From Octopus bimaculoides (lineage: Eukaryota), in contig NC_068981.1 in assembly GCF_001194135.2 (NCBI RefSeq), positions 188,756,700 to 188,820,699 of the forward strand: DNA of 64,000 nt. The letters run 5' to 3'. Positions 1 to 64,000 of this stretch are shown here, piece by piece (the stretch's first letter is position 1; each line of letters begins with the position of its first letter). The notes beneath the pieces are model-generated. The model was not told where the DNA came from. It saw only the letters and a program-made list of their open reading frames with translations, and ran no database searches. The position numbers were made by a program, and so were the translations under genes.

Positions 1-38
<38 letters not shown>
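1..38. repeat. (TA)n microsatellite
   Basis: Pure TA run at the window start. Confidence 0.95.
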
Positions 39-40
<2 letters not shown>

Positions 41-777
41 TACTTATATATATCGTACATAAATACATTAAGAAGTAAAAGAAAAACAAGACTAGTTGTT
101 TTGAAGCTATTTACAAGACTTGCAAAGAGAAAGGAAATATTTTACACTTTTACCTTTTATTAGTTTGACTACATCACTAAATGGCAATGACTTCAATATG
201 TTTCTCTTAAATACACGCAAGTTATTATATAAAATCTATCCTGTTCCAATAACCAGCCACTTGATTGATTTTGTGTTCTGAACTTATTTTTCTCTCTTCT
301 GTAGATAGTGAGTTAATTTGAAGAGCATCTGTAAATCTCTCTGTTTTATTCTATTAATATTATTTTGTTCTCTCTACAAGTCTTTATATCAAACCTTAGG
401 TGCTAAGTGTTTTATTTATATTCATTTTCAAAGCAAGACAACTCAATAATTGTTAGTGTTTTGTTACAATGTTTCATATATTACCTTCAATTATTCCTTA
501 TTAAAATATAATATCTGAAATATATGTTGATAAATTTTTATTACCAAAAATGAATTTCCAAACACTCTCTATTATTTTTGATTCCATTGTCTCGAAAACT
601 GTTGAAAACTGAAGAAGAAAATCTGTATAATACACAGGATATTTTGTATTTATTTAAATGCTTAATTATTATTTAAGATAATTGGCAGTTTTAATGTTTT
701 CTGGATATTAATTAATAAGTGCTGCTTATTTTCTTCTAGCACCATCAAAATATTATCATTGCATAGATATATCTCAC

Positions 778-825
778 AATAATCCTCGTAGAGTATTATT
801 AATGCCTCTATTTATAACTTTAAAT
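778..825 (-). CDS. candidate 48-nt internal exon, xFKVINRGINNTLRGLx, product unknown
   Basis: Minus strand ttgtctattgttaatgctag|...|gtgaga; only one frame is open (phase 2/2). No homology recognised. Confidence 0.25.
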
Positions 826-1081
826 CTAGCATTAACAATAGACAAATAATAATGCTACTATGGATGTTGAATTGGCCTAGATGAGTGATATAGTATAGAT
901 TGTAATATGCAGTGATTCCATTAGTTAGCAAAAGATTGGATCTTAATATCGCATTTAACTGAAATGGATTGAGGATAGCTGAACAGAGAGACCTCTATCA
1001 CTGAGAAAAATGGATACTAACTTAACAAATGAAAACCACTAAAACCTCCTTCATTTGCAGCCACTCATAGACAATACTTGT

Positions 1082-1309
1082 TTAACCCTTTCATTACTGT
1101 ATTTATTTTGAGATGCTCTGTGTTTTTTTCAATTGCTTTAAATATAACAAAGAATTTAGTAAAATAACTTAGTTATTGTTAAGCTAGTGTTAGGAACATA
1201 AACTGTGATTAAGGTTTGGTGGAAGATTTTAATTCAAAACTTATGTAAACAAGACATTTGTACTCAGAGCCAGAGCCGGTTTCAGCCAGGTTGGCAATGA
1301 AAAAGTTAA
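1082..1309. mobile_element. piggyBac-like MITE (TTAA-flanked)
   Basis: ttaa-ccctttc ... aaaag-ttaa termini; reverse-complement relative of 54049-54278. Confidence 0.75.
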
Positions 1310-2059
1310 GGTAATCCCATCATAATCCTACAACAATTTTCTAACCAGCCACTGCTCAGTTCAAACACTAAACTAAAGTAATGTAAGCATGAATTCAACT
1401 GACTTCATCCAGTTTCCTATTTATCCCATATTCTTCATTTTATGGTTGGAATTACATGATATAACTGGTGAGAGAGGAGAGTTTGAAGAGAGTGATTTAA
1501 GGGAAGATAGATTTCAATTGCTTTCTATGGGCACCCCAAAGTCAAGTGTTGAAATACCAACTAAGAAGTCTTTGCTTTGCAAGTTATTTGGTAACTCCAC
1601 CAGTGCTGGTGCCACACAAAAAGCATCTATGCTAGTGCTGGGTAAAAAAGCACCTGTGAAGAAGAATCCTCCAAGGGGAGATGGTTTTATGCCAAGGAGG
1701 TGTTGGGAGGTTATTGTATGATAGAGGCACAGGTACAGGTGTATTGCTAAAGACGAAATACATGACTACCATGCATTATATAGGAGTGGGTGGGAGGAGC
1801 TGGAAAGAAGATAGAGATGTTGATGAGAAGGTGCCAAAACACATTGTCAAGGTATAAGACTATGAGAATAACAGAGAATATGGAGTGAAGATGGGAAGGT
1901 ATTGGTGGATAATAAGTTTATAAGAGGGGATTGACAGATAGTTAGGGATGTGGGTAGAGATTAAGTCTGAGGAAATGCAAACCAAAACCTGAATTGGACA
2001 ACGTTGAATCTGCTTGAATATTTTTTTTTTTTTTGGCAAGTAAAAAACATATCTATTTC

Positions 2060-2244
2060 ATTGTGCCATGTTAAAAGCACCCAGTACACTCTGTAAAGTG
2101 GTCAGTGTTAGGAAGTGTATCCAGCCATGGAAACCATGCCAAAACAGACAGAGTTTGGCACAGTCTTCTGATTTGCCAGCTATTGTCAAACTGTCCAACC
2201 CATGCCAGCATGGAAGACAGATGTTAAATGACAATGATGATGAC
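2060..2244 (+). mobile_element. SINE family A copy (aagcacc..ttaggaagggcatccag core, ccaacccatgccagcatggaa..(GAT)n tail)
   Basis: Aligns by eye to copies at 6330-6494, 27450-27635, 51775-51940, 56545-56712 and 61393-61620. Confidence 0.8.
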
Positions 2245-4196
2245 TGTCCATATTCTTGGAAAATTTTTGCTTTTTTACAAGTCCCATCAAGACTTCTGTA
2301 ATTCAAATGATTATTTCAGTTCCAGGCTGGTTTTTAATTACATTTTCTGAATGCTTTGGAGAAATCTAAAATTATTGAAACTTTGCTTTCCCCGATATAA
2401 TATTTATATTAATTTATTAATGGGTTGGGCTGTGTTCACATAACATCCCTTTTCCCAAGTTGTATAAGCTATTTCTTAAGAGGTTGTATTGGGACTTGTG
2501 ATTCAGTGAATGTTAGGCTCAAATACATTTGAAACAAATCAAATTATATAAATCTGTAGATCTTAGCTTTATGTGTCTTCTTTTGCTTCTTTGAAGATTC
2601 CGTATGCAAAAATCACGGTTTATTGATAACAAGATTGGATATAGCTATGAACAAAAAACATATATTGTCAAGGTAAATAGTTTATATTCCCCTGCCAATA
2701 AAACCTGTGAAAAAAAAGGTAAAAGTGTAATTATTTTAAAAAATCTTTTAATCTGATATATTCATTTAAATAAAGCATATTCGTTTAATAAGCTGGAAAA
2801 GAATATGATTTTCTCAAGCAAAATTTGATAAATTAATTTTTTTATTTTTTATTTTTGCACTTAGAGTAATTTTTAAAAGTAGAAAAGTAAATATCAAATG
2901 GTTTAATCTGAAATTTATTTTAGTTTCATTTAAGAGCAACAGATGGGGATATTATGTTAGTAACCTACTTTCCTATCATCATAAGAAAACTGTTTTCTCA
3001 CTACCTGATCGATAGCATTTGTTTATTTGTCCCCCCACCATCATCTTTTTGTATGTCTTTTGACATGAGTGCTTGTGTGCACATTCATGTGTGTATGTGT
3101 ACACACATCTTAGAATGTGTTTCAGGACATTATGCCACTTATTGGTTATGCTTATCATACAATAGAAAATAACTGATTTCAAAAACTTTCAAATATATGA
3201 ATTACTTTCCATTATCTGAGTCAGCTTTTGACTAATAAATGCTCAGCTGTTTCACATCTATATTGCTATCAACCAACTTATGAATAGAATATTTTTGTAC
3301 TTCAACAAAAAAAATGTTTTATATCGAATAGATTATTAGCTCTTGATTTGCTGGTTCATTCATAAATGTGAGAGAAGTTTTAAGCAAATAAATTCGCTTA
3401 AAATGTGTGCAATTCATTGATTGATCTCATTGCAAATTTGTATCTCTCTCTTTTTTTACTCATTTATCTTTGTTTGGCAAATTGAAGATAACGGTTGCAT
3501 TCACAACTAAAATGGAAGCTTTGATATCATATCAGAATAAAATTAATAGTTGTATGCAATTTTCAGGAGTTTAGTAAATATTTTCCTGACAAATGTTTAG
3601 TCTTTATCTAGAAAAAAAAAAAAAAGAAAACTTGGAAGGAAATTGGCATAAATGTTTATAGTTTAAGGCCTAAATCGTTAAAAATATACATTTTTTTTTT
3701 TTATCAAATACTACCATTATTTTATTGTGATTATCAATTACCACTGTGTTTTCAGTAGCCAAAAGGGAATTAAAAGCTATGTTTATAAAGAATGGAAGAA
3801 AGTCTAATCTACTCTTAAAAACAGTACCAATTGAGTTAAAAGGACAATTTAATTAACTATACCGTCTCTCAAAAATGTGCTATCTTGTGTCTATATTAGA
3901 AGTCAATATTTATTCTTGAAAAACTTAAATTTTATTATTCATAAGGTCATTTATATCACTACAGTAATTCCACAAGTATTATATGTATATATTTAAGTTT
4001 ATAAATCAGTTATCTAAATGTTTACATAGTGGGGGGAAAAAAAAAAAAAAAAAATCTCTTAATCCTCGAATTTTTTATCGAAAATTTTATTTCTTTTTCA
4101 ATTAGTCTATTTTTATTCACAACATTTATTTTTTTGTGCTCAGAAAAAATATAATGATTGTTCTTAGATCTAATTTGAGAAATAAATTTTCTAAAT

Positions 4197-4435
4197 CAAT
4201 GGCTTTCTACCCCTTGGTGGGGGTCCATATAAAATTTTGTTAAAATCTGTGAGCAATAAATTGGTTCTACTTCTACAATGCAGAATATTTTAACAATTTT
4301 TAAAATACAATTCCTTATAATATTTAAGAATATAAAAATATAAGAGGATTTTTAAAACATTGAATGACTGAGCATCCAGTAGAATAACAGAGGAATCAAA
4401 GAGCTCCATTGGCAAAAAATGGTTGAGAACCACTG
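4197..4435. mobile_element. hAT/Charlie-like MITE
   Basis: Right TIR ggttgagaaccactg, degenerate left TIR caatggctttctacc; 8-bp TSD ttctaaat/atctaaat. Confidence 0.7.
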
Positions 4436-4589
4436 ATCTAAATCATAATTCAGCTATAGTCTACATTATCATCAATGTTTTACCATCCACTTTTCCAGGC
4501 TTGCATGGGTCAGATGGAATTAACTGAGGCAGATTTTCTATGATCGGAGGCTCTTTTTGTCAAAAAATCTGCACTTTTTTCCAAACAAT

Positions 4590-4975
4590 CAAACCTGGAC
4601 ATCAAACCATTAATCTTTAATTAACAAAGTTAACATTTACGTTAACGATTTAACTTTTAAGTTAACTTTGGAAATCATTATTGGACTAATTAATTTCTGT
4701 TAAATCAAGACAACTTGAGTTAACTTCTGTTAACTTCAATTCAATTCAATTGAGGTTAACGGATTTTGTAGTTTTGGCACTTTTTAAAGGTGTTTTTAGA
4801 GCAAAAACTGATTTCTTTTCTTTTTTCTATAATAAAAATTAACGTTACCAGTTTATTGATAACTTATGTTACATTAGGAAATAATTGACTGATTAACAGT
4901 TATCGAAGTTAACTTTTTGGTTAACGGATTAAAGGTTAACAAAGTTAACTTTTTGATTTATAGAGCCTGCCTTTG
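4590..4975. mobile_element. hAT-like MITE rich in GTTAAC palindromes
   Basis: Termini caaacctggaca / gcctgcctttg; 8-bp TSD caaacaat/cagacaat; 10 GTTAAC hexamers; it splits an older repeat. Confidence 0.65.
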
Positions 4976-5180
4976 CAGACAATATAATAATTCCCTGCAA
5001 TTGAACATGTTTTCACAGAGCAGAAACAAAGGTGCTGCTTGTATATTGGTGATGCTCCTTTTTGCAACTATTGCACAATGTCAAGACGAACACACACAAA
5101 TACCCATATGTGCATGTGTATTTGTGTCACCTTGTCTCAATGTGCATGCATGTTGATGATGATAAGCCTCTTTCAGTTTC

Positions 5181-5415
5181 TTATTTCTTTATTGCCCACA
5201 AGGGGCTAAACATAGAGGGGACAAACAAGGACAGACAAAGGGATTAAGTCGATTACATCGACCCCAGTGCTTAACTGGTACTTAATTTATCGACCCTGAA
5301 AGGATGAAAGGCAAAGTCGACCTTGGCGGAATTTGAACTCAGAACGTAACGGCAGACGAAATAACGCTAAGCATTTCGCCCGGCGTGCTAACGGTTCTGC
5401 CAGCTCTGCCACCTT
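5181..5415 (-). mobile_element. SINE family B (tRNA-like head gagctggcagaa..gttctgagttcaaattccgc), nested in a family C fragment
   Basis: Full-length copy; 18-bp TSD taagcctctttcagtttc at 5163-5180 and 5416-5433. Confidence 0.9.
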
Positions 5416-5602
5416 TAAGCCTCTTTCAGTTTCCATCAACCAAATCCATTGACAAGGCTTTGATTGGCTCAGAATATAGTAGAAGACATTTGACTATGGT
5501 ACCACACAATGAGACTGAACCTAAAACCACGTGGTTGGGAAACAAACTTCATAATCACACAACCAAGACTGCACCAGCATACATTAAAAGTAATTTACTC
5601 AC

Positions 5603-5611
5603 CATGTAGAA
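5603..5611 (-). CDS. candidate 9-nt microexon TTCTACATG
   Basis: Minus strand tatcctatttag|TTCTACATG|gtgagtaa; 3n length, consensus donor. Confidence 0.2.
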
Positions 5612-6101
5612 CTAAATAGGATATATATATCTTTTTTTTAGCAATACAATCTTTCTTTAGTTAATATAAACCACCTGGATCTATCTATACTGGAACTTTG
5701 ACAGTATGAAAGTGTCTTGAGTTAACTGTTGTTATATTGTTATTGTTAGCTTAACTTTCAACAAAATTGGTAAGTTAGAGGAAGATGCTGTACTGTAGTT
5801 GCAGCGAGAAGAAATAGTTTGTTGGGGACTTTGGAAGGTAGCCATCCAGCATTGTTTTAAATCTTGACGGAATCGTTGATATTTCTTATATCCTTTTATA
5901 GACATATAAGCTTTCTTCTAAGTTATGTTGTGAAGTTTATTAATCTGAAGTAGATTACATTAAAAATTGGATATATTTTACATTATATGAGGTATGGATT
6001 ATTGGGATTATTCATATTAATTGTACACATAATTACATATATGCATACATGCACACACTGTATGTAGATATATATATCTATATATATATATATATCATGA
6101 T

Positions 6102-6494
6102 CATTGCCAGGGCAGCTGACTGGCTCTGTGCCAGTGACATGTAAAAAGCACCATTCGAGTGTGATTGTTACCAGTGTTGCCTTACTGGCACTTGTGCTGG
6201 TGGCACGTGAAAAACAACAATCGAGCGAGGTCGTTGCCAGTGCAGGTGACACGTAAAAAACACTTTTTGAGTGTGGTCATTGCCAGTACCGCCTGACTGG
6301 CCCTTGTACCGGTGGCACGTAAAAGCACCCACTACACTATTGGGGTGGTTGGTGTTAGGAAGGGCATCCAGCTGTAGAAACTCTGCCAGATCTAATTGGA
6401 GCCTGGTGCAGCCATCTAGCTCGCCAGTCCCCAGTCAAACCATCCAACCCATACCAGCATGGAAAGTGGACATTAAACAATGATGATGATGATC
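6102..6494 (+). mobile_element. SINE family A with four upstream ~65-bp tandem modules
   Basis: Module gccagt..actggc..gtgccggtggcacgtaaaaagcacc repeated over 6102-6330, followed by the family A core and (GAT)n tail. Confidence 0.85.
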
Positions 6495-6680
6495 AAGTAG
6501 TCAGTGTGAAAACCTTCTAAGGGAAAAAATTTATAATCATTCCCTTTAAATACATTTATTATATTAAGGGCATTACTACATGTAAATGCCTCACGCCATT
6601 TTGACTCTTAAAGTCAAAACTACCATAAATACACAGTGTACCGAACGTGAGGGAATGCAACTTTCAGAGCCAGCCTCTTA

Positions 6681-6720
<40 letters not shown>

Positions 6721-7124
6721 TATATATAGTAGTTTCTCCCATCATTAGACAACGTATGAGGGTTCACCAATTCTTACTGAGCAACCACACAAATGATTTG
6801 CTTATAGTGATCAAATGTTTGTGTGGATAGAAGCTCGCTCCCTCCATCAAATTGACATTACCTGTAAAGGTGCAACTGGGTGCCACATTACAGATGTTGA
6901 AATGATCACATAGGAACATGAAATGAAGTGCTTCGCTCATAAACACAATGCACTGACCGGTCTGGTTAATAATTAATTTATTACCATCCACTCTTCCAGG
7001 TTTGTATGGGTCAGATGGAATTCGAGGGAGATTTCCTATGTTAATAAATTATCAAATTATCAATGGTAATAAACTACTAATCATTGACTTTCCATTTTCT
7101 TCTCTTAATTGAATATATATATAT

Positions 7125-7943
7125 ACTAGCAGTATAACCCGACCTTGTCCAGGTATGACTTATTACGCCATCTACGATAAGTCTTGCTAGGTGAAAATCA
7201 ACTAAAAAAGAAAGCCTTACAACGAAAAAACCCTTATGATGTAAATATGTTCATAATTCAAAAGACGATGAAATTAATAGGGAAAGTCTGAAGGCTGTTT
7301 TGTGTAACATTATTAAGCGTACGTAAATTTCATCCGTCTAATTGGCTATAGAAATGCTTGTGCAAAACAACTTTTTGTGCTGCGCTGATTATACATAGCA
7401 GGGTAATCCCTTTTCGCAGGAGCAAGGATGGCAATTTGTGATCAAGCAATTGCTGGTTATCTGTTGCTACACAGTTCTGCCAGAATTCTATCAGATTGGG
7501 CAGAAGATGTTGATGCACCATTTTGCATTATGTTCAAAGTAGCTTCTGGAATGTGGTGAATTGCTGCAGTCTATTGCTGTCATTTAAAACCGGTTGCTTT
7601 CTTTCCCCAGCAAACTCTCTTCTTTGGAAGCATAATCTATGTATATATATTAAACAGAACAACAAAAGTTATAATAGATGACAGGGTCGGTACTTTTCAC
7701 ATATCTGTAATTTTTCAGATTAACACCTGCACGATTATCCAACCCTAATCCTAAACCTAACACTAACCCTAAAACCCTAACCCTGACCCTAAAACCGTAA
7801 CCGTAACACTAATCCTAACCCTAACTCCTAACCCTAACTCTAACACCCTAGTGAAAATCGTGGTATATTTACAAAACATTGACGAACATGAGTTATATTT
7901 TACTGAATGATTGTGTACTTGCATGTGTATGCGTTTGAGAGAG
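7125..7943 (-). mobile_element. Helitron-like non-autonomous element, 3' end (5' end lost in gap)
   Basis: Minus strand degenerate GC-rich palindrome cctggacaaggtcggg, then ttatactg-CTAG|T, matching the CTRR terminus rule; extent is inferred. Confidence 0.55.
7741..7850. repeat. degenerate (CCCTAA)n telomere-like array
   Basis: About 110 bp of aaccct/accgta/acacta variants. Confidence 0.8.
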
Positions 7944-8492
7944 NNNNNNNNNNNNNNNNNNNNNNNNNNNNNNNNNNNNNNNNNNNNNNNNNNNNNNNNN
8001 NNNNNNNNNNNNNNNNNNNNNNNNNNNNNNNNNNNNNNNNNNNNNNNNNNNNNNNNNNNNNNNNNNNNNNNNNNNNNNNNNNNNNNNNNNNNNNNNNNNN
8101 NNNNNNNNNNNNNNNNNNNNNNNNNNNNNNNNNNNNNNNNNNNNNNNNNNNNNNNNNNNNNNNNNNNNNNNNNNNNNNNNNNNNNNNNNNNNNNNNNNNN
8201 NNNNNNNNNNNNNNNNNNNNNNNNNNNNNNNNNNNNNNNNNNNNNNNNNNNNNNNNNNNNNNNNNNNNNNNNNNNNNNNNNNNNNNNNNNNNNNNNNNNN
8301 NNNNNNNNNNNNNNNNNNNNNNNNNNNNNNNNNNNNNNNNNNNNNNNNNNNNNNNNNNNNNNNNNNNNNNNNNNNNNNNNNNNNNNNNNNNNNNNNNNNN
8401 NNNNNNNNNNNNNNNNNNNNNNNNNNNNNNNNNNNNNNNNNNNNNNNNNNNNNNNNNNNNNNNNNNNNNNNNNNNNNNNNNNNNNNNNNNNN
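7944..8492. other. assembly gap (others: 29200-29209, 31709-31984, 42721-43348, 43983-44297, 44582-44591, 61919-62275)
   Basis: N runs. Confidence 1.
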
Positions 8493-8822
8493 ATGTTATG
8501 AAAAATAGGTAAAGAATACTGAGAAGAAAGTTTAATCTATGACGTTGTATGTATCACTTTCTCTCTCTGTTGAGCGCGTGTGTAAGAACGCTGTTCCAGG
8601 TAGAAGGGAAGAAATATAAAACTTGCTAGAAACAACAGCCAAATCTCCCTTAAATCATACAAAGTAAACGGAATTTTAAAAATCTAATTACTGCACTGGA
8701 AAGTTAACATCAAGAAAATTCCATTGATGTAAAATTTTTTACGAAAAAATGGAAAATGTGGATTTCTATAAACTTTTAAAAAGGCTTCACACAGACACAC
8801 AACTTCAGCTTTATATATTAAG

Positions 8823-8857
<35 letters not shown>

Positions 8858-10400
8858 CTGCTGAGTGGTTGGTGTTAGGAAGGGCATCAAGCTATAAAAG
8901 TCTTGCCAAAACAGTCACAAAAGTCTGGTGCAGACTTCTGCCTGGCCGGTTCCTGTTAAACCATCCCACCCATGCCAGTATGGAAGGCAGATGTTAAGCA
9001 ATGATGATGACAATGATGATACTGTATGTATAACAAATATAAATTTGTTACCAGTTCAAATATGCTTGAGGCATATTTGAACCCATAAGAAAGCCATTTA
9101 CTGTTTTTTGCCATGGAGAAAATATTCTTGCTGTTGACAAATAGGTATGAATACACTGAGTCAATCCACAGCATTCCCTAACCAGACAATGGAATGCATA
9201 CATTTCAGAGTGGTTATCTCCTCTTCAGCAGCAGACACCAAAAAGGCAGATGCTGTGAATGGGCATGGGAGACAAGTCTCTCTTGTGATATTCCTGTTAT
9301 TGTTCAATGGATTAAAGGGTTCTACACTATCAACCTTCTCCCCCTACCCACATTTCACCCCCTGATATCCAAAAAGCACTGATAATGGTACCACATAAAA
9401 AGTACTGGTGTAGGTGCCTTGTGAAAAGCATCCTGTACTCTCTGTAAAGTAGTTGGCATTAGCAAGGCATCCAGCCATAGAAACCAAGCCAAAACACACT
9501 ATGGAACCTGTCAAACTGTCTAACCCATGTCAGAATAGAAAACGAACATTAAATGATGATAATGATGATGATGATTTTATATATATATATATCTTAGTCT
9601 ATGCATGCACACAAAATAAAGAGAGAGTGAATACAATTCAATTCTTTTCTTGCTATTTGCAGTGACAAGGTGTATACACTTGAATTTGACTCACAAAATA
9701 TAAAGTTAGATAAAATAAATACAAAAACAAACACAGAAGAAGCCAAAAAAGTGGCAAATAAAATCATTTTAAAACATATATATGTGTGTATACAAAGGTC
9801 ACAGTGACTTTCTATGTATTCATTTGTAAAGTATAGAGAGTTGAGTAAAGTGGATTCTTGTGAAAGAATAAAATCTCAGTGTTGAAGTCAAAGATGCACA
9901 AAGCACAAAGTTTCTCAATGCATCACTGATTCCAGCTAATAATGGTCTACTCTGCTTTTGATCCAATGGAATTCTCTAGTCTAAGACTTTGTAGTTCCAA
10001 AACTACTTTAATGGAAATATTATATTGGAAAGTCAAACTATACTCACAAAAGTGTCTTACCTATCATTTTTTTTTCAGCTGTGTACACATACATTGTATG
10101 TATGTATGTATCCTCCACGTCCTCATCATCATCCTTTTAACATCCATTTTCCATGGTGGCATGAGTTGGAATGTATGCATGTATATGTACGTGTGTGTAT
10201 GTGTGTGTGTGTGTGTAGCAGAATATACGTAATCATTATTAAATGATCATATTTCATGCCAGCATGAGTTGGACTGTTTAACACGAGCTAATGGAGCCAA
10301 GGATTACATCATCTCTCAGTGGTCTGCTTTGGCAGAGTATCTGCAGCCAGATCCCCTTCCTTCTACCTATATGTATGTACGTACATATCTATATTCATCC

Positions 10401-10438
<38 letters not shown>

Positions 10439-11249
10439 ATATATATATATATATATATATAATCTTATGAAGAGAAACTGGTAATATCCTGTATGGACCA
10501 GCTTTCATTATATTTGGAAATATTAAGTTGTTGCTTAGCACCAAATCAACCTTGACTGAGCAGATCTCTCATCCTTCCAGCTATGACCACACCATTATGT
10601 ACCATGTCTACCTTATCAAATATGTGTCCCTCTCATTTTTTTTTTTTTTTTGAGATACTGGAGAGTTATTTGGGTGTGATTTGGCCGTTATTTTTTAGCT
10701 CTTAAATAATATGTATATACATACACTACGATTTCTTGTGTGACTGAACAAACTTCTAATCATTCCAACCACGATCATCAAGCCTTTTGCAAGAATATAT
10801 ACAATTACCTTATCTAATAAGTATCCTTTGTCCTTTTTAAGACACTAAAGTGTGATTTGGGGGTGATTTGGAGGCTATTTCTCAGCATTTAATGGACTAG
10901 AATACAAACCAAGGGTTAACTTTTGTTTTAAACAAGTCTTTTTACATCTATTATAGACATCTCAAGTGAATTAAGCATTTTGCATTAGCTTCCATTGCAA
11001 TGGTTGGACATTAAAGTATTCCATCTAATTAGGTTTTGATTGCGTTTTGCTTTTTTTGATCATTTCTAGTATTGAATGATGGACACCAACTTTTGCCACA
11101 AAATATGTCTTCCTAACTTAATTTGGTTTTACTTTCTCATGGGATTGATGTTTAATAGATTTGATATCCCTGTGTAGGTCAATAATTTGTAGTGGTGGAT
11201 CATATCTTCAATTTCTTTACAATGCCTTTTTTTTCTCCTCTCAATAATA

Positions 11250-11830
11250 TCTATATTCCTTGTCTGGAAAAGAGCCAGTTGTTTAATGTGCTATACGAAT
11301 GCCCCAAATATTTATGAAATCCATAGCCTTGGCAAAATATTCATTTAGATCAGATAAAGTAATTTTAAGAGTGGTTCATTCCACAGTATCAAATAGCCAC
11401 AAAGCCAGTATTCAGTATTCTCAATGCAGTATTGACTGTGCTGGTAGATTGAAGCTTGCATATCTGTTTGCAAATGGGAAGCACGAAAACTGAATCATAA
11501 TAGGATTTATGTGTTGGCAATGTAATGTTCAACATTTGGGGTCATCATGCAACAGAGATCTAGAGATTGATTCATAATGCGTATGTGAGGGAAGGAGTCC
11601 AGTCTTTGTGCTGCAGCCTTGGTTCTATTGCTTGCCATTGTTATGAAAAAAAAGAACATGAGGTTTTAGCTTTATATCGATAAGAAGTATAGAAAGTTTT
11701 GTGATGTGAGTAAATTTTCTTGCTTTATGTAGTATTTGTCTTAATATTTGTGAATGAGACTAAGTTATCATTTGTTTGTTGTGATGGATATTTTTCATGG
11801 AGCTTAGGTATATTCATTCAAAGGTGTTGG
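11250..11830 (-). mobile_element. highly decayed Penelope-like reverse transcriptase relic
   Basis: Colinear minus-strand remnants IPKLHEK (cf. LPKIHK), LLIDIK (cf. SLDIKSL), Q..NPIM..FSCFPFANRY (cf. Q..G.AMG..SP.FAN.Y) and YWL..YLILWNE (cf. W.RY.DD.F.IW), with stops and frameshifts. Confidence 0.45.
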
Positions 11831-13031
11831 TAGTGTACACATATAGGTCAGGGTGGTGGAGAAGATATTATAGAGGCCTTTGTAGAGGAATGTCTTAGGT
11901 ATTATCAACAATGAGCAGTCAATATAAATGGAGAAGTATGGAGAAGGCAATTTGAACCATAGATACAGAAGATTTGGTAGTTCAGGATTGTCACAGATTG
12001 CAAGGAACTGCTTTGAAATAAAACTTCTAATTAGGTAGAAGAAAAGCAGGTGGAGACAATGAATTTATGCATAGGCTTCATTTATGCCAGATGAGGTGCA
12101 GTCAAAGACTTTATGATGTCAAGGACAATAATGATGCTTTCATTAATGTTCTCAATTATAAAAGGTTACAAGTGTATGTGACATAAGAATGGAGGATTAC
12201 ATGTATCTAGGGTTATGTAGAAACGATACTTTTCAATTGTGAAGTGGAGAAAGAATTCAGCATGGCAATTGAGATATTAGATCAGTTATTGACAGAGGGG
12301 AGAAGTATATCTTCAGTAAATGTGATAATCTGAGAGGTTACCCTTTTGTGAAGATATATCCCTAATTACGAGCAGATATCCATTAAAAGAGGAAGATTGA
12401 AGTGTTTGAAATGATTAGGGATCAATTTAAGAACAATTTTTTGAGAGACACGTGATGATTGGAATATTGCCTGGTTCAGTTACTTTAAATCTAGGCAACA
12501 AAAGTAATTTCTACACTTGCCAGTTGTGTGCACACATTGCAATAAAAATATTAGGTTGGTAAAAAGAAGACAAATGTGGTATCTCTATCTGAAAGAATTC
12601 TGATTAATTCTTGGAATATTACTTACTATTATATCTAGCACATAAACATCTTTGAAAAATGTAATAATGAAGATATTACAGTTCAGATTATTGAATTTAC
12701 CCTACCTTAGGTGTTTCATTAATTATCAATCTTGAGGCCATCTCTTCTTCATCTATTTCTCAAAAGACTTTAACAGTTACTTCTAAATCATGATTATTAG
12801 CTTAAATATCATAGACAAAAGAGAATAAGAAATAAAAATATTAGCTTTTCTGGATTTTGTGAAGATCTAATAATGGTTCAATATAATGGTACTTATGAGT
12901 CAGGCATAAATGAATATATAATAGAGATGTAAGAAAAAGAAGCTTAAATCTTTTACATAGAATACTTTACAGCATATTTAGTAGAGAGTTTCACTGTATT
13001 TTACTTTCAACAATTTAAATCTTGTAAATTT

Positions 13032-13448
13032 GCAAAGAGTGGCTGTGTGGTAAGTAGCTTGCTTACCAACCACATGATTCTGGGTTCAGTCCCACAGCAT
13101 GGCACCTTGGGCAAGTGTCTTCTACTATAACCTCAGGGCGACCAAAACCTTGTGAGTGGATTTGGTAGACGGAATCTGAAAGAAGCCCATCGTATATATG
13201 TATATATATATATGTATGTATGTATGTATGTGTGTGTGTTTGTGTGTGTGTGTTTGTCCCCCTACCATCGCTTGACAACCGATGCTGGTGTGTTTACATT
13301 CCTGTAACCTAGCAGTTCAGCAAAAGAGATCAATAGAATAAGTACTAGGCTTACAAAGAATAAGTCCTGGTGTCAATTTGCTTGACTAAAGGTGGTGCTC
13401 CAGCATGGCCGCAGTCAAATGACTGAAATAAGTAAAAGAGTAAAGAGT
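13032..13448 (+). mobile_element. SINE family C (gagtggctgtgtggtaagtagc head, internal TA/TG microsatellite, gtaaaagag tail)
   Basis: Full-length copy; matches 47396-47818, 33055-33470 and 62276-62592. Confidence 0.9.
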
Positions 13449-13492
13449 AACGCATATGGATGTTGCTTCAATTGTTTATCAATATATCAGTG

Positions 13493-13812
13493 AAGGTGCA
13501 TGGCTTGGTGGTTAGGGTATTCAGCTCATAATCAAATGATCATGAGTTCAATTCCTGACAGTGCATTGTGTCCTTGAGCAAGACACTTTATTTCACATTG
13601 CTCCAGTTCACTCAGCTGGCAAAAATAAGTAGGACCTGTATGTCAAAGGGCCAGCCTTGTCACATTCTGTGTTACGCTGAATCTTCCTGAGAACTATGCT
13701 AAGGGTACATGTATCTGTGGAGTGCTCAGCCACTTGCATGTTAATCTCGCAAGCTGGCTGTTCTGTGGAGCAAATCAACTAAAGCCCTTGTCATTGTAAT
13801 CGACAGAGTGCT
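13493..13812 (+). mobile_element. SINE family D (tRNA-like head, cttgagcaagacact core)
   Basis: A-box-like tggcttggtgg and B-box-like gagttcaattcc; shares its core with 22033 and 25923. Confidence 0.75.
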
Positions 13813-13814
13813 CG

Positions 13815-16120
13815 TTATCAATATATCTCATATTTTTGTGTGGAAATGTAAATTTCATTGGCAGAGTTTCATCTCTTAAAAGAACCCTTAATTTAGAAGT
13901 TATTGAAAATGAATTATTTACATTTCCAATTTTATAATTTGTATTAAAGGTATGTCTTTCTTGGATCTTGTACTTTTTATACTTGATTTGGAATTTCTTA
14001 AAGATCTTCATGTTCTTTTACAAAAGACATAACTATATTCCTTGAGGCTAATCTCACTATTAGTATGGAGAAGAGAAGAACACTCCATTAGTTCAGTGGA
14101 TTACCAGTCATTTAGATGTGAAAGCAAGATAGTATATTAGGAAGTAAGCTTATTACAAAATACAATTAATTACAATTAATGACAAGACTCAAGAGTTGTT
14201 TTGTACAACTCCTCATCTTAAAATTATGTTCACTGATTTACATGAAGCAAACTTTTCCTCACTCAGTTTAAATACTCCATACTGGCTAACAAGGATAAAA
14301 ACTCTTGGACATAGTGTGCACTAAATATAAGCAATGGTCTTTAATCAGCCAATAGACTTTATATGAGTCTCAAAATTGCAGTCCTTTTTTCTGACATTGT
14401 AGGGAGTCATCTTTGCAGCAACTTTCAATGAATTGAAAACCTGGAAACTCAAAGGATTCATTTCTTTTATAAATTAATCCAAACAAATGCATTGATCATT
14501 GATCTTTCACAGTTTCCTCTGTATGAAGGTTTCAAAGGATGGGATCCTAGGAAACAAACTTTAATGGTGGAATCTAAATTTAAAGAAGAAATTGAAAAGA
14601 AATATCTAGTCTTGATAAACTATTAGCATGAGTTCAGGCCAAAGTTTGCAGACGTAATTCAGCCTTTTCTTGCAACAGAAATGGATTGTCTTCTTTTTAC
14701 AGAATGCTTCAACAACAGGCTGTTAAGAAGAGAGAAAGTTGTTTGAAGACAATAAATTTACTGTTTGTGAAACAACTTCCACTGTTGATCTTTCTGAATT
14801 CAAATAGCAGGAATAATGTGTAGAAATGAAAATCTGTTAGTCATATATTTGATAATGCACAGAGAAATTGAAGCAATATTGAACATGAAGCTAATGTGTT
14901 AGTCTATCTCAGTCAACATAGTCAAAGTATAAAAAGATAACAGGATAGCACCATTAGTAGGAGAGGTTAGGAAGGCAAAGGGGGAGGGTAAATCTATTGC
15001 AGAAAATTGAACCTCCTCATACTTCCTTGTACTCTACTAATTTTTATTGAATCTTATCTGTTTTATTTTAATCTAATTTATTTCTTTTCACTTCCTCTTT
15101 TACCTTCCAGACCATTCCTACTAACAACATTACCATGTTATCTCTTACTATACTGAACATGAAGCATATATGGTGACATGATCTATAGAAAGATTGGAAT
15201 ATTTTTCTGTTAGCAATATTTTTCACATTGGAGACTGATTATCTACCTTTACAATACTTTATTTTAAAGTGTCTTGACATGTCCAGATGAGCTTCACTAC
15301 AAACTGGCATGTGAGCCCTCACATTATCACAATATGATTTCAAAATCATTTACACGACTGGTAAATGTACCATTTATATAGATCTTCTTAGTAGACTAAA
15401 ATATGATTTGGATCAGTTTGATAGCGTTCTTCTTTTACATTCTAACATAGGTAATGGGGAATTAATTTTGTCAATACTTAGGCAGAAAAAGACATTAGAG
15501 ATCATTTTAGCACATGTACCCTTTATGTTCACTAAAAGACTTGGGAAATTTGGTCCAGATTAGTGTTTCTAGATTGATACTTTCCCAGACATTTATCTGA
15601 ACTGATTGTAGAGAATAATTTCATGTCTAATAAATGCAGGCTATTTAGTCCTGAACGTTATCAAACAAATGCTCTTCCAACAATTGTTAATACACACACG
15701 GACGTACAGCAATTACCAATGAAAGCAAGGGTTTGTGTTTGGTGTCCTGATCTTAAAAGAGCTACTGATGAATTTATCAGATCTTATGACATGTGTACCA
15801 AAAACAGATTGAGTATATGTTCAAAATGTTGGGAATATATTTGATCAAAGATGGCTGAACCACCTCTTGAACTAAAGTAGAAGCCTGGAAAATGCAAGGA
15901 ATTTTTTTTTTTTTATCTTTCATCTTATCTAGATTTGCTATTCCAGGACTCAGTGGTATCAGACAGTATACTAGAATTCATTGACTTATACAACTGGTTA
16001 AAGTGAGTTGCTAGCAAGAAAATTGAAAATCTTATCAATAGTCTAAAATCTAATGGTGCAGCTGGAAGAGCTGAGCAAACAACCAAGTCTGCATTAAAAG
16101 GTTACAGTCCAACAATTGGA
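13815..16120 (+). mobile_element. decayed Ty3/Gypsy LTR-retrotransposon pol (RT and integrase)
   Basis: Colinear remnants: QWITSHLDVK..YIR..YYKIQL (~14090), MFTDLHEANFSSLSLNTPYW (~14225-14285), LNPNKC (~14475), SKDGI (~14533), YLVLINY*HEFRPKFADVIQP (~14602), MKARVCVWCPDLKRATDEFIRSYDMC (15719), VVSD (15953), SNGAAGRAEQTTKSALK (16050). Confidence 0.8.
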
Positions 16121-16452
16121 AAATATGATGGCTGTTTTGTTATAGGCTCTTTTCAGTTTCCATAGTACATCTGGTGTATGCAAGTTATCTCTAGCTGAGA
16201 AATTACTTGGCAGACAGTTAAGAGCAACAGTAAACTTTATTTTGTTTCATATCATTGAACAAAAGGTTCTTTACAAGAACGATATGATGAAATTTCTTGC
16301 AGATGATGCCCAGTATCTGATCAATACTGACAGAAACACATCCAGGACTAAAAGGTGCAGTTAGTGTCAGTTGAACAAATAGCTACAAAAACTCCCTTCT
16401 CAGACACATCTGCCTATCATGATCTTGGTTTTTGGTTCAATAGGAAGTAGAA

Positions 16453-16686
16453 AGGCGGTGAGCTGGCAGAAACGTTAGCACGCCGGGTGAAATGCTTAGG
16501 GGTATTTCGTCTGCCGTTACGTTCTGAGTTCAAATTCCGCCAAGGTCGACTTTGTCTTTCATCCTTTCGGGGTCGATAAATTAAGTACCATTTACGCACT
16601 GGGGTTAATGTAATCGACTTAATCCCTTTGTCTGTCCTTGTTTGTCCCCTCTATGTTTAGCCCCTTGTGGGCAATAATGAAATAAG
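16453..16686 (+). mobile_element. SINE family B
   Basis: Full-length copy, near identical to 34779-35012. Confidence 0.9.
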
Positions 16687-17324
16687 GAAGTCGAAGTAGA
16701 AACTTTAATGAAGCAAATAAAAATGCTTATTTAAGATTATTAAAAATTATAAAGTTGAAACAAATAATGCTATCAATAGGTCACCAATGCCAACTTTTCT
16801 ATCTCCTATAAAGCCACTATTTAATTATATAATGCCTCATCATAATGTTTCTAACAATTATTATTACATTGTGATAATAACAGTCTACACTTACTACACA
16901 TTACTAATGACATTTTATTTTCTATTTCCACTACTCTAAATATTTAAAAACAACCTAGACAAATACATCTTGTTGCATTAATAATAATAGTAGTCTTGTT
17001 ACATAAATAATATACAGTTACAATAGTAGTGGCTATATTTTAGGTGAAATAGCATCTCCTGAGTGTTTGGAAATCAATCAGTATTTTCAGAGAGTACAAT
17101 GTCATATATTTATTATTCATGTAATATACACACACATGTATATTGTGTGTGGACGTGGGTGTATGTGCATACATACATACATTGCTTTTGTTGTTACATT
17201 GCATTGATGGAACTTTCCACTCTTGTTAGAAACTAACTCCTTCCTGGCAGAAAGAATTCAAATAATTTAAAATAGAACATATATACATACATATATTTGC
17301 ATATATACATATGTAAGAACATAT

Positions 17325-18337
17325 TTGTCAAGTTTCTGCAGAAGACATCATGCGTGGTTAGCAGCTATCAAAAACGTCATCAAGGTAATACCTCTCCATG
17401 TGACGTGATGTTGATACTAAAACAGTCTAAGATAGCATTCATAAAAGAGACTGTCCTGGAATACTTATAGAGAATGCTTGTTATTGAACACATACATATA
17501 TAAACATCAACACAAGGAATATTAGGAGAACATTCCCATCAAAACTTTTATCAAGTGTAAATAAAACAGGCCAGATGTTGTTTGGGACAAACAAAAATAA
17601 ATATAGAAATAAAACATTTCTAAATCTCTCAGAGAGATTTATGCAGTGGCAATACGATAAAGTAGCTGTATGCTGTCAACTTAATGTGACAGTCCCATGA
17701 AAGGGAATAATACTACTGTTGGTTAGACCTAGGAAGCTGCACCGCTTCCTGTTGGCCTTGACACATTTACTGTGTCCTTATGTTTACAAGGGGGAGACAA
17801 GCACCTCCACCCAGCTAAGCCTGCATCCAGAGTCTTTACTCATCATCAGAAACATGTCTCTGGATGCAGGCTTAGCTGGGTGGAGGTGCTTGTCTCCCCC
17901 TTGTAAACATAAGGACACAGGAAATGTGTCAAGGCCAACAGGAAGCGGTGCAGCTTCCTAGGTCTAACTAACAGTAGTATTATTCCCTTCAGGGGACTGT
18001 CACATTAAGTTGACAGCATACAACTACTTCAAAAATAAATATGTACCATCATAGAGGTCAGCTGCCCTGAAGATGTGAATATCTCTTTGAAAATCAAAGA
18101 GTAAGTGGATAGCTATGGAAAATTGCTTTGAAACCTCCAGCTCCGATATCCAGATTGTAAATTTACATTTATACCAATAAAAACTGGTGCACTTGGTTTT
18201 GAGAATAAATGTCTAAGAGACAATCTGGATAAACCAGGGGATTTTAAAAAAGGAAATCAACCAACTAATACACACATTATAAATACAACCTGTAAGTGAA
18301 ACAGTTAAAACATGTAAGACTTTTCTAAAGTTTAAAA
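17325..18337 (+). mobile_element. 3' relic of an R4/Dong-type (restriction-like endonuclease) non-LTR retrotransposon, split by the 17605-18029 insertion
   Basis: Translates as ..EDIM..QLSKTSSR*YLSM*RDV..IPIKTFIKCK*NRPDVVWDKQK*|ICTIIEVSCPEDVNISLKIKE*VDSYGKLL*NLQLRYPDCKFTFIPIKTGALG..TVKTCKTFLKF, the zinc-knuckle remnant plus PD..E..K RLE architecture. Confidence 0.8.
17605..18029. mobile_element. 425-bp foldback insertion with 13-bp TSD
   Basis: Arms 17660-17832 and 17858-18029 (3 mismatches, 1 G-T, 1 bulge), 25-nt loop; TSD caaaaataaatat at 17592-17604 and 18030-18042. Confidence 0.9.
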
Positions 18338-19253
18338 GGTGAGTTTACTTTGTTATTTACATTCTAACAATGGCAGTTTGTTTCTTTGTTAGACACCATT
18401 TTACTTCTTACAGGAAGGTTTCAAATAATTTGAAATAGAAGATAACATGCATACACACCTTCAATTAATCAATCAATCAATCAATCAGTCAATCAATTAT
18501 AGCCATGACAGATTCTGAGTTTATCCTTGAATTTTTATCTTTGTGAGTATAACATCACAGGATACAAGTTGAAAGTAATACCACATTTCTCTGAAAATCT
18601 TTTAATAAATTTCTTTTTATTTGACATAGTAAATGTTATTATCTAGCTCAATTTAAATTGCTGTTGTTATTTAGATAAATATAGAATTCCCCCAAACAAT
18701 TTGTTTCCAATTGACATGAAGCAAATTTCCATCATTATTATTGAAGGACATATTTTAGTTTATCAAAATGCTTCAGAAACCTGTATCTGTTGTTATTCAA
18801 TTGTGTCGCCCACGGATCCTTCATTAAAACAACTAATGTAAAAATTAAGGAATTACAGTTGATAGCATTTATATTATTTCAGTTATTTTCTGCCTTACAT
18901 TAAAAAAAAACAAAAAAAAACCAGTCATTTCTATCTGTGCATTCAATCTTGGATGCCATTCAACTGAAATACATATTTTCTCCATGTGACAAAACCAATG
19001 TTTAATTCATTTCTTCAGAATATAGTGCACTGGAGCAATTAAACTCTAGTGTGTAGCTAGTCATTACATTCAGTTCTCAGTGAAAAACTACAGTCACACT
19101 TGCTTTGAAATTTCTGTCAGTTTCAGCTAAAATCAATATTTAACCTAAAGATTGTTATCTATAAACGCAATGCTAATTTTTTAAATACAATTTCTATAAC
19201 TGCCTGTCTCTCACAATCTCGACCACCTCACCTTCTCCCCCACCCACCCTTAC

Positions 19254-19335
19254 CTGTTCTTTAGACAGCAAGATAAATTTTCATTCAAATAATCAAGTGT
19301 GTTTTCTTTCAGAAACTCATATGATGAAATGAAAA
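19254..19335 (-). CDS. candidate 82-nt internal exon, xFISSYEFLKENTLDYLNENLSCCLKNx, product unknown
   Basis: Strong donor AACAG|gtaagg; only one open frame; weaker acceptor (cccag, or taaag 5 nt upstream). Confidence 0.35.
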
Positions 19336-19441
19336 CTGGGCTTTACAGAATTTAATATTTGAAAGATAAACATACGAATGGTTGTTTCTTATAAATGAAT
19401 CTTTGTCACTTTATTTCTTGGGTCGACTACTAAACATTTAT

Positions 19442-19770
19442 AGGTGCAGGCATGGCTGTGTGGTTAAGAAGTTCACTTTGCAACCACATGGTTTCGGGTT
19501 CAGTTCCACGATGTGTCACTTCGGATAAGTGTCTTTTACTACAGCCCCACGCTGGCCAATGCCATGTGAATAAATTTGGTTGATGGAAACTGTGTGGAAT
19601 CCCATTGTGTGTGTGTGTGTTCTTGTTTGTCCCTCACATAACTTGACAGTCAGTGTTGGTGAGTTTACATCTTCATAGCTTAGCAATTCAGTAAAAGGGA
19701 CCGATAGAATAAGTACTAAAAGTAAATGATCAAAGCTGTGGCCTAATGACTGAGACAAGTAAAAGATAGA
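19442..19770 (+). mobile_element. SINE family C, diverged
   Basis: Head ggcatggctgtgtggttaag and colinear body. Confidence 0.8.
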
Positions 19771-20127
19771 TATTTCAGTTGTTCTAAATGCTTGCACAAT
19801 CACTTCTTATACAGCTTATCCACACACACATGCACATGATGTATAATGAGTCAGGAAAGATTTATTTTGTTGCTGTGGCATAGTTCAGTTGTGCTGTGGC
19901 AGATTCCAGCCAATCAGAGCTGGAGGCATATGAATAAAACGGCAGTGATCTGCCTTACCTAAAAACTCTTCTTTCAGTTTCCATCTACCAAATCCACTCA
20001 CAAGGTTTAGTCGACCCGAGGCTATAGTAGAAAACACTTACCCAAAGTGATACGCAGTGGGACTGAACCTGGAACCATGTGGTTGGTAAGCATATTGGTG
20101 ACTTGTATATGTACTCACTTGCCCTTG

Positions 20128-20180
<53 letters not shown>

Positions 20181-20329
20181 TATACATATACATATATATA
20201 TATACATATATATAGTCATTATGAGGATGTGTAAAACTCTTACGGGGATAGTTTCATCCAAGATACACTGGTTTAATATATAATATTTTGACGATATAAT
20301 TCTTCAATGAATATATTATATAAATATAA

Positions 20330-20551
20330 AATATTATTAAGTAAGAAAATAGAGAGATATAATGAATGTAAATTAATTTTTAATTAATTAACGTTGCCTA
20401 CAATTGCTTCAATTTACACTCAGTACAAATTACAAAATATATGTTTTGTAATTTGTATTGAGTGTAAACTGAAATGATTGTAGGCAATGTTAATTCATTA
20501 AAAATTGATTTATATCCATTGTATCTCTTCATTTTCTTACTTAATAATATT
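20330..20551. repeat. AT-rich imperfect palindrome (MITE-like)
   Basis: 108-bp arms, 6-nt loop, no indels, 13 non-Watson-Crick positions; TA-rich flanks. Confidence 0.85.
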
Positions 20552-21484
20552 ATATATATATATTGTGTGTGTGTGTGTGCGTGTGCGAGGCTTCTGCATA
20601 ATTTCCATTTATTAAATTAACCTGCATAACATTAGTCAGCTTGGGGCTGTGAAAGAAGACACTTAGCCATGATGCTGCATAGTGGGACTGAACCCAAAAG
20701 CACATGATTTCAAAGCAGACTTCTTAACCACACAGCTACGCCTATGCATTCACATCTAAAATTCTCTTTGGTCTTTATCATTTCCAGTTGTACCATAAAT
20801 ACATTACAACTTTTACAATTTCTAAACGTTATTTTCTATGGTGGTAATGATCAACCCCTCCATTATTTTAAAATGGCTTTATTTATTTAAACTGTATTTC
20901 ACTTCATATTCATAGGTGCAGGAATGAAATTTGCTTAGGGGACAGAAATCAGGGTCCAAAACATTTTACAAAGTTTCTACAGATGGATGCCCTTCCTAAT
21001 GCCAACCACTCCAAGAGTGTAGTGGGTGCTTTTACATGCCACCAGCATGGGGGCCGGTCAGGCAGCACTGGCATTGACCAATTAAAATAAATTTAGTAAT
21101 GGAAAACTAATGTTTCAAATCAGTCCAAAAAGATTTCTATGTTTGTTGTTCGTTATGGAGAAGAATATTTTCAGGAGAATGTTCAAAGCATTTTCATTGT
21201 CTGCTAAAAAATTTTGTGGGTGCACCCTTTGCAACCCCTGTTCCCTAGCATTCGTTCTTATTCTGTATTTTTTCTTTGTAAATTTTGTCTTACATCAAGA
21301 ACAAATACTTTTATTGTAACACATTGTAACATTCTCAGGAACTGTTATTATTGTTTTCAAATTTTGGTACAGGGCCAGCAGGTCCAGAGGATGGGTGGGG
21401 GTAGTCAATTACATTGATCCCAGTGTTCAACTGGTACTTATTTAATCAACCCCGAAAGGATGAATGGCAAAGTTGACCTTGGCA

Positions 21485-21787
21485 GAATATAGTTGCGTCT
21501 TTTGTAAAAGAACATGAAGATCTTTAAGAAATTCCAAATTAAGTATAAAAAGTACGAGATCCAAGAAAGACATACCTTTAATAGAAATTATAAAATTGGA
21601 AATGTAAATAACTCATTTTCAATAACTTCTAAATTAAGGGTTCTCTTAAGAGATGAAACTCTTCCAACGCAATTTATATTTCTGCACAAAAATAAGAGAT
21701 ATATTGATAACTAGCACTGTGTCGATTACAATGACAAGGGCTTTAGTTGATTTGCTCCACAGAACAGCCAGCTTGTGAGATTAACAT
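21485..21787 (-). repeat. 303-bp inverted duplicate of 13738-14040
   Basis: About 17 substitutions and no indels by manual alignment; flanked by a duplicated 68-bp SINE segment. Confidence 0.9.
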
Positions 21788-22032
21788 TCAGTGTTCGACT
21801 GGTACTTATTTGATCAACCCCGAAAATATGAACGGCAAAGTTGACCTTGGCAGAATTTGCAAGAAGTGTTTTTAATAATTATGATAACCTGGTTCTTTTT
21901 GAAGAACTGCCACAGGGGCTATAGAGAAAAATCTTTAAAGAATCTTTTGTCAAAAATCTAGGAAAGTCAACAGGGCCAAATTCAATGATCTTCGGGAAAA
22001 AAGAAAATCTTGCTCACTATATAAGAAGTGAG

Positions 22033-22282
22033 TGGAGGCGTGTGGCTTAGTGGTTAGGGTGTCAGCACCATGATCGTAAGATTGTGGTTTCGATTCCTGG
22101 ACCGGGCGACGCGTTGTGTTCTTGAGCAAAACACTTCATTTTACCTTGCTCCAGTCCACTCAGCTGGCAAAAATGAGTAAAGCTGTGATGGACTGGCGTC
22201 CTGTCCAGCTGGGGAACATATATGCCATAGAAACCGGGCCCATGAGCCTGGCTAGGCTTTAAAAGGGCGCATTTATTATTAT
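22033..22282 (+). mobile_element. SINE family D
   Basis: tRNA-like head, (TTA)n tail, ~15-bp TSD tatataagaagtgag/tatataggaagtgag. Confidence 0.85.
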
Positions 22283-22689
22283 TATATAGGAAGTGAGAAG
22301 GTGAGAACTCACAATATTGTGTAGCAAGAGAAAGTAGTTGATACACAGAAGATTCAGTGATTTGTGTTGAAATATTGATAAAGAACAATGACTTTAAATG
22401 TACTAAATTTAGTGGTGTGAATAGCAGCGAGAAAATTCACCAAATCATTTGACTTAACTGCACATTGTGTTCACTTGATGCTGAAAAGCATATAATTTCT
22501 GGAATCTAGGTGATATAATTTTTTTTTTTTTTTTTTGGCTGAATTCTAGTAGCAGCTGAAGTAGTAGTAGTAGTAGTAGTAGCAGCAGCGGCAGCTAAAA
22601 TAAGAGAGCATTGAAGAAGTTGAGGATTTGTTAGTGGATATATTTCTTCAAGCAAAAGGCAGATTGCTCAAAAGGCATGAGGAGTGGAA

Positions 22690-23095
22690 TATTGAGAGGG
22701 GAGAGACTTGGCAGGAGATATGGGGAGACTAGAGGGGAAAGAGTTGAATATGATCTGTTGGATGTGTAATGTCAACTTTCATGAAAGTGCAAGTGACCTG
22801 AAAGAGTGACTGGTACAGATTCAACTGGCATTAGTGAGTGTTGGCAGGAGAATTGACTACTATGCAGGTATGGGAATGTGACATAGAATGGATGTCACTT
22901 GTAAGGTGAAAAGGTACCTTGTAATGACATGGGGAGGTGTATGTCTGTCTTAAAAAAAAGGGTGAATGCGGAAGATTTGGGAAAAGGTAGTGAGGATAAT
23001 CACAAGATGGAAAGGCCTCGTAGATTATAGGAATCAGGACTGAAAGGAGAGATGACTTAAGACTGCTAAGTGAAGACTGCTGAGAAATTAAAGCC
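22690..23095 (+). mobile_element. decayed 3' end of an RTE-clade LINE ORF
   Basis: NMICWMCNV (cf. RMLRWMCNV) and YGNVT..MD (cf. WYGHVMRMD) remnants in a purine-rich stretch. Confidence 0.55.
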
Positions 23096-23515
23096 ATGTC
23101 AGCATGGTAAGATCAACATTAAAGCAATGATGATAATAATATCGAAATACAATAAATAAACAGATACAAAGTGTCCTGTTACCCAACAGAAACCATTTTG
23201 GTAACTTCAGATAATTTCAAAAGTATGCATAAAATACATAATTTGATCCAATTAAAAGGAAAAAAACATTGATGTAAACAAAAGTCAACATCCTACTAAT
23301 TTATTTTTAGTTTTGAAAAATGATATTTCTCTTTATTTTATGATTTTTAACACTTATTTTCATTTTTCTCTTTATATATATTGAAATGATCTTTTTTTAA
23401 TGCAATGAGCAGCTCCTATTCTTGTTCCACTTCTCACCTTTCCTTTTAATTTTGTTTCTTTATGATATTCACTTAACAGACATGAGGTTCTTTATGCCAC
23501 ATGTAGGTAACTCAC

Positions 23516-23577
23516 CAAGCAGAACAGAATCTATTTCGGTAAGACAAATTCTTAGTGATGCCACCATGATATGCATC
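23516..23577 (-). CDS. candidate 62-nt internal exon (DAYHGGITKNLSYRNRFCSAx or xMHIMVASLRICLTEIDSVLLx)
   Basis: atctttcacgtctgacag|...CTTG|gtgagt consensus sites; two frames open; not in a recognised repeat. Confidence 0.4.
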
Positions 23578-23939
23578 CTGTCAGACGTGAAAGATATCTG
23601 ACTATAAAACAAATAGTTAAGAAATCATGAACTACAATAAACTATGAAATACTACCAATTACATTGGCAGAACTACCACAGTCTGTTTGTGGATATATGG
23701 GGGAGGTGGGGGTAAATGGAAGATTCAATTTAGCCCTCATTAAATTAGCTTTTTGCTTTATAAAATGTAAATGTAGTTACAATGTAAAATAATAATAATA
23801 ATAATAATAACACTGCAATGTGACAATACAAAGTTTGATGTACAAGAAAGTTAAGTGACAAGGCCAGACTAAGTACATAGGAAGAGGTTAGATATAAATT
23901 TTTGTGGTATGTAATAGATCTGGTAGAGAAGGTGCAGAT

Positions 23940-24428
23940 GTATGTACGTATGTATGTGTATGCATGTGTGTGTATGTCTGTATGTGTGTGTGTATGCACG
24001 TGCATGTGTGTGTATGTAGGTATGTGTGTGTATGTAGGTATGTGTGTATGTGTCTATCTATCTGCGTGTGTGTGTCTCTTCTATATTTTAATTATTATGT
24101 ATGTGTGTATGTACATACTTATGTCTTTGTGTATGTATGTTGTGTATGTATGTATCTATCTGTGTGTGTGTATGTGTGTATGTATGTTTGTGTGCATGTA
24201 TGTGTGTATGTATCTTCTATATTTTAATTATGTATGTATGTGTGTATGTATGCATGTATGTATGTGTGTGTGTGTATGCATGTATCTATCTGTGTGCGTA
24301 TGCATGCGTATGTATGTGTGTGTGTGTATGTATCTATCTGTATGTCTCTTTTATATTTTAATTATGTATGTGTGTGCATGTATGTATGTATGTATGTGCA
24401 TGTGTGTATGTGTGTGTGTGCGTGTGTA
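23940..24428. repeat. compound (TG/TA)n microsatellite with ~135-bp higher-order periodicity
   Basis: Anchor ctatattttaattatgtatg recurs at 24081, 24217 and 24351. Confidence 0.85.
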
Positions 24429-25227
24429 GCACTCGAATGCATACATGTATTTAGCAGAGCAGTGCATAGAGTAATTTAGGTATTTAGGGCTTCTATCACA
24501 ATTCTTGTTCTACTTAGGCTGCTGCTGAAGAAATATGACAACCATTATATTCCTGATAAGCACCAGATGTGTAGAAACACAGGAGCTACAAAGTACTTCA
24601 AAGAACCGTCTTCAAATGTTATGCAAAAAAAAAAAAAATAAATAAACAAATAAAAAGTTTACAAAAAGGGTTGAAGAAAAGTGAATTATCATTTAGCCCC
24701 ATGCAAAACCTGATAAAACAGCCAGAAGTGAAAGGTATTACAGCAATGGCCACCAGTCCTTTCGATTGCCCTTCCTTTATTAAAAGACAACAGGGTTTAA
24801 TATGAAATAAATTTAGCTGGTGTTTCTAGTAGTCTCTGTTAACTTGTGAGTTGAGGAAGTCATTGAAAATAAGCATTGACCCCTGCTTTTACAGCAGAAG
24901 TATCTATATTGGTTTGGAAGGCAAAATATAATTAATTGTGACAGGAGCAGTATTAATGCCAAAAGGTAGTATCTGTCTCCCATTTGAAGTGGATGTTGTC
25001 TAAGAACACAGAATACTGAGATATTTACCATGAGAGAACCTCTCATATGGACTTGTGGTGCATATGTGCACTCATGTTTATATTGCTAGGGGGAGATAAT
25101 TTTCTACTGCTGCAACTGGAATTACCAGATCATGTGACTTTTGGCCTTTCTTAGCATTGTCAATGGTAGATGTCTGTGGCTAGACATAGCAGCAATTTCT
25201 CTATCAGTGATATATATATATAAAATC

Positions 25228-25392
25228 CAGGAGTGGACAAGGGGTGTGTGTGGCTGAGGGGGCATGCCCCCCCTCCCTTCGAAGACAAGAAGTGTACCCT
25301 TCTAAAAAATGTTATTATGTCCTTTTCTACTGAAATTGTATTCCCTTCTAACCTTGTGCCCTCCCTTTGAAAAATTCCTGGGACCATGCCTG
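25228..25392. mobile_element. short GC-rich TIR element (MITE-like)
   Basis: caggagtggac ... gaccatgcctg imperfect TIRs; TSD unclear (aaatc/gaatc). Confidence 0.45.
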
Positions 25393-25922
25393 GAATCCCA
25401 AGGTCTATTCAGGCACTACTGTTGCAAATGACCATTAGGTTTATTAAGGAACAATAGCAACAGAATTAATAATAGTTACAGAAGGTAATCTTGAACTTCA
25501 ACTTAATGTAGAGGTTGTGTTAGAACACAGAATACGGCATTATCTACCACGAGAGAACCACCTCTCATATGGACTTGTGGTGAATAAAAAGAATGACTCT
25601 GAATTGATAAGGAAAGGTTCCTATGATAATGCCAAACGAAGGGAGCATTAGCAGGTAATGCCAAGTCTGAAAACATTCTGTTGCATTTGTGTGATAAAAC
25701 ATGATTGAAAGAGAATTAGTTTGTAAATTGTAAATTTCCTTAATTGGTATCCGGGATAAATGACAATTAGTATTTGGTGGTGAGCAGGTTGAATTGTTAA
25801 AGAGCTGGAGAAAATGTTTTGTTGCACTTCTACAGACTTTTTACATTCTGAGTTCAAATTTGCCTTTAAATCCACTTGAGTGTGATTTGATAGAATACGG
25901 TGCCAGTCTAGCGGGGGTCAGG

Positions 25923-26165
25923 TGGAGGCATGTGGATTAGTGGTAAGGGTGCTGGATTCATGACATTAAGATTGTGGTTTCGATTCCTGAACTGGGTGAT
26001 GCATTGTATCCTTGAGCAAAATACTTCATTTCACATTGCTCCAGTACACTCAGCTGGCAAAAAGGAGTTATCCTGTGAGGGACTGGTGTCCTGTCCTGGT
26101 GGGAAATATATACGCCACTGAAACCAGGAAACCAGCCCTCATGAGCCTGGCATGGCTTGAGAAGG
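25923..26165 (+). mobile_element. SINE family D, diverged
   Basis: Colinear with 22033-22282. Confidence 0.75.
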
Positions 26166-26742
26166 AAACAAGTCAGGGGTCAGTTAAGCTTAATGGTAAA
26201 ACACTCAGCTGGAATCTAGTGGAGTCATTGATATGAACTACTTCTCCTTGCCCTCAAAACTGTTGACCTTGTGCTGAAATCAGAAATAATTTTAATTAAC
26301 ATCATTATTATTATTCCTTTCTACTATAGGCACAAGGTTTGAAATTTTGGAGCAGGGGCTAGTCAATTACATCAATCCCAGTGCTCAGCTGGTACTTATT
26401 TGATCGACCCCAAAAGTATGAAGGGCAAAGTCAACCTTGGCAAAATTTGAACTCAGAATGTAAAGACAGACAAAATGCTGTTGAGCATTTTATCCAGCAT
26501 GCTCATGACTCTGCCTTTATTACTAAACTTTACAATTGGTTGGTATTGTATGATAGCTACAGTAATACATATACTCATTGAACCAATATTATAGTTTTTT
26601 CTCAAAGTTGGTATCACTTGACAGGTAAATCTAATTGGGAATTGTAATTTAGTGACAGAAAATAACAGTTCTATATTTCAGAGATGAGGAATTATTTACA
26701 TTATTTACAATTGACGGATATTTGTCCTCATTTTGTTTGTTG

Positions 26743-26787
26743 TTAACATGTTTCAGCTGATATACCCTCCAGCCTTCATCAGGTGTC
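26743..26787 (-). ncRNA. degenerate hammerhead ribozyme copy
   Basis: CUGAUGA-A-GGCUG..CAGCU-GAAACAUGUU; the 3' strand of stem I is disrupted. Confidence 0.45.
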
Positions 26788-26857
26788 TTGGGGAAATTTC
26801 GAACCTGGGTTCTCATTCCTAAGGTATTTTTCAATATTATTATTATTATTATTATTT

Positions 26858-26931
26858 AGGTCACTGCCTCGAATCGAACTTAGAATCTTGGGGTTAGTAG
26901 CCTGCGCTCTTAACCACTATGCCATATGCCC
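26858..26931 (-). other. tRNA-derived Pol III head (SINE-type, not a functional tRNA)
   Basis: GGGCATATGGCATAGTGGTTAAGAGCGCAGGCTACTAACCCCAAGATTCTAAGTTCGATTC: A box TGGCATAGTGG, B box GTTCGATTC; acceptor stem does not close; followed by (AAT)n. Confidence 0.75.
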
Positions 26932-27026
26932 TTTCAATTCCAGACAGTGATCTGAATAATGATGATAATAATAATAACTTCGAAAAATACCTGAGGAATG
27001 AGAACCCAGGTTTGAAATTTCCCCAA

Positions 27027-27073
27027 GACACCTGATGAAGGCTGGAGGGTATAATCAGCCGAAACGTTGTGTT
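27027..27073 (+). ncRNA. minimal type-I hammerhead ribozyme (PLE-type)
   Basis: GACAC-CUGAUGA-A-GGCUG(11 nt)CAGCC-GAAA-CG-UU-GUGUU: stem I 5 bp, stem II 5 bp, palindromic ACGU stem III. Confidence 0.7.
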
Positions 27074-27409
27074 AACAACAAACAAGATGAGGACAAATAT
27101 CTGTCAAATGTAAATAATGTAAAAAATAACAAAATAAGGAACAGTCATAGAAAATTTAGAAAGTAATTATTGTCAGAGTTAGTCCAAAACAAATCCGAAA
27201 TAAGGCATTTCCTCTCTTTTCTTTTCTTCGGTATCTTCATATAACATGTATAATAAATCATATGATAGCTTCTCCTCTATAGTAAGACAAATATCTCTGT
27301 CCTATCATACTATCATACTCTAATCTCTTGCCTGGCACACAGCCACTTCATCCTTGGTTCCACTTCTTCTCTCAACTAAGAGGTCTTTGTCTTGCAAGTT
27401 ACTAGGCAA

Positions 27410-27635
27410 CCTGCTGGTGCAGTACTACACACAAAGCACTTGTGCTGATGCCATGTAAAAGGCACTCTGTATATTCTGTAAAATGGTTGGTGTTAGGAAG
27501 GGCATCCAGCCATAGAAACCCTGCCAAAACAGACAACTGGAATCTGATGCAGCTCTCTAGCTTACCAGCTCCTGTCAAACTGTCCAACCCATGCCAGCAT
27601 GGAAGACAGATATTAAATGATGATGATGATAATGA
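27410..27635 (+). mobile_element. SINE family A
   Basis: Core and (GAT)n tail. Confidence 0.8.
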
Positions 27636-29165
27636 TGTGAATTTGTTTGTCAAAATATTAGTTAATGATTTAGCATTTTCTAAAATATTTCTCCAAAGTA
27701 ATATTGAGACAGATTGCTGCATACCATCAGAACCATACCTGCTTACTTACTTACCAAGTGCAATACCACAGATGGAGAATTTGCCTTGCATTTTCTCTGC
27801 ATCAGTAAAATAAATATCAGTGATATATTAATCAAGTATGTCAAATAAGTACACCAACCTTTCTTATGCATTCGGCTGTTGTCTCCTAATGATACTCAAG
27901 AAAATATTCACTGTATATCATACATTTTTAACACATATCTTTGTCTAGATATAACATGAAGGTTTGTTTTCCATCTTGCATATTTTCCATCTATTTTTAT
28001 AAAGAAAGTGTATACAGTTTCAATTACTTATTATTATCAACATTGTCACCTTGCCAAAGACTAAGTCTTTAGATACACTGGTACCACATTCTTGGTAATG
28101 TCTTAATTCAAAACAGACTTTGCTTTAGCTTCAGGTAAACCGTGTAGACTGAAATCACAGTTTATTTTCTATTAGAATTTAGAGAGATATTGTGAATAAA
28201 AGCTGTCAGTCATTTCAGTCAACCAATAAATGTTCAATGGAATAGATGCATTTATATTAGCCAGAGTTACCTCCCAGTCCTTGTAACAATAATCAATTAC
28301 ACTGCCTTTTTATTCTCTTTTCCCTTGATAAATAATAAAAGTTTTCAACTTGATCAGTTTCATTGTTACAACAAATATTTTCACATCTTTCAAAACTTTA
28401 CAACTATACATTGAAAGCAATTCACAATGTAAAACTAGATACCAAGCAACTTCAACAAATAAAAAAAAAAAATACACATACACACAAAATAAATAAATAA
28501 AAGAAGTTTAATTATTTCCAAATCTTAGTCTGAAAGATATATGATTTATTGATATTTTCAAAGATGTTTTATCATGGCTATTGGATGCTCTTGTTGTTAC
28601 GCTTCATGACGATGAATGCTTTTTCCAATTATATTTCAATTAGGCCCAAAGTGCCCTTGGGATAGCCAACTACACTTTACACATCCTGTAGAAGTTAATG
28701 CTTACCATTTATATTAACAATGTTGAATGTTTAGATTTGATTGCTAGAATATACAATGATTATAAATCCTGTAGGCTTTTGTGATTAAGTAGTCCACTTG
28801 GTGGGTTTGCAGTTGTGAGTTTGAATCCCACTACATAACACATTGGGAAACTGGTTTTTTTTTTTATTATAGATTTATGCCTTTGGAATGAAACTTGGTT
28901 GGCAGATCATCATCATCATATTTATTCTTCCATGCTTTCATGGGTCAGATTAGAGTATATTGAGGCAGGATTTCTATGGCTGGATGCCCTTTCTCTCACC
29001 AACCTCTTCTCATTTCCAAATGGGGTAATAATCTCTTAGTCTATTGAACAACAAACTGCCCAGACATGCTTTTGTGGTGGACTGCTGGTTAACAACACTC
29101 TTAGGAAGCCAGTGTTTACAAACCGGCATGCCAGAGAGAAATATGCAGTTATACACATATATATA

Positions 29166-29199
<34 letters not shown>

Positions 29200-29209
29200 N
29201 NNNNNNNNN

Positions 29210-29246
<37 letters not shown>

Positions 29247-30357
29247 TACATATATGTATCCTTGTACACATACACACATTAAAATAAATACAGTGGGCTT
29301 CATTTTGTTTCCATTTATCAAATCCACTCACACTGCTTTGGTCAGTGCCAAACAGTGGGACTCTGTATGTAAGTGTCTTTGTGTAAACTGGTATAAATAT
29401 CTTAAAAGTATTTCTCACTAAAGGGACTTTACACTGTAAAAGTATGTTACCTCAACCATTCAACTAATGATAGTAAAATAAGTACCAGACACATCTGGCA
29501 TTGATATAAAAAATATTTCATAAGCCCTTGAAGAGAGTGCTCTAGCTGGGCTACAGTTCAATAAGCTGTAAAAGAATAAAAAAGACTCATACAATATTTA
29601 TATAATGTTTGTCTTGGAATATATTCCACTTGATAACTTATTTTATCGTTCTTAATCTAATGAATGGTTGTGGTAACCTAGTTTCTGAGAGTTAACTCCC
29701 TTTGGGTTGACTTCTCAGCTTGAACCTGAAACGATGAAAAGAAAAGTCAACCCCAGCAGACTTCCAATTTAAAACATAAAAACACATAATTACACACCTC
29801 ATGCTATCTTGTCAGGTGCTCAACAATTTCTGTTATTTTCTCACCCAATAAGAAATGATTTGGACTTTTGGCAAATTTTCACTTGTGATTTAATATTTTA
29901 TAAAACATTTCTCCAAAGTTATTTTGAAGCAGACAATGGCAAAGACGAGACAGTTGATAGCGATACGTTGCTTTATGATATCAGCAATTCACTTAACAAG
30001 CAGTAACACTGCTAGAGTAGAATTTGTCTTGCATTCTTTTGGTGTCAACAAAATAACTCTTAAATTGTATTACTGTAGCATAAATAGAAAAGACAACAGT
30101 AGATTGGCAGATTAGCAGAACATTAGAGTTGTCTGATAGAATGTACTGTTATTTGTTCCAAATCTCTGTGCTCTGAGTTCAAATTTGGCTGAAGTCAACT
30201 GTGCCTTTCATCCTATCAAGGATGACAAATAAAGTAGCAACTGAGTGTTAGTGCAGCCCTCTCTCCAGATATCAAACCCTACATATACTGCTGGATCAAT
30301 CATAGGAAAGTTAAGAAGGTGTTTGTGCCATCTTGCACCCACATAGGTACCATAGAC

Positions 30358-30632
30358 CAGTGCTACTCAAAGTGGTGGTCCACAGACCGGCACCCGTATG
30401 AGAGCCATCAGCTGCCGGTACGTTTCCAGAAAAGAAAGAAATATTATAAAATGCTTATGTAATATTGTATTATTTGTTTACAAAATAAATATATGATAAA
30501 AAAAAATTGTCAACATTTATTATATTCATTATATATATTGTTTCCAGTATAAATTAATATTACTAAGAAATATCACTGGTCACTGGCATATTGGAAAAAA
30601 AAAATTGCCATCAGATAGTTTGAGAAGCACTG
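30358..30632. mobile_element. hAT/Charlie-like MITE
   Basis: TIRs cagtgctactcaaa / tttgagaagcactg; 8-bp TSD ccatagac/ccatagat. Confidence 0.85.
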
Positions 30633-31180
30633 CCATAGATAATTAGTTGAAGCAATGATATACACTACTGAGTGTTTTTTCAACTGTGACAGCAGCACAC
30701 AGTGATGACAAGGTGTTCACTGTGAAGCCCACCTAAAGGGGTCGCTGTATATTTTTCTGCGACTGGAGACATTTTTACAGTGTACCTGATGGGCAGTAGA
30801 GATGGTTGATACATTAATACCAATTCAATTAGGGTCAGTACTCATATTAAGAAAATCAATAAATCTATAATATTTTAAAGATATGTTGTGTTGTTTTAGT
30901 CAAGTTGACTCTGTCGCAAACATTTGGAACAGATTTCCAGCCTGAGATTAACCTCTCTCGCCAGTTTTGGAGGGGTATAAAAGAGGTCATGTAAGCTACT
31001 GCATATCCTTAGTCTTTCTTGTCCCTATCTTCCTAGATACACCTATTCATAGTAATAATGAGATGCTTCTGGCTAGAGTACCTTTAATCATAGATTTGCT
31101 CAATTACAGCTGACCTGAACTTAAACAACAACATATCCAATTTATTATATATCTTCTACTTTCTATCTTCCTTATATACG

Positions 31181-31452
31181 TATATATCGTTGCTATTATG
31201 CAAAAGTATCGTAAGTCCAAAACATTGCTTTTTCAGAAAATGAGAAAATAGTCTCGCCATTCCATCGCAAAACTGTTGTACATCACTTACGACAATTTTT
31301 GATATCTTGGCATCTGAAGCAGCTGGAGATATGATAGTTTGACCAAAAGAACCAGATGTTGCACGTAAAAATAAATATTGAAAAAAAAAACAAAAAAAAA
31401 CATTTGGCCAGATTTGGACATATGATGACACTTTAACATAATCAATGATATA
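31181..31452. mobile_element. Tc1/mariner-like MITE
   Basis: Terminus tatatcgttgctattatgcaaaa; reverse-complement copy at 45153-45413. Confidence 0.7.
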
Positions 31453-31477
31453 CACATATGTATTTATATATACACAT

Positions 31478-31625
31478 CATCATCATCGTTTAACGTCCGC
31501 TTTCCATGCTAGCATGGGTTGGACGATTTGACTGAGGACTGGTGAAACCGGATGGCAACACCAGGCTCCAATCTAAATTTGGCAGAGTTTCTACAGCTGG
31601 ATGCCCTTCCTAACGCCAACCACTC
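31478..31625 (-). mobile_element. SINE family A (low-divergence copy); inverted fragment at 31675-31708 runs into the gap
   Basis: catcatcatcgtttaacgtccgctttccatgctagcatgggttggacg... Confidence 0.85.
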
Positions 31626-31984
31626 CTATATATATACACATATATATAAATATACACACACGCACATATATATTTGGTTCACCAGTCCTCAGTCAAACCG
31701 TCCAACCCNNNNNNNNNNNNNNNNNNNNNNNNNNNNNNNNNNNNNNNNNNNNNNNNNNNNNNNNNNNNNNNNNNNNNNNNNNNNNNNNNNNNNNNNNNNN
31801 NNNNNNNNNNNNNNNNNNNNNNNNNNNNNNNNNNNNNNNNNNNNNNNNNNNNNNNNNNNNNNNNNNNNNNNNNNNNNNNNNNNNNNNNNNNNNNNNNNNN
31901 NNNNNNNNNNNNNNNNNNNNNNNNNNNNNNNNNNNNNNNNNNNNNNNNNNNNNNNNNNNNNNNNNNNNNNNNNNNNNNNNNNNN

Positions 31985-32015
<31 letters not shown>

Positions 32016-32465
32016 TTCACTCTTGTATACAGTCACCCATGCAACACAAATTACTTAAAATTCTCGTTAGTTTGCCTTATAATTCCAATATAGAATACAT
32101 TTAAGATTCACAAAACACTTTCAGATGATCATATTCCTGATATTCTTCTATAATGTTGAACTTTCTAACTTTCTGCTTTCATTAAACTCATTTCACAAAC
32201 ATTTATGGAACTTATAAGAGGCTCTGTGTGTGTGTGTGTGTGTGTGCGCGCACGCACATGCATGAGTATGATGTAAAATTAAGTAGAAGAAAATCTGCGA
32301 ATATGCCAACACACACAAGCTTGAGACATGGCTGCCCTCATGCACTTCTCATGAGGAATTCTGGAAGGAACTTCGTGAGACCACTGCAGAGACAATTCCA
32401 AACAAAAAAAAAAATTCAGTAACTGTTGGAAAACTGATTACAGCAGTGACTCGATCAATTCCTAG

Positions 32466-32509
32466 TGATATCTGAAGAAGGAATTTTTATATTCCGAAAT
32501 ATTATATCA
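32466..32509 (+). ncRNA. minimal type-I hammerhead-like motif
   Basis: UGAUAU-CUGAAGA-A-GGAAU(6 nt)AUUCC-GAAA-UA-UU-AUAUCA: stem I 6 bp, stem II 5 bp. Confidence 0.6.
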
Positions 32510-33054
32510 GACTATGATTAAATTATCACAGTTATTATAGTCCACACTGCATTGTTGTGGCATTCAAGACGTGTAATATTTTATAAATAATAATTCATGC
32601 AAGTCCTAGTTTAACTGTGTCCTTGTCAAAATTGTAGTCATGTCATTTTCTATCAATTTCAAACTGGATTTGAAAATATTCAAGAATAGTGATTTAATAT
32701 CAGTCGTTTTAAGCCTGAGTGGTAGCATTCTCTTGGAGCATTGTGAGCCCATAGAGGGCCCAGCAATTGTCAAGGGGCTATTGAAAGTTTAAAGGGGTTA
32801 TGATGTTTTTAGAAATAAAATATTTAAACCAAGTACAATACTTATATTTTAAACACATCTTCAAATAATAATAATAATAATAATAATAATAGCAACAATG
32901 GTTTCTAAAATAGGCACAAGGCCTGAAATTTTAGGAATGAGGTTAGTCGATCATATGTACTTCAATCAAAAAATATATGGTTTTGAAAGGATGTTATTTA
33001 TTAAAATCAAAGCAAAAGATGTGTTTTGTATTACTGCATCAACTTTATTTCATT

Positions 33055-33470
33055 TGTGGCTGTATGTGGTAAGAAGTTTTGCTTCCTAACCACATGGTTC
33101 TGGGTTCAGTCCCACTGCATGGCACTTTGGGTGAGTGTCTTCAACTAAAGCCTCAGGCTGACCAAAACCTTGTGAGTGGATTTGGTAAACAGAAACTGAA
33201 AGAAACCTGTCATGTGCATATGTTTGTGTGTGTATGTATGTATGTATGTATATATATGTGTGTGTGTGTGTGTTTGTCCCCCACTACCACTTGACAACTA
33301 GTGTTAGTACATTTATGTTCACTAACTTAGTAGTTTGGCAAAAGAGATTAATAGAATAAGTACCAGATTTTTTTTTTAAATGTGCTGAGGTTGATGCATT
33401 TGACTAAATATTCTTCAAGGCAGTGCCCCAGCATGGCCACAGTTAAATAACTGAAACAAGTAACAGATAA
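33055..33470 (+). mobile_element. SINE family C
   Basis: Colinear with 13032-13448. Confidence 0.85.
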
Positions 33471-34337
33471 AAGGTGGAGTACTTAATATGGGTAATGTAT
33501 CACTGCACAAAATTACCTCTTAATTGTTTGGAATTAATTAATCTCTTTATTTTGCACACAACACGAGGTGGTATGTAAAATGACAACTCAGTAAAAGGGA
33601 GCACCGAACTACAAAAGGTTGTGAACTATTGTTCTGCACTTATTAATTATGAAGGTTTTTTTTTTGTTTTGTTTTCCTGAGTCTCAATTCTCTAATGTTA
33701 AAAAAAAAAAAACCCACAAAAGATTCAAAAACCAAGATGAATCTGTAACTTATGAAGTTGTAGCAATGACACTATTTTGTGTGAGATCTGTTTTGAGATG
33801 AAACAGCTGCAGACTACATTATACAATTCATGAGATATATATAACTTCTGTTTGTTTACTTATGGTTTTTCAGCTGCAAATATGACTTCCTGTAACTCTC
33901 TATGCTGATGGCTTGGCTTTTTTTTTTTCTTCTTCTATACTACACATGAATGACCAAATGTTGCTAGATTCAGTGACCATGAAAAGATATTTATTACAAA
34001 AAGCCAGTCATATTTCTATATAATAGCATTCAGGTATCACTGCATAGCAGCAGTATAATCAACCAATAGTTTATATAGTTATACACACACACATACCGGT
34101 ATCATATTGTATATCAAAAAGGTATATCACAGGTGTATTCTGAGAGACTGACACCCATTCTAACTCCCTGAAGATTGTAAAGGTGTATTTTAGGGTGTTC
34201 ATTTTTTGTAGCTTGAAAATAACTGATTGTTTAGCCCAAGGTCAGTCCTGACTCAGCCTGCATATGATCATAAGTGCTCCAGGTGGGAATCTCTCTTCTT
34301 TTCATCAGACAGTTTATCTAGGACTATATCGTCCACT

Positions 34338-34540
34338 CGCAATGGCCCAGTGGTTAGGGCAGCGGACTCGCGGTCGGAGGATCGCAGTTTCGATTCCCAG
34401 ACTGGGCGTTGTGTGTGTTTATTGAGCGAAAACTCCTAAAGCTCCACGAGGCGTCCCATCCAGCTGGTGGGGGGGGACACATATGCCAAAGAAACCGGGC
34501 CCATGAGCCTGGCTAGGCTTTAAAAGGGCGCATGAATAAA
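34338..34540 (+). mobile_element. SINE with a distinct tRNA-like head and the family D tail
   Basis: Head aatggcccagtggttagggcagcggactcgcgg..gtttcgattccc; 12-bp TSD atatcgtccact (34326-34337, 34541-34552). Confidence 0.85.
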
Positions 34541-34778
34541 ATATCGTCCACTATATTGTTCAATGAGGGAATCTCAGCCTGCTAGAAATAGCAGTCAGTA
34601 TCCTTCAAATTACATTATATCATCTTAGTAGAAGACATGTAAGATAAGGAAGTAGTGGATGCACTGTGTCTGAAGAAAATACAGGATGGCCACAATTAGA
34701 ATGGCTTTGATTATAGGTTTAATCAATGAGACCTGATCTGAGGATAAGCAACAACTTTTATCGGCCAATATAAAGCAG

Positions 34779-35012
34779 AGGGCAGTGAGCTGGCAGAAGC
34801 GTTAGCACGCCGGGCGAAATGCTTAGCGGTATTTCATCTGCCGTTACGTTCTGAGCTCAAAATCCACCGAGGTCGACTTTGCCTTTCATCCTTTCGGGTC
34901 AATTAAATAAGTACCAGTTATGCACTGGGGGTTGATGTAATCGACTTAATCCCTTTGTCTGTCCTTGTTTGTCCCCTCTATGTCTAGCCATCTGTGGGCA
35001 ATAAAGAAATAG
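34779..35012 (+). mobile_element. SINE family B
   Basis: 11-bp TSD atataaagcag (34768-34778, 35013-35023). Confidence 0.9.
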
Positions 35013-35274
35013 ATATAAAGCAGCAGTTGATGGGCAGAAGAGTTATTGTTCGATAAAATATTTTTTTTTTTGGACCTTTAGTTTCTGAGTTCAAATCTAG
35101 CCAAGGCCAGTTTTGCTTTATATCTTTTCAGAGTTGATAAAATGAGGGACCAGTCAACTCTTGAGTTGATTTAATCGACAGAACCCAAACCCCAAACCCC
35201 AAATTTTCAGGCTTTCTGCCCCTGAAAGAAGATATCCCTATTAAGCTAAATTGATGGTGGACATATCTCTTCTG

Positions 35275-35670
35275 TTATTTTTCTTCTACTTGCTTCAGTC
35301 ATTAGACTGTGGCCATGCTGGGGCAGCACCTTGAAGAATTTTTAGTCAAATGAATTGATACCAGTACCTTTTTGTTTCTTTGTTTAAGCCTGGTACTTAT
35401 TCTATCAGTCTCTTTTGCTTGACCACTAAGTTACAGGGACATAAACACACCAACACCAGTTGTCAAGTGGTGGTGGTGGTGGTGGATACAATGAAACACA
35501 CACACACACATATATATATGATGAGCTTCTTTCAGTTTCTGTCTACTATATCTACTCACAAGGTTTTTCTCTGCCTGAGATAATATCAGAAGAGATGTGA
35601 CCAAGGTGCCATGCAGTGGGACTGAACCTGAAACTATGGGGTTGAGAAGCAGCCTTTTTACCATGCAGCC
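35275..35670 (-). mobile_element. SINE family C
   Basis: Reverse complement of the 33055 type. Confidence 0.85.
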
Positions 35671-36136
35671 ACCTTCAAGTTCTTAACATTTCAGTGAGAG
35701 CAATATCATTCAGTGTCAGTCCCTAAGGATGCTGAATCTATTATCAGAAACACAAAGATAACATTTAACACTGTCATATATGAAAGCAGCTGCTACAAGT
35801 AATTTAATTAACTACCATACTGTCCTTAATTTATTATTGGTGCTTCAAATATGAGCAGAAAATTGATATTGCTGTAAACGTGCTTTATCTCTCCATCATA
35901 AATCTGAACTCCACTTTTAATAATTGCCACACCTGAAAGTTAGCTATTATAAAACAATCTCATTACCTGAACATAAAAATCTGTCAAAATATTTTTGTTA
36001 CCAATAAAGAGTGTAGTTTAATAATAGTTCATACACCAATCACAGATGTTACTATAAAGTTATTACTATGATAGTATTGTGAAGATATTTTAGTGCATAT
36101 TTCCATGGAATCCTCTTTAGAACTGTCATACTATAC

Positions 36137-36459
36137 CAGAGGTTCTCTAACTTTTTGGGCCACTGCCCAACTCCTGGCCCCCAGCGCCCCCACCCCTATT
36201 TTAATGTATAAATAAATATTTTATATTCTACTAATTTATATATATTATGAATCATTTGATATTTAATAAAATATTATATAATTTGTATACAATACTATAA
36301 TAATATTATAAAAAGTTCATAGTGTCCCCCAATCTACTGCCTTCCTCCCAATGCCTCCTTTTTCTCTACTGCACCCCACCATCCTCTTAGGCACCAGCGC
36401 CCACCTGGACAGTCTCAACGCCCACCAGGAGGCAGTAGCACCCACTTTGAGAACCTATC
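36137..36459. mobile_element. hAT-like MITE
   Basis: cagaggttctc ... gagaacctat termini; GC-rich subtermini; no clear TSD. Confidence 0.55.
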
Positions 36460-37856
36460 TAACACTTATTTAATTGTAGTCCTTGTAGTTACTTATCTTA
36501 ATATGCTATGTAGTGTATCACTTTTATATTGCTACCTTCAATATGACTATTGGTTTATTATGATAACATTAATTCCATCACCTATCCCTGGATGAGCTAT
36601 CACTTAGTGGTATAAAACAATGGCATTTTTCTCAAAGCCTAGCAAAGGCACTTATCTTCTCCTTATAATTCACACCTGCAGAAGGATGAGAACTTTGTTA
36701 ATATGAAATAAAAATGTTTCATTGGGACTGTTGTATTTCCATGTACAGACATGTGACAGTTTCTCTCCAGAAAAAAGAACAAGTAACAAGTATAACCAAA
36801 CTTCCTTGGGACATGAACAAAAATAATGAAATATCTTATTATCAGATGGAACTGGTGATGAGGAACTAAAAGGTTGGGACTCATTTAGCTGCTGCTGTTT
36901 TGAGAATTTGAAAGAGGTAACACCTGTGATACAATTGTGTTAGCAACTAGCTCTGCTCTAACACGGTTACAATTCTTTCTATCTCACTTGGTAACCATAT
37001 GGGTTTAGCAGTGCTCCTCCTATTCAATTATTTTGCCATGTGTTATTACACTAATTAAGATATTTGATTTTTTTCTTTTTGTTTTCTTACTTTCCCAGCA
37101 TACTGTTCATGTTATATTACAACATTTTTTATTTCCCATAATTGTTTATTGTCGCCAATTTTGATAATGAAAGCCACTATATCTAGATGTATCTATAGTG
37201 TTTTCAAAAATACACCCAAGATATTGACTTATTTAAAGTAAAAGATGTAAGAACGGTAGCTGATGACTAAAGATATTTTTCTCCTCGTCTCACTCTGTTC
37301 CTAATTAGCAGAGTAAATAAAATCAACTTATGTGAAGCTATGAATACCTGAAGTCTTTTGAATTGAATAAAGTTTACAATCTCATTGAGGATTGTCCCAG
37401 TAATTGCAGAGATTGCAACAACAATTAGTTTGACAACAAAAGTAACATCATAATATCTATATATTGATTACATTAGCTAATTATGTAACTTTCTATTTCT
37501 AAATTAAAATCTTCCCATAATCTTCTTCCTATAAAATTTGGAAATCTTCCTGACAAAAGATCCCTATTGACTTACAACACTTCAAAAGTTGTTATTAAGC
37601 ATATCGATATCCTTTAAAATTCCCCTCTGTTTAATTCCGTGGAGATAACAAAAGAATATAAGAAGTAAGTTTCCTTTTTTCAAACAACAAATAATTTCAG
37701 AAAAACAAACAGAAATTGGGTTTTGTGTATTAAGAAACTACACACTTCGTTTTGTAATTCATTGCTTCTGATTTCAAATCACACCTACGTCAACTTTAAT
37801 CATTCCATTATAAGTACTAATAACATTATAGTATTGATTCAGTCGATCGTACTCAC

Positions 37857-37901
37857 CTCTCTGAAACATGTTGCTATATTTCTTACCTCGTCCAAATACA
37901 T
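37857..37901 (-). CDS. candidate first coding exon end (MYLDE| or MFQRx|) with two donors 30 nt apart
   Basis: ATGTATTTGGACGAG|gtaaga and caacATGTTTCAGAGAG|gtgagt; CpG-containing unique sequence upstream; acceptor ccccttttacag at 38151. Confidence 0.3.
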
Positions 37902-38904
37902 ATGTTGAACTAATTAAATCACCTATTGAAGGGAAGTAACTCTTCAAGAATTAGTAACACCGAGATTTTTGAGATAATTTCAATTATCTTTTCCATTAAT
38001 TAACGATATTGAAATGACTATGAATGTAACAACCTCCCGTTTCCCCAACGCGTCAGACTTCAAACTCAAAAACCCAATTTAAAGGAAAAAAATATCGAAA
38101 GAAGTTAAGAAGTGGATTTCCTTCTTAGCAACATCTGTTTTCGTATGATTCTGTAAAAGGGGTTAAGCTATTATTACTGCTAGCAGTAAGTCTGCATATG
38201 AGTTCTGGGACACTGTTTATAATTCTGCTACAACTATTGCTGCTGCTACCATTATTACCACAAGCATTATCATCATCATCATTAACCTGTATCATGAATA
38301 TAAGTAGTAGTGCTGCAGGCGTTTGTTATGAGTATAGACAAGATCCTTAACTCTACTTCCTTGATTGCTCACATAAGAAATTGCTATTATCTTCAAACTA
38401 AGTTTACAATCTGTTCCCAATACACACAATTGTAGAAAAATCTTGCTGCATTTTTTCCAAGGATTCTTTTCAAAGGCAGAAATATCTTGAAATTTTTTCT
38501 TTCTTCTAGTGGGGTTTGTTGTTATTATAGCAGATTCTTACAAATATTTATTTTGAGAAGTGAATTGGCAAATGGAAAAGAGTGAAGATTTAAATAGTGT
38601 AAGAATATTTATCTCTTTATAGTCTGGTTCAAATTCTTTAGGTTCAGTAATACAAAATCCAGTGATATTATAAGAGTGAGTTTGTTATTATCATTACAGT
38701 TGTATGAAAACTCACAGCTTATTTTGCTGGGTATGATGGAAAGTGTCAGCTGTCCACAGCCAGCAGACCAAGGTGACACTTGCTTCCTGGTCATGCTTCA
38801 AGAACCCTGTGAAGAATTTTTGCAGTTCCAAGCAATGTAGATTTTTGTAGGTGTTGTAGCTTCACACATGCACCAATCTTTTTCAGCCATGTTGTTTATT
38901 ATTA

Positions 38905-39381
38905 TTATTATTATTATTAAATTCCACCGAGGTTGACTTTGCCTTTCGTCCTTTTGGGGTCGATAAATTAAGTACCAGTGAAACACTAGGGTTGATATAA
39001 TCGACTAGTCCCCTCCCCAAAATTTCAGGCCTTGTGCCTATAGTAGAAAGGATTATTATTATTATTATTACTATTATTGTGTCTCTTCTTTTCCAGTATA
39101 TACCATATGTACTTTTTTTTTATCATTTCATTATTATATTTAAACCCCCATACTTTATGTCTGTCTCTGTATTGTCCCCCCCCCCATCCTTCGCCCTTGT
39201 GGCAAATAAATGAAATTATTATTATTATTATTGAGTGAGAGAGCATTGCATGCCATCAAAGTGACACTGGAGTAAAATATACAAAGCCCAGTATACCCAT
39301 CATGACTACCCATCTGATAAGGGTACACTAGGCACATGAACGAAAACCATTGTGCATGACATAGTGATCTCATATCAATAC

Positions 39382-39423
<42 letters not shown>

Positions 39424-40495
39424 CATCATTGTTGTTCTTGTTAAGGTGACAAGTTGGCAGAATTGTTAGCAAGCCAGTCAAAGTGCTTAGCAGCTTTTCA
39501 TTTGTCTTTATTTTCTGAGTTCAAATTCTGCCAAGGTTGATTTTATCTTTCAACCTTTCAGGGCCAGTAAAATAAATCCCAGTTGAGCACTGGGGGTCAA
39601 TATAATCAACTTATTCCCTCCCCAAAATTGTTGGCCTTGTGCCAAAATTTGAAACCATTATTAATTATTGTTGTTATTATTATTAATAAGGTGAAGAAAG
39701 GTGGTGGAGCTAGCAGAATTGTTAGTATGCCGGACAAAATGGTTCGTGGCATTTCGTTTGTCCTTACGTTCTGAGTTCAATTTCTGCTGAGATCAACTTT
39801 GCCTTTCATCCTTTCGGGGTCGATGAAATAAGTACCAGTTATGCACTGGGGTTAATTAGCCCTCACCCCTGAACTTTCTGGCCTTGTGCCTAGTGTAGAA
39901 AAGATGATTAAGAAGGTGGTGAGCTGACAGAGTTGTTAGCATTGCTAGACAAGCTTACTAACATTTCTTGCAACTCTTCATGTTCTGAGTTCAAATGTCA
40001 TTCTGCTCAACTTTGCCTTTCGTTTTTTTTCAAGGTTGATGAACTAAAGTACCAGTTAAGTACTGGGGCCGATGTAATCAACTCACTTGCTCCTTCTAAA
40101 ATAGCTAGCCTTGTCCTGTTCCTATCAAAACTTTGCTCTGTTTGACAACTAGAATTAAATGAGGCTGATGTCAGTGCTGTCTGACTGGCTCCTGTGCTAG
40201 TGGCATGCAATAAGCACCTTTCATGCGTAGGTCATTGCCAGTGCTGCCTGTCTGGTTTCCCGTGCTAGTGGTAGGTAAAAAGCACCATCCGAACGTAGCC
40301 GATGCCAGTGCTGCCTGTCTGGCTCCTGTGCCAGTAACATGTTCTGACTTCAAATTCCGCCGAGGTCACCTTTGTCCTGTGTCCTTTCAGGGGTCAATAA
40401 ATGAAGTACCAGTGAAACACAGGGGTTGACGTGATCGACTAGTCCTCCTCCCCCAATGTTTCAGGCCTTGTGCCTTTAGTAGAAAGGATTATTAT
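38905..40495 (+). mobile_element. cluster of about five family B SINE copies separated by (ATT)n, plus family A modules
   Basis: ttctgagttcaaat..ttgcctttcatcctttcggggtcgataa..aagtaccag recurs near 38920, 39515, 39770, 39985 and 40345. Confidence 0.8.
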
Positions 40496-40504
40496 TATTA
40501 TTAC

Positions 40505-40775
40505 TCATCATCATCATCATCATCGTCGTCGTTTAATGTCCACTTTCCATGCTGCCATGGGTTGGACAGTTTGATTGAGGGCTGGCAAGCCAGAAGGCTG
40601 CACCAGGCTCCAATCTGATCTGGCAGAGTTTCTACAGCGGGATGCCCTTCCTGATGCCAACCACTCTGAGAGTGTAGTAGGTGCTTTTTATGTGCCACCA
40701 GTACGAGGGCCAGTCAGGCAGTACTGGCATCAATCACACTTGAATGGTGCTTTTTACATGCCACTAGCACAGGAT
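40505..40775 (-). mobile_element. SINE family A with upstream modules
   Basis: (CAT)n tail and reverse-complement core. Confidence 0.85.
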
Positions 40776-42417
40776 AATAATAATAATATCATTTTTAATT
40801 TTAATATCATTATTACCGTTTGTCAGAATTGGTAAAACTCAAACCAAAACATTTTGCAATGTTTAGTGTTTTTAAAGAGAAAACTGCAAAGAGTAGAACA
40901 GTGTTCATTTTACCCTATCATAAAAAAAGGCTCATAGCCAGAAAGAAGAGTGATGCGGTGTGGTATTCTGTTGATGCTTGCTTTAATTTGTTGATATGTG
41001 AGATAGAATGGGAATACTTTGACTGTTAATGGTACAGCATTTGTCCTTCTGCTTCTGCATTCTTAACAACTCCAAATTACCAATTATTTTAGATTGCTTT
41101 TGAGAAATGCTGTGGTCTCTTGATATTTCAATCACAATTCTGAAACAGATATTTCTTTATTAACTGCCATCATGTTGAGTTATTTACTTCAGTACTATCC
41201 AATAAGGTAACATCTACATTATTTCTCAACCTGCTAGAAATAACAGTCAAATTTTCCTCAAATAACACCATGTATCTCATCTATAACACCAAACTTGTTT
41301 CTGTTCCCCTTTCATACATTAACCTCTCAACACCTAGAATGAATCTGCCTCGCATACATGACTGTTTTAAAAGTAGAATGGCACATTGGATACTTTTGTC
41401 TTAAATATACAAACCATGGGTATGTCACACCTGGAAAGCCCCGTCACCAACGACATTGTTCAACCAAGGTTGACTAGAGGCTAAACAGAAACATGATCTA
41501 ATTGTATACTTCATTCCTTTAATATTTCTCTTATGCATAACATTTTGAAAAACATGATATCCATATTTTTGTCACAGAATCCAACGAAGTGTAAGCATGA
41601 TATTTTTATGGGAAAGTATATGTAATGATTCTGGTAAGCAGTTTGATGCCAATGTCCTTTGAGTCACATTTTCAGTCTTCTTAATTTGAACCTCACAGAT
41701 AAGATACTTTTTTTGATTAAGCTTTTGACTGGGGTAGCTACAAGAAGACTCTCTGTTTCTTTGCTCAATCAATACCAAGATTTATCTATCTTTATCTCAC
41801 TTGTCTCTTTCAAATAGGCACATTTCCTTTCATCTCTAATTGTTCTCTTCCTAATTATGCTTTATATTTTTACCTTGTTTATAATATTATTCCTGTTGAG
41901 GCTGACATTGGTTGCTACACACCTCAATTATAGGTTTTTCACTAATTGCATGATAAAAATCTATATTTCACCTTCAGTTCATTCTACGCATTGTTCAAAC
42001 TTTATTAAACTCCAGATTATTTGTCCATTTAAAACTTGTCGTATTGAATCGCACAGAAAGGCCTCCATATATTGCCATAATAGAATCGTTGACCTAATAA
42101 CATGTCTATTCTGTACTCATCAAATTAATGACTACTGCAGTGTATTGCATAACTGTCTCGCATTTAATTGATTAAATAAGGTTATGGGCATTGGCTGTTG
42201 CTCTGAACAATAGCTTTCACCATAAGTGTGTGTGTGTGTGTGTATGAATGCACGTGTGTCTGTGTATGTATATGCATGAATGTGTTTAATCCCATTGTGT
42301 GATATCTTGGGTATGTGTCTTCTATTATGGCTTCATGTTGATTGGTACCTTGTGACTGACATTTGGTTGATAGAAACTGCAGAAACCTATGTTATATATA
42401 TATATGTATATATATAT

Positions 42418-42590
42418 CACTAACCACTACACACATTTCTTTTCTCTCCTTGTTTCTTTCTGTGTTCCTTTCTGTGGAAGAGCATAGGCTCGGAACGTTA
42501 AAGACTTTTTCAATTCCTGACCGTTAAACTAATACATCCATTTGTTTTCTACACCACCTGTCTTCGTCTTTTGTTTTTTTTGTGAATTCT
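42418..42590 (+). mobile_element. short pyrimidine-rich PLE-like 3' element embedded in (TA)n
   Basis: Bounded by TA runs on both sides; contains a hammerhead-like motif. Confidence 0.5.
42468..42503 (+). ncRNA. degenerate hammerhead-like motif
   Basis: CUUU-CUGUGGA-A-GAGC(AUAG)GCUC-GGAA-CG-UU-AAAG; stems pair but two core positions deviate. Confidence 0.4.
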
Positions 42591-43379
42591 CCATATATAT
42601 ATGGTAATTTAAAAATAGCTAAATTACTTGAAACAAGAGCTAAAGTTTCATAACCTCCCAGTATGTTGTTACAAAAGTCCTAGAAAATACACAGTAAATC
42701 TTGTATTTAGATTTTTAACTNNNNNNNNNNNNNNNNNNNNNNNNNNNNNNNNNNNNNNNNNNNNNNNNNNNNNNNNNNNNNNNNNNNNNNNNNNNNNNNN
42801 NNNNNNNNNNNNNNNNNNNNNNNNNNNNNNNNNNNNNNNNNNNNNNNNNNNNNNNNNNNNNNNNNNNNNNNNNNNNNNNNNNNNNNNNNNNNNNNNNNNN
42901 NNNNNNNNNNNNNNNNNNNNNNNNNNNNNNNNNNNNNNNNNNNNNNNNNNNNNNNNNNNNNNNNNNNNNNNNNNNNNNNNNNNNNNNNNNNNNNNNNNNN
43001 NNNNNNNNNNNNNNNNNNNNNNNNNNNNNNNNNNNNNNNNNNNNNNNNNNNNNNNNNNNNNNNNNNNNNNNNNNNNNNNNNNNNNNNNNNNNNNNNNNNN
43101 NNNNNNNNNNNNNNNNNNNNNNNNNNNNNNNNNNNNNNNNNNNNNNNNNNNNNNNNNNNNNNNNNNNNNNNNNNNNNNNNNNNNNNNNNNNNNNNNNNNN
43201 NNNNNNNNNNNNNNNNNNNNNNNNNNNNNNNNNNNNNNNNNNNNNNNNNNNNNNNNNNNNNNNNNNNNNNNNNNNNNNNNNNNNNNNNNNNNNNNNNNNN
43301 NNNNNNNNNNNNNNNNNNNNNNNNNNNNNNNNNNNNNNNNNNNNNNNNAATGGTCAGTGGAAGGTCAGCAGGCAGTTTT

Positions 43380-43982
43380 TGAGTATGTGTGTGTTCGTGT
43401 GTGTGTTTGTGTGGGGTTGTAGGTGTTGGGTACGTGTGTGTGTGTATTTTGTACGTGCGCGTGTGTGTATGTGTATGTTTTTGTGCGTGCGTGTGTGTTT
43501 GTGTGTATGTGTATGTTGTGTGTATGTGCGTTGCTGTGTACGTGTGTGGATGTGCGTGTGTGTGTGTGATTGTGATGTGTGTGGGGTTGTGATACGGGTG
43601 TGTGTGTGTTTATGTGTGTCTGTATGTGTGTGCCCGTGCGCGTGTGTGTATATTTTTTCTGCGTGCGTGTCTGTGTATATTGTGTATGTTTTCGTGCATG
43701 CGTGTGTGTTGTGTATGTGAGTGAGTATTGTGTATGTGAGAGGTGTGTGTGCATGTGTGTGTATGTGTATGTGTGTACGTGTATGTGTATGTGTGTGTAT
43801 GTGAGAGGTGTGTGTGCGTGTGTGTATGTGTATGTGTGTGTTTATGTGTGTGTGCATGCATATGTGTGTGCGTGCGTATGTGTGTGAGAGCGTAAGGATG
43901 TGTGCCAGGTATGTGAGGTGTGTGTGAATGGGGGTATGTATGGGTTGTCAGGTGTGTGGGAGGTATGTGTGAAGGGGGTATA
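43380..43982. repeat. long degenerate (TG)n low-complexity tract
   Basis: Explains the VC- and HT-rich ORFs in the track. Confidence 0.9.
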
Positions 43983-44424
43983 NNNNNNNNNNNNNNNNNN
44001 NNNNNNNNNNNNNNNNNNNNNNNNNNNNNNNNNNNNNNNNNNNNNNNNNNNNNNNNNNNNNNNNNNNNNNNNNNNNNNNNNNNNNNNNNNNNNNNNNNNN
44101 NNNNNNNNNNNNNNNNNNNNNNNNNNNNNNNNNNNNNNNNNNNNNNNNNNNNNNNNNNNNNNNNNNNNNNNNNNNNNNNNNNNNNNNNNNNNNNNNNNNN
44201 NNNNNNNNNNNNNNNNNNNNNNNNNNNNNNNNNNNNNNNNNNNNNNNNNNNNNNNNNNNNNNNNNNNNNNNNNNNNNNNNNNNNNNNNNNNNNNNNNGGA
44301 AGGGATGAAATAAATTGTGGAAAATTGTAGTGATTGTAATAAAAAAGTGAATAATGGATATAATGTAAAGTGGATGAGGGGGGTGGGGTAAAAAAAAAGT
44401 GTTGCATTGTCGTAAAGGGGAGAG

Positions 44425-44680
44425 TCATAAGGAGGAGGGGGCTGTGTTGAGTCCGAAGGGGAAAGATGATCTAAGGTTAAAAATATAGCACTGTTCCAAG
44501 TGGAGTCGTGAGGGAGTGGACCCATGGTGCAGGGCGAGGCCAAAAATGGAGATGTTAGAGGGGGAGTGGTTGGCCAAGTGGNNNNNNNNNNGAGGCCAAA
44601 AATGGAGATGTTAGAGGGGGAGTGGTTGGCCAAGTGGAAGTGACGGGCGACGGGGGAGTCCGAACCTAACCGAACGTACA
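44425..44680 (-). mobile_element. Penelope-like element, C-terminal GIY-YIG endonuclease fragment
   Basis: After collapsing the 46-bp overlap around the 10-N gap the frame reads VRLGSDSPVARHFHLANHSPSNISIFGLALHHGSTPSRLHLEQCYIFNLRSSFPFGLNTAPSSL*, matching PVARHF..NHS..D..I.GL...R..LEQ..IF.L....P.GLN. Confidence 0.8.
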
Positions 44681-45152
44681 CTAGCTGTTGGACCCAGAGT
44701 TGCTCGTGTTTTCCATGTGTTGAAGTTAAGCCCACCACTGACCTTGTATTGAAATCACCTACGTTCCCCCGTGCCAACTATTACCCATTAAGTTGTTATA
44801 TTTGGTCCGGTAGGCTGTTGCAGAATGAGTAGATGCGTAGCAGGTGGAGGAAACGTGGTCAGAGCAGGCGACAGAGTTTTGTTGACAGAGTTTTGTTGAC
44901 GGAGCGGTGTTTTTGCAGTCGCCACTGCTGTGTTCAATGGTGCAGGCATAAACTGACATCAACTCACTGCCATGAACCTCGTTCACTCATCGATTGTCAT
45001 CAAAATTGGGCAAAAAATACAAAAGCTGCAGAAAAAATAACATCGTTATGGGAATTTCCATTCAAACGCCCGATTGAGTTCACAAAAATTGATGCCAACT
45101 GAGCATTAACGAGCTTTCGAAAAGTTCCAACCTTATTTGAACTTTAGGACAT

Positions 45153-45413
45153 GATTGTTGCTATTATGCTAAACTGTCATATGTCCAAATTTGACCAAAT
45201 GTGTTTTTTTTTTTTCAATATTTATTTTTTCTTGCAATATCCAGTTCTTTTGGTCAAACTGTCTTATCTCCAGCTGCTTCAGATGCCAAGATATCAGAAA
45301 TTGTCAAAGTGTAGTACAACAGTTTTGCTATGGAATGGTGAAACTATTTCTTTGTTTTCTGAAAAAGCAATGTTTTGGACTTACAACACTTTTGCATAAT
45401 AACAGCAATATAT
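45153..45413. mobile_element. Tc1/mariner-like MITE
   Basis: TIRs ttgttgctattatgctaaa / ttttgcataataacagcaa; copy of 31181-31452. Confidence 0.75.
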
Positions 45414-45870
45414 ACATGTGTATGTGTGTGTGATGTCAGAATTTTATAAACTTTTGAGAGAATGTGAAATAATTTTTTCTTTGGTTTTGAGATAATGGCT
45501 CTTGAATCACATCACATAAAGTTGTAAATAATAGCATGTACGTGTGGGGTTGGAAAACTCTTTTGAATCATTTTCTACAGGAGATGTGGGTTTGTGTCCT
45601 ATGGACAGCCTTTGACTTTTTCAACTCAAAAGAGTTTTTCAACCCAATATTTAAATATTATTGTCCATAGTTTTACTTCATGTGCCCCAAGAGCCAATGT
45701 TGCAAACAAGAAATATATGTATATATATATATAATAATATTAGGGACAAAATCCTTTACTTTGCTTTATATTATACTCATTTATTGTGCTTTTAATTGTT
45801 AATTTTTCTATATGTGATAGTGGATTTTCTTCGATGAGTTCTTGAAACTTGGTTATTTTCCCTAAAACTA

Positions 45871-45917
<47 letters not shown>

Positions 45918-46123
45918 AATTTCATAATGATAAGCATAATTATAATTAGGGTTCAGCAAAATTGCTTCACCACATACTGAAATTTAGAAAAAGCAGTTAA
46001 TGACTGAAACAAGTAAAAGAGTATATATATATGTACATGTGTGTGTGTGTGTGTGTGTGTCTGTGTGAGTGTCTGTGTTTAGATAGATAGATAGATAGGT
46101 AGATAGAGGTATGTTTGCATGCA

Positions 46124-46160
<37 letters not shown>

Positions 46161-46399
46161 ACGCGTCTGTTGATCCATGTCTGTGTTTATGTGTATGTCG
46201 GTCTAAAAGTCTGCGTTGTCTATATATTTCCCTTTATATCCTATAATATAGCTGTTCAACAAACAGAGATTAATAAAAGAAAACGAGAGGGTCGATTCAT
46301 GAAATAAATATAGGAATCAATATCATTCACTAAGCCCTTGATGGGGATGCAATGAACCAGTGACTGAAGCCAGTAAAAGAACAGAAGAATGTATGCGTG

Positions 46400-46400
46400 T

Positions 46401-46457
<57 letters not shown>
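46400..46457. repeat. (CA)n microsatellite
   Basis: Pure run. Confidence 0.95.
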
Positions 46458-46459
<2 letters not shown>

Positions 46460-47362
46460 TTCCTTTCTCTTTTTTTTTTCTGTCCAATCAAATTCTAAAC
46501 TTTTATACTCATTTTTTTTTCTCTAATCTCGTCTATAAAAAAATATAAAATAAATGTGAATAGTGTTAGACCTGTACATAAAAACACTCCTTTCATCAAT
46601 TTAGCAAGTATTTCCCAAAGGTGCTATAAAATCAACCAGCTGTTTGGCACCACATGAATGTTAGTTATCAAGGTGCATATTGCAAAGTTATTGAGTGCAG
46701 ATGATTTTTGAACAAGGTTCCTAAAATAATTACCAAGAAGTGAGTTCAAGCTTGGCACAAGTGGAATCTATTACGCAAAACCCAAAGAAGATAAATCTTT
46801 TACCAGGTATATAGGCTTTTGGTAATCACATTCAAGAGGTGATTCCCCTATTTATCTTCTTGGAGGAATGCTCCAAGAAAAAAAAAAAAAAAAATTGACA
46901 GAGTTTTCTGTATTTTGTTGGGAACGAAGACACAAAGGAAAAACTATGAAATAATGTTAACTTTAGATAGAAGAGTTTCTTTTACAAATTAATCTGAAAG
47001 ATGTAATTTTTGTTTAATAGAGAAAGTCTTATGTACTGCATCATCCTACATACATTTGTTTGCAGATATGGAAATACCAACTCATAACTTCCAAAAATAC
47101 CTGCTGACTCATCCATAGAACACAGTGCTATTTTGTCATCACACATTACAAGACTCTGCACTGAACACCTCTATTGTCTCTTGTTTTAATGTTCCCTAAT
47201 AACATAGGCATTGCATACATCCCACACACATGCAATATTTGGTGGATAAATATAGTTATATAGATGAGTGTAGATAACAAAAATTGACAAATGCTGGCTT
47301 AACTAGCGATCCATTAAATTCTGATAGTATTCAAATCAAATATGTTATACTCCATATATTAC

Positions 47363-47368
47363 CTCTTT
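47363..47368 (-). CDS. candidate 6-nt microexon AAAGAG
   Basis: Minus strand tgtgtgc-poly(T)-gcag|AAAGAG|gtaata. Confidence 0.2.
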
Positions 47369-47395
47369 CTGCAAAAAAAAAAAAAAGCACACATT

Positions 47396-47607
47396 CTATT
47401 CTTTTACTTGTTTCAGTCATTTGACTGCGGCCATGCTGGGGCATTGCCTTTAGTCGAGCAAATTGATCCCAGGACTTATTCTTTGTAAACCTAGTACTTA
47501 TTCTATCGGTCTCTTTTTGCCGAACTGCTAAGTTACGGGGGACGTAAATACACCAGCATCAGTTGTCAAACGAAGTTGAGGGGACAAACACAGACACACA
47601 AACATAT

Positions 47608-47655
<48 letters not shown>

Positions 47656-47818
47656 GATGGGCTTCTTTCAGTTTCCGTTTACCAAATCCACTCACAAGGC
47701 TTTGGTCGGCCTGAGGCTATAGTAGAAGACACTTGCCCAAGGTGCCACACAGTGGGACTGAACCAAGAACCATGTGGCTGGTGAGCAAGCTACTTACCAC
47801 ACAGCTACTCCTGCGCCT
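47396..47818 (-). mobile_element. SINE family C, full length, low divergence
   Basis: Head ggcgcaggagtagctgtgtggtaagtagc through the gtaaaag tail. Confidence 0.9.
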
Positions 47819-49785
47819 ATAACTATTGTAAATACCTCAAACTATTGTAAATATTATTTTTTACATGAGTCTTCTTGTGTCTAGTAGCATAAGCATTAGT
47901 GAGCATTTCTGTAGCTAAGCTTAAGCAAGAATTATATAGCTTAGTTTAAACTATCAAGTTTGTGTAGATTGAAATTGTTTGTAAGTAAAAACATTTTCTT
48001 TTTCTCACATTTATTCAATAATTAAAAAAGGATGTTGTTTTGCAAACAGACTTGTTTCTTGTTGTTCTGTAATCTATAATGAATATGAATAACTAGATTG
48101 TTTTCATATTTAATGAGTATATTGCAACAGAAGCATTTCTCATTTCCTTCTGCAACATCGAAGAACTTGAATTCTTTATAAGCCTAGTACTTATTCTGTT
48201 GGTCTCTTATGCCGAACTGCTAAGTTACGGGGACATAAACACACCAGCATCAGTTGTCAAGCAATGATGGGGAGACAAACGCAGACACACACACACACAC
48301 ATATTAAAATTAATTTGTGAAGGTGTCATTAATTTTATTATCATCCAATGTAACTATTTTAAGAATGATAATAACAGAATCAATGACACAGGCGACAGCA
48401 GGCCAAAAATAGCATTAAATAGCCGAGGGATTAAAATTAATCAAAAAGGATATACTAAGTACGTCTATCTGCTTGAAATAACAGTCAAAACTCATTATTA
48501 AATCGCCAAAAATACACTGGTGATAACTACAGAAATCAAACGAGGGCAAATTCGGTTAAGACAATCTACTTACATACATTTAAGTATTTGGATTCACGTA
48601 GACTAGTTTTTGCACTGGCAAAATAAGCCTTAGCTTCTTCAGCACATATATATAAAATTTAGGTTCAGGTGAATATGGTACTTAAGTTTAGGCGCCAGAA
48701 TTTAGTATGGTATTATCTATACAGTTTCAAAATAAGGTGATTAAAGTCAAAATAAGCAACAAGGATATCCAAAGTTAATGCACTACGATCGTTTCATGCG
48801 ACTCCATTTAATTAAGCAATGTGAACATTACATCAAATATAAAATGCAGAGCAATCCTCAGCTGCACAAAGATATATTGGTGTTGTGTGTGACTCTGAAC
48901 ATATTTAAAAAAAAACCCACTGAATCTATTGATGGATGTTGCAATTATTTCTGTATGTATGTGTTTTTGATACTTGTCCAGACGAGTAAGAATCATAGTG
49001 CTTGTAAAATGTCATTGTAGTAGTAACCAGCAATGATGTATATGTGTCATGGAGGTGGTTCTTCATACAGTGACAAGAACGGAAGGGGTTGAGGCATGTG
49101 GTTACAAGAAAATGTTACAAGTCAAGGCGATTTTTCAGTTTTTCAGTATTCCTTTTATATTATGCAGGCAGTCTATGTGCTGTATGCCTGGTTGTTTTGT
49201 TAGTGTGATTTTAATAATGTTTCTTTGGCTTATTACATTAACAAAAATTCAAGAAAGTGTTTTCAGTGTTATATTATAGAAAGTTTAGGTTATTGTGTAT
49301 GTGTTGAATTTAATTTTGTACATCTTTATGAATAAAAAACATGTTTATAAATGAATTCTGTGAAAGTCTGTGATGTCAGGAATATCAAAAACAGAGCTTC
49401 TTGCTTGATTTTCTAATATTGTTGTCTTTGTCATTAGAATTGCAAAGTTGTTCAACTTTCTGTAATATCTGCAAACATGACTGAATTTTGAGGTATAAGA
49501 ACCTGTTACATTATGAGTTTTAGCTTCCATCTTTCAACAATATTTGCTTCTTGAGTTAGGAGAGAATTTCACATGAACTGAAATTTCGTTCTTTGATTGG
49601 TATTAAAGTCATGACCATCCTGCCTTCTTTTCCATTATATCTGGTATAATCTATTTTGAAGGTAGTAATGTAGTATTTTAAGGAAAATTTGGCTACCATT
49701 CCTTGCTGGTCAACCAGCTGTATGGAGGCATATTTACTCACACAAGACATCAAAGTGAACTGAGGCAGTGTTGTAAAAGTCTGTC

Positions 49786-49904
49786 AGGGGCCACCAAAAG
49801 GATGCTTGAAGGCTGCCAAAAGGTTGCTTGAGGGCCATAAGAAGGATGCATGAGGGCTGCCAAAAGGTTGCTTGAGGGCTGCCAAAAGGATGCTTGAGGG
49901 CCGC
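49786..49904. repeat. 22-bp minisatellite gagggctgccaaaaggatgctt, about 5.4 units
   Basis: Direct reading; lies inside a probable hAT-like MITE ending ttgagaactactg at 49938. Confidence 0.85.
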
Positions 49905-51967
49905 ATCTGGCTCTAGAAAGTGCTGTTGAGAACTACTGCATTTAAAGGGTTTCTTATATTAGAGTTGTATCAAGCTAATGTGTATTCCTACAACGATGTT
50001 CTTTGCAGACAAAATTCAAGAAAAAGCATCATTTCACAGTGGGATTTATCTTATGTAATCCATAACAATGGAAATTTCTCTGTAATTGTTGTTCCTGCTC
50101 ACTCTATTATCAGACTATTTTTTATTTTTCGTTTTCCAAACTAATCAGACTTTTAGATATGACACAGTTCCAATTAAGTTCCTCTTTCCATTATATCAAT
50201 ATGCTTTCCACAATTTTTTGTGTAGGGGTGAGCTGGGGTTATCAAAGTTCCATTTGTTCTTGTTTTTGTTGTTCTCTTCGTTTTGTTATCAGTTTATTAT
50301 TTTGATGCAGTAAAATGCAATAATATAAGCAATTAGGATGTTATAGGCAACTCTCTGAGTAGATATCATTTAAAAAGCAGAAAAAAAAAAAATATTGAGT
50401 TTCTATTTTTGTAGTCATCTTACCAAATAACAATAAAATGTATTTTCTCTATAAATGAGACGCAATGCAAAGAAATCAGAGTTGCTGATGTCCATGCCAT
50501 GGAGAGAACAATAAAACCATTTTTAGTGAAATATAATTATTATTCTGTCTCAAAAAGTAGTTTCCTTATATTTTTTTAACTTGGAAATGCTGAACATCGT
50601 CTGTTAAAATGTAATTAATTTTCAAAGTTTCAAATAGACTCTATTTGCTTTCTTTATCTTTTTTTTTTTTTAATGTATGTCATAAAATTAAAATGACTCA
50701 CCCAAGAAATTAAATTAAGTTGTGTGTGTGTGTATAGTTGGTTAGTAATTTATTTTGATGTATTGTGCAGAAACGAAGATGTTATTGAAATAAGAAATGA
50801 GCAACGTGCAAGAAGAACTTTTTTTAACTTCGACCATTTTTGTCTGTCTCTAATATTGTTGTATATCCACTTAGGATAAATGCAGAAGAGCAGAAAGATT
50901 AAGAAGCTTACTTTGCAATCTCAAGGCCTTGCGTTTGATTCCACAGCATGGCACCATTGGTAAAGTCATTTTTATAGCCTCATGTGGACCCTTACTTTGT
51001 CAGTGAACTGGATAGATGGAAACTGTACTGAAGCCCAAAGATGGATTGGATTTTATTCATAATTCAAAGGTACAGCCTTGTCATACTGAGTCACACTAAT
51101 TCAACATCATCGTTTTTACATCCACTGTTCCATGCTTGCATGGGTCAAACAGAATTTGTTGAGGCAAATTTTCTCTGGCTGTACGTCCTTCCTGCTGTCA
51201 TCCCACACCTGATTTCAAGTAAGGGAATGCTTCCCCATAGCCAGACATGTTTTCGTGGAAGATTGGAAGTGGATGACTCTGCTTGTATGATGGTCTCACT
51301 TGTTTGCAACTAAGAGACAGTACGACACACATACATTACCATGGGCTTCTTTTAGTTTCTCTCTATGAAGTCCACTCTCAAGGCTTTGGTTGGCCTGGGT
51401 TATGGCAGAGGACACTTGCCAAAGGTGTCACATGCACAGTGGGATGTATCTGGAATCATGTGATTTCAAATTCAACTTCTTACCATGTAACCACACCTGA
51501 CAATTATATTAACAATATACATGTATCTAATGAACGCTCTACTGTTTGCACAATTCAATGAGCAGGTGTTTCATTGAATTGAATACCTGAATGCTCATCA
51601 TTGGTCAACATTAATCCATCAATCAAGCTGCTCAGTTGTGACATGCTTATGTTGAAATTGAACCATTTCTTGTTATATTATTAAAGAATACAGCCACTGT
51701 ATCTTACTATACAACTATATTCTGGATTTTAATTTTATGTAAAAAGCATTGGTCATGGTGCCACATTAAAAGCACCCAGTACACTCTGTAAAGTGGTTTG
51801 GTATTGGGAAGGGCATCCAGCTATAGAAACCATACCAAAAACGGACTATGGAAGCTGGTGCATCTCCTGGCCTTGCCAGCTCCTGTCAAACTATCCAACC
51901 CATACCAGCATGGAAAACAGGCATTAAATGATGATGAAACTAGTTTTCAAAATTATCAAAAAATTAC

Positions 51968-52002
<35 letters not shown>

Positions 52003-53079
52003 ACGTACTGTTTCTGTTTTAGTGTAAAAAAATATACAACAATATAAAATCAATGTTTGACACTTAACACTGAAAATGTGTAGAATCTGTTAATGTATAT
52101 GCGACTGTTTTGTGACAAAGAATTCAGATCCATACCTTGGATATCTTGCAGCCCACTTCATGTGGAAATGATAGTTCTCTCACTGAGTTCTATACTGATA
52201 GTTGCTATAACTACACACAGTTGTATACAGATATTCAATATTATAAATCTTTCAGAAAAATTTAGCTTTTCATTTGTCTAGTAGCAACATTCTTCATAAA
52301 ATATTTGTATTGCATTGAGAATGGCTTCTCCTGGTAAATTTTTTGAACACTTTCAATTAATTTCAATATTTTACTTATTGTCTGGCATATTTCTTTAGTT
52401 TCTCAATTTAGCTCAATGAAATTCACTTGGTAGTTAAACAGTAGTTGAAATATTTTTACTCAAGCCACTACAGACTACTTTCACATTAATAAAATTGTAT
52501 TTCCATCCTTTAATGATGCCAAATATTATGATTTAGTAGGTATTAAGATATTTTCTTAATATCAATTATTGATTATTCTGAAGAAGAGGAAAGAACATAT
52601 CTCACAGACTTTGCCACTCTTCATAAAGTAATACGTGGCTTCTATAACTAATATATCGATAACTGGGTAAGATTAATTCAGTTAAAAGTTCAGTCTGGTG
52701 TCTTATAAATTGGTAAATAGAATAAAGTATTTGACAAATTATTTAGTACAGGTCCAAGGGTAGGATAGAGAAGAAGAGTGATTGTATAAAATGAATTTAG
52801 GTAACAGGGTATGTAAAGCCAACAGGTTCAGAAAAACAAATTAATGATTGTGGCACTGTATTGCATAACGATAACTGATCGCACTTAATTGATTAATTAA
52901 AGTTGTGAACACTGACTGTAGCTGTGGACAATAATTTTAATCATGTATGCATACATGTGCAAATGTGCGTGTGCATGCGTTTAGTCCCAATGTGTGGCAC
53001 CTTGGGCACCTGCCTTCTATTGTAACCTCATAGTGACTAGTACTTCGTGAGTGGAATTTTGAAGATGGAAGCTGTGCAG

Positions 53080-53084
<5 letters not shown>

Positions 53085-53160
<76 letters not shown>
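53085..53160. repeat. (TG)n microsatellite
   Basis: Pure run at the end of a family C fragment. Confidence 0.95.
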
Positions 53161-53161
<1 letters not shown>

Positions 53162-53334
53162 TATAAAATATTTACGTAGCTGACTGGTTTCACTTGTGCT
53201 GGTTGTAATTAAGAAATTAATGATAATGTTACAATTTCATACTATCATAAGAAGTTTTCATTCCATGTTAGTAGGAAAAAGGATGTGTGTCTCTATCTGT
53301 ATTTATGTTTATACCTGACTAAAATCCTGTTGTG

Positions 53335-53650
53335 TACTTTTATTTCGGAAAAAGCACCACCTGAATGTGGCCGATGCCAGCACTGCTTTGACTGGCTTCT
53401 GTGCTGGTGGCATGTAAAAAGCACAATTTGATGGTGCTCGATGCCAGCCCTCTCTGGCTCCTGTGCCAGTGGCATGTAAAAAAGCATCCACTACACTCTC
53501 GGAATGGTTGGCATTAGGAAGGGCATCCGGCTGTAGAAACACTGCCAGATCAGACTGGAGCCTGGTGCAGCCCTCTGGCTTCCCAGACCCCAGTCGAACC
53601 GTCCAACCCATGCCAGCATGGAAAACGGACGTTAAATGATGATGATGATG
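53335..53650 (+). mobile_element. SINE family A with two upstream modules
   Basis: Modules 53350-53490, then core and (GAT)n tail. Confidence 0.85.
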
Positions 53651-54048
53651 AGTGAAGGTGAGATGAGAAAAGTTAGTTGCATGAAGTGAATTTATATAAC
53701 AGAGCTTACATTTCCAGCAATTCCATACGAGCAAAGATTATTGGAGTAGCTGACATAGTTCAATGACAGACAAATAAATATCGAGTAACTGAAAACTTGA
53801 AAGAATATGGGATATATTACTTTACCACGAGAAAGTATAGGAGTTTTAGAAGAACCCTTTGTCAGAACACTTGTTTCTTTAGATTTTATAGTTTTACTCT
53901 CAAACTGATAGGCTTAACTTTTGGATACATTTGACACAAGTACTCTGGTATATGGGTGCATCTGCTATCGTTTTGAGTCATTTTGACTGCACCCTTCATT
54001 ATTGGTATGTGTGTGTGTGTGTGCATGTGTGTGTGTGTGGGCATGCCC

Positions 54049-54278
54049 TTAACCCTTTCGAACCCAACCTGGCTGAAACTGCCTCTGGCTCTGTAGTACA
54101 AATGTCTTGTTTCCATAAGTTTTGAATTAAAATCTTCCACCAAACCTTAGTCACAATTTATGTTCCTAACACTAGCTTAATGATAACTAAGTTATTTTAC
54201 TAAATTCTTTGTTATATTTAAAATTAACTGAAAGAAACACAGAGCATCTCAAAATAAATACAGTAATGGAAGGGTTAA
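54049..54278. mobile_element. piggyBac-like MITE
   Basis: ttaa-ccctttcg ... ggaaggg-ttaa. Confidence 0.8.
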
Positions 54279-54289
54279 TGTAGTTCTCA

Positions 54290-54486
54290 GCGTGACACAT
54301 AGCGTGACACAGAATGTGACAAGACTGGTCCTCTGAAATACAAGTACAGCTCATTTTTGCCAGCTGAGTGGAATGAAGCAACATGAAATAGAGTGTCTTG
54401 CTCAAGGACAAAAAGTGTCGTTGATTATTGAACTCTTGACGTAATGAGTGTGAGCCAAAACCACTAAACCACACACCATCACACAC
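54290..54486 (-). mobile_element. SINE family D, diverged
   Basis: cagctcatttttgccagctgagtgga..gtgtcttgctcaagga core. Confidence 0.7.
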
Positions 54487-55323
54487 TATGCTGCTGTAAA
54501 AGTTCGACTTATGCAGAAATGGTTATGGTAAAAGATATTTGTCCAAAGTTTTCCACAGTGGAATCAAACTCAGAATGAGTTGGTTGTGAAATAAACTTCT
54601 TAACCACCTCGTCATTCTTGCACCCGTCAGCATTTTCCCTTTGATCAAGTTATTGGTAAATTACCAATTTAGCATATACTGTCTTCCAAAGTATTATTGA
54701 TAAGAAAACTCAATATTCAAAATTTCCATTAAGAAGCTGTAAAAAGGCACTAAACTCCACTTTATACGCACAGTGACATTTATTTCAAAAATAATCAATC
54801 CAGTAACCTTTAATTATTATTGGTTTATAACCTCATTTAAAATTTTGCTTTGAAAACTTTGAAGGATCATATTTCTAAATTAGTTCGTCAAAACACAATC
54901 ATCAAAATTATTGGGGCGGTTTAAACCTTGTATAGGCAAAACATTGTTGTGATTATTCTATCTTATTTTACAATATATATCAGTGAAGTTTCTATAATAG
55001 CCAAACATTTTAATTACAATAGAGCATTTAAAAGATATAATACATTACATTCTGTGAATAATACCATGATAAAAGTAATGCACACTGCAAAGCAATTTAT
55101 AATCAAAAAATAAATGGGCAATATTAGTTTTAGATTTACTATAGCCCTTGCATGTTTATTCCAGCTCTATGAACTGAATAATCAATAAAAGTCAATCAAC
55201 ATGTTGGCAACATCTTCTGTATTACTTGTATGTGACAAGTAATCCCTCTTTACCAATTCAATGAGCAGATAGCATCAGTAATCTAGGATACCAACCACAT
55301 CCATCTTTAGTTACTTGCTTTAC

Positions 55324-55403
55324 TTAATGTGTAATTTTGAATGGCTATTTCGTGGATATTGAAGAGATTTTCTAAATTTAGCTTCGGCGATGATAGAAAT
55401 AAT
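55324..55403 (-). CDS. candidate 80-nt exon (xLFLSSPKLNLENLFNIHEIAIQNYTLx or IISIIAEAKFRKSLQYPRNSHSKLHIx)
   Basis: tttacatatatctacag|...|gtaaag; CpG-containing unique sequence; two open frames. Confidence 0.25.
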
Positions 55404-56544
55404 CTGTAGATATATGTAAATGGTTTCCACTTGTATGTAATATTTAACAAAGGAAGTAGTTTTCTAGTAAAGTTTCATTTGTTCAGTTTTTTGTTTTTTT
55501 TCCTAAAAAAATCTATTTTCTTTTTATTTCTATTTCTTGGGGAAACAATAATTTGTGTTGCTGGTTGGCTGAATTTTGTGACATTCTACATGAAATGTTT
55601 TGGTTTCAGTTTAATATGTTGGTACTTTGAAATACAAAAGGGGGACATTCATCATTTCACCAGTAAAGTAATGTTCATCTGCTTAGGTATCAAGATTAAA
55701 TTTCTTTCTCAATTTAATTAAATATGTTGCTTTGACTTAGTGTTAAAATGCATATATATATATATATATATATACATACATATATATAAAATACAAAAAT
55801 AGGACAAGAACACAAAACATCCAGACAGTTAGGTGATACAAAAAAGGGACAACAAAACATCCAGACAGACGATACAAAGAAGCCAGACCGATAGAATAAG
55901 TACTAGGCTTACAAAGAATAAGTCCTGGAGTCCATTTGCTCGACTAAAGGCAGTGCTCCAGCATGGCCACAGTCAAAGAATAAGAGAATATATATATACT
56001 CTCATACATACAAGTGTAGTGTAGGTTCTGATAGGGTAGAAAATCAGTTTATTTCCAGAGGAGCCCTCCATTTGAACCCCTGGCTATCTACACTTTTGAA
56101 CTGGAACCTCAAGGAAAACTTAAAGTTCACTGGTGCAGAAATTCCAGGTACACCACTGGTAAAGGCAATGTGTGAGTATAACAAAGGGTATCATGTAACG
56201 AAATTAAGAGGACAAAGAATGAATTTAGCATATCTTTAATCATTAGTTACAATTGTTTCCGTCTCACTTCGTTTCTAACACCATTGTAGTTAAATAATTT
56301 TGCGTGGAAAGTTACACAATACTGCTGATTATATTGAAGTGACACTTTATCACACTGCAGAGAGAGTGAGAGAAAGAGCATGTGTATCTTTATCTTCTAT
56401 CCTTTACTTATTTCAGTTGTTAAATTTTTAGTCAAATGATTCATATTCCATCAGACCCTTTTGCTGAACCACTAAGTTATGGGGAAATAAACATACCAAT
56501 ACTGGTTGCCAAACAGTGGTGGAGGACAAACAGACACACATAAT

Positions 56545-56712
56545 CCCTGGCAAGTAAAAGCACCCACTACACTCTCGGAGTGGTTGGCGTTAGGAAGGGC
56601 ATCCAGCTGTAGAAACTCTGCCAAATCAGATTGGAGCCTGGTTCGCCAGTCCTCGGTCAAATGGTCCAATCCATGCTAGCATGGAAAGCGGACGTTAAAC
56701 GATGATGATGAT
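56545..56712 (+). mobile_element. SINE family A
   Basis: Core and (GAT)n tail. Confidence 0.85.
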
Positions 56713-56717
56713 GATAC

Positions 56718-56755
<38 letters not shown>

Positions 56756-56878
56756 GGAGGCTTCTTTCAGTTTCCCTCTACCAAATCCACTCACAAGGCT
56801 TTAGTAGGAGACACTTGCTCGTGGTGCCACACAATGGGACTGAACCTGGAACCATGTGGTTGGGAAGCAAGCTTCTTA

Positions 56879-57105
56879 TTTCTTTATTGTCCACAAGGGG
56901 CTAAACATAGAAGGGACAAACAAGGACAAACAAAGGGATTAAGTCGATTACATCAACCCCGGTGCGTAACTGGTACTTAATTTATCGACCCTGAAAGGAT
57001 GAAAGGTAAGGTTGACCTCGGCAGAATTTGAACTCAGAACGTAACGGCAGACAAAATACAGATAAGCATTTCGCCTGGCATGCTAACGTTTCTGCCAGTT
57101 GGCAC
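56879..57105 (-). mobile_element. SINE family B nested in a family C head (56757-57133)
   Basis: 7-bp TSD cttctta at 56872-56878 and 57106-57112. Confidence 0.9.
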
Positions 57106-58044
57106 CTTCTTACCACATAACCATGCCTGCACCTATCTTCATTAGTTTTAAAGTTAAATTCTTGATGACAAAGCAGAGAGGTTAGACTGCCCTGGCATGT
57201 TTACACACTGCATGAAAGCTTTGCTTGTTTGATCAATTAGCATGCAACTTTTGGAAGAGATTTAGAAGAGACATTAGCGTTATTTTACAGAAACTATGTA
57301 CCAAAACTATGAAAATTGAGGGGTGGGGGGGGGGTTGTATTCTTGCGTTTTTTTTTGCCTACTTGTCACAAGAAGCTGGCTTAAGTTCAAAACATTTTGA
57401 GTCTGGAGAAAATATCAGTTGACACCTCCCACTTGCATTTACATCATATTCTGACAGGAAACCAAGAATGATCTTACAGTTTTACCATTCTTGCAGTAAC
57501 CCATATGAAAAGAGTAAACCACATACTTAAATGATGAAGAGAAAAATACATTGCAGTGAAATAGCAATTCTATTTCATCTCTTCTTCTCCTTTTTTCTTC
57601 TTTATCTCAGTTTTGTATGTAACCACCCCCACACAAATTGTAAATACTCCTTATGTTCCACTCATGAGATGCCCCTGTGGTAAATAAAAGAAATCAACAT
57701 CATCATTATTGAGGCAGTAATGCTTAGCGGTATTTTGCCTGTCACTACGTTTCGAGTTCAAATCCCACTGAGGCCGACTTTGCTGTTTATCCTTTTGGGA
57801 TAGATAAATTAAGAACCAGTTGAGTACTGGGGTCGATGTAATCGTCTTTCCCTCCTCCCCACAGATTCCAGGCCTTGTACCTATAGTAGAAAGTATTAGT
57901 AAAGCAGTGATATGGCAGAATCTTTAGCAAACGGGGCAAAAGGCTTAGCCCCTTAACCAAAATTTCAAGCCTTGTGTCTATAACAGAAAGAAGTCTTTGT
58001 ATTGTCACCATCATTATTATTGTTAGCAGCAGGAGTAGCAATTG

Positions 58045-58103
58045 TAATAGTAGTAGTAGTAGTAGTAGTAGTAATAGTAGAAGAAGAAGAAGAAGAAGAA
58101 GAA
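58045..58103. repeat. (TAG)n-(GAA)n compound trinucleotide repeat
   Basis: Source of the poly-L and poly-S/T ORFs. Confidence 0.9.
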
Positions 58104-58308
58104 GGATTGTATGACTGAAGACTGTTACCCAGATTAGCATGTGATATCTTTCTAGTTATAACATCCATTTAGCTATAGTTAACAACTATATTTTATTAGA
58201 TACCAATCAAAATATATTTAATACTTTCATTTTACACCATTTTTTGTGAACAAAAGCATCATTGGTCGCAAGTTTCCAATGCACCAATCACCAGTCCACA
58301 AGACTCAC

Positions 58309-58333
58309 AACGGTGAGACTGACAAGGAACCAT
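58309..58333 (-). CDS. candidate 25-nt exon (xGSLSVSPx)
   Basis: actttattgcacag|ATGGTTCCTTGTCAGTCTCACCGTT|gtgagt. Confidence 0.25.
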
Positions 58334-60797
58334 CTGTGCAATAAAGTATTTCCCAAAAGCAGCAGTGTATTCTTTTCTCCACAGTTGTACAGTATCAGTA
58401 CTGCTTTATGCTGTTTTGAAAACACTTCTAATCAGTAGAGATACTCACAGGCTACTAAGTTTTGATTATCCTCCATATTTCGTCAGTATCTCTAGCCATA
58501 TTTTAGTTAATACAATATAAACAAGTTCAATGCTGAATTTGATGAGACGTCAAATCTGTTTAGATGAATAGCACGGTGTATTTATTATCTTTTATGAGAA
58601 CCTTCATTTGCATATCTGACAGGAAATTTGGTAAGAAGATAGCTTGAGATTTAAAAGAACTACATAACCATTGGCAATTATCGACTTTAAACAACTAAAT
58701 TTGAAACTCTGCAAGGCTATCATAGAACTGGCTATCTAAATAAAGTTGCAGAAAAAATTCAAAGGTTTCACAAAATCCATAAGATTGGAATTTGAAATCT
58801 TTTGCTAAGAGTTATATAATGATGCACACACAGATTTGCATGAGTGAAATTATAGCCATTTTGTTTAACACTTACAGGTCTTCCATATATGTATGCTTGT
58901 CTGTATTTCTTTCCTATTCATAGATTATGTTATTCTAATACCTCTCCATTGAAGGCTGAGTCAAAGGATAGGAGTTACAACCAGACAAAATTTTTAAGCG
59001 ATTTAAATGCACAAGTCTCCAGTATCCAAATGGTTAAAAAGTTTCAGTTTCACCCAGGAGCCATGACCTGGATATGTCCCTGGCCCCTTAGAGTGTAAGA
59101 AGTTAAAGGCTGAAATAGTTGCTTACAGGGAAAGTCCCTTCTCTGAAGACCTTCTGCTGTTTAGCTCCCTTGACTGTTCCTTAACATCGTCTCTCTTAGA
59201 AATAATCAGATGATTTAAAATTTTAGCTTATCTTTTAGGGAGCTGGAATTAAGCATTGAATTCATTGAGGCATTCGAGTGTTTGTTGTGGCTCTCTGCAC
59301 TTGTAGCTCAAATCTTTCCTGTGTCAACTTTGTTTTGCATCCTTTCAGGTTCAGTAAAGTAAAGAACAGGCTGGTAAACTAGTGGAGTTGTTAAAGAACC
59401 AGATGAAATGCCTTGTGACACTTGTTCTGGCTCTTTGCATTGTGAGTTCTTGAGTTGTAGACACAATCTATTGTCCAGTTTAACACCATCAGCTGGAGTG
59501 ATGGTATTTGATGGTCTGTAGTGGAGTTTACTCCATTGTAAACATTCAGGCTAAGGCTCTGATTTGAGGATAACTTCCTATCTTCCTCCCACCAGTCTCA
59601 GAGACCATGAAAACCCAAAGGATCACAAGTACTGTCCTTCTCTCCTTGACTAAGCATTAAAAACAAAAAGAATCCTTCAGATCTTTATTGCTATCCTTTT
59701 ATTGTAACAGTTCAAAGCTATGGAGTTTCTTGCGTCACAGATCATAGCTACAGTAGTTCTGTTATCAGAAAACAGTTATGGTTGTCCTGCTGTGATAGGT
59801 AATAAATATACTGTTTCTATTGTAACAGAATACAGCTCTAGGGTTTTTACTGTATCAGAATACAGTTCCAACATTTCTATTGTTAACAGTGTTTTCTTGT
59901 AAAACATGCTTTAATGAGCATATTGAGAATATATATGTATTTTTATGAAATAATCACAACAAAATCTAAATCGGTGTGTATTTATTTAAACATATTTGTT
60001 TTACTTTTACTTCAAATTTCTAATTTGTCTTTTGAAATACACATTTGTCTCTTTATTTCTTTTTAACAAATTATTTATAGATAAATTGTTTTCAAATTTT
60101 CAGAATATATTTATCCATATTTGTTTTATTTTAAACATTGTTGCACATAAAACTTCACTTTACACTATATTTAATGCTGATTTTTATTGCTCCATTCTAT
60201 TTGATGTTATTTTTATTCACTTTTGTTTTTTTAAATATACAGCATGTCTGGAAAACAGCTTAGACAATCAAAAAGTTAATGTTCAGTCTCATTTTATGCA
60301 AATATATACAAATGAAATGTCTATCTACTATTTTTGAACTCATGTCTAAAACATGAAAATTATTTCTCTAACTCATGCGACTATTTAAATGTCAGATAAG
60401 TTTATTGCAGATAACACTGTTCTCCAAGTTTGAACAAACAATAAACTACAAACAGAGTAAATATCAAATTTTGGTTGTTTACTACTTCACAAAATTTGTA
60501 TTATGTTGGCTTTCTACAAAATCTAGTAAATATATGGCTGTCATTTATATATTTTCAATGGATTGTTAATATTAGTTTTACTCCTCAAAACTGCATTACA
60601 TGTCTAGCTCAATTAGAATAGATTATAATTTTAGTAAAAAATTGCATAATTGTTTGAATCATGTTTATATGGAAAACTATCTGCAGAATATTGGTGATGA
60701 AATAAGACAGTATTGAAGGCTAAATAATTAAGATTGCATATCAAAGAAACCATGGTTATAATTGACTCATATAAAGAGATGTCATGAATAGTAATTT

Positions 60798-61032
60798 ATG
60801 ACCCCTTTTGTTACCATATTTCTACCTTTGTTTCATTCTACCTTTGTTTCAATCAATTTTTAAAATAGTGAAGAATTTAGTAAAATAACTATGTCATTAT
60901 TAAGCTGGTGTTTGAAATGTAAATTAACATGAGATTTCAAAGAAAGATTTTTCATTTAGATCACTTTGAAACAGGAAGTTTGTGTCAAAGAACCAGAGAC
61001 AGCCTTAGGCAGGTTGTTATCAAAAGGGTTAA
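60798..61032. mobile_element. piggyBac-like MITE, diverged relative of 1082 and 54049
   Basis: Shared aagaatttagtaaaataact core; ends aaaggg-ttaa. Confidence 0.65.
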
Positions 61033-61392
61033 TGTATTCATATTGTAAGGATAGTGGTAGTGGTGGTGGTGGGGATGGTTTCTTGTAGTATCTGTGAAAG
61101 ATACATTTGTATCATGAGGTTGAAGTAAAGTTGAAGGATATGTATTTTGGCATAACAGGAATATAGTTTAACCATGTTATAACTGGATATTTCTCAACCG
61201 TTTACTGTTCTCTTTGCACATTTTAAAAATATGCAAAACAAAGCAACATTATGTGTTCTAACAAGCAGCCTATCATCTTTCTTCACAAGCTTTCAATAGA
61301 TTTTACATGTCCTATGTACCCTAGCTTTTCAAATTTAATATCCGACAATTTATATTATCCTCTCATTTGTATTGATTACTTATATAATATAC

Positions 61393-61620
61393 GTTGCCGT
61401 TGCCAGTACCGCTGGACTGGCCCTCGTGCCGGTGGCACGTAAAAAGCACCTACTACACTCTCGGAGTGGTTGGCTTTAGGAAGGGCATCCAGCTGTAGAA
61501 ACTCTGCCAAATCAGATCGGAGCCTGGTGTAGCCATCTGATTTGCCAGTCCTCAGTCAAATCGTCCAACCCATGCTAGCATGGAAAGCAGATGCTAAACG
61601 ATGATGATGATGATGATGAC
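61393..61620 (+). mobile_element. SINE family A with one module, low divergence
   Basis: CpG-retaining copy with (GAT)n tail. Confidence 0.9.
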
Positions 61621-62275
61621 AGTGCATAAATGCAGGAATGAAATCTGTTTAGGCAGTGCAGCCCCAGTCCAAAGTTTTTTTACAAACAAGATAGATTTTT
61701 TCAGTCTTAATTTTAAAAACAAATACAGGTAAAATAATAATTATTATTTTAAAATTTGCACAGGAATCAAATAAGATAAATCCAATAAAAGAAAAGCGGT
61801 TCCAAGCCAGTCCAAAATGTTTCTACACTCATTTATTTTGGGGATGAAGATTTTCAGGAGGATTTAAAAATGTTTATATTGATCCCACAAAATCTTAGGG
61901 ATGTACCTGCTAATGCCCNNNNNNNNNNNNNNNNNNNNNNNNNNNNNNNNNNNNNNNNNNNNNNNNNNNNNNNNNNNNNNNNNNNNNNNNNNNNNNNNNN
62001 NNNNNNNNNNNNNNNNNNNNNNNNNNNNNNNNNNNNNNNNNNNNNNNNNNNNNNNNNNNNNNNNNNNNNNNNNNNNNNNNNNNNNNNNNNNNNNNNNNNN
62101 NNNNNNNNNNNNNNNNNNNNNNNNNNNNNNNNNNNNNNNNNNNNNNNNNNNNNNNNNNNNNNNNNNNNNNNNNNNNNNNNNNNNNNNNNNNNNNNNNNNN
62201 NNNNNNNNNNNNNNNNNNNNNNNNNNNNNNNNNNNNNNNNNNNNNNNNNNNNNNNNNNNNNNNNNNNNNNNNNNN

Positions 62276-62592
62276 AAATCGACCCCAGGACTTATTCTTT
62301 GTATGCCTAGTACTTATCCTATCGGTCTCTTTTGCTGAACCACTAAGTTACGGGGATGTAAACACACCAGCATCGGTTGTCAAGCAATGTTGGGGGGACA
62401 AACACACACACACAAACATATACACACACATACACATATATATATACATATATACGACGGGCTTCTTTCAGTTTCCATCTACCAAATCCACTCACAAGGC
62501 TTTGGTCGGCCCAAGGTGCCATGCAGTGGGACTGAGCCGAGAACCATGTGGTTCGTAAGCAAGCTACTTACCACACAGCCACTCCTACACCT
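62276..62592 (-). mobile_element. SINE family C
   Basis: Colinear with 47396-47818; truncated by the gap. Confidence 0.85.
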
Positions 62593-63299
62593 ATTTGATC
62601 ACATTTCACAATGTATCACATACCAAGCAGAAGAAATAAGAAATGCTTTAAGTAATTAATTTTACCATCGTAAATTAGTTACCTAGTATTAAAAATAAAA
62701 TTTTGTTTTTACCGAATGCAAAAACTTTATGAATTATAATTTACTGTTTCTCAATAATTAACAAAAACTGTGACTACATTACTAAAGAAGCCTGTAGTCT
62801 TATGAAATAGTTAATTTGCAGTATTACATAAGTCTTGTGATCTGAAAATGCAGTTATTGGGAATTCAGTTCTTCGTTTTTGTTAGTTATGACTTGACAAC
62901 ACACAGACACCTAATCAACACAATACTTATTAGAACTTAAAAAAAAAAAATTACTGCTTTTAAGGTAGTATTTTAACAAATATTTTCCATCTCTCTGAGG
63001 ACGATTTAACTCCATTTTTATTTACTTTACACATTTAAAATTTACTGTGCAGAAGTAACCATAGCAAATTGCTGAAATTCAATAGTGTATTTTTCACATG
63101 AAGCTACAAGATGTATAATTAGTAAGAATCCTAGTTTTACATATCTGTTCACCTGTCTATGTATTTATGTACACACATACACACACAATATGATTAACAA
63201 TATATACGTGTTTGTGTATGTATACGTATATATTATATATATATTGTATTACATATATATGTATGTGTATATCTGATATATATTGTATTATAAATATTA

Positions 63300-63705
63300 C
63301 ATTATCATCATCATTTAACGTCCGTTTTCCATGCTGGCATGGGTTGGACAGTTTGACTGAGGTCTGGAGAGCCAGCGACTGCACCAGGCTCCAGTCTGAT
63401 CTGGCAATGTTTCTACAGCTGGATGCCTTTCCTAATGCCAACCACTTTGAGAGTGTAGTGGGTGCTTTTTATGTGCCACCGGCATAGGAGCCAGCCTGGA
63501 GGTGCTGGCATCGGCCACGTTCGGATGGTGCATTTTACATGCCACCAGCACAGGAGCCAGTCAGGCAGTCCTGGCATCAATCACGTTCAGATAATGCCTT
63601 TTACACACCACCTGTATGGGAGTCAGTCAGAGGTTATTGGCATCGGCCATGTTCAGATGGTGACTTTTGTGTGCCACTGGCATGGGAGCCAGTCAGGTGA
63701 CACTA
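63300..63705 (-). mobile_element. SINE family A with four upstream modules
   Basis: Module reverse complement repeated over 63465-63705. Confidence 0.85.
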
Positions 63706-63809
63706 CATATATATACATATCACATATATAAATATACACACACATAGATATATATATATTACATAAAGAAATATACATACATATATATTACATATATAAA
63801 TATACATAC

Positions 63810-63844
<35 letters not shown>

Positions 63845-64000
63845 TACATACATATATAAAGTAAAACAGTACTTTTTACAAACATTTTATATAGAGGGTT
63901 TTTGTTATTTCTCTATCTGTGAAGCAATTTCATTTCATTCATAATTTTTTTTCTTTTACATCATTATGCATCTGAATTAATAAAAGTTGATTCCATTGGG

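What the first reader, a model, noticed from the sequence alone, without database searches (positions are those of the whole stretch)
17605..18029. 425-bp insertion that is almost entirely a 173-bp-stem hairpin, with a 13-bp TSD
Seen: arms 17660-17832 and 17858-18029 differ at only 5 positions around a 25-nt loop. One arm has a 55-bp unpaired extension (17605-17659) containing its own palindrome aaatctctc-a-gagagattt. The whole unit is flanked by caaaaataaatat, and removing it restores the interrupted LINE frame WDKQK*ICTIIEVSCP. Each arm also has internal stems (aggaagc/gcttcct, gacaca/tgtgtc). Established: a 13-bp TSD and an asymmetric terminus are atypical of TA/TTAA/8-bp cut-and-paste MITEs, whereas inverted terminal copies with a one-sided extension are described for Penelope-like insertions. 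Inference: a young, non-coding, PLE-mobilised foldback element with the same architecture and A-rich target (AAAATAA) as 26666-27123. If transcribed it is an ideal ADAR or Dicer substrate.
Basis: partly seen in the sequence, partly recalled or inferred. Interest (0 to 1): 0.75.

Follow-up and report, generated by a model that had tools for sequence, protein, structure and literature searches.

The report
Hairpin-shaped retroelement insertion in octopus-like DNA
A 425-base piece of foreign, non-coding DNA sits inside a dead retrotransposon gene and is folded into a near-perfect hairpin; its layout matches how Penelope-like retroelements insert, so it is probably an ordinary by-product of that process, but I could not show which enzyme made it.

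Summary
The arms 17660-17832 and 17858-18029 differ by 4 substitutions and 1 indel. They enclose a 25-nt loop, a 55-nt extension lies on the left only, and an exact 13-bp direct repeat flanks the unit. An uninterrupted relative of the host retrotransposon ORF (P0001/L001) lines up with the two flanks and covers the 13-mer region only once. This shows a real insertion with a real target-site duplication. The host is the C-terminal domain of an RVT_1 plus zf-RVT retrotransposon family that is also found in Octopus.

A cut-and-paste MITE is rejected: there are no inverted repeats at the true termini, and the two duplications differ in length (13 and 9 bp). The layout matches published Penelope-like element (PLE) insertions: head-to-head inverted copies, a tail at one end only, and a short duplication. 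The unrelated element at 26668-27122 has the same layout, the same polarity and the same AAAATAA target core. I therefore think the hairpin was built during integration and was not mobilised as a foldback.

Nothing ties the sequence to a PLE: no coding similarity, no hammerhead ribozyme, and no other copy in any collection I could reach. A LINE reverse transcriptase that jumps templates remains a live rival.

The parts
17592..17604 (.). Left copy of the 13-bp target-site duplication, CAAAAATAAATAT
   Evidence: Exact direct repeat. The related empty site L001/P0001 covers this region only once.
17605..17659 (.). One-sided 55-nt extension ('tail') that has no partner in the right arm. It holds two small stems, 17605-17621 and 17622-17640.
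   Evidence: 31% G+C.
17660..17832 (.). Left arm (173 nt). Under the head-to-head model it is a copy of the unit read on the minus strand, with its 3' end to the left.
   Evidence: 47% G+C. The orientation is an inference.
17833..17857 (.). Unique 25-nt centre (loop), not self-complementary
17858..18029 (.). Right arm (172 nt), an inverted copy that lacks the 25-nt centre and the 55-nt tail
18030..18042 (.). Right copy of the 13-bp target-site duplication
17369..17604 (+). Host, left part: decayed C-terminal coding remnant of an RT-bearing (LINE-type) retrotransposon
   Evidence: 76% DNA identity to L001 131-367. Full-length relatives carry RVT_1 and zf-RVT upstream of this domain.
18043..18335 (+). 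Host, right part: continuation of the same remnant
   Evidence: The blastn hit spans window 18031-18335 (it starts inside the right duplication copy), 79% DNA identity to L001 356-659. The peptide is colinear with P0001.
26659..26667 (.). Sister element: left copy of the 9-bp duplication AAAATAACA
26668..27122 (.). Sister insertion with the same layout: tail 26668-26690, arm 26691-26878, unique centre 26879-26932, arm 26933 to about 27122. Arms are 88.7% alike. The sequence is unrelated to the main element.
27123..27131 (.). Sister element: right copy of the 9-bp duplication AAAATAACA

Best explanation
This is a dead-on-arrival retro-insertion, and its hairpin shape was produced by the integration reaction itself.

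Proposed sequence of events: a staggered cut was made at an A-rich site (AAAATAA core) in an old LINE remnant. A non-coding RNA segment of about 250 nt was reverse-transcribed at the cut. A second, shorter copy of the same segment was then laid down in the opposite orientation, so that the two 5'-truncated ends meet in the middle and the two 3' ends face outward. One outer end keeps a 55-nt terminal 'tail' that the other lacks. Filling in the staggered cut gave the 13-bp duplication.

This is the published signature of insertions by Penelope-like elements (reverse transcriptase plus GIY-YIG endonuclease). I take a PLE acting on its own 3'-terminal region, or on a short non-autonomous partner, as the most likely machinery.

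Shown: the insertion, the duplication, the architecture, and a second unrelated element with the same architecture, polarity and target core. Inferred: the RNA intermediate, hairpin formation at integration, and the PLE enzyme. No function is implied. If the locus is transcribed, the RNA would form a 173-bp duplex.
For: - Insertion and duplication are shown by an uninterrupted relative of the host.
- The insert is foreign in composition: 44.5% against 31% G+C.
- The true termini are not inverted repeats (7 of 30 and 12 of 30 matches), and the duplication lengths differ (13 and 9 bp). This fits staggered nicking and reverse transcription, not a DDE transposase.
- The layout matches the PLE literature. 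[quoted passage not shown] Inverted pLTRs (pseudo-LTRs) with 8-10 bp duplications, a 31-bp tail at the 3' end of one inverted pLTR, and self-priming suggested as the cause (PMC3846280).
- De novo PLE insertions are very short because of 5' truncation, median 128 bp (PMC9977147).
- PLEs are listed among recently active families in Octopus vulgaris (PMC13282606), and the host LINE family has members in Octopus.
- The sister element at 26668-27122 is unrelated in sequence but shares layout, polarity and the AAAATAA core. Only 0.2-0.4% of random 9-mers in this window contain that core.
- Apart from low-complexity microsatellite pairs and a weak 70% pair at 45486-45706, only three of the 25 longest inverted-repeat pairs listed for the 64-kb window have arms within about 100 nt of each other. 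The many ordinary SINE copies seen do not show this shape.
Against: - No sequence link to any PLE. ORFs and a six-frame query found no homologues. There is no hammerhead ribozyme, although Naiad-type PLEs lack one as well.
- The target is a unique A-rich site, not the microsatellites that PLEs are reported to prefer.
- The tail is 55 nt here and 23 nt in the sister, against the published 30-40 nt.
- No second copy of the unit was found: not in the window, in 20 kb of O. vulgaris, or in the metagenome, viral or prokaryote collections. So neither the linear unit nor its autonomous partner has been seen.
- There is no pairing at the loop-arm junctions of the kind a simple snap-back primer would need (read from the sequence).
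- The assembly could not be checked against reads.
Confidence: 0.55

Rival explanations
1. The same kind of retro-insertion, but made by a LINE (non-LTR) reverse transcriptase. After copying a SINE-like or 3'-UTR RNA at the nick, the enzyme jumped onto its own new cDNA, or self-primed, and copied it back. The result is an inverted partial duplicate.
For: - The duplication lengths (13 and 9 bp) and the A-run at the start of each duplication fit target-primed reverse transcription by an endonuclease that prefers A/T-rich sites.
- LINE ORF2p shows hairpin priming, DNA-templated synthesis and template jumping in vitro (PMC10830420).
- LINEs (Dong-R4, CR1, RTE, L1-Tx1) are the most abundant recently active elements in Octopus vulgaris.
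- The tail carries two small stem-loops, the kind of 3' structure that some LINE enzymes are known to recognise (the comparison is from general knowledge).
Against: [quoted passage not shown]
- The many ordinary SINE copies seen in the window do not show this shape.
- There is no poly(A) or simple-repeat tail at either outer end.
- There is no match to any LINE 3' end in the window.
Confidence: 0.22
2. One reading: a family of non-coding foldback elements in which the whole 425-bp hairpin is the unit that is transcribed and copied, by a PLE or otherwise.
For: - The unit is compact and bounded by a clean duplication.
- The arms are still 97% alike.
- A third close-spaced palindrome lies at 20318-20563, so hairpin-shaped repeats are not rare here.
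Against: - An RNA with a 173-bp perfect duplex is a poor template and would be exposed to dsRNA-processing enzymes (general knowledge).
- Two unrelated sequences have the same layout. A shared process explains this more simply than two independent foldback families.
- No second copy was found anywhere.
Confidence: 0.1
3. A cut-and-paste DNA transposon derivative with long inverted repeats (MITE, Foldback or Mutator-like).
For: Long inverted repeats and a flanking duplication are what such elements look like at first sight.
Against: - The ends set by the duplication are not inverted repeats: 7 of 30 matches for the main element, 12 of 30 for the sister.
- One end carries 55 nt with no partner.
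- A 13-bp duplication fits no DDE superfamily I know of, and the sister has 9 bp.
Confidence: 0.03
4. The insertion is real but the inverted arm is not original: either an assembly artefact, or a later fold-back duplication caused by replication template switching.
For: - The assembly is a gapped draft with seven runs of N.
- It has an unresolved 45-bp overlap duplicated across the 10-N gap at 44582-44591.
- No reads could be examined.
Against: - The arms differ at 5 positions and enclose a unique 25-nt centre. A collapsed or chimeric palindrome would not show this.
- The right arm abuts the duplicated target exactly.
- A later duplication would have had to land exactly at the element-flank junction, and to do so twice, given the sister.
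Confidence: 0.07

Closest known systems
Penelope-like element (PLE) insertions with inverted pseudo-LTRs and a one-sided 'tail' (Arkhipova 2006; Arkhipova et al. 2013, PMC3846280; Craig et al. 2021, PMC8557442)
   Same: Head-to-head inverted copies with the truncated ends in the middle; an extension at the outer end of only one copy; a short target-site duplication; strong 5' truncation that gives very short inserts; occurrence in an invertebrate genome that has recently active PLEs.
   Different: No reverse transcriptase or GIY-YIG coding sequence, and no detectable similarity to a PLE. No hammerhead ribozyme. The target is a unique A-rich site, not a microsatellite. The tail is 55 nt (23 nt in the sister) against 30-40 nt. 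The duplication is 13 bp against the 8-10 bp reported in Adineta vaga.
Non-autonomous PLE partners (for example Chlamys-N4 and MRC1 in Chlamydomonas; PMC8557442, PMC9977147)
   Same: Short non-coding units presumed to be copied in trans by a PLE enzyme; very short 5'-truncated insertions.
   Different: Those were recognised by 3'-end similarity to an autonomous PLE and by head-to-tail pseudo-LTRs. Neither could be examined here.
LINE-mediated insertions with rearranged 5' parts (L1 twin priming; template jumping by non-LTR reverse transcriptases, PMC10830420)
   Same: A variable-length duplication at an A-rich target, and an inverted 5' segment produced during integration.
   Different: From general knowledge, twin priming inverts a different part of the template and does not duplicate the same part. 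No poly(A) is present here. The one-sided tail is reported as not seen in non-LTR insertions (PMC8557442).
Foldback/MITE DNA transposons and hairpin-RNA (hpRNA) or miRNA loci
   Same: A long near-perfect inverted repeat that would give a long RNA duplex if transcribed.
   Different: No terminal inverted repeats at the true ends, and an asymmetric tail. The Rfam miRNA hits over the hairpin are far below threshold (42 bits against 90). No small-RNA evidence.

Membership tests
Penelope-like element insertion | Encodes, or shares its 3' end with an element that encodes, a PLE-clade reverse transcriptase and a GIY-YIG endonuclease | not testable with these tools
   The insert has no ORF with homologues. 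No eukaryotic genome search was available to find a partner. No match in the window.
Penelope-like element insertion | Inverted 5'-truncated copy adjacent head-to-head (inverted pseudo-LTR arrangement) | tested here: met
   Arms 17660-17832 and 17858-18029 around a unique 25-nt centre. Description in PMC8557442 and PMC3846280. The orientation of the copies is inferred.
Penelope-like element insertion | [quoted passage not shown] | tested here: met
   55-nt unpaired extension at 17605-17659, on the left only; 23 nt in the sister. The lengths fall outside the quoted range.
Penelope-like element insertion | Short target-site duplication | tested here: met
   13 bp, shown by the uninterrupted relative L001/P0001. 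The sister has 9 bp.
Penelope-like element insertion | Hammerhead ribozyme motif in the pseudo-LTR (canonical clades; absent from Naiad and Chlamys) | tested here: not met
   No hammerhead family at E <= 1 in 16000-28500, or at E <= 10 in 17605-17857.
Penelope-like element insertion | Insertion bias for microsatellites | tested here: not met
   The target is AAACAAAAATAAATATGTACC, inside a coding remnant. The bias is described in PMC8557442. It is a tendency, not a requirement.
Cut-and-paste TIR transposon / MITE | Terminal inverted repeats at the ends that abut the duplication | tested here: not met
   7 of 30 matches (main) and 12 of 30 (sister) between the left end and the reverse complement of the right end.
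Cut-and-paste TIR transposon / MITE | Duplication of a length fixed by the superfamily | tested here: not met
   13 bp and 9 bp for two insertions with the same layout. From general knowledge, 13 bp fits no DDE superfamily.
SINE | Head derived from tRNA, 7SL or 5S RNA, with an internal Pol III promoter | tested here: not met
   Main unit: no such Rfam family at E <= 10 and no tRNA by ARAGORN. Sister centre: an A-box/B-box-like pair at 26871-26918 (0.24 expected by chance per window), but no tRNA by Rfam or ARAGORN, so the sister is inconclusive.
SINE | 3' end shared with a partner LINE | not testable with these tools
   No LINE 3' end in the window matches. The genome was not searchable.
miRNA / hairpin-RNA gene | Match to a curated family, or small RNAs mapped to the arms | tested here: not met
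   mir-2300 42 bits (threshold 90) and mir-127 29 bits (threshold 60). These are generic hairpin matches.

The most novel reading that the evidence does not exclude
Octopus genomes carry short non-coding elements that are copied by Penelope-like enzymes. Each insertion creates a ready-made long inverted repeat, so every new copy is a fresh source of long double-stranded RNA (an ADAR or siRNA substrate) wherever it lands in a transcribed region. This would link PLE activity to the supply of editing or silencing substrates in cephalopods.
Probability: 0.15. Interest if true: 0.6.

Novelty: new member of a known kind. Interest (0 to 1): 0.32.

Why it matters
As it stands, this is a clean, datable example of a retro-insertion that arrives already folded into a long hairpin. 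It is about 3 million years old by the O. vulgaris repeat clock, with wide error. It also comes with an unusually good proof of the empty site.

It is useful to annotators because repeat-finding software tends to call such objects MITEs or foldback transposons. The asymmetric tail and the non-repeated termini show this one is neither.

It would matter more if a genome-wide survey showed many such insertions in transcribed regions of a cephalopod genome. Long perfect duplexes are what RNA-editing and small-RNA pathways act on. It would also matter more if the unit proved to be a non-autonomous partner of an animal PLE, because the only such partners named in the papers read here are from green algae.

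Tried and rejected
There is no check of the assembly, copy number, empty alleles, transcription, editing or small RNAs. I did not try to get round this with another tool.
- Other copies in the window: blastn at word size 11 and 7 found none. A 37-nt hit at 52229 is noise.
- Other copies in public collections: exact patterns from the arm found nothing in metagenome contigs (two scans) or viral contigs. The only hits in prokaryote genomes were two chance 20-mers.
- Protein route to other copies: the 80-aa ORF across the loop and a 945-aa concatenation of all open frames of both hairpins found no homologues.
- Extra octopus DNA: 20 kb of O. vulgaris around P0010 (L004) has only microsatellite matches and is not the orthologous locus.
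- Known RNA families: only sub-threshold miRNA-type hits caused by the hairpin itself. No tRNA, 5S, 7SL or hammerhead.
- tRNA-like head in the sister's centre: suggested by an A-box/B-box pair but not confirmed by ARAGORN, even at relaxed thresholds, or by Rfam.
- Classifying the host by Pfam or PDB directly: only sub-threshold hits to PD-(D/E)XK nucleases and zf-RVT, and no PDB relative. It was settled indirectly through full-length relatives that carry RVT_1.
- Snap-back priming: I looked for pairing between the loop ends and found none (read from the sequence).
- A GIY-YIG-like peptide at about 44470-44650 (minus strand) was suspected from memory to be a PLE remnant. Pfam gave nothing, so it is not used as evidence.

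Full report
**What is there.** The window is AT-rich (33.5% G+C) draft eukaryotic sequence with seven runs of N. At 17605-18029 lies a 425-bp block.
- Its two arms, 17660-17832 and 17858-18029, are reverse complements that differ by four substitutions and one 1-nt indel.
- The arms are separated by a unique 25-nt centre at 17833-17857.
- To the left of the left arm are 55 nt (17605-17659) with no counterpart on the right. They contain two small stems, AGAAAT/ATTTCT and AAATCTCTC/GAGAGATTT.
- The block is bounded by an exact 13-bp direct repeat, CAAAAATAAATAT (17592-17604 and 18030-18042).
- As RNA, the 451-nt stretch 17592-18042 (block plus both 13-mers) folds at -348 kcal/mol, 40 standard deviations below shuffled controls.
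- The block is 44.5% G+C in flanks of 31%.

**Proof that it is an insertion.** Joining the flanks and keeping one copy of the 13-mer gives the reading frame ...NRPDVVWDKQK*ICTIIEVSCPEDVNISLKIKE....
- A protein search with that peptide found P0001, a 176-aa ORF on a 673-bp ENA metagenome contig. It aligns without a gap at the join (67% identity, E = 1e-44).
- At the DNA level, L001 131-367 matches window 17369-17604 and L001 356-659 matches 18031-18335. The 12 nt of L001 that are used twice correspond to the duplicated target.

So the 425 bp were inserted and about 13 bp of target were duplicated.

**The host.**
- A search with P0001 against 1.84 billion representative proteins gave 1910 relatives. 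The domain always sits at the C-terminus of longer proteins.
- Five long ones all carry RVT_1 reverse transcriptase, and two of them also zf-RVT.
- Relatives include proteins named from Octopus vulgaris and O. bimaculoides.

Weak sub-threshold Pfam hits to PD-(D/E)XK nucleases over the RPD...D segment fit a restriction-like endonuclease LINE such as Dong-R4, which is abundant in O. vulgaris (PMC13282606). I did not establish that.

**What it is not.**
- It is not a cut-and-paste inverted-repeat transposon. The ends that abut the duplication are not inverted repeats (7 of 30 matches), one end has 55 unpaired nt, and from general knowledge a 13-bp duplication fits no DDE superfamily.
- It is not a curated RNA gene. 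The only Rfam hits over it are miRNA families at less than half their thresholds, which any long hairpin attracts. No tRNA, 5S, 7SL or hammerhead model matches the single unit.
- It has no detectable coding capacity.

**The sister element.** I re-measured it:
- duplication AAAATAACA at 26659-26667 and 27123-27131;
- unpaired tail at 26668-26690;
- arms at 26691-26878 and 26933 to about 27122, 88.7% alike;
- unique 54-nt centre.

Its sequence is unrelated to the main element. The order of parts and the polarity are identical: duplication, tail, arm, centre, arm, duplication, with the tail on the left. Both duplications contain AAAATAA, which only 0.2-0.4% of random 9-mers in this window contain. 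Its termini are not inverted repeats either (12 of 30). Its centre holds an A-box/B-box-like pair, which hints at a SINE head, but ARAGORN and Rfam do not call a tRNA there. I leave that open.

Two unrelated sequences with the same asymmetric layout and the same target core point to a shared integration process, not to two independent foldback families.

**Comparison with the literature.**
- Craig et al. [quoted passage not shown] - Arkhipova et al. [quoted passage not shown] They report non-PLE sequences captured between such repeats and propose self-priming as the cause (PMC3846280).
- De novo PLE insertions in Chlamydomonas mutation-accumulation lines have a median length of 128 bp because of 5' truncation, and non-autonomous partners exist (PMC9977147; PMC8557442).
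- In O. vulgaris, 31 PLE families are listed among recently active elements (PMC13282606).

**Where the PLE reading is weak.**
- Nothing in the sequence itself ties it to a PLE. There is no coding similarity and no hammerhead ribozyme, although Naiad-type PLEs lack one too.
- The target is not a microsatellite.
- The tail lengths (55 and 23 nt) fall outside the quoted range.
- No second copy of the unit could be found: not in the window, in 20 kb of O. vulgaris, or in the metagenome, viral and prokaryote collections.

So I have seen neither the linear parent nor an autonomous partner. LINE reverse transcriptases can prime from hairpins, copy DNA and jump templates (PMC10830420), and LINEs are the most active elements in octopus. 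A LINE-made inverted duplicate therefore remains a serious rival.

**Mechanism I commit to (confidence 0.55).** A staggered cut was made at an AAAATAA-containing site. An RNA segment of about 250 nt was reverse-transcribed at the cut. A second, shorter copy was made in the opposite orientation by template switching or self-priming, so that the truncated ends meet at 17833-17857 and the 3' ends face outward, with the terminal 55 nt kept on one side only. Fill-in gave the 13-bp duplication.
- Shown: the insertion, the duplication and the architecture.
- Inferred: the RNA intermediate, the timing of hairpin formation and the enzyme.

I found no pairing at the loop-arm junctions that a simple snap-back would need. 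A jump without homology, or the joining of two cDNAs, is therefore more likely than classical self-priming.

**Age.** The arms differ by 4 substitutions in 172 aligned positions. Half the Jukes-Cantor distance is 0.012. With the calibration used for octopus repeats (distance 0.09 for 25 My; PMC13282606), this is about 3 My, with a Poisson range of roughly 1-8 My. The sister is about 12 My old. 'Young' is fair for the main element.

**Assembly caveat.** The scaffold is a gapped draft, and a 45-bp overlap is duplicated across the 10-N gap at 44582-44591. Three things argue against an artefact: the five differences between the arms, the unique centre, and the exact abutment of the right arm on the duplicated target.

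**Function.** None is indicated. The insert sits in a dead retrotransposon. If the region is transcribed, the RNA would contain a 173-bp near-perfect duplex, a plausible substrate for ADAR or Dicer. That remains untested speculation.

**Verdict.** This is a real and well-bounded hairpin insertion of a known kind, probably PLE-type. The enzyme is unproven and the family has not been sampled. It is of modest interest, mainly as a clean example and as a caution against annotating such objects as MITEs.

Noticed in passing
window 20318-20563: A third close-spaced palindrome: 123-nt arms, 87% complementary, no spacer, very AT-rich, next to (TA)n/(TG)n microsatellites. Its sequence is unrelated to the other two hairpins. 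The boundaries and any target-site duplication cannot be read because the flanks are low-complexity. It attracts sub-threshold mir-5014 and MIR395 hits.
   Followed up: partly
window 44537-44636 (10-N gap at 44582-44591): The same 45 bp (read on the minus strand: CACTTGGCCAACCACTCCCCCTCTAACATCTCCATTTTTGGCCTC) stands on both sides of a 10-N gap. This is an unresolved contig overlap, so an assembly artefact, and a measure of the quality of this draft.
   Followed up: partly
window about 44470-44780, minus strand: The peptide ...PVARHFHLANHSPSNISIFGLALHHGSTPSRLHLEQCYIFNLRSSFPFGLN... reminded me of GIY-YIG endonuclease domains of Penelope-like elements. Pfam found nothing even at E <= 10, so this is an unverified lead. 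If true, a PLE remnant lies 26 kb from the hairpin.
   Followed up: partly
window 26871-26918, minus strand: A Pol III A-box/B-box-like pair (AGTGG...GTTCGATTC; the full A box TGGCATAGTGG is seen by eye) lies in the unique centre of the sister hairpin. This suggests a tRNA-derived SINE head, but it is not recognised by ARAGORN or by the Rfam tRNA model.
   Followed up: yes
window 19450-20100, 33080-33300, 35430-35660, 40200-40780, 53300-53730, 62340-62660, 63150-63490: There are many copies, in both orientations, of at least two abundant short repeat families, recognisable by recurring pseudo-peptides such as ...SGFG(K/R)(Q/W)KLKE... and ...FLQ(P/L)DA(L/F)PNANH.... They account for most of the long-range inverted-repeat pairs. 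One family matches O. vulgaris DNA at 86-87% identity (L004 19889-20315).
   Followed up: no
L001 (ENA ERZ23578778, NODE_163444) and many other ENA 'metagenome' contigs: Most close relatives of the host LINE domain sit on short ENA or Logan metagenome contigs. The only ones that carry a name are from Octopus. These assemblies probably hold host (cephalopod) DNA and not microbial genes.
   Followed up: no
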